Positions 1-44,152 are shown, counted from the first letter of the whole stretch. The stretch is 44,152 bases of DNA, filler included, from Jimgerdemannia flammicorona (GCA_003990765.1; 2 parts of 2 records of this genome joined end to end with filler, not necessarily neighbours in it), one strand, 5' to 3'. Notes: generated from the sequence alone by a model not told the origin. Numbers and translations are program-made.

Positions 1-119
1 AAAAAAATAAGATTGATGATATTATTCAAATTTGTCTGCATATGACTATGAATTAAGAAATAATGAAAAATACATTTTTGAAAAAATATATATATATATA
101 AATTATCTACTTAACTATA

Positions 120-128
<9 letters not shown>

Positions 129-163
<35 letters not shown>

Positions 164-1243
164 TTTTTTTTTTTTATAGTTTCTTAGACTTTTATATTTA
201 TTACCAAACTAGTCTATACTAATATAATATATAACAATCTGACCCACTACTCAATCTTTCTAGAGAGTCTTCTTTTTTCTACTCTTTTATATTAGAACAC
301 TATTTAACTATTAATAACTATAACTCTTTTACCACTTTTCTTATATAACTTCTCTACTAAGTAGTAATAGTAACTATTCTGGAGATTCTATCCTCTCCAC
401 TAGCTAGATATAATATCTATTATCTATTTCTCTTACTGTACTATCTGCTTCTCCAATCTTATTTACTTTTTATTCTTAAATATATATATAGTCAATATCT
501 AATCAATCCTATCTATACTACTAAAGTCAATCTAATAGTGAGCTACTTGTTATCAATATACTCTATTAACTATAACTTTAAGTCACTTTAATAATCTCTC
601 TCTCTAATCTCATACCTTTCTATTTCCAAATAACTATTTATTATTACTCAGAGATCCTTAAGAATCTCACACTCATCTAGTCAATATTCTGATATCTATA
701 AAAAAAACTTCTCTTCTATTTTATATTATAATACTTCTTATAATAAAAATCTCTCTATTTATTAAATAATCTGAGTAAAAGTTCAATATGATATTTCTTC
801 TTAATATATACTGTTATATTATTTAAAACTTCAAAAGAAGTCACTACTATACCTCAGTACTCTAAAATCAGATATTAGTCTAGTTTTATTTCTTATTAAT
901 ACTAACTAACTATCAGCTAACTAATTATAGATTCTAGTTGATTTCTCATTAATACTCTACTCTAGTACTAATATTAAAGTCTATCAGAGAAGAGCTTTTT
1001 AGTAGTAGCCTATTCTATCACTATATTGCTAGACCTCATTGCATCTTCTCTTCAATACTCTATCAATATAGATTAATATAATAAGTATTATCTACTATTT
1101 CTTATTAAAAACTCTTAAATTATAAATATCTACTATCTCTTAGTCTAACTATAGATAGTAGATCATTAGAGAATCCTCTAGAGGAGAATCTTGTCTCCTA
1201 AACTCTCTGCTCAAAGATATCCATCTACCTCTATATAGCTTAA
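129..1243 (-). mobile_element. 5'-truncated LINE (family A, L1/Tx1-like), extremely mutated 3' fragment
   Basis: Poly-T at about 129-175 is followed by the reverse complement of the family A 3' tail (AATAAA..AGTCTAAG..ACTATA-polyA, also at 29074-29100 and 44059-44084). A perfect 13-bp TSD tatatttttagtt lies at 116-128 and 1244-1256. Confidence 0.8.
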
Positions 1244-1699
1244 TATATTTTTAGTTATAGTAAGAGATATATATTATTTAAATTAATTTTTTATTTAAAA
1301 ATAAAAAAATAATTTAAATTTTATATATAAACTAATATACTTTTAAAAATACCTTTTATAGTTATATTGTTTTTTGTTTTTTGTTTTTTTTTGTTTTTTA
1401 AATATTATAAAATTAACTTTAAATATTTAAAATTTAATTATTTATATTTTATTTATATTTAAAATAATATAAATAGCACTTTTAAACAAATTAAATCAAT
1501 GTTTAATTCAATATGAAAACTTTAAAATACAATAACTTGATAAAAACACATCTAAATTTAATATTCTTTATTTGCTTAAGTAAGGTGAATCCAACAAGCT
1601 AAAATTTATATTGAGAGTACTAGATATCGTGACGTCATTGCATTTGCATGACACGTGATTTCTCGTATTACAAGAGCATTACCGCAGAAAAACACCTGA

Positions 1700-3335
1700 A
1701 CGAATTGCTAGGACCTGGATAAAGCCCGCCAAACGGACACTTAAAGTACCAATACCATGATGACGAACAACTCCGTGCCTGCCTTGACACCTTGGGTGTG
1801 CCGCAGTTGGAGGCATGTTCCGCCCTGGCATCTTGGCAACTTGCTGAAGGCGGGTTTGCTAAAGTTTATTATGCACGAGTTCGTTTATTCAACGGGTGGT
1901 ACGAGGTGGCCACTAAAGAATTGAAATTGTCGATGGTTGAAGAGGTGAGTTTCGGTCGGGCAATATATTATATTCCATTATCACTAACTTTGCCATATCT
2001 TCATGTCACCAACACAGTTAGTGCTTAAAATGACCTCACAATGGATATTGTTGCTCTGTCACAACTCAGTCATACCAATATTATCTGATGATCATGATAT
2101 TGGTACTCTCGAGAAGAAGCCGGGCGAACAAGATGGTGATTGGTACACTGCCTTGACATATGCCATGAAACTTACCAGTCACTTGGCCAGTCTCCACGAT
2201 ATGGAATTCTGCCGCAGGATCTCCATGCGGGTAACGTAGTATTCCACAAGTCTCACACCGTGCTCCTGATCGATGTCGGGCTTAGTCGGGCTGTAGAAGA
2301 TGCAAATTCCGAACCAGATGTATACGGTCGGATGGCATACCTCCCTCCTAGATGTTTGAAGGAAAGCAGTATATACAGAAATCAGATGTGTATTGCTTGG
2401 GAATCCTGCTATGGTAGCTGGTCGTCGGTGTCCCACCCCGTAACATCGTATCGGTGGCTGTTGCCAGCGAACCAGATGGCCTTCACGAGGAACTGATCCC
2501 CGGTGCGCCCACTGCATTTAACGACTTTATCCGGAGCTGCTGGCACCCTGGCCCCAATCAACGACCGATTGCCCTTGAAGCTTACAATCAGTTGATCGAA
2601 TGTGTGGCCTGTCTTGTCACCAAATATAGAAAGTCGAGTTTTAAGAGCACTTTCAAGTGCCGATGGTACCGTTTTCACCCGAGATGCAGTCCTTCATAAA
2701 CGACGGTTCATCCATCAGCAAGAGCTGGAATCCAGCAACACCAGCGACGCTTTCGATGGACTGAGTCTGTACCACGCTGGAAGCAAATTCTACACTACTA
2801 AACAGCCCCAGAAAATTGCAGGATATTACTCGCGAGCGGTGCTTGAGAGTCTCAGTCGCTAGCCAAATCTAGGTTTGTAACGATGCTGGAAGAGTTTATC
2901 ACATCTCCTTTTCCAACTGGTGAGCATTAGTGTTTTCGCATCGTTCAGGAATTGGCGTCATTGAAAGTAGTGTCGGCGGATAAGGGAAGGGCATCCAGAT
3001 AAGGATAATAGTTTAGCATACCATGATTAAACTGCCGGTTTATGCTTTATTTTCTTCTACATTTAGAGAAGAACGACAGCGGTGACGAACCCGGCGCTCA
3101 TGCTGAGCTTTGGAAGCAGAACATCGCCATCACTGGTACTTTAGAACTGTCCGAATCATTGTTTTGCAACTGTGTCATCTAGTAAATCTCGTGGTCTGTC
3201 TGAGTCTACTGATTCTCCATTAATTTCAGAAAGTAGGACCGGCGACGGAAAGGCCGGTATCCTAGCTGAGCTTCTAAAAAAAAAAAAAAAAAAAAAAAAA
3301 ACACGTCTTCGCATGAGTTATATCTGTTGGGCAAG
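1700..3335 (+). pseudogene. Tyrosine-kinase-like protein kinase followed by RI-type leucine-rich repeats; frameshifted pseudogene
   Basis: Kinase motifs across frames: LAEGGFAKVY, VATKEL, QDLHAGNV, LIDVGLSR, YGRMAYLPP, SDVYCLGILLW*, CW..PNQRP. GT-AG intron at about 1945-2017. Frameshifts near 2213, 2350 and 2600; TAG at 2415-2417. Downstream segments read NDSGDEPGAHAELWKQNIAITGTLELS (about 3072-3152) and GDGKAGILAELLKK-NTSSHELYLLG (about 3241-3332), matching the NxIGDxGAxxLAExLKxNTSLxxLxL LRR consensus. The 5' boundary is uncertain. Confidence 0.75.
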
Positions 3336-3667
3336 GTAGAACTATGAAAACGTTTATTGGCAGGAATTCAGCTCATTATCAATGATTGTCCACTAATTCT
3401 CATCCCCATTATGTTCAGGAAAGAGTGTTGATGGTATAGCAATGAGTGTTCTCCAAATGTGACCAAGCTCAATCTCAGCTGTGTGTCAAATTTATTATTT
3501 GTGGTTGTGAGATTTGATCATTTTTATAATTCCAGTATGTTTACATTTTTGTTCATATATAGAAAGCAAAATTAGCATTCTATTTTTGCGCACAGCCTTT
3601 CATTCGAATATTTATCTGGACTTATTTACTCTCATCATCCATTGCAGGGCAATCCATCGCCCAACCC

Positions 3668-3950
3668 ACCCAGTCCACGTTCACTCATCCAGTCTATGTT
3701 CGATTGTCTAATTCACGTATATACGCTTGTTCGCTTTTCCAGTTCACGCTTGACTGGTAGTACATCATTTTCTCTTTAGCTCTTCCAGTATTTCGCTCGT
3801 CCAACTAAAATTCGCTTAAGTCTACTGTCACTCCAAGTTATCCATGTTCGTTCGTCCAGTCCACTTTCGCCCGTCCAGTTCACGTTCACTTATACATTGC
3901 TTTGAGTAGTTCACGTTTGCTTACCAGTCCGTTCGCTCGTCCAGTCCATG
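3668..3950. repeat. Degenerate array of ~19-bp units (consensus about ccagtccacgttcgctcgt)
   Basis: Recurring ccagt(c/t)cacgttc(g/a)ct / ttcgctcgtccagt motifs, e.g. ttcgttcgtccagtccact-ttcgcccgtccagttcacg at 3847-3884. Confidence 0.6.
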
Positions 3951-3957
3951 TCTACTT

Positions 3958-4240
3958 GTCTCCTTAACGCCGTCGCCTCTCCAATAGAAATCTCCAACCT
4001 TGACTTGCGCTCCTCTTTCGCCTACCTCTGCATCCTTCAAAAGTCGTTCAAATGCTCTATTCTTATCTGTGCCAATGTCCACAGCTTATTCATAACGAAC
4101 AGCAAGGGTCAACAGCACCTCCAAATGTCCATTCACCACAGCTTTAGTGAATTACTCAGTCTGCTTCTCCAGATTATTGATGCTACCAAAACTTATTCCG
4201 TACCATAGTACAGGATTATCTCCAAATCGTTCGACATGTT
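3958..4240 (-). pseudogene. Sel1-like repeat protein remnant
   Basis: Manual minus-strand translation NLEKQTE*FTKAVVNGHLEVLLTLAVRYE*AVDIGTDKNRAFERLLKDAEVGERGAQVKVGDFYWRGDGVKE matches tandem Sel1 repeats (KAAxxGxxxAxxxLGxxYxxGxGVxxD). Two in-frame stops. Confidence 0.6.
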
Positions 4241-4970
4241 GGTAAATGCAATTTTATTTGTATTTGTTTAGAGCACTAGTAATTCATTAGTATAGTCCTG
4301 ATTGCTGGGCTTCAGTACAGGCTCGATGCCACTGCTATGTTTCACTACGTCGTCTCCACCGGCACTTCCTTCCGCCCATGCCTGCCGGTCCCGAATCTTC
4401 GTCCCCAGCTCCTCCATACTCCCGCCTGTGCTGCGCTCGCTCGCTATCTGCACGCAAGTCGCGATGATTATCACTTCCGAGTACCTAACTGAAACTAGCA
4501 CTTGCCATTACTACCCATTCACGTTCATGGAGGCAGACCTGAGACTTGCAGCTCTTGGAAGACGTTTATTCGAATCTAGTATTAACGTCATGAAAATTTC
4601 GCGCGAACTGGGCGCTCGAGCACACGATGAGGGGAATGGGGGTCAAGAGCGTATTGAAGGTTGAAGAGATGAGAGCTGGGATGTTCAGACACCGGATACG
4701 CGTATTTCTTTAGACGGTAGGAAAAAAAGGAAAATATCAATCTATGAGAAAGACCCAAAAAGCGAAAAGTAAAATGCAAACTTGAACGATCAATAGTGAG
4801 TGTACCATCACTATCACAAGCATACATTGATAAAGAATGAACGCTGAAAAAACAGTAGATAACTATGTGGCCTCCCGTCAAGGTATAACCACCAATTGTT
4901 TGCCGCCACAACCTGATTTCATCCGCGCATATCCAGTCCCACTCTATATGTCGCCGATACCAACCCAAGC

Positions 4971-13670
<8,700 letters not shown>

Positions 13671-13893
13671 TGTGAGTTGCGAATTATGCAGTGGGTACCG
13701 TCCGGCCAAATAGGTGTGGCTGAAAGCAAGAGCAAGCGAAGTGCTCACTGCATTACGATGAATTCAAATGGTAGTTGTAGGAGTAGAAAGAAGTGAAATA
13801 TGTACTTTTCGGAACTATGATTAAGTGACTGCTTCCAATCACTGACACGTGGTTTTATTCACCACAATCCACATATGGACTAATACCATGTCA

Positions 13894-14165
13894 AAGGGAT
13901 CAAGTCCCCGCGGATTTTTATTGGAAGGGAACCTAGACTATATAGGCTGAAACCCTCTCCCCAAGTGCTACCCCCCCCTGTTCTTAGGCTATAGAGAGAA
14001 TCTGCAGTCCTATCATCTCAGCTATATATATTAAATACTGACTATATTGACTTCTACTATATAGACCAGACTTGTCTATTCACTAGAGCTGAATCATTGA
14101 GACCAATACCAGCAAGAGTACACCTACACATCAGATTCAGTGATGTCAGGACTGAATAATATAAT
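13894..14165 (-). mobile_element. 3' fragment of a second LINE family (family B) next to the GCN2 promoter
   Basis: ggatttttattggaagggaacctagactatataggctgaaaccctctc (13912-13959) is the near reverse complement of 35624-35671, the 3' end of the poly-A-tailed, TSD-flanked element at 34520-35726. The inner boundary is approximate. Confidence 0.7.
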
Positions 14166-14309
14166 CTCTCTGATCCTAAATGTAAGTTAGAGACAAAAGA
14201 AAAACTCTCTAACTAACTAATAAAAAATAGAATAGATTTATAGTGAGTAAGTAAAAAAAACTTATATAAAAAATACCCTCAAAAAAACTTATACATGAGC
14301 TAAAGTCTG

Positions 14310-14460
14310 AAAAGACCCCACTTCTACTCTTTGAGTCTATAGATCTCATATTAGCCCTTAATTCTAATTAAATACTACTAAATGAGAAAGATCCTACTCT
14401 TTAAGTCTATAGATCTCAATTATATTATCATATTAGCTCTTAGTTCTAGTTACATATAGT
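14310..14460. repeat. Two-copy ~70-bp direct repeat
   Basis: ctactcttt(g/a)agtctatagatctca...atattagc(c/t)ctta(a/g)ttcta(a/g)tta occurs at about 14324 and 14394. Confidence 0.6.
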
Positions 14461-14481
14461 CAGAATATCAGTCACTATACC

Positions 14482-17400
14482 TTTTTTTATTTTTATTTTT
14501 ATAGTTACTTAGACTTCTACTTTATTACTATCTATTCTATATTATATATACTAATACAGATATATAGATATACCCCTCACCTAATCCTATATAGAGTCTC
14601 TCTCTCCTCTTCTCTCTCTCTTCTCTCTCTTTTCTTTATTTCTTCAGAAAGTTACCAACTCTCCTGCTATCCTAACTCTCTCTCTACTTTATCTGCAAAT
14701 TTTCTCCATAAGTCTTTTACAAAGTTCTTCTTTAGGTCTCTATTCCTACCATCAACTATTTAAAAGATTCAGTATCAATTATTTCTATCTTGCTATCTAT
14801 ACTCTAAGTATTAACTACTGACTATTTTCAAATATATATAGCTAATATATGGTAAGCCCAACCTAAATAGCTAGAGTTCACTTAATAAATAACTACTCAT
14901 TACTAACCCCTTCCACTAATTTTCTTGGGAGATCATCTTATCTCTTATCTATTACTCACTCTAGTGAGTATGAGTATACTTCTAACTGACCCTCTATAGC
15001 CCTCTAAAAGTCTCTTATAATCTTATACTCTCCTAGTCAATGCTCAGAAGTCTACATCACTCTACTCTCTTACTCAATATTAAGACACTTTTTATACTCT
15101 AAGATACTCTCTTTTACTAAGTATCCTAATTAATAGTTCAGTATCATATTATACTACAAGAGCCTCCACCACACTATCCAGAATTTGGGAGGAATCTATC
15201 TTACTATCTATTTACTCTAAGACCAAATACTATTTTAGTCCCACTCTTTACCAATTCCTACTACTTGCTATATCTCTGACCACAAATCTCTTCTGTGCTC
15301 TTGAAGATACTCTATTCTATCCTTTAAACTAAAATTATCTACTGGCATATCTCTTAACATAAGATAGTTCCATCTCTATATCTGGGGTCTCCAGTCTACC
15401 TCTCTCTCCTCACTCTATTACTAGAGATCAATTCATTAAGCTCTATTAACCACTCTCTACCAAAACTCTCTAAAGTATATCTTCTGGCTTATCTTCAGTA
15501 TTACCAGAGAGAGCAAGTTACCAGACATGTCATAGGGAGAGAATTATATCTCTCACACTTTCTATATAAGGGGCACCCACTCTTGGTCTCTCAACTTACT
15601 AGCTCACTTCAGCTACTATACTCTCAAGCAGTATAGGTACTTAGTAAAGTCCACCAGATCCAGTCCTCTCTAATCCACTGACAGTATCAATATCTTTCAG
15701 CCAATCTGACTCTGCTGCTCTATCCATATTTATATTTTGGTCATCTTTAATAATCTCTTAACTATCTATACTAGGAAGTTCAAATGATATCTCAGATACT
15801 ACAACTTAGGTAGCTAATATACATTCAACACTATTACTCTTTCTGCTAGAGAGATATATCAGCTTCCTTATCTCAGAAGAGTATTTTTCCACTCAATCAG
15901 CCTTTGCTCTCACTATCTTTAAGGCAACAGAGATCTATATACTAAGAAGTAAATCTTCAAGTACTAGACTGTCTCTTCTACTGAGATAATTATTTCAATT
16001 ATATTTCCTCTTACTATCTCTCTATCAAACATCAGTATCTTATACTTATACTAATTAAGCTTAGTATCTAAGTACCTCTTATATTATTTCACTATTTCTT
16101 TTAGTATTGCTATATTCTCTACAGAGCCTAGCTCTATTACTATATTATTAACAAAGACCCCCATCTTCCAGTTTACTCTCAGAATATTTAACCCCCTCTA
16201 TACCTAATCTTATTCAATAAAGACTCCAGAGAGAGAGTATAAAAGATCAGTAATAGTGAGTCTCTCTGTAGCACTCTTCTGCCTAAGAAAAACAACTCTC
16301 TCCTATGTCTATTCATCAGAATAGCTGTCTGACTTCTCTTTAACAGACTAATCAATAATTGTCTAAATCCTAAGAGAACTCCTATATACTTCAGTACTCT
16401 CTTCAGTTACATATACTAGACTCTATTATAGGTCTTCTCTTAGTCTAGAAATACTAGCCAACTATCTACTCTTATAGTATATACTTCTTCAATGATATCA
16501 TATATTTATACTATTCTATCTCTTATCAAATAATCCTTAATAAAACTCCTCTGCTCTGCCCCCAATATCTGCTGAGCCACTTACTGCAACCTAGCCACCA
16601 ATATCTTTATAACCAATTTGTGATCTATATCTAAAAGTATGATCAGCCTCCAGTTTTTCTATTCTTCTCTTCTGCTCTTATTCTTATACAATAGAGCTAT
16701 ATATAATACTTAGATGCTACCTCTCAATCTAAGCTTCTGAGCCAATAACTTCATTATATATCTATGTCATCTCCTCTAAAGTCAACTCTATATCTGTTAT
16801 TCTCTTCCAGAAATCTCAGAGTAAACTATTCTCTCTAGGGACTATCCTAAGACTTATTATCATCAATACCCTACAATCTTCTTCCCTTAGACAGATATAT
16901 CAAGTTCACCTAAGCTCTCTATCAGATCCAAATACCAATTCTTCAGATATTATTCAATATCTAGTGTATCTTCTCTACCCTCCTTCTTACTCCACAATTA
17001 TCTTCACCAAGAGCTCAACTGGTCCAATATTTCTGGAGTTTCAACCACCATCTCTCTTACCTCATTCAATATTCCTTCTTACTGCTATCTCACTCTCCTT
17101 ATCTGAAGCAGTCTTGACAAGAACTTTGTGGGCCTCTCTCTCTTTTTTAAGCCCTACCACTACAGCTAGACTACTATTTCCTTTATCTGTAATTCTTCCT
17201 CCTGTCTCAGCAGTCCTTCAGTTTCTCCACCTCTAGTCAGACCTACTGAATCTTCTAATTCTCCTTCTCTCTATTGTTCAGCAAAATCAGTCTACTTCTC
17301 CAATAGCTTTCCCAACCTCTGGAAAGCCCACCTTAAACATCTCCTCTACTGAGTATCTCTCTTCCTCCCTACCTTCTCTCAGAACCTTTAAGTATCTAAT

Positions 17401-18066
17401 TTTAAATACCACCATCAATCTTCAATCTCCAGTCCCTGTGTCCTCTAGTTAATGATCCTAGAGCTAATATCTACCACCCAAGCATCACACAAAGAGGACT
17501 CTCTCAGCAATAAAGTATTCAGATATCAATATCTAAGCCTCTCCTCACTTTTCTCAAATCTTCTACAACTCAGTAGATTTTAGTGATCAGATCATGGGTA
17601 CCAGACTATCTCTAAAGAACCTCAGATATCTGCTTCTCAGTACTCAGCAGTCAAGATCCAGTCAATCCTCAAACCTAATCCTGCTATCCAATAAGTATGT
17701 ATAGACCCTATAGTCTCTTCACTCAAGATATCTAGTATTCACCAGTGAGCTCAGCCTTTCAATCTCCTCTCAGCCTTCTATATCTCTACTTCTATCAGCC
17801 ATCTCTTCCCTTAATTAGTCCTGTCTAACTACCTATTCCATATTATATTAAAGTCTTTACCCAGATAGTCAATTCTCTCTACTATTATAGTATTTATATC
17901 TTATAGTTCTCTTATCTACTCCATGTGCTCTCTCCTTCTACTGGATAATAATAGAACCCAATAGTTAAGGAGCTCCAGCCTGGCCTCCTCTATACTCCCC
18001 ACACTACTCTATTTCCCCAATATCCAATATCCCCAATATTTCCCTTGCTCTTCTAAATCAGAATAC
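14482..18066 (-). mobile_element. LINE family A copy (endonuclease part, RT, 3' tail), heavily mutated, cut inside the endonuclease domain by the hAT insertion
   Basis: T-rich tail and family A 3' motif at 14482-14530. The reverse complement is colinear with ORF2 of the 38330-44152 copy, e.g. 18066-17950 matches 40553-40680 (G.GILI region) and 16560-16400 matches the QxGF / FLDxxKxYxRV region. Confidence 0.9.
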
Positions 18067-18270
18067 TAGTGCTCCAAACGAATGGAGTTGATCCGGATGA
18101 GATTCGATTCAGATTCATCATGTGATGGATTCGAATCAACTTGGATTGGTCTTGTGATCTGATCCGGATTGATCCATCCGGATTGATCCATCTGGATGAT
18201 CCATCCGGATGATCCATCCAGATGATCCATCCAGATTGACCCATCCAGATTGATCCATTCGGATTGAAAT
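18067..18270. repeat. hAT terminal inverted repeat and subterminal gatccatc(c/t)ggat-type repeats
   Basis: Tandem gatccatccggat(t) units at 18160-18265. gatggattc(g/a)aatcaact is shared with the MITE arms. Confidence 0.8.
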
Positions 18271-18469
18271 CTTTGGTGACGTCACCCTTTCTTTTGTTCA
18301 TTTCGCTCTTGTTTTTTTTTTCTGCCGCACTTTGGTGACATCACTCTTTCCTTTGTTCCCTCTCTTTTCTTTGTTCTTTTTCTTTGTTCTTTCCTGCCAC
18401 ATCACAAGCAAACAAAACAGCAGCCCTAAATTCGTACGTTGGTCCAGTCTACTCATTTTTCACCCTGCA

Positions 18470-20594
18470 ATGATTGTCAAAAGAGGGAGTATTCGAGGTG
18501 AAAACATACTCTCTGCTGACAATGTTAGATTCTTTCTCATATGGACAGCATACAAGCTGCTCATCGAGAGCCAAAGGAGTGATGGCGGTGGCGGTGGTGG
18601 TGGTGATGGCGATGGCGATGGCGGAGATGAGGGAGAATTCCGGCAACAACTCACGGCGGCCCTTCGGACCTCGGAATTCACAGACCTCACAGCTATGTAC
18701 GCGGCAGCCTTTTTGGAGCAGCCGATAGTAGATGTAGGTTGCTCACTCAGCCGCTACTTGTTTACTTGTATTTATTTATTTAAACTTCCCCAGCATGACC
18801 CAATTCACCTCGTACTTTTCTCAGAGTCCACAGCTCTATGGCGAGATCTGCTGACTTTATTCGCAACATCTGGTCAAGATGAAGAAAGGCTGGCGGATGT
18901 TGTGGGGCATGCCTTTGGTGGCTGAGCTGTTGAGTCAATGCATCGCATGGCGGAGGTCTCAAAAAGAACAGAAGCAAGCCTTCGTGAGCAATTCTTGTGC
19001 AACTCGTGCAACTCGTCGGTGTGCAACTCATCAGCATGCAACTCATCGGCATGCAGATCACTTACTCATGCTCTTTTTCTGAAATACCCATCTCCGTATT
19101 TTATTTAATTTCATTTTTATGTGGTCTCCCCCTAAAAAACACCCACACCCGTATGCAACCTGCATGCAACCCGTCCGCATGCAACCCACCCGCCCACACG
19201 CAACCTGCCCACATGCAACCCGCCCACAACCCGCCCGCCTGCATGCAACCCACCCACACGCAACCCGCCTGCAACCCGCCCGCATGCAACCCACCTGCAA
19301 CCCGCCTGCACGCAACCCACCCACACGCAACCCATCCACATACTTATCTCAGTCCCTCAGATTAGGGCTCAGTTCCAGTGGAAAGGAGAGTTCAAAGTTA
19401 TCCGAGTTCAACCATGTCTGGCATCTGATCAAATAGAGAAATTCGAGGGCAAGATATTCAGCATGAGTAGTACCAGCATCGTCATCAAGGCTTGGGGGTC
19501 TACATTTGAATCAGAGCCAATCATACTCGACCAAGGGGTCCATTGGCCAGCAGGAGTAACCAACGACGAAGAGAACTATATCTTTATTAACGAATGTAGA
19601 GAGGTGGTTGTGATGATGGTAAGGAACCTCTATGGCAATGAGCTTCACCACCACATCAATGAGATTTGCGAGGATTGCGTCAAATACCGGGTGGCAGGGA
19701 AGAGGGGGCGAAAAAAGCAAGGAGGGGGGGTTTGGACGGGAATTGGGTATACTGCAACACTGGCGAAGGGTGGGTTCCGAAATCCCCCACACTCGTCTCT
19801 CTTTTTTTTTAACCCCTCCCCAGATAAATTACACTCTTCGCCGACATACTCTTTTTGATACAATTCCAGGGATGCACAAGATTCTGTACCCCTACCGGAA
19901 CTTTAGAAGTGCCGTCGAAGAGCAAACTGCGTGCGAGCATGACACGGCCTGTGTGGCGATGGCAGCTATGATCTGGAGTTCTTTGAGCAGATTGGTAGAG
20001 TGTACAGCAGGCCAGCTTGGTGGTGATCTCGGCGCAGCTGTACGTATGTTCTTGGCACAATTTAGTGTGTCGTATGAGGTGAGGAGCTCCGCTTTTTTAG
20101 GGGGTGCTGCAGCCCGGGGGGTTTCTGTGGCCCAGGGGGTTTTTGCCCCCCGAATGCAAAAAGGACTGACTGGTTGCCGTCCGTTTTGGCAGGTTTCCAA
20201 GCTGGGGCTCCCGGGGCTGGACCAAGGGCAGGTATCCACCAGTACAGCCTAGCAGTATGAGGTCCTGGGCCAAGGGTTCACCCAACCGTACGCTCGCGTC
20301 ACATCAGGATACATCAGGCACAACCTTTCTCTGCCCACACACACAGACAACAACATCACCCCGGTAATATTTTACGTCCCGGAAAGGAAGGGCCCAACCT
20401 GGGAGGACAGTGGCGGAGTCTGGTACGACCTTACCTATGGTTTCGGGGTCCCATTTGTGGCCAACATGGCCATCCTATTCCAACCACATAACCACCATGG
20501 CACCGTCGCCTTCGAGGAGAGCTCGGACACAACAGTCGTCACACTCACAACAGATGACAGGCTTATCAAGGCCTGGGACCAGTGGGTGAAGTAG
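18470..20594 (+). pseudogene. TET/JBP-like 2OG-Fe(II) dioxygenase, 5 exons, ~469 codons, two premature stops
   Basis: Proposed exons 18470-18733, 18825-18983, 19361-19690, 19824-20078, 20193-20594, all joined by phase-0 GT-AG introns. The exon 3 donor GTGGCA is weak; an alternative GTAAGG is at 19619. Exon 5 reads ...RVTSGYIRHNLSLPTHTDNNITPVIFYVPERKGPTWEDSGGVWYDLTYGFGVPFVANMAILFQPHNHHGTVAFEESSDTTVVTLTTDDRLIKAWDQWVK*, with HxD at 20340-20348 and distal His (HGT) at 20496. Stops: TGA 18852, TAG 20250. Confidence 0.75.
19153..19340. repeat. Intronic minisatellite (gcaaccc(g/a)ccc(g/a)ca(t/c), ~11-19-bp units)
   Basis: About a dozen (g/a)caaccc-type cores inside intron 2 of the dioxygenase gene. 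A related gcaactc(g/a)t run lies at 18999-19055. Confidence 0.85.
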
Positions 20595-20794
20595 TTTTTG
20601 TGAGGGTTAGGCAGCCATTTTGTACAGGTTGGGCAGTCTTATGTGGGGGGGTTGGGCCGGGCGCCTCTTATGTAGCACTAGCTTAGCCGTTATACAGGGC
20701 CCTACTGGCCCCTTGGCCCTGCTCTACAGTACTGCCGGTGCGGCGCTGCGGCACAGGGCTGGGGTGCCCATGGGACCCAAACCGGCGACTGCGA

Positions 20795-21172
20795 CTGCCG
20801 GAAATGCCCTCCGACTGCCAGAAGCACCCTCCGACCGCCAGAAGTACCCTCCGCCCCAGACTCCTTGGTGGCTTGGGGCTGCCCCTATGCCGCTGGTGGA
20901 GGGCCACAAATTTTGCACACTCTCTCCGCCTACCCTGCCCACCAACTGACCCCACCCACCAACCTGGGCGCTGACAGCTTGGGGCTGCCCCTTGCTACTG
21001 GCGGAGAGCCACAAATTTTGCGCGCTCCCTCCGCCTCCCCCCCCGACCTGGACACTTGCGGCTTGGGGCTGCCCCTTGCTGCTGGCGGAGGGCCGCAAAT
21101 TTTGTGTGCTCCCTCTGCTGACCTGCCCACCGACCCGCCCACCGACCCAGGTCCTGGCAGCTCGGGGCTGCC
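20795..21172. repeat. GC-rich tandem repeats between the convergent dioxygenase and transposase 3' ends
   Basis: gcttggggctgcccc...ggcggagggcc(a/g)caaatttt units start at 20871, 20977 and 21061, with a partial unit at 21160. Three ~20-bp gcc(a/g)gaa..ccctccga units lie at 20797-20855. Confidence 0.8.
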
Positions 21173-21295
21173 AACCCCGCCCCACTTTGGCTGCAAACTC
21201 TGGGCCAAGTCCTCAGGTTTTTTTCCTTTTTATTAATTTGAAAGGTATTAAATATTCCACAAGGCCAACCAACTTATCCGCGGACCCGTCGAATT

Positions 21296-22026
21296 TTAGC
21301 GGCCCGAGCCCCACCAAGACTTCAGACACATATATGCCCAGATTGTCTCAGCATTCAGCACACACCTCTTTGGGGCAACGAGGTCCACCCCACCTAAGAA
21401 CACCCACTCGATGGGAGTGCTGGAGGCAGGAACCGCCAGGTAGTCCCGAGCCATACCACATAGGCTGGGGAAGTCCATTTGATGCAGCTGCACGCCCAGT
21501 GGGTAGAGTAGAGCAGTGGTTAGATTGGTGGGTTAAATTGGCCCAACGCCTACCAGATAACCCACCTTCCACCAGTTAAGCACCTCCGTGCCCTCCAGCA
21601 GGACCACACGGTCGCTGGTGAGATAAATGGTAAGTTCATCTATTGACGGCAGCTCTTCCACTGACAGCTCCCTCTTCCTCTTTCTGCCGAAGTAAATGTG
21701 GGACAGGAGGGATCTCTCAGCATATTCGTCCGGACTTCGGCCAGAACCTTGCGGCGGTGCATAGTTTTTCCGGTACACTTCAATTATGGCCTGCTTGGTT
21801 CTCTCAATGAAGTGCTGCTCTCAGCTCTGATCTTTATGGTATTGTAGCTTTAAGCATGGGTCCAGCACTGTTCGAAGAAAAGGAGAGTGAGTTTTTTTGG
21901 GGTTTCCTCTGTTTTGGAAGGGGCAATGGCCACACGCCGACATCGACATACCTGTACTGATTGAGTATACGGCGGTATCTGTTTGGGTGTAGTATTTTCT
22001 AAGCTTGCTTAGAGCAACCACCACGG
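21296..22026 (-). pseudogene. hAT transposase C-terminal region including the dimerization domain, intron-containing, mutated
   Basis: ALSKLRKYY..[intron]..VLDPCLKL...*...IDELTIYL....EVLNWWK [intron] ..FPSLCGMARDYLAVPASSTPIEWVFLGG..LVAPKRCVL..ETIWAYMCLKSW is a classic Dimer_Tnp_hAT pattern (WW, P.L...A..L..PASS...ERxFS). In-frame TGA at 21821-21823. Confidence 0.92.
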
Positions 22027-22126
22027 NNNNNNNNNNNNNNNNNNNNNNNNNNNNNNNNNNNNNNNNNNNNTTAATTAATTAANNNNNNNNNNNNNNNNNN
22101 NNNNNNNNNNNNNNNNNNNNNNNNNN
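22027..22126. other. Assembly gap / artificial contig linker
   Basis: 44 N + ttaattaattaa (stops in all six frames) + 44 N = 100 nt. Confidence 0.95.
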
Positions 22127-23518
22127 ATAGCCTTGTACTTGTTATACTGGTCTATAATCTGCTTCCCAACATCCTTGTGCTCCAGCAACTTGCTGTTCAA
22201 TGTTTCGATATCCCATCCTGATAACTTGCCTTTGGAGTTCTGGGTATAAGCCATTGAGGAAGGTAGTTGAGGCTAGGGCCAGTTGGACTGCTGGTTGAAG
22301 GTTCGCCTTGATCATTTGAGCTTGAATCCGATGGTAGAAACTCTTGAGAGTTTCATTGGCAGCTTGGCTCATATAGGTCAAAGCCTCCTGTGCTTCTTGT
22401 TGGTGCTTGAATCCATTGAACTGGGCATGGAGCCAGGCTTTGTGAATCATGTACCTTACTACATGGTTCCTATCAGGTTGAAGGCCATCATTCAGTTCCT
22501 CTGTATGGATTTCTCCTCTGGCTTGCTTGGCTTGATTATACCTCTGTAGGGCTGGTCCTCTCAGAAGTGACTCCACAATTCTGAGTTTTCTTGCAGCATC
22601 CCATTGTTTGGCAGCTGCTTGAACTTCAATTTCTCCAAAGAATTTCTCGATATCTTCATTGTCTGCACCATGGAACTTCTGAAGGTAGCTCATGTCTGGC
22701 TCGTCTTCACTATCTGAGTATTGTTCAGAGGTGGGGGATCTGGCAGATCCTCAGGGTGATGGGAAAGGTGGTGGTGCTAGTACTTGATGAACTAGTGGTG
22801 CTGGCAGAGGGTGGTGTCTTGGTGAGGGTGAGGGTAATCTGACTCTTCTAATTAATGCTGGGGTTGAAGTCCTGGGTAGTGGTGGAGATCTTCTGATTGA
22901 CTGGTGATAGTGGCGAGGTGTGAGTGACCAGGGTACTGAAGTTCGAGCAACTGATGGTGGGAGTGGACTGATATAACTGATAGTGAGTTCGTCTGCCCCT
23001 TGCTGTTGTGAAGTAGTGAGGTCTTGTTTGTTTTATTGTGGGTTTGTATCACTGTCTGGATAATAGTATAGGTTGAATTCATCCCTTTGATGGTCTGATC
23101 CCCAATCGTTGTCTTGCTCTGGTTGATATGGATGATAGTCCTCTTCTCCTTCTGATGTTTCAAAGTATACCAGGTCTAGTGGAGTGACTCGAGTAACAAC
23201 AGTAGTTATGTAGTTACTTCTGTCTGAGTTCTTCCTATGGATAAGGGTCTGATACTCCTCGGGGATATCCTCTTCTTCTTCTTGGCCTAAGTCTTGGATC
23301 TGAAGGGGCGGTTCTGGTTGTCCTCTGAGTCGTCTCCTTTCTCTTGAAGTCAAACCATAATCTGGGTCACTTCTTTCTTCTGATTCGATTTTCTGGCTAC
23401 TGGTGTTGAATAGGGTCCTGGCTACTGTTCTGACAAGGGTGTGGGCTTTCTTTTCTGCTGAGGAGGGCTGTTGCTGCCTCTGGTTTAGTTGCTGACTTGG
23501 TCCTGCTAAGTTCTCCAC
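22127..23518 (-). pseudogene. Ty3/Gypsy gag with long low-complexity N-terminal extension
   Basis: ORFs 23033-23518 and 22142-22693 are in one frame, split by TAA/TGA stops explicable as CAA/CGA transitions. Capsid-like LQKFHGADNEDIEKFF...LLRGPALQRY...QAANETLKSFYHRI...FLNGLYPELQRQV. Confidence 0.85.
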
Positions 23519-24183
23519 TGTAGATAGCTGGGTTCTTGAGCCAAATGGTCAAGTCTTTTGAAAACTTTCCCAGTTGAGCCCCCAAAATGTGGCATTGGGT
23601 TTGTATCCCTAATTGCTTCTGACATGGCTCAATGTGCCACTTGGTGAAGCACTCAATGGATAACTGAGTGTGTTTGCGATGGTTATGGGTTGTTGGTCAC
23701 GTGATCGGGTCATTCGAAATATGTGATAATAGTGGGCGATCGTTCAACAATGGCTCAATTGTTTAGTGGATAAGAGCGGCAGTTATGCTGGCTAAGTTTC
23801 CTGGCGGCAATTAACTTGGCGGCAAACTTGGCAATGGTCTTGACTTTAAATGGTTCATGGTGCAGTAGGTTGGGAAAATGGAGGTTGACGGCTCACTCGT
23901 CCATCTTGACTTGTTAACTTAAAAGGTTCCTGGCAGTCATTCGGGTCTTTGGCAGCAGGTCAGTCTTTGGCAGTCTAGTATCCTTTGGCTGGGTATCCTT
24001 GGGTTTCTGGGTCTTGAATCTCGAATGGCAGTCAAATGGGCAGTCCGAATGGTGGCAGTCAGGTAATATTTTCTTTCTGTGGCAAGAGAAAATTCTTTAA
24101 CTCAAACTTCTGAGCGATCCATTGCTCTAGGTTGTTATCTTGTTCTCAGAATTTATCTGGTCTCTTAGAGGCAGTGGTTTCTT

Positions 24184-24632
24184 TGTAATCCTTTTTACTT
24201 TTAAACACAAACTGACTGAGGTTTATTCACTCTAGGAATATGGGTTATTTATACAAGTTTGCTAGCTATGGACACGGCTAAGGTATACTATGTTGTGGTG
24301 AACATTCGCTATGCTATTGGCTTGCATGATGCGAGGTGCAGGCTATTGTTTACTACAGATTGGGTTGTAGGGGATAGCAATGCTGGATTCGGACTTGCTG
24401 ACAAAATGCTGAAAACAGTGGCACTGGATAGCAACGCTGGAAACAGTTGTGCTGGGTAACAATGCTGGAAATGGACTTGCTGACTAAATGCTGAAAACAG
24501 TGGCACTGGATAGCAATGCTGGAAACAGTTGTGCTGAGTAGCAATGCTGGATTCGGACTTACTGACAAAACGCTGAAAATGGTGGCACTGGATAGCAATG
24601 CTGGAAATGGACTTGCTGACTAAATGCTGACA
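24184..24632 (-). mobile_element. Candidate LTR upstream of the minus-strand gag
   Basis: Minus strand reads TGTCA...TTACA and contains tandem repeats, then TATAAATA (about 24246-24253) and AATAAA (24222-24227). The core is homologous to 31557-31625. The upstream boundary is uncertain and there is no clear PPT. Confidence 0.5.
24377..24630. repeat. 82-bp tandem repeat built of ~27-bp aatgctg(g/a)a sub-units, about 3 copies
   Basis: Units start at 24377, 24459 and 24541. Confidence 0.9.
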
Positions 24633-24671
24633 TGAAGGCTGCACAATTCTCATGACTGACGGGTGGTACTT

Positions 24672-25771
24672 CTAGAGGAAATAGTACCCTTCGTCCACGG
24701 CGGGCAAATCTTGCTGGGTTAAGATTTCTTCTTCATCATACCTCTCCTCAAAAGGGGGAAGTGCTGGCCAAGAGGTGAGGGGGTAGAAAAGTGGCCAGTC
24801 ATCTTCAACAACATTCTCCAACCTTTGAACAGCTTGAATGTGGACAGAGGACTGGTAGACTCTCTGTTGCTCCTCTTCTTCTTCTGAAGACTCATCAGTT
24901 TCAGTGTCAGAGGGGGTTTCTTCAGGGGCAGGGTCTTGGAGTTCTTGGGCTTCCTCTTCAAAGACAGAGACCTCTTGGACTTCTTCTTGATTCAGTTCCC
25001 AAATGATGAGATGTGAATTGTGGTGGCAGGGTGGTGGGTGGTTGGGGTAGCTCCAACGGGTGCTTCTATGGTAATGGGTGGTCCTTCAAATATCTCCATA
25101 AGACTCATTAGGTGACCTTGATGGTTGTCTCAGAGTGGGGTGGTGTGGAAACCTGGCTGAGTAGGTTCAGTTTGTTGGCTTCCTACGGCGATACAGTTGC
25201 TGCCAATAGCATTGGCTACTTCGGATTCTATCCAGTCAGCATCTTCAGTTGATAGGTGGGAGAGGCTACCAGCTGTTACTCCTTGCAAGTGTGCTATAGC
25301 CCAGAGAATATGGCAGAAGATTTGGTGGACATGGAGGGCTCTCTTGATTAGCCGGCTGGTGGTTAACATTTCGGTAATGAGGTCTTCCTGGTCATCTTCT
25401 TGAGTCTCATTGTGAAGGTGGTGTCCGATTTCATAGTCATGCCAGAGGGTCATTCGTTTGGTAGTATCTTTGAGCTGTTGGGTCATTATATACCAGTAGT
25501 TGATGAAGTGTCCAAGGTCCTCGGTGTAGAAGTTCAAGTGTTCGGAAGTATCTGGGCACCAGATGGCCTTCTTGATAGCTTCAAAGATCAGGGTCTTTGG
25601 GTGAGGCAAAGGGGTAGAGCGGTGGGAGGTCTGGTTGGATCGGCGAATGGGAGGCATTGTGTGGTGGGTACTTGGTTCTTTGGTACCAGTCCCTGAGGTG
25701 GAGTATGATTCCTTAAATAACGTGGTCTTCATTTTGGCTTGGATCATCTTGTCTTCTTTTGGGATGATCAC
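24672..25771 (-). pseudogene. Uncharacterised TE-associated ORF(s): 213-aa helical-looking ORF followed by an acidic ORF
   Basis: ORF 25130-25771, then in another frame ...IWELNQEEVQEVSVFEEEAQELQDPAPEETPSDTETDESSEEEEEQQR...PAVDEGYYFL* ending at 24672. CpG-depleted like the TEs. No recognised domain. Confidence 0.45.
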
Positions 25772-26288
25772 CTAATGGGTCAGGCTGTCTATTTGATTGT
25801 CATGCCATTATGTCATCTGATCTTAGCAGTCACCAGTACTCCATTGTCAATTATGTATATCATACTATATAGCAAGTATATGAACAGAAATGTATAGTAA
25901 TATAAACTAAAAGATTATAAACTTAAACTATATTAAATAATATAAACTCAAACAACTATGAATACAAACTAGTAAATATAAACTGAAGTTTTTTTCCTAA
26001 TAATTAATATCAGGTTTGGGTATTTCTTCAACTATTCTTTTAGGTTGAAATAATGTGGTAAAGGCTTTGCTAGATCCAGTAGTTTATAATTCTTATTATT
26101 AAATTATCTTTACTTATATATAGAGAACTTAATAGTAGAAATGTAATTTTTTTGATTGATATAATATCTCTTATAGTTCATGAAATTCTTGGCTTTGTAG
26201 TAATAATATTAGAGAGAAGATTCAGAAAATATTCACTTGTAGCTTTGATAGATTCTCTTATATATTTCTCATAGAAGTAGCTGCTAAT

Positions 26289-29135
26289 GGAGATTTAGAG
26301 GAGGAGTTATATAAGGTGGGTCTTACAGAGATTGGAAAGGCTGCTGGAGAGGTGGGCTGGATCTTTGGATAGTAGTAAGGAAGGGAACTAAAGGACTCAA
26401 TAGACCCAGCAGGAGGTAGAAGAACTGAAGGGGCTGCTTAGGTAAGAGAAAAAACTACAGATAAAGAGAATAGTAGTACAGTTGCAGTGACAGGACCTAG
26501 AGAAGGAGGAGTGACCTATGAAGTACCTGTCAAGGCTGCTTCAGATAAAAAGGATAAGATAGCAGTAAGAAGGAGTATTGAATGAGGCAGGTGATATAGT
26601 GGTCAGGATATCAGAGATTTTGGACCTACTGTAGTCTCATTAGGGGCAGTTGTGGAGTAAAGAGGAGGGAGATAAAGATACACTAGACATTGAATGATGG
26701 CTAGAGAATTGGCCCCCAGACCCAGCAGTAGGCTAAGGTAAACTTAGAGTCTCTGTACAGGGAGAGGAGGTCTGTTAGATTTTGGTAACAATAAATATGT
26801 AAATAGCCTCAGGGGAAGATAGATTATCTTGGGATTTTTAGAAGTAGATAACCAGTGTGGAGGTTATACTGAAGGAGATAACATAAATGTATAATGAGAT
26901 GATTGGCTCAGAGACCTGGATTGGGGGTTAGTACTTGGGACTTATAGCTCTATTGTATAAGAATAAGGAGAGGAGAGAGGATTGGAAGAACTAGAGGCTA
27001 ATCATACTTCTGAATATGAATTGCAAGTTGGTAACAAAGATTTTGGTGGCCAGGTTGCAAGGGGTAGCTCAGTAGGTATTAGAGGCAGAGCAGCAGAGCT
27101 TTGTCAGAGATCATTTGATATGAGATAGAATAGCTTAGGTCCATGGTATCATTGAAAGAGCTCATACTGCTGAGATTAATAGTCAACTAGTCTTTCTGGA
27201 CCAAGAGAAGACTTATGATAGAGTCTGGCATATATGGCTGAAGGGAGTGTTAAAGTAAATAGAGATCCTCTCAGGGTTTAGGAAATTATTAATTAGTTTA
27301 TTAGAGGGGAGTCAGATAGCTATTATGGTGAATAGACATAGAGGGGAGTCATTTCCTCTAAGCAGAGGAGTACTATAGGGAGATCTACTGTTGTCAATGA
27401 GCCCTTGTTAGATAGGATATGGCACAGAATATGGGGATTGAATATTCTAGAAGTAAACTGAAATATGGGGGCCTTTGCTGATAATATGGTGGTCAGGCTG
27501 AGCTCTATAGAAGATATGGCAGTACTGAAGAGTACTATGGAATGGTATGAGAGATACTCAGGTGCTAAGCTCAATTGGCACAAGTGTAAGACTCTGGTCT
27601 TAGGTAAAGGAATAGTAAGAGGAGATATGTATGATTGAGATAGTTGTTCCAGTAGAAGAAGCAGTCCAGTATCTGGAGATTTATTTTTTAGTATATAGTT
27701 CCATACTGCCTCAAGATTGGTAGAAACAGTAGCTGTTCAAATGGGGGAATACTCTCTTAAGGTAGGGTAGCTGATATATATCTCTGATAAGAAGAGTGAT
27801 AGTGTTGAATATATATTGGCTGCCTAAGCTATAGTATTTGAGATATTACTTAAACTTCTCAGTATAGATGGTCAAGAGGCTGTTGAAGATAACTAGGTCA
27901 TGAATATGTATAGGATGGTAGAGTCAAATAGGCTGGGAGGTATTGATATTGTCAGTAGACAGAGAAGAGCTGGGTCTGGTAGATTTTATCAAGTGCCTAC
28001 ACTGCTTGAGGGTATAGTAGCTGAAGCCAGCAAGCAAATTGAGGGGTTGAGAGTAGATGTCTCTTATGCAGAGAGTGTGGGAGGTTTGGTTCTCTCTCTG
28101 GGACATAACTGGTGACCTGCTTTCTCTGATAGTACTAGAGGGGAGTAAGAAGATATGCTATAGGGGATTCTAGTGGGAAGTGATTAATAGTGCTCATCAA
28201 ATTAGACTCAGATAGTAGAGTGATAAGAGGGAGGAAGAATAGAGACCCCAGATATAAAGATAGGATCATCTGCTGCTAAAGATTACACTGGTAGATGAAT
28301 TTTATTTAGAGAATTGTATGGAATATCTATGAGAACATAGAAGAGATATGTGGCCTGAGACCTAGCAGGGGGTTGGAATTAGCAAAGAGTGGGACTAGAA
28401 CAGCATTTGGCCTTGAAGTAAGCAGGTGGTAAGGTGGCTTTCCCCCAAGTTCTGAGTGATATAGTGGAGGCTATTGTGATAGAATATAATACTGAATTAC
28501 TGATCAGAACATTTGGACTTTGGAGTGTGAGGAGTGTCTTAATGTTAGGCAGAAGGGTGGTATGGTGCAGACCTCTGAGCATTGGCTGGGGAAGTACAAG
28601 GTTTTAGGAGACTTTTGGAGAACAATCAAGGATTAGCTGGGGTTGTAATCTTTTGAGGGGTTGGAGAGTGGGTGATCTCTGGAGGAGGCTAGTGGGAGGG
28701 GTTGGAGATGAGTAGTTGATCTTTGGGTAGGCTCTGACTATTTGGGTTGGGCTTACTAGATATTGGTTTTATATATTTGAGAATGGTCAGTATTTGTACT
28801 TGGGATACAAGTTGTAAGGTAGGAGTAGTTATTGCTAGATATTCTAAATGGTTGGTGGTAAGGATAGAGACCTAGAAGAGGAATCGGTAGGAGACTTATA
28901 GAATATATTTGCAGGAAGAATCAGGAGAGGATTGGGGTTACTGGGGGGTTAGTGACTCTCTGAGAAGGCAGAGAGGGGGGGGGGGGGGGGAGTTTTATAT
29001 GAGGAAATTATATGTAGGATTAGGTGAAGAGTACATTTGTACCTTTGTATTAATATAATATAGAATAGATAGTAATAAAGTAGGAGTCCAAGTAACTATA
29101 AAAAAATAAAAATAAAAATAAAAAAATAAAAATAA
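26289..29135 (+). mobile_element. 5'-truncated LINE family A copy (RT region to poly-A)
   Basis: Degenerate QQSFV, FLDQEKTYDRV, GAFADNMVV and SGAKLNWHKC motifs. Tail taataaagtaggagtccaagtaactata-(A)n. 15-bp TSD gaagtagctgctaat (26274-26288) vs aaagtaactactgat (29136-29150), differing only by transitions. Confidence 0.9.
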
Positions 29136-29912
29136 AAAGTAACTACTGATTAATCTTTTTAATTATCTTCTAACTTCTTAAGTATGGGTAACTTCTTTAT
29201 TAAGTATGATAAATCTGTTGAATACTTCTTGAATAGTTTCATTATTGAGTCTATCAAATTACTCTTGGTTGATATGAGTCTTAGTCTATTTAGTAATAAT
29301 TCTATTAGCTTCTTCAGCTTAGTTCTGAAGAGTAGTCAGAGTAAAGGTGTTCTTGTATTATTATCAATAATGTTGATTGAGTTATCTATATTTATATATA
29401 GCTTATAGGTGAGATTAACTTCTACTGCTCCTAAATTGTAATAAAACTATATGTTGATAGAATTAATACTTTACAGATAATCAATATGACTATTAGTCCT
29501 AAGTCTGAATTCTTATAAAGAAGTGCTGAGTTCCAATTATCTGTTATAGTGATATAGTTCAGAGTATTGTTTTTATATTCTTATACTGAAAAAGATACTA
29601 TACTTATATCTCAAGTTAATTAGACTCAGAATTGTTAATAAGTCAGATCTAAGAGTTCTTTAATAAGAATACTACTTTATTCTTATAGTTAAAGAAAGTA
29701 GAGCTGAGATTATAATATACTCAATATAGAGAGTTTTATATAAGTTTTGGACTATAATTAAATATAGTATACTAGATATATCTATATATAGTTATACTCT
29801 ATTTGATATCAATAACTGCTAGTTAGAAATTCTATAGGAATTTTCATAGGAATTTCTATTAAAAATTCTATCAGAATTTCTAATAACTTATAGATATGTA
29901 ATAATTTATTAT

Positions 29913-31153
29913 ATCACTATTCTGACTGACCATTTGGCTCTTACCTGGTTGTTGACCACAAGCAAACTCAAAGGAATATTTACCAGATAAATCATAAAAC
30001 TATAAGCCTATGATATAACCATTATATACTACTCAGAAAGAACCCATATTAATATAGATATACTTTCACAGATACTCTGAAGTACTTATAATCTGTAAAA
30101 CCAAAATGAATAAAGAACTTTACTATGGAATCATCATCCATCTAGAATAGTAAAAGATATCCCAATATCTAGAAGAAAGAATATAAATAATTATCAACAG
30201 AACTTAGAAATAATTCAAAATAAATAGAGAAATATTTAAGAAAGAAAAACTATTAGTTATATCAGAATATAAGAAGAAATAAGCAATGAGGTCAGTATAT
30301 AAACTTAATTATCTAGGAGGAACAAATACTTATAATAAAGTAAAAATAATAATATAGTGGTCTAGAATAGAGGAAGATATTAGATAATTTGTCAAGATCT
30401 GTGATAAATATTAAACAGAAGCAAGATCAATAAAACTAGACACCAGAATTAGCAGATATAGAATTAGTACTATTTATCTATATTGCAATAGATGTAATTG
30501 GTCCACTACTCTAGATAATAACTAGTAACTAATATATTATTATTATTATAGATCTTTTTATGAAGTAGATAGAAGCTAGACCCCTCAAAGAAGCTAATAT
30601 ATAGTTAATTGCTAATTTATTTTACAGAGAAATCATCTATCAATTTAAAATACTAAAGTAAGTAATAACAGAAAAAGAAACAGAATTTATAAACCAGCTC
30701 TTTAAAGTTCTTTACAAGAAGTATAAAATTCAGCACATTCAAACTATAGTCTATTATTTATAGAGAAATAGATAGACAGAAGAGACTAATAAGATTCTCA
30801 AGAATATTATTACTAAGATTTGCAATAACTATAAAAATTGGAACTACTATCTACTAATAGTATTATTTTCTCTCTGAGATATATGATTACAAAGTATCTA
30901 TTTTATCCTTCAAAAATTACTATTTAGAGAAGAAAGTTCTAAAGAAACTCTATTATCTAATAGAGATATAGTATGGAAATATATAGATACTAAGATATAG
31001 AAATTGCACCAAATAAGAAAGAAGACTGAATATTATATAATTAAATTATAAGTATTGTAATAGAATAATGCTAAAAAGATCTATAAGCCCTTAAAGATTA
31101 TCAAGATAAGAGACAAAGTCCTAATATATCAGAATATAGTAAAAGCTTCATAG
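29913..31153 (+). pseudogene. Ty3/Gypsy RNase H C-terminus and integrase, hypermutated fragment
   Basis: ITILTDHLALTWLL..KGIFTR*IIKL*AYDITIIY...HINIDILS (RNase H end). *WSRIEEDIR*FVKICDKY (HHCC remnant). IAIDVIGPL, IDLFMK*IEARPL, and remnants of TDxGTEF and YHPQxNGQTERTN. Confidence 0.9.
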
Positions 31154-31466
31154 TATAATGAGTGAATAATATAGTATAGCTAGATAATATAAATACTTAA
31201 TATAGTATAGTTATATATATCTAGTTATCTATATATACTACTACTTATAATAAATCAGATTTGTTGATATATATTCTAAGAATACACCTATATCTATCAG
31301 ATATATCTATACTTATTAGATATATCTATACTCACCAGATATATCTAGTCACCCTCTTTTTAAAATGTATTACTACATATTCTATAGTTAGCTATATAGT
31401 AACCAGATAATAACTATAACTATCATAACATAGTAGGCATATAATTAGGGAAATATAGTGGATTTC

Positions 31467-31790
31467 TATAACTCTTCTTAACTTCTCAGAGTTATAAGTA
31501 GTATCTATCTGATCTCATTATCAGACTATTAGGGTGAGGCTTAAACTCTTTTGATCTGAGGTTTATTCACTCTAAATACTGGAGATATTTATATAAGTTT
31601 GCTAGCTATAAGGTGGCTAAGTTATGACTATGTTTCCTATAAGTCATTCTTCATAAGTATTAATCCTTAATATTTGTTAAATCTTTAATATCTACAAATA
31701 CTTTAATATCTATGAATACTTTAACATCTATAAATACTTTAATATCTATAAATATTTTAACATTTATTAAAGTTTTTACATTTGTTATTT
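31467..31790 (-). mobile_element. Second LTR-like segment with 18-bp tandem repeats
   Basis: tgaggtttattcactcta...tttatataagtttgctagctat...ggctaag (31557-31621) is homologous to 24217-24282. About 5 ctttaatatctataaata-like units at 31665-31770. Confidence 0.5.
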
Positions 31791-34519
31791 ATAAGGCTAT
31801 ATAGAAATTAGATTTATATACTATGATTAAATATCTATTTCTTATTTTGATTTCATACTATATATTACACTATATAAAATATCCTAGAGATAAAAGTAAA
31901 TAAATCTCAGTCTGAAAAGTTCAAAAGCAAAAGCCAATTATCTGGTATACTTAGAAAAAATATCTAATAAAAGTAACTTGATCTAGAAAAGATTATAATA
32001 CTTAGAAGATATACCTACCAATGAGTCACTACTAAGAAGTTGTGAGCTTACCTTCTACTCTGGTCTACTTTCTAATACAAATAAGAGAAGTCCACCACTC
32101 AAAGCCAGTCTAGTATAAGATATATGTATCTTCATAGTAAATCTATTTGTATAAATGAAGTAGTTTTTGATATAACTTTAAGAAGTCTGCTATATTTTGA
32201 TATATGTACTTGTTATATAAAGTCAGAAGTTTACCAATTTAGAAAAAATCTACACCAACTGAGTTATCTGTCAAATCTGCTGTCTATTAAGAAAAAGTTA
32301 ATATTTTTAAATAATTTTCTAATTTAGAAAGAATCTATATTATTCATCAAATTGCCAACTTATCTTCTATTAAGAAATACTACTAAATTTACTATACTAT
32401 ATCAAATTATCTACATAACATAGAGATTATCATATAGAAATCACATATATAAGAAACTGCCCATACTCTATAAAGATTACTACTATATTTAAGAAAATAT
32501 CCTAATAAGAAAATTACCAAATTATCTATTATATGAATAAGAAAACTTACTTAAGAATCTAGTATTATATTTATACTACTAAATACCAACAAGGATACCA
32601 GAAATCATTAAATATTTTGTTACTTTTTGACAAAGTAACTAGAGACTCAAGTCAAATTATATAATAGTCTCAAACTTATAATTGAGCTGGTATATTATAT
32701 TTGGAGATTCAACTGAGAAGATTTTCTTTAAATCTATATAACTTTTTAGCTCACAGAAATCCAATAGTCAAACTGAATATATTTAATATATATAATATCA
32801 ATTTCTACTACTATAGAAGAATGAGTTATTAATAGTATTTAAACAGAAAGAGAAGTAATTATCTCAAGACTTACTAGTTATCTAGTATTAGAAACATCTT
32901 AACTAAAAGCTAGTATAGTACAGAATTTTCAACTAATATCAACAGACTTAACATCAGGAGATCTAATCCAGTCAGATCAATCAGATAATACAGATAGCTC
33001 TATCAGAAACTTTAATGAGCTTATATAAGAATTAAAAAACCTCATCATATAATCCCAGTTTTCCTTAGAAGCCCCATCAGTCTCCCCTATCAAACCACTA
33101 CTAGAACTAGTAACCATAAAATCAGAAGAATCAGGAAGAGCCTCTTTAAGGATATTCAGATCTTCTGTATCTCACTTAAGATCAATAACACTATCTTTAG
33201 GATACCCAAGTATCTTAAGCTCTAGTAATAACTTAGAAAGCAAATCAGAACCAGAATCAAAACCAGAATTAGAACCAGAAGACAGTGATGACAAAATGGC
33301 CATCTCAATATCAATCTTTATAAGATACTCAGAAAAAGACCTAAGAGAATTCATCAATAGAATCAAAGGAATCGTAGCTCTAAAGAATCTCTCTGTCTAG
33401 AGAAAGATTGTTATCTTTAAAGCTCAACTCAGAGAACTAGTAAAGGGAATTTTCAACTAAGTAGCAAGAGATGCATATTCAGACCTTAGAGTAGTTATCT
33501 ATATAGCACTATTCTGAGAAGAAGAATATGGAGCTATAACTTACTGACTTATTAAAAAATATGTAAAAAATGAACTCTACTATAAGATTTATGAATCTAT
33601 TATAAGAATGAAGGTAAATCTCAGATAATTACCAAGAGCATTCTTCCTTAGAATCTAGAAAAGAATGTATATAGCTAGATTCAATACTACTAATCAAGAC
33701 ATCATAGGTTTAATAATTTTCATAAATGAGATCTCTCCAAATATTGCTCAGTATATCTGTATTCTAGACATCAGAAGATCCAAAGAATAAGTAGATATAG
33801 CTTAAGGATTTTTTGATATTAGATAAGAAACTACCTGGAGTAATTATAATAAGAAAGATAATAAGAAAGACCTCTTGATCAAAACCCTACAAAGATTCCT
33901 CTAAGAATGTAGAAAACCAGAGAAAGGAAAGCCAGCTAAGGAGTAGAAGAAAGAGAAAAATGAAATCCAAGACCTTAACTCTAAGTTAGACTGATTGGTT
34001 GAACAAATAAAAAAACTCACTATATATAAAAATTGGAGCTACCCACAGAACAACAGAGAGTATATACTATGAAGAAATCAAGACTACTCACCTAGAGATA
34101 ATAGAAGCTATCAGTTATAAGAAGAAAGAAGATATCTAGTACAAGAAGACTAAAGCTCACTCTGTTAAAGATTTTGAAGAAGAAAGTAACTACAGAGACT
34201 ATAGTAATCTAGACCTATATCCAACCAAGGTTATTACTAGAAAAATAGTCTACTTAGCTAAGAAAAGAAAAAGATTAGTAGGAAGGCTATCTAGAAACAC
34301 TACAGAAGAATTATTCAAGAAGAAGATAAATAAGATAAAGAGGAGTAAGTTGAAATATCTCCCAGGTCTCTCTCATCTTTTGTCTCTGAAATAAATAAAC
34401 TATTACCAGAAGAAAGAAATGAAGCAAGAAGAATAAGAGCCTATTGTTTCAATGCTCAGAAAGAAGTATACTCCAAAGATCATACCTAGAGATATATATT
34501 TACAATGAAGCCTGGTAAA

Positions 34520-35726
34520 CACCTCTTTCTCCACTACCTTACTGGTTACAATAGTTTGGTAGGCAACCTTCTGAGTCCACTTTCCATAACTATTACTCCC
34601 TCTACCTCAGGTTGGTTTGCTGTACCTATTGCAGAGTAGTGAGAGGGAGGCAATGGTGATGAGTTGCTCCTTTATTAGTGTTCAATCAGTATCTTCTTCA
34701 CTTTTTTGTAGTTTCTGATACCTTTGGCTACATCTGGAGTATATCTATTTTAGTGTGGCACCTTCTTTCTTTTGCCATCACCAATAAGGTGCTACCTTGG
34801 TGTACTATAGATTACATAGGGAGTCAGCCAACCTTGGGCATTAAGTACCTAGTATAGATTACCTGTAAGTCCTCAGTACCTGTAGTGGGGCCCTCTGGCT
34901 TCAGCAAGCTTTCTGGTGAGCATAGTTCTAGTATAAGTGACTGTTTTTCAGATGTTGTTGGGATGAGAGAGGAGATAGCCATCATAGATAGGAGGAAGAG
35001 CAATAATGGTGGACCAGTAGGGTACTGGACTGGAGGCAGTTATCAGGGCTAGGGCAGGTGCTACTTCAGTGGGGCCTTTTGATTGGTGTGGAGTGGTTAG
35101 GTGATAGGTGTCACTCTCAGCTTCTTTCGGTGATTTGGCAAGTTAGGTCCTGGTCATTGGGGGGGGTTGGGGGGCCTGAGGCTACCCATTTCAGACATCT
35201 TGGCTACACTCAACTGGAACTGGGAGCTGATATGGCAATGTGATCAAGGCCCACAGGCTTGAGTAGTAGAGTATTGGGGGTCTTCCTCCCATCTCATGTG
35301 TAAGTCCTTTACTCATCTCGACTGGAAGAACTAGGCTCTATCCACCATGATGTACTTTGATGAGGATTTTTCTTTATCTATCATTCTCTTTGGGGTGGCA
35401 GGAACTATTCTATTCAGCTTGAGTATGGCCTTATATATACATTGGAGTCTCAGGCATGTGCTTTTGGTCATTGGCATATAGCTGAGTTCCCCCTGGTGGT
35501 AGGAAGAGCATGGTGTACAGAATGAGGTATAGGTCAATATAGGCCCTGCTATATCTAGCATGGTTGAGCTGCTGGACAATAGCTAGTCTAAGTTAATAAG
35601 AGAGTAGTGCTTGATGGATGGTGAGAGAGGGTTTTGGTCTATATAGTCTAGGTTCCCTTCTAATAAAAATCTGTGGAACTTTGAGTCTGTTAAAAAAAAA
35701 AAAATAAAAAAAAAATAAAAAAATAA
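34520..35726 (+). mobile_element. 5'-truncated non-LTR element (LINE family B 3' end)
   Basis: AATAAA at 35662, A-rich tail from 35692. 16-bp TSD aatgaagcctggtaaa (34504-34519) vs aataaagtctggtaaa (35727-35742). Homologous copy at 13894-14165. Confidence 0.8.
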
Positions 35727-37344
35727 AATAAAGTCTGGTAAAAGATTCAAGAAGTCAAAATAGAAGTCTCTCTTCTACAATTCCTACAACTGAAATCTAC
35801 TGGGGTTCAAAACAAACTATTGAGAACTACCAGATTTAGTACTGACTGAGTCCCAATCTTATAACAAGAATCAGTACTAGCTATCATTCAGACTACAGAA
35901 AGATATATTAGCATATATCTGCATGAAGATATTAGAGAACAGAAGGTAAAAATCCTCATTAATACAGAAGTAGCCATTTGTATCATTACTAAATAATTTC
36001 TAGATACTCTCTAGTAGCCTATTGATGGACTATCTAATTTCAGCATTATAGTAACAGATGGAGCCTGAACTCAACCTCTTAAAGAAGTATGAATATCACT
36101 ATCTCTCTTAGATACATTTAGTTTTCTATTCTAAAAGCTGTTGTTACTAAAGCTATTACCTATGATATAATCCTTAGTACCAACTAGATGAAGAAAATGA
36201 ATGCAGTCATTAATATTGACCAACAGGTGCTCAAATTTAACTATAGAGAAAAGAAGTACAAAATCAAGATGATCAGCTATGAGTAATTAAAGAAAAAGAA
36301 GGTCATCATTCAGAAAGAGTATACTAGTAGTGAAGAATCTACTATAGAGAAAAAGAAGAATCTAAAGATAAAAATAATCCCAGACTTAACTTACAAATTA
36401 ACCTAGTAGATGATAGACCAGAAGACAATATATGGGCTAAAGATATCATCTCTACCACAATCAGAGCTATTGTAGAATAAGCCAGAGAATGTCTCATCTA
36501 TCTCAAAAGACACAAGTGCCCTGAACATTTCTCTAAAATTATTAGAATAAGGAATTTATCTAGTATAGTCTGTCCTGAGTATAGAAGAAGATCTATAACT
36601 GAAGCTGTAGAAATATAAGCAATTTGGGATCAAGAAGTATCTGATGAAGAATTCTCTAAACAAAAAGTATCTGAACAGGAGAAACTCCCTGAACTTACCC
36701 CCTGGAATGACCTTTGCTATACATTATTAGAAGATAATGACCTCTGAAATACTGAAGAAGGACTAAGTATAGTTGCTATTATCCTAAGATGAAAAACATA
36801 TTAGGAAAGAGTCTTTTAGCTAAAAATACATTAGTATCAAAAGGTCTTCTACTCTTTCTGAAACTACTGCTATTAGTGCTACTTATTGGATCAGTAAGGA
36901 AGATAGAGATACTATAGACAAAAATTCTCAATTATAATTACACAGATAATTATCTTTCAAGAAACCATTATAATATTAAAAAGATAAGCCAATAGATAAG
37001 ATCACTTTACCTAAACAGAAGTATAGCCCTTAGCTATTCTTCCTCTAACTTATAATAAGGACAGATACCAATTCCCAAAGTAGTATAAAGTTAATAACTG
37101 AGAACTATATTTTAAAGCAATGAGATATTATAATTATAGAAAACACTCAGACTACTGAGGCTATCTATATTAGAAGATTTACCTTAGTCAAGATATTACT
37201 ATATATATACTCAAGAAAGGAGATAACAGAGCTCAGATATGAAGAAACCAGGCCAAGAAATCAAAGAAGAAGACTCTCAAGATCTATAATCTAGAAAATA
37301 ATATCCTAGTCCTCATCAGATATGAAATATGTCAAGAATAGATA

Positions 37345-37859
37345 TAGTGCTCCTAATGAGTTAATTTAATCTGGATTAGATTCAGATTGATTCAGATTGA
37401 ATCCCATCTGGATGGATTCAAATCAACTATTGTTTTGATTTCCAAATTAGACAATTAAATGTTTACATCAATAACTTGATGAATAATCATTCCAATTTAA
37501 TGATCTTGGTGTCATTTTAAAGCCCTTAATAAGGCCTATCTAATGATACTAAGAAAATTGAAATCAGATCATGCATTGCTGAGTTATGAAGGAAAATGTC
37601 TGAATCACTGATTTTGGAAATTTCATCAAACAGAATGTTTTCCTTAATATCTCAGAAACACGTGATCTGATTTTAATGTTCTTGGTATTATTAGAAAGGC
37701 CTTATTAAGGGCTTTAAAATGACACTAGGAACATCAAATTTGGATGATTATTCATCGAGTTATTGATGTAAACATTTAATTGTCTAATTTGGAAATCAAA
37801 ATAATAGTTGATTTGAATCCCATCTGAATCCTATCCAGATTGACTCGTTCGGAGCACTA
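37345..37859. mobile_element. hAT-family foldback MITE, 515 bp
   Basis: TIRs tagtgctcctaatgagttaat and attgactcgttcggagcacta. 8-bp TSD aatagata (37337-37344) / gatagata (37860-37867). Internal ~190-bp inverted arms at about 37414-37602 and 37631-37820. Confidence 0.92.
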
Positions 37860-38069
37860 GATAGATACATAGAAGATGCCATCAACTTTATTGAAGCCCT
37901 AGATTCTATAGAAAAAAAAGAAATCAATTACCTCCCTACTGGAGCCAGATAGCTATATCTCAATCTTAGAGTCTGAGAGCTCATATCTACTGAAGCCTCA
38001 GTCTAAGGACAACCCAAACTCAGCAAAGATATTGTCTAGTATATCTTACTATATCTCAAAGCTAAACCC

Positions 38070-38300
38070 CCAACAAAAGCTTACCAGAAAGATATGGGAT
38101 ATAATCTTTACAGCCTTAGAGATAAATCTATCAAGTCTGGAAGAACAATGATACTTAGTATAGAACTAGCTATATAGTCATTCAAAGGAACTTATATCAA
38201 CTGATCTCAAGGTCTGGACTTACTAAATAAAAAATAACTGTAGAAAGAGAAACAATAGACTCTGGATACACAGGTAAAATCAAGATTATTCTAAACTATA
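38070..38300 (+). pseudogene. Retroelement-encoded dUTPase remnant
   Basis: PTKAYQKDMGYNLYS (motif I, DAGYDL), ISRSGL (motif II, 38210), TIDSGYTGKIKII (motif III, 38255-38290). One frameshift and several stops; truncated by the LINE insertion. Confidence 0.8.
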
Positions 38301-38407
38301 ATAGTATAGAATAGAACTGATCATCACTCTTTTATCAGTAATATTTAGGTGACACAAGACTCAGACAATACTTTTCACTATGTTTTTGGTGTCTGATGAC
38401 TATTGAC

Positions 38408-40280
38408 ATGGATAGCAATAATTGAACTGGTGAGCATACTGGCCAGGGAGGTAGCAGTGCCTTTGGCTGGCAGCAGGTGGAGAGGAGGGGAGATGGTTTG
38501 GAGATGTCGGGGGCCTTGATGGCTAGCCAAGGCCCTGGTGGTGGAGGGAGGGGCAGTCTGAGGCTGAGAGGAGGGGAGAGGTCAACCTTTGCTGATAAGG
38601 TCAGAATGGGGAAGATGACCTCTGGTCTGGATGGTTGGCTGGGCCTGGGGAAGGCATCGACAGCTGCTACTGAGGGGCAGGGAGGTGTGCTCAGGGGAGT
38701 TTCAGATGGTAGGGGAGGAGTGGAAGTAGGGGCTGGAGATGTGACTGTTGATGGGGCTGTGAGTGGAGATCTGGTAAAAAATCCAGATGTGACAGCAGTT
38801 GGCAATTCAGGACAGGGAGTGGGTGCGAGGCCTGGAGACCTGGCAGATGGGGTGATAGATATGGTGTCGGCCCTGTTACTCAAGAAGTCAAGGTTGGAAT
38901 TTGCCATCACAATGTGTTTCCGGGGCTTAGCAGTGATGGCAAGGATGATTTTGGGACTGGTGGCACAGGAGACAAAGGGAGCAGCATCAGTGAAGTTTTT
39001 GAAGGGGAAGGAAGAGGTCAAGGTGGGGTTCAAGAAGGAAGACGCCTTGCTGGCAGCCTTGGAGAAGGGGGTGACAGTTAGTGGGGTTGTGGTCCCTATG
39101 GCCAGGTATATGTATTGGGACCCCTGAGTGGTGCAGTTGATGGTATTGGATCTCCCTATGGTATCGAAGAAGAGGACCAGAGAGTTGGTTGTAGAGGCGA
39201 TCAAGGAGTATAGTGAGATTGTGGATATTGGGTTCAAGGTCTGAGAGAGTATGGAGCTTTGGACTGGTGATGTTGATGTCAGGGTGAGGCTGGCTGGGAA
39301 GGAGAATACAGGGAAGTTGAGAGACTGGCCAGCAATACTGAGGTGGAGACCAGTGGAGTGCAAGGTCACAAGGGTGAAGGGGACCCAGGAGGAGGAGGAG
39401 GACCTGTTGGAGGCTCTGGAGGATCTAGAAGGGGTGGTTGCGAGGAGGAGACTGGCCTGAAAGGAGTTTGGCTAGGATGGTAGTAGGGGAGGTGGATGGG
39501 AAGAGGGTCTGGATGGAGAAGGGGGCCTGGGAGAAGATGCAAGGGAGGAAAATCCAGAAGGAGCTGCTGGCAAAGTTGGGTGGGGGTAGAGCTAGTGGAA
39601 GCTCAGGAGAGGGGATTGCAGGATTACAGGAGAGTGCCTGGGCTGAGGGGGGTGAAGGGGCCTGGAGTGGGGCTCGGATTGGAGTAGAGGAGGAGAGGGA
39701 AGGCAATATGGAGGCAGACGTGGAAATGAGCAAAAGTGTGGGCCCTCAGTATAGTGTCCCAGGTGGAGCAGAGGGGGAGGAGGAGCTGCTGGATGTACCA
39801 GATGAGGAGTGGGATGAGTCAGTGAGGGAGAGCACACTGGTGGACCCTGAGGTGGATGGGGGCCAAATTGCTCAGGGTGTGGTGGAGGTGATGGATGAGG
39901 AGAAGTGGATGTGGAAGACCCTGGAAGGGGTAGCAGCGGAAGAGCTGAGGGGAGAAGATTTCAGGGTTATGGAAGAGAGGCATTGGGAGGAGATCCTTCA
40001 GGGAGAGGAGGTGCCGAGGAAGATGAGGAACAAGATTCTGGCTGTTCTTTTGGAGTTAGTTGAATATCAAGTTGATGATCAGAGAGAAGAGGAACTTAGG
40101 AGGATTGCGAGTGACAGGGCATTATACTTGTGGAACTTGAGGAAGGGACTGGAGAAGTGGCATGCAGTCTGCATGGACTACTGATCAGAGATAGAGGTAG
40201 TGGATGGGGTGGAATGTCAGGAAATCTTGGAGGCACTGGATGCTCAGGCTAATGCAGAGGGTGACTTAGAAGCTAAATGA
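38408..40280 (+). pseudogene. LINE ORF1 (Gly-rich N-terminus, central putative nucleic-acid-binding region, acidic C-terminus)
   Basis: ATG at 38408 is in frame with ORFs 38477-39127 and 39251-39460, interrupted by TGA stops consistent with CGA>TGA. Continues in the frame of ORF 39438-40184. Confidence 0.7.
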
Positions 40281-40353
40281 TACTTGGATCTGGCTGGGGA
40301 TGAGATGAGCATGGAATACTAGGCTGGGTTCTCTATTGCAACATTCTTTCAAT

Positions 40354-43300
40354 ATGAACAGTATAACTAGAATATTCTCTTTGAATGTAAATAGGTTGTA
40401 GGGAACAGCTAGGAGAAAGTATATATTTGGATAGCTTAAGGGACTGGATGCAGACCTCTTCTTATTACAGGATGTTTGTTATGAGGCAGATGTGGATTTA
40501 CAGGATTGGACTAAGGAATAGGCGGGGGTGGCAGTATGGAGGGGGAAAGTGGGTATTCTCATTAGGAAAGAGATGGGGGACATTGGGGACATTGGATATT
40601 GGGGGTCTCAGGTGGTGTAGAGTGTGTGGAAGAGGCCTAGATGGGGCTCATTGACAGTTGGGTCTTGTTACTGTCCAGCTGAGAGAGAGGAGAGGGTGGA
40701 TTAGATTCGTAGATTGAAAGAGGCCAGTGTCTTGGGAGAGGTTGAGTTAGACTGCTTGGGGGGTGATTTCAACATGGTACAGAATAAGGTGATGGATAGA
40801 ACTGATGGAGGGAGAGATGTGTGAAGTGAAAGTGGTGGGTTGGGTGACTGGTTGGAGATAGAGAGGTTGAGTTCTTTAGTGGACTCAGGAAGACAGTGCT
40901 GGGGCAATCGGAGGGTATACACCCACTGGGCAGCAGGGCTGGGCTCCAGGATTGACTGGGTTTTGATAGCAGAGTGTTGGGGAGCAGATGTCTGGATGGT
41001 GCTGGAGGTAGTTTGTGTCTGTGGTCTGATCACTAGGGGCTGCTTGGAGGGGAGAGATTTGGGGAAAGCAAGGATGGGTCTGGACATTGGTGGCTAAATT
41101 CTTCCTTGTTGGAGGATAGAGCTTTGTGAGAGGGTTGGGAAGTGGAGGTTGTCAGGAATATCAAAAGGTGGCAGGAACTGGGCCTGGAGATTGGGGACCA
41201 CTAGAGGAGACTGAAGGTAAATGCTCAGGAGTACTGGAGAGAAGTAGAGAAAGAAAGGTGTGCCCAGTGACGGTGGTGGGTGCTGTGGGCCTCGCAGTAT
41301 CTGATGGCACTCATGGGGAGATGGGCCGGTGTGCTAGAGGATGGGGAGGTGACTGATTGGTGTATTGTGTGAATCCGAAAGGAGGTGGAGGAGCTTAAAG
41401 GAGTGTTACGAAGAGAGGAGGAGGTGAGGCTGCAGGAGATGGTAGCCTGACTGCAGTGGCAGGGGCTAGAGGAGGGGGAGAGGCCTACTAGGTTTTTGAT
41501 GCAATTGTTGCAAGCATGATGAACAAAGTAGTGGTGGGAGGGAGTTCTGGATGTGAATGGTGAGCTGGTGGTGGGGACTCCAGCAATTCTGGGTTTACTG
41601 AGATCCCATTGGGAGAATTTATGGAGTGAGGAGGATGGAGGAGTGGATGCTTCAGACGTAGAAAGGCAGCTGGGGGATTGGCACCCAAACCCTGTGATGG
41701 GCCTAGGGGCTTTGGGGGATTCAGTGAGTAGAGAGGAAATTTGCAAGGTTGTGGCCTCGATGAGTAAGGGGACAGCTCTGGGGGAGGATGGACTTCCCTG
41801 GGATTTTTGGAAGAAGATGGCTGGGGTGGGTGAGGTGCTAGAGGAAATGACTGCTATGTATGATGAGGTTCTTCAGTCTGGTGCTTGGATTGGGGGTCAG
41901 TACCTAGGGCTAGTCTCCTTGCTCTACAAGAATAAGGGAAGGTGGGAAGATTGGAAGAACTGACAGCTGATCATGCTACTTGACATAGACCGCAAACTGG
42001 TGACAAAGGTCTTGGTGATGAGGCTGTAAGGAATCACTCAGCAGGTGCTTGGTGTGGAGCAGCATGGGTTTGTCAGTGGCTGGTTAATTCATGATAGAAC
42101 AGCTTGGATACATGGAGTGATTGAAGGTGCCCAGGCTATAGGGGTGGATGGCCAGTTGGTTTTTCTGGATCTGAAGAAGACTTATAATAGAGTGCAGAGG
42201 ATCTGGCTAGAGAGAGTACTGAAATGGATTGGTATTCCCCTAGGGTTCTGAGGATCATTGATAGAACTCTTGGAGGACAGTCAGGTGGCATTGGTCATTA
42301 ATGGCCACAGGGGGGTGACTTTTCCCCTGGGGCGTGGGGTACCGCAAGGGGACCCCTTGTCACCCATATTGTATGCCCTCTCCTTGGAGCCCCTACTGGA
42401 CAGGATTCGGTATCAGATTGGGGATTTGGATATTTTAGGGATTAAGTGGAAGATGGGGGCCTTTGCTGATGATATGGTGGTCGGGCTGGGCTCCTTGATG
42501 GATGTGGGGGAGTTACAGAGGTCTGTGGAATAGTATGAGAGGAGCTCTGGTGCTAAACTAAACTGGCACAAATGTGAGACTTTAGTGCTGGGTGCTGGAA
42601 TTATTGGTGGTGATATAATTGGGACAGTGGTGCCAGCTGGTGAACCAGTACATTATTTGGAGATCTACTTCTCAGTGTTTGGATCTCTTCTTCCCTGTGC
42701 ATAGTGGAACCAACAACTTCTGGAGTGGGGAAATGTTCTGCTGTGGTGAGGAGGTCAGCATATGTCTCTAGCCAGAAGGGTGATAGTGCTGAATGTGTAT
42801 TGGATGCCAAAGCTGTAGTATGTGGGGTATTATTTGGATTTCCCACCTTAGGTGGTCAGGGGGCTGTTGAAGATAGCAAGGTCGTGGATCTGGGAAGGGC
42901 AGTAAAGCCAAGTGGGTTGGGAGGTGCTCATACTCCCCATGGAAAGAGGTGGGCTGGGTTTAGTTGACTTTACTAAGCAGCTTCTCTGCTTGAGGGCTTG
43001 GTGGTTGAGGAGGGTGAGTAAGCTAAAGGGCCGGGAGTGGGTGCCACTCATGCAGAGGGTGTGGAAGGTTCAGTATTCCCCTTGTGGTAACTCTGGTGAC
43101 CTGCTTGTGATGGTGGCCTTGGATGGGAGCAGGAGGATGAGGTTTATAAGCTTCTGGTGAGGGGTGGTGGATGGCGCTAAGAAAATTGGACTTTGGTGGC
43201 AGAGTGATGAAGCCGAGAAGGATTGGGGGCCACAGATGTGGCAGTGAAACAGGCTTCTACTGGGTGGTGTTCTGGTGGAGAATTTTCAGCTTAGCAAGAG

Positions 43301-44030
43301 TATGGAGTGTCTGCAGGGATTGGGTGGAGACCTGTGGCCTGAAGCCTGGCAGAGGGTTGGAATTGGTAAGGAGTGGGATTGGAATGGACTCTGGCTTTGG
43401 AGCAAGTGGGTGAGGCAGTGGCTGCCCCCCAAGTTCTGAGTAGTGTGGTGGTAAGTCCTATGGCGGAATGTGATGTTGAACTATCAGTCTGGGCACTTGG
43501 TGGATGGTGGAGTATTCGAGTGCAAGGAATGTTTCAACATTGGTCAGGAGGGAGGAGTGGTACAAATGCCTGAACATTGGCTTGGTGAGTATGAGGTTTT
43601 GGAGGAGTTTTGGTGATGTATCGGGAACTGGTTAGGACTGTGTGCCTTGGAGGGAGAGGAAGGGGGGAGATGGGGAGAGCTCCGCTAGAGACTGGTGGGT
43701 GGGGTTTGGAACAAATGGCTGACCCTTGGTTGGGCTCTGGCTATGTGAGTTGGGTTGGCTGAGCATTGGGTTCATATATTTGAGGAGGGATGGCAGATTG
43801 GGGTTGGGGCTAAGGTGGTATGTTGGGAATGGTTATTATTGGACATTTTGAATAGTTAGTGGCAAGGGTGGGGGCTGGATGGGGGGAATTGCAGGGGTTT
43901 GGTATAGTGTATCTCCCAGAAGAGTGGTGGGAGGATTTGGGTAGTGGGTGGTTGGGTGGTACTTGAGCAGAGGGGGGTCAAGGGGGATGGTTTAGGTCCA
44001 CAAGGCATTGGTTGAGGGTTTGAAGTGATA
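40354..44030 (+). pseudogene. LINE ORF2: APE endonuclease and reverse transcriptase
   Basis: FSLNVN, LLQD, LGGDFN, SRIDWVL, WSDH (APE). LGEDGLPWDFWK, QHGFV, FLDLKKTYNRV, GVPQGDPLSP, AFADD, SGAKLNWHKC (RT). The end is approximate. Confidence 0.93.
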
Positions 44031-44080
44031 TTGTAATGTTAGAATTATAGACAGCAGTAATAAAAGGCAGTCTAAGGGAC

Positions 44081-44152
<72 letters not shown>

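Follow-up and report, generated by a model that had tools for sequence, protein, structure and literature searches.

The obtained results suggest that positions 18067-22026 of the analysed window (44,152 nucleotides of Jimgerdemannia flammicorona, GCA_003990765.1, composed of two parts joined with filler) probably represent the left-hand 4 kb of an autonomous hAT transposon, which carries as its "cargo" a four-exon gene encoding a TET/JBP-like dioxygenase of high divergence. From left to right, this fragment would comprise the left terminal inverted repeat (TIR), the subterminal repeats, the four-exon gene on the plus strand, a repeat-rich spacer of 0.7 kb, and the 3' end of the transposase gene, which is located on the minus strand and converges with the cargo gene. 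The copy itself is dead: each gene has one nonsense codon, and many transitions separate it from its sister copies.

The hAT superfamily affiliation of the vehicle, already proposed in the first-pass annotation, is supported by the TIR, the target duplication of a related MITE and the transposase dimerisation domain, all of which fit. The left TIR (TAGTGCTCCAAACGA, 18067-18081, plus strand) was found exactly where it had been predicted, and both MITE ends can be aligned to it. When as many as 3 mismatches are allowed, the window has 7 occurrences of the TIR pattern, the expected number being 1.27 and all of 100 shuffles giving fewer than 7. The left TIR is followed by subterminal repeats (18082-18280, plus strand), including GATTCA/GATTCG motifs and tandem copies of the 13-nt GATCCATCCGGAT, which form repeat families and palindromic arms and are likely to be the putative transposase binding sites. 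Similar GATTCA/GATTTGA motifs are present at the MITE ends and at the end of the metagenomic locus L001 considered below. The MITE is a non-autonomous element of the same TIR family (37345-37859, 515 bp), its TIRs having 2 and 0 mismatches and its internal 183-nt arms being 90% complementary. Its flanks (AATAGATA and GATAGATA) match at 7 of 8 positions, which fits a target site duplication of 8 bp, and not of 7 bp; the 8-bp duplications are typical of hAT transposons. The TIR-like pair at 2019 and 4278 was rejected as element ends, since its flanks do not match.

The 3' part of the hAT transposase gene (21296-22026, minus strand) is composed of exon pieces 21296-21487, 21566-21867 and 21952-22026, the last of which extends further, with GT..AG introns of 78 and 84 nt read off the sequence. 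The Dimer_Tnp_hAT domain (PF05699) was detected in it by Pfam at 21296-21532 on the minus strand (E 9.4e-10, 38.6 bits versus a cut-off of 21.4), covering positions 26-83 of the 84 in the profile, which bears out the earlier identification of a hAT transposase C-terminus convergent with the gene. One in-frame TGA (21821-21823) interrupts this fragment. The element is cut by an assembly gap (22027-22126) represented by N runs around the TTAATTAATTAA linker. The window content does not extend to the right TIR or to the catalytic part of the transposase, with its expected DDE/RNase-H-like core and BED-type finger; the rest of the element is in or beyond this gap, and no other part of the window resembles 18067-22026.

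The four-exon model of the cargo gene is based on the homologues P0004, P0022 and L001; every intron in it is of the GT..AG type, three intron positions are common to the window and L001, and the predicted product has about 370 residues. Exon 1 (MPLVAELLSQCIAWRRSQKEQKQAF, 18909-18983, plus strand) is by eye collinear with the P0004 N-terminus; its length is below BLAST detection, a GT donor follows at 18984, and further in-frame ATGs occur at 18879 and 18897. Intron 1 contains tandem CA-rich repeats of 11-30 nt (19148-19353, plus strand), the units of which are skipped or repeated in contigs. Exon 2 (19361-19769, plus strand, ending in phase 1) encodes the N-terminal half with the NYIFI..EVVV and GIGYT blocks, as judged from alignment A4 and from tblastn, in which P0004 matches the window at 19547-19771 (35.5% over 76 aa). 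Exon 3 (19870-20078, plus strand) encodes a helical region (MHKILYPYRNF...), its intron phase and position being the same as in L001; it is covered by the second tblastn match of P0004 (19869-20513), the joint E of both matches being 2.2e-33. Exon 4 (20193-20594, plus strand) harbours the H-T-D and distal H-G-T motifs and terminates with a normal TAG stop (20592-20594). The motif string reported earlier for the last exon is found here, as HNLSLPTHTD...GG.WYDLTYGFGV...F.P...HGT...DDRL..AW. In the protein database, P0001 is 84% identical to exon 4 (E 6.3e-60), and its tblastn match in the window spans 20208-20597 (80.8% over 130 aa, E 2.1e-63); this protein has W at the place of the premature TAG at 20250-20252.

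The first-pass annotation had outlined a spliced plus-strand gene at 18470-20594, and the splicing, the strand and the end of this gene are retained, whereas its start moves to 18909 and its five exons are reduced to four. Homologues support neither the exon 1 proposed there (18470-18737) nor the frame given to the next exon. Premature stops had been reported in both genes, and one is present in each; the second stop of the cargo gene is an artefact because the frame of that exon was wrong, and only the stop at 20250-20252 is real.

We give next to no credence to the explanation that the open frames belong to no real gene and that HxD...H arose by chance in a G+C-rich repeat. It agrees with the lack of any annotated or named relative, the database clusters being called just "hypothetical protein". 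However, the tblastn E values given above speak against it, as do the intron positions conserved with L001 and the six database relatives, which extend down to 37% identity and include P0004, a continuous product of 374 aa collinear over all exon junctions.

The family encoded by this gene is tiny: only 6 matches were found among 1.84 billion representatives, P0004 was the sole match in a profile search with alignment A2, and exon 2 had no match among longer proteins in a word-index search. The H-x-D and distal H-G-T/S motifs occur in 6 of the 7 A4 rows spanning both (P0004, P0022, L001, the window, P0001 and P0002), while the seventh, P0003, has N for D; H-T-D or H-V-D with H-G-T/S was also found in P0007 and P0012. 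In P0005, N likewise replaces D and the sequence ends before the distal His. P0003 and P0005 are probably decayed copies. A metagenome scan with profile A3 revealed two loci, L001 and L002. In L001, the family gene is located 1.7 kb from a hAT-like end, which shares 15 of 19 positions with the MITE end and has a like style of subterminal motifs. L001 and the element have no DNA in common beyond A-rich tracts, and the L001 ORFs downstream of the gene gave no Pfam match.

In contigs from four public runs, 18067-22026 appears as a single multi-copy repeat with a sharp start at the TIR, unbroken through the gene, the spacer and the transposase. For the soil-metagenome run X1, 1370 contig pieces matched 17600-22026 at a likeness of at least 85%. 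Their summed depth, which represents a sum over all organisms of the metagenome and not a copy number, increases from 0.35 (bin 17896-18043) to 192.9 in the next bin (18044-18191), which contains the TIR; it is 76-400 in 25 of 26 bins counted from this one onward (14.9 in the bin of the intron-1 repeats), and is 185-296 over the transposase part 21296-22026. Among the contig joints listed for 18067-22026, all are in or beside repeat tracts. Parts of the element are also present in three further runs from two further studies; no RNA run is among the runs listed as containing it. These observations support the conclusion that 18067-22026 behaves as one multi-copy unit beginning at the TIR.

The alternative is that two units are juxtaposed: the gene with the left TIR would be a non-autonomous or captured-gene element, or else a host gene beside an insertion, and the transposase would belong to another hAT copy ending within 20600-21296. 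The G+C-rich spacer between the convergent genes (20595-21295, with tandem repeats of about 84 nt at 20883-21132) bears on this alternative. At 20666-20680 on the minus strand, 72 bp past the gene stop, it contains a TIR-like 15-mer (TAGTGCTACATAAGA) in the right-end orientation; 20598-20701 is bridged by no contig among those listed, and the depth in run X2 is 0 in bin 20560-20707. However, this 15-mer has 3 mismatches, shares only TAGTGCT with the true ends, is devoid of subterminal repeats and has a flank (GCTTAGCC) unlike CAGAATAC, and we treated it as a chance occurrence. The X1 depth is sustained across the spacer bins of 20560-21299 (136, 75.8, 117.6, 150.9 and 126.8), with joints inside the tandem repeats only, and no loose end falls in this interval among the best-supported ones listed (180 others are outside the list). 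The arrangement in L001 would be in line with two units, because the gene and the hAT-like end occur there with no transposase in 3.7 kb, and the gene faces this end, while in the window it points away from it. At the same time, no TIR pair, inverted repeat or other junction brackets the cargo gene alone, which agrees with the first-pass observation that no insertion junction is visible between the TIR, the gene and the transposase; moreover, a nested pair amplified jointly would still move as one. We consider two separate units quite improbable and retain the single hAT element carrying the gene.

The nature of the cargo enzyme is less clear, and the earlier suggestion that it is TET/JBP-like holds in part: it is favoured by the kept HxD...H, by feature clusters and by blocks of the PE type recognised by eye, while profile and PDB sequence searches gave no match. 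The Pfam check against TET/JBP and 2OG-FeII families was negative, as P0004, P0001, P0002 and P0003 do not match Tet_JBP (PF12851), 2OG-FeII_Oxy_6 (PF20515) or other 2OG families at E up to 10, and the window exons have no Pfam match at E up to 1. No relevant family was found in NCBIfam and PHROGs, and when PDB sequences were queried with exon 4 or with the A1 and A4 profiles, only chance matches were returned (E 0.6-1). For the predicted double-stranded beta-helix, as in TET2, NgTET, CcTET or CMD1, AlphaFold2 produced low-confidence models from the 13-row and 11-row alignments (mean pLDDT 38.2 and 38.6). In a language-model feature search, the top match of P0004 (0.96, with 209 of 256 features in common) is a Basidiomycota cluster having PF20515 on 15% of its members, and rank 11 is a phage cluster having PF12851 on 16%; the recognition value of P0004 is 2142, and below 2300 a high feature score is weak evidence.

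These data bear on the possibility that the cargo protein has HxD...H, and is maybe of the 2OG/Fe(II) type, but does not oxidise 5-methylcytosine (5mC). It would then act on another base (thymine or 6mA), add a group in the manner of CMD1, modify a protein or RNA substrate, or be inert. We hold this to be rather unlikely. It is favoured by the lack of a TET/JBP profile match and by the last exon, which alone gives weak leads (0.89) to generic 2OG-FeII_Oxy_3 clusters; against it, the best feature clusters of P0004 are fungal and have links to PF20515 and Tet_JBP instead of generic families.

Comparison by eye with the proteins of PMC12730594 (Table S1) points indirectly to the PE-type TET/JBP-like dioxygenases as the nearest described relatives of the cargo family. 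The PE-type order of blocks is matched: NYI..D..T.E(I/V)V, SAG, (I/L)P..D, N.(F/Y)..R...H.(D/E), GG.F...(D)YG and N...V(W/F).P...HGT(S/T), and an Arg about 20 residues past the distal His is present in both. In the NYI..D..T.EIV block, 9 of 16 residues are identical, the SAG block is common, and a gapless comparison with Helitron-1_MoIm from DYG to HGTT gives 10 identities of 25. The PE-type proteins, too, escape ordinary profile searches (HHpred E 1.4 and 19; PMC12730594). The AlphaFold DB models of these transposon-borne proteins resemble CMD1, NgTET and CcTET at E <1e-5 (PMC12730594), and block-wise likeness to them argues against a non-5mC substrate.

There are also differences. The PE-type hallmark is HxE (PMC12730594), while the cargo family has HxD, and by eye the R of the PE/PU block G..G(S/W)R following SAG is replaced by T in all four family sequences covering it, which would suit a different chemistry. 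The available text of PMC12730594 does not settle which reactions the PU and PE types catalyse, none of these cargo enzymes having been assayed; CcTET of Coprinopsis (AG-type) is a proven oxidase of 5mC (and 6mA). No hAT is among the PE-type carriers given there, while the carrier described here is a hAT, and the motifs YGFGV, AGYT, HGTTV, HGSTV, GIGYT and PTHTD are absent from its supplement text (in long cells, from the opening 400 characters). As in the KDZ (Kyakuja/Dileera/Zisupton) and Plavaka transposons with AG-type TET/JBP, the transposase and the dioxygenase travel together; however, the transposase superfamilies of those elements differ from hAT, and AG-type enzymes, unlike the cargo family, give matches to profiles of the Tet_JBP type and to a solved structure.

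The first-pass annotation knew of no described hAT-TET/JBP unit, but TET-carrying hAT elements had already been published by Kojima 2025 (PMC12730594, December 2025). The TET+ hAT7 elements of Puccinia rusts are similar to ours in being hAT transposons with a TET/JBP-like gene beside the transposase, in a fungus-like genome with CpG decay of repeats, and the role proposed for their cargo is an escape from methylation-based silencing (PMC12730594). According to the available text of this paper, our element differs from the published TET+ hAT in the hAT lineage, the gene orientation and the dioxygenase type. hAT7 has 7-bp duplications and starts with CAACGGTGGGCC, while the family studied here starts with TAGTGCTCC and includes a MITE with a duplication of 8 bp; the termini are not of the CAACGGTGG type. 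In the three hAT7 families with data, the gene precedes the transposase and is read in the same direction (PMC12730594), while here the genes converge; the hAT7 enzymes are of the PU type (PMC12730594), while ours is PE-like.

The genomic context was characterised by the CpG observed/expected ratio, which is 0.00-0.19 in four neighbouring repeat blocks versus 1.11 in the host GCN2-like gene, and this supports the cytosine-directed mutation of transposons suggested earlier and places its centre at CpG. Among the 32 best-supported sites at which the studied copy differs from its sisters by a transition, 14 are at CpG. Hypermutation of the TCG-specific kind found in rusts was rejected, as T precedes C in just 1 of 9 CpG C-to-T changes. 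The kinase ORFs of the window are parts of the single GCN2-like gene (about 5500-13800), and it was wrong to regard them as a sign of a kinase-rich early-diverging fungus.

With such CpG-centred decay around the element, a 5mC oxidase would be advantageous, which argues further against a non-5mC substrate. The most likely function of the cargo enzyme would be to oxidise 5mC on the element's own or nearby DNA; this may weaken silencing by CpG methylation and reduce the ensuing C-to-T decay, so that the cargo may play a counter-defence role.

A bolder proposal, which we put forward as speculative and more probably wrong than right by a wide measure, is that the family represents a fourth transposon-borne TET/JBP-like type: PE-like, with HxD, without the N-terminal Arg of G..G.R, and residing on a hAT with 8-bp duplications in a fungal lineage beyond the rusts, mushrooms and Pezizomycetes, the three lineages in which TET-type cargo is reported in the available text of PMC12730594. 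Its co-substrate or chemistry may be altered as in CMD1, and it may shield the element from CpG decay. The idea of shielding comes from the CpG observed/expected ratio of 0.60 in the element versus 0.00-0.19 in all the other repeat blocks that the window contains.

That a transposon may bring its own enzyme for erasing methylation marks is a recent idea, and the role of the cargo is so far predicted. The presented case opens no new category; it would add a further independent capture, involving another hAT lineage and another arrangement of the genes. A dioxygenase of such divergence is missed by standard annotation, which suggests that this kind of cargo is under-counted. Since the repeats of this genome decay at CpG and the host gene does not, the pay-off of such an enzyme would be measurable here.

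A hAT element, real and multi-copy, is present at 18067-22026 as a dead copy, and its cargo is, as judged from sequence, probably a PE-like enzyme of the TET/JBP type. The surrounding DNA is eukaryotic, with spliceosomal introns. The TIR TAGTGCTCCAAACGA stands at 18067-18081, and its pattern (at most three mismatches) occurs seven times in the window against 1.27 expected, a number reached in 0 of 100 shuffles. Two of these matches, at 37345 (two mismatches) and 37859 (none), are inverted relative to each other and delimit an element of 515 bp with internal inverted arms of 183 nt (90%), which is flanked by AATAGATA and GATAGATA, an 8-bp duplication differing by one transition. Target duplications of 8 bp are typical of hAT elements, and the 515-bp element at 37345-37859 is a MITE of the same hAT family; a 7-bp duplication does not fit its flanks. 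Across the TIR, the left end (18067) can be aligned with both ends of the MITE, and all three have GATTCA-type subterminal motifs in common; short subterminal repeats fill 18082-18280. The hAT-type TIR recognised at 18067 by the first-pass annotation is thus borne out by the sequence itself, by its frequency relative to shuffles and by the MITE with its 8-bp duplication. Another inverted TIR-like pair, TAGTGCTTAAAATGA and TAGTGCTCTAAACAA, 2.26 kb apart at 2019-4278, has neither matching flanks nor subterminal likeness, and encloses a protein-kinase fragment (2140-2493, Pfam E 1.1e-4); it is possibly an old non-autonomous copy, or a product of chance.

The C-terminus of a hAT transposase, convergent with the passenger gene and placed by the same annotation at 21296-22026, is confirmed by a Pfam Dimer_Tnp_hAT match on the minus strand at 21296-21532 (E 9.4e-10, 38.6 bits, cut-off 21.4). 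Read from the sequence, it comprises minus-strand exon pieces at 21296-21487, 21566-21867 and 21952-22026, with GT..AG introns (78 and 84 nt) in between. The transposase's catalytic part, like the opposite end of the element, is in or beyond the assembly gap at 22027-22126, a TTAATTAATTAA linker between N runs. The minus-strand sequence past the gap is unrelated to the element, and five ORFs there (22142-22750, 23033-23548, 24312-24671, 24675-25085 and 25130-25771) gave no Pfam match.

Relatives of the passenger gene are few. When its last open frame (20253-20591) was compared by phmmer with 1.84 billion representative proteins, only six matches came up at E up to 0.001: two short metagenome products, P0001 and P0002 (84% and 55% identical), P0003, which stands for 28 clustered products (nine carry the name "hypothetical protein"), P0004, whose 374 aa are encoded without a break on a contig of 1702 nt, P0005, a 98-aa metagenome fragment, and P0006, a 1768-aa protein matched only at residues 50-66. 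A search with P0004 as query added P0022, and a metagenome scan gave two contigs of 34% G+C, L001 and L002, carrying the same gene with introns; L002 is nearly identical to L001, and its dioxygenase gene is interrupted by an in-frame stop at about 1880. Against the window, P0004 yielded two collinear tblastn matches (joint E 2.2e-33) and P0001 one of 80.8% identity over 130 aa (E 2.1e-63).

These relatives support a plus-strand gene of four exons with GT..AG introns (18909-18983, 19361-19769, 19870-20078 and 20193-20594), and its three introns have identical positions and phases in L001. Since P0004 runs uninterrupted across all three exon junctions, its contig lacks introns, and the simplest reading, we infer, is that it represents a spliced transcript. 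The spliced gene formerly drawn at 18470-20594 is therefore real in this part, whereas its proposed first exon (18470-18737) and the frame of the next one have no homologue support, so that the stop in the latter frame is an artefact. As to the premature stops described in both genes, the TAG at 20250-52, where P0001 has W, is real, and the transposase has an in-frame TGA at 21821-23. A GGC/GAT-rich tract at 18575-18625, within the rejected exon, attracts loose ends of many unrelated metagenome contigs on both sides in all four public sequencing runs compared, and contig depth there is uninformative about the element.

The window has no second copy of the element, and the question whether gene and transposase form one mobile unit was addressed with contigs of these four runs, compared with 17600-22026 at a likeness of at least 85%. 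In X1, a soil metagenome, 1370 contig pieces match (180 at 99% or more, 440 at 95-99%, 595 at 90-95% and 155 below 90%). Their depth, which is a sum over all contigs of a metagenome and not a copy number, rises from 0.35 in the bin 17896-18043 to 192.9 in the next, TIR-holding bin, and stays at 76-400 in 25 of the 26 bins from there on, the exception being an intron-1 repeat bin (14.9). It amounts to 136, 75.8, 117.6, 150.9 and 126.8 over the five spacer bins (20560-21299) and to 185-296 in the transposase bins. In the other three runs, which belong to two further studies, parts of the element are present at lower depth; one 613-nt contig of X3 covers 21154-21761, and X2 has zero cover in the bin 20560-20707. 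The pieces listed do not bridge 20598-20701. The joints listed fall in or beside the spacer tandem repeats, the intron-1 repeats or a T-rich tract (18299-18442), and the best-supported loose ends include none near 20600-21300. No inverted repeat in the sequence encloses the gene by itself, in agreement with the earlier impression that no visible insertion junction separates TIR, gene and transposase. A TIR-like 15-mer at 20666-20680 was rejected as an end: it departs from the TIR at three positions, subterminal repeats are absent and its flank has no match. In L001 the gene faces, at 1.7 kb, an end that has GATTTGA repeats; the terminal stretch of that end, read from inside, agrees with the end of the MITE in 15 positions out of 19. 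This 3.7-kb contig has no transposase. L001 has two more open frames (93 and 94 aa, 2320-2942, plus strand), which follow the dioxygenase-like gene and lie inside the hAT-like end; neither has a Pfam match or a counterpart in the window. We consider it quite likely that 18067-22026 is one mobile unit.

The identity of the encoded protein is approached less directly. Conserved in the family alignment are P-(T/V)-H-x-D, followed by GG.(F/W)Y, YG(F/V)(G/R)V, N....F and H-G-(T/S). The HxD...H motif noticed in the last exon is present in most of the family, H-x-D and the distal His both being kept in six of the seven spanning rows; P0003 and P0005 have N in place of D. Pfam gave no match, to TET/JBP or to any other profile, either for the family at E up to 10 or for the window exons at E up to 1; NCBIfam, PHROGs and PDB sequence searches (a single sequence and two profiles) gave nothing relevant, and AlphaFold2 produced low-confidence models (mean pLDDT 38.2 and 38.6 from alignments of 13 and 11 rows). 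A protein-atlas feature search with P0004, whose recognition value (2142) falls short of the 2300 that the tool requires before a high score counts as more than weak evidence, ranked first a Basidiomycota cluster (0.96, 209 of 256 features shared, PF20515 on 15% of members), followed by two unnamed fungal clusters (0.96 and 0.95), one mostly of Basidiomycota and the other of Mucoromycota by the few members on record, and at rank 11 a phage cluster (0.91) with Tet_JBP on 16% of members. With the last exon as the sole query, the search led only to generic 2OG-FeII_Oxy_3 clusters, at 0.89.

The PE type, one of the classes of transposon-borne TET/JBP-like proteins of Kojima 2025 (PMC12730594), is, in the available text of that paper, also missed by ordinary searches (HHpred E 1.4 to CMD1 and 19 to NgTET); for its AlphaFold DB models that text gives a likeness to CMD1, NgTET and CcTET with E values below 1e-5. 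Compared by eye, not by computation, with the PE sequences Helitron-1_MoIm and Zisupton-19_AB of its Table S1, our family corresponds block by block: 9 of 16 identities in NYI..D..T.EIV, a common SAG block, (I/L)P..D in both, N.(F/Y)..R ahead of the first His, 10 identities over 25 gapless positions from DYG to HGTT, and an Arg about 20 residues past the distal His. It differs in having HxD instead of HxE, the PE-type hallmark, and T after the SAG/GW block where PE and PU sequences have R; six of its short motifs do not occur in the supplement text available. Atlas features and this likeness point, indirectly, to TET/JBP, and the family likely belongs to the wider TET/JBP-like group.

The first-pass annotation knew of no described hAT-TET/JBP unit; TET+ hAT7 elements are now in print, with twenty families in six Puccinia species (PMC12730594, in the text available). 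Their termini start CAACGGTGGGCC instead of TAGTGCTCCAAACGA, their duplications are of 7 bp against 8 bp in the MITE of our element, the TET gene is upstream of the transposase and in the same orientation (three families, section 4.1) against convergent genes here, and their enzymes are PU-type, not PE-like. In the same text the PE type is carried by five other transposon lineages, hAT not among them, and a 2026 review, as far as available (PMC13297926), cites transposon-borne TET/JBP for Basidiomycota and Pezizomycetes only. Our dioxygenase-like family is undescribed in the non-subscription literature searched.

The genomic setting bears on the possible role of this cargo. CpG observed/expected, from dinucleotide counts, is 0.00 at 14000-18066, 0.19 at 22127-29000, 0.04 at 29000-38000 and 0.12 at 38000-44000, all repeat blocks, against 1.11 in a minus-strand host gene of the GCN2 (eIF2-alpha kinase) type at about 5500-13800 (RWD 12974-13763, two kinase regions 9181-12369, HGTP_anticodon2 6069-6509), which in this differs from every surrounding repeat. 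The cytosine-directed mutation of transposons suspected earlier is thereby upheld. The window copy differs from its sisters almost wholly by transitions (in X1, A>G 75, C>T 78, G>A 81 and T>C 93, against about 15 transversions), and 14 of the 32 best-supported transition sites with T or A in the window copy are CpG. Such decay is what methylation at CpG and subsequent deamination leave behind. It is not Neurospora-type RIP at CpA; the TCG bias reported for rusts does not apply either, T preceding C in only one of nine C-to-T changes at CpG.

Two diverged, inverted copies of one repeat (14482-17216 and 26431-29118, 72-77% complementary, CpG observed/expected 0.00-0.19) flank the hAT element and the gap; their strong GC skew, of opposite sign in the two copies (about -0.4 to -0.5 and +0.4 to +0.5), exceeds what symmetric CpG decay would give. 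A reverse-transcriptase fragment (42252-42530, plus strand, RVT_1 E 2.7e-9) sits in a G-rich, C-poor repeat block with a ratio of 0.12.

The hAT element itself has a ratio of 0.60, with TG and CA in excess (1.18 and 1.33), and its higher CpG content could be mere youth. In a CpG-methylating genome, a 5mC oxidase carried by the element would presumably relieve silencing and may perhaps slow CpG decay, the same role that is proposed, as a hypothesis, for all TET+ transposons in the available text of Kojima 2025 (PMC12730594).
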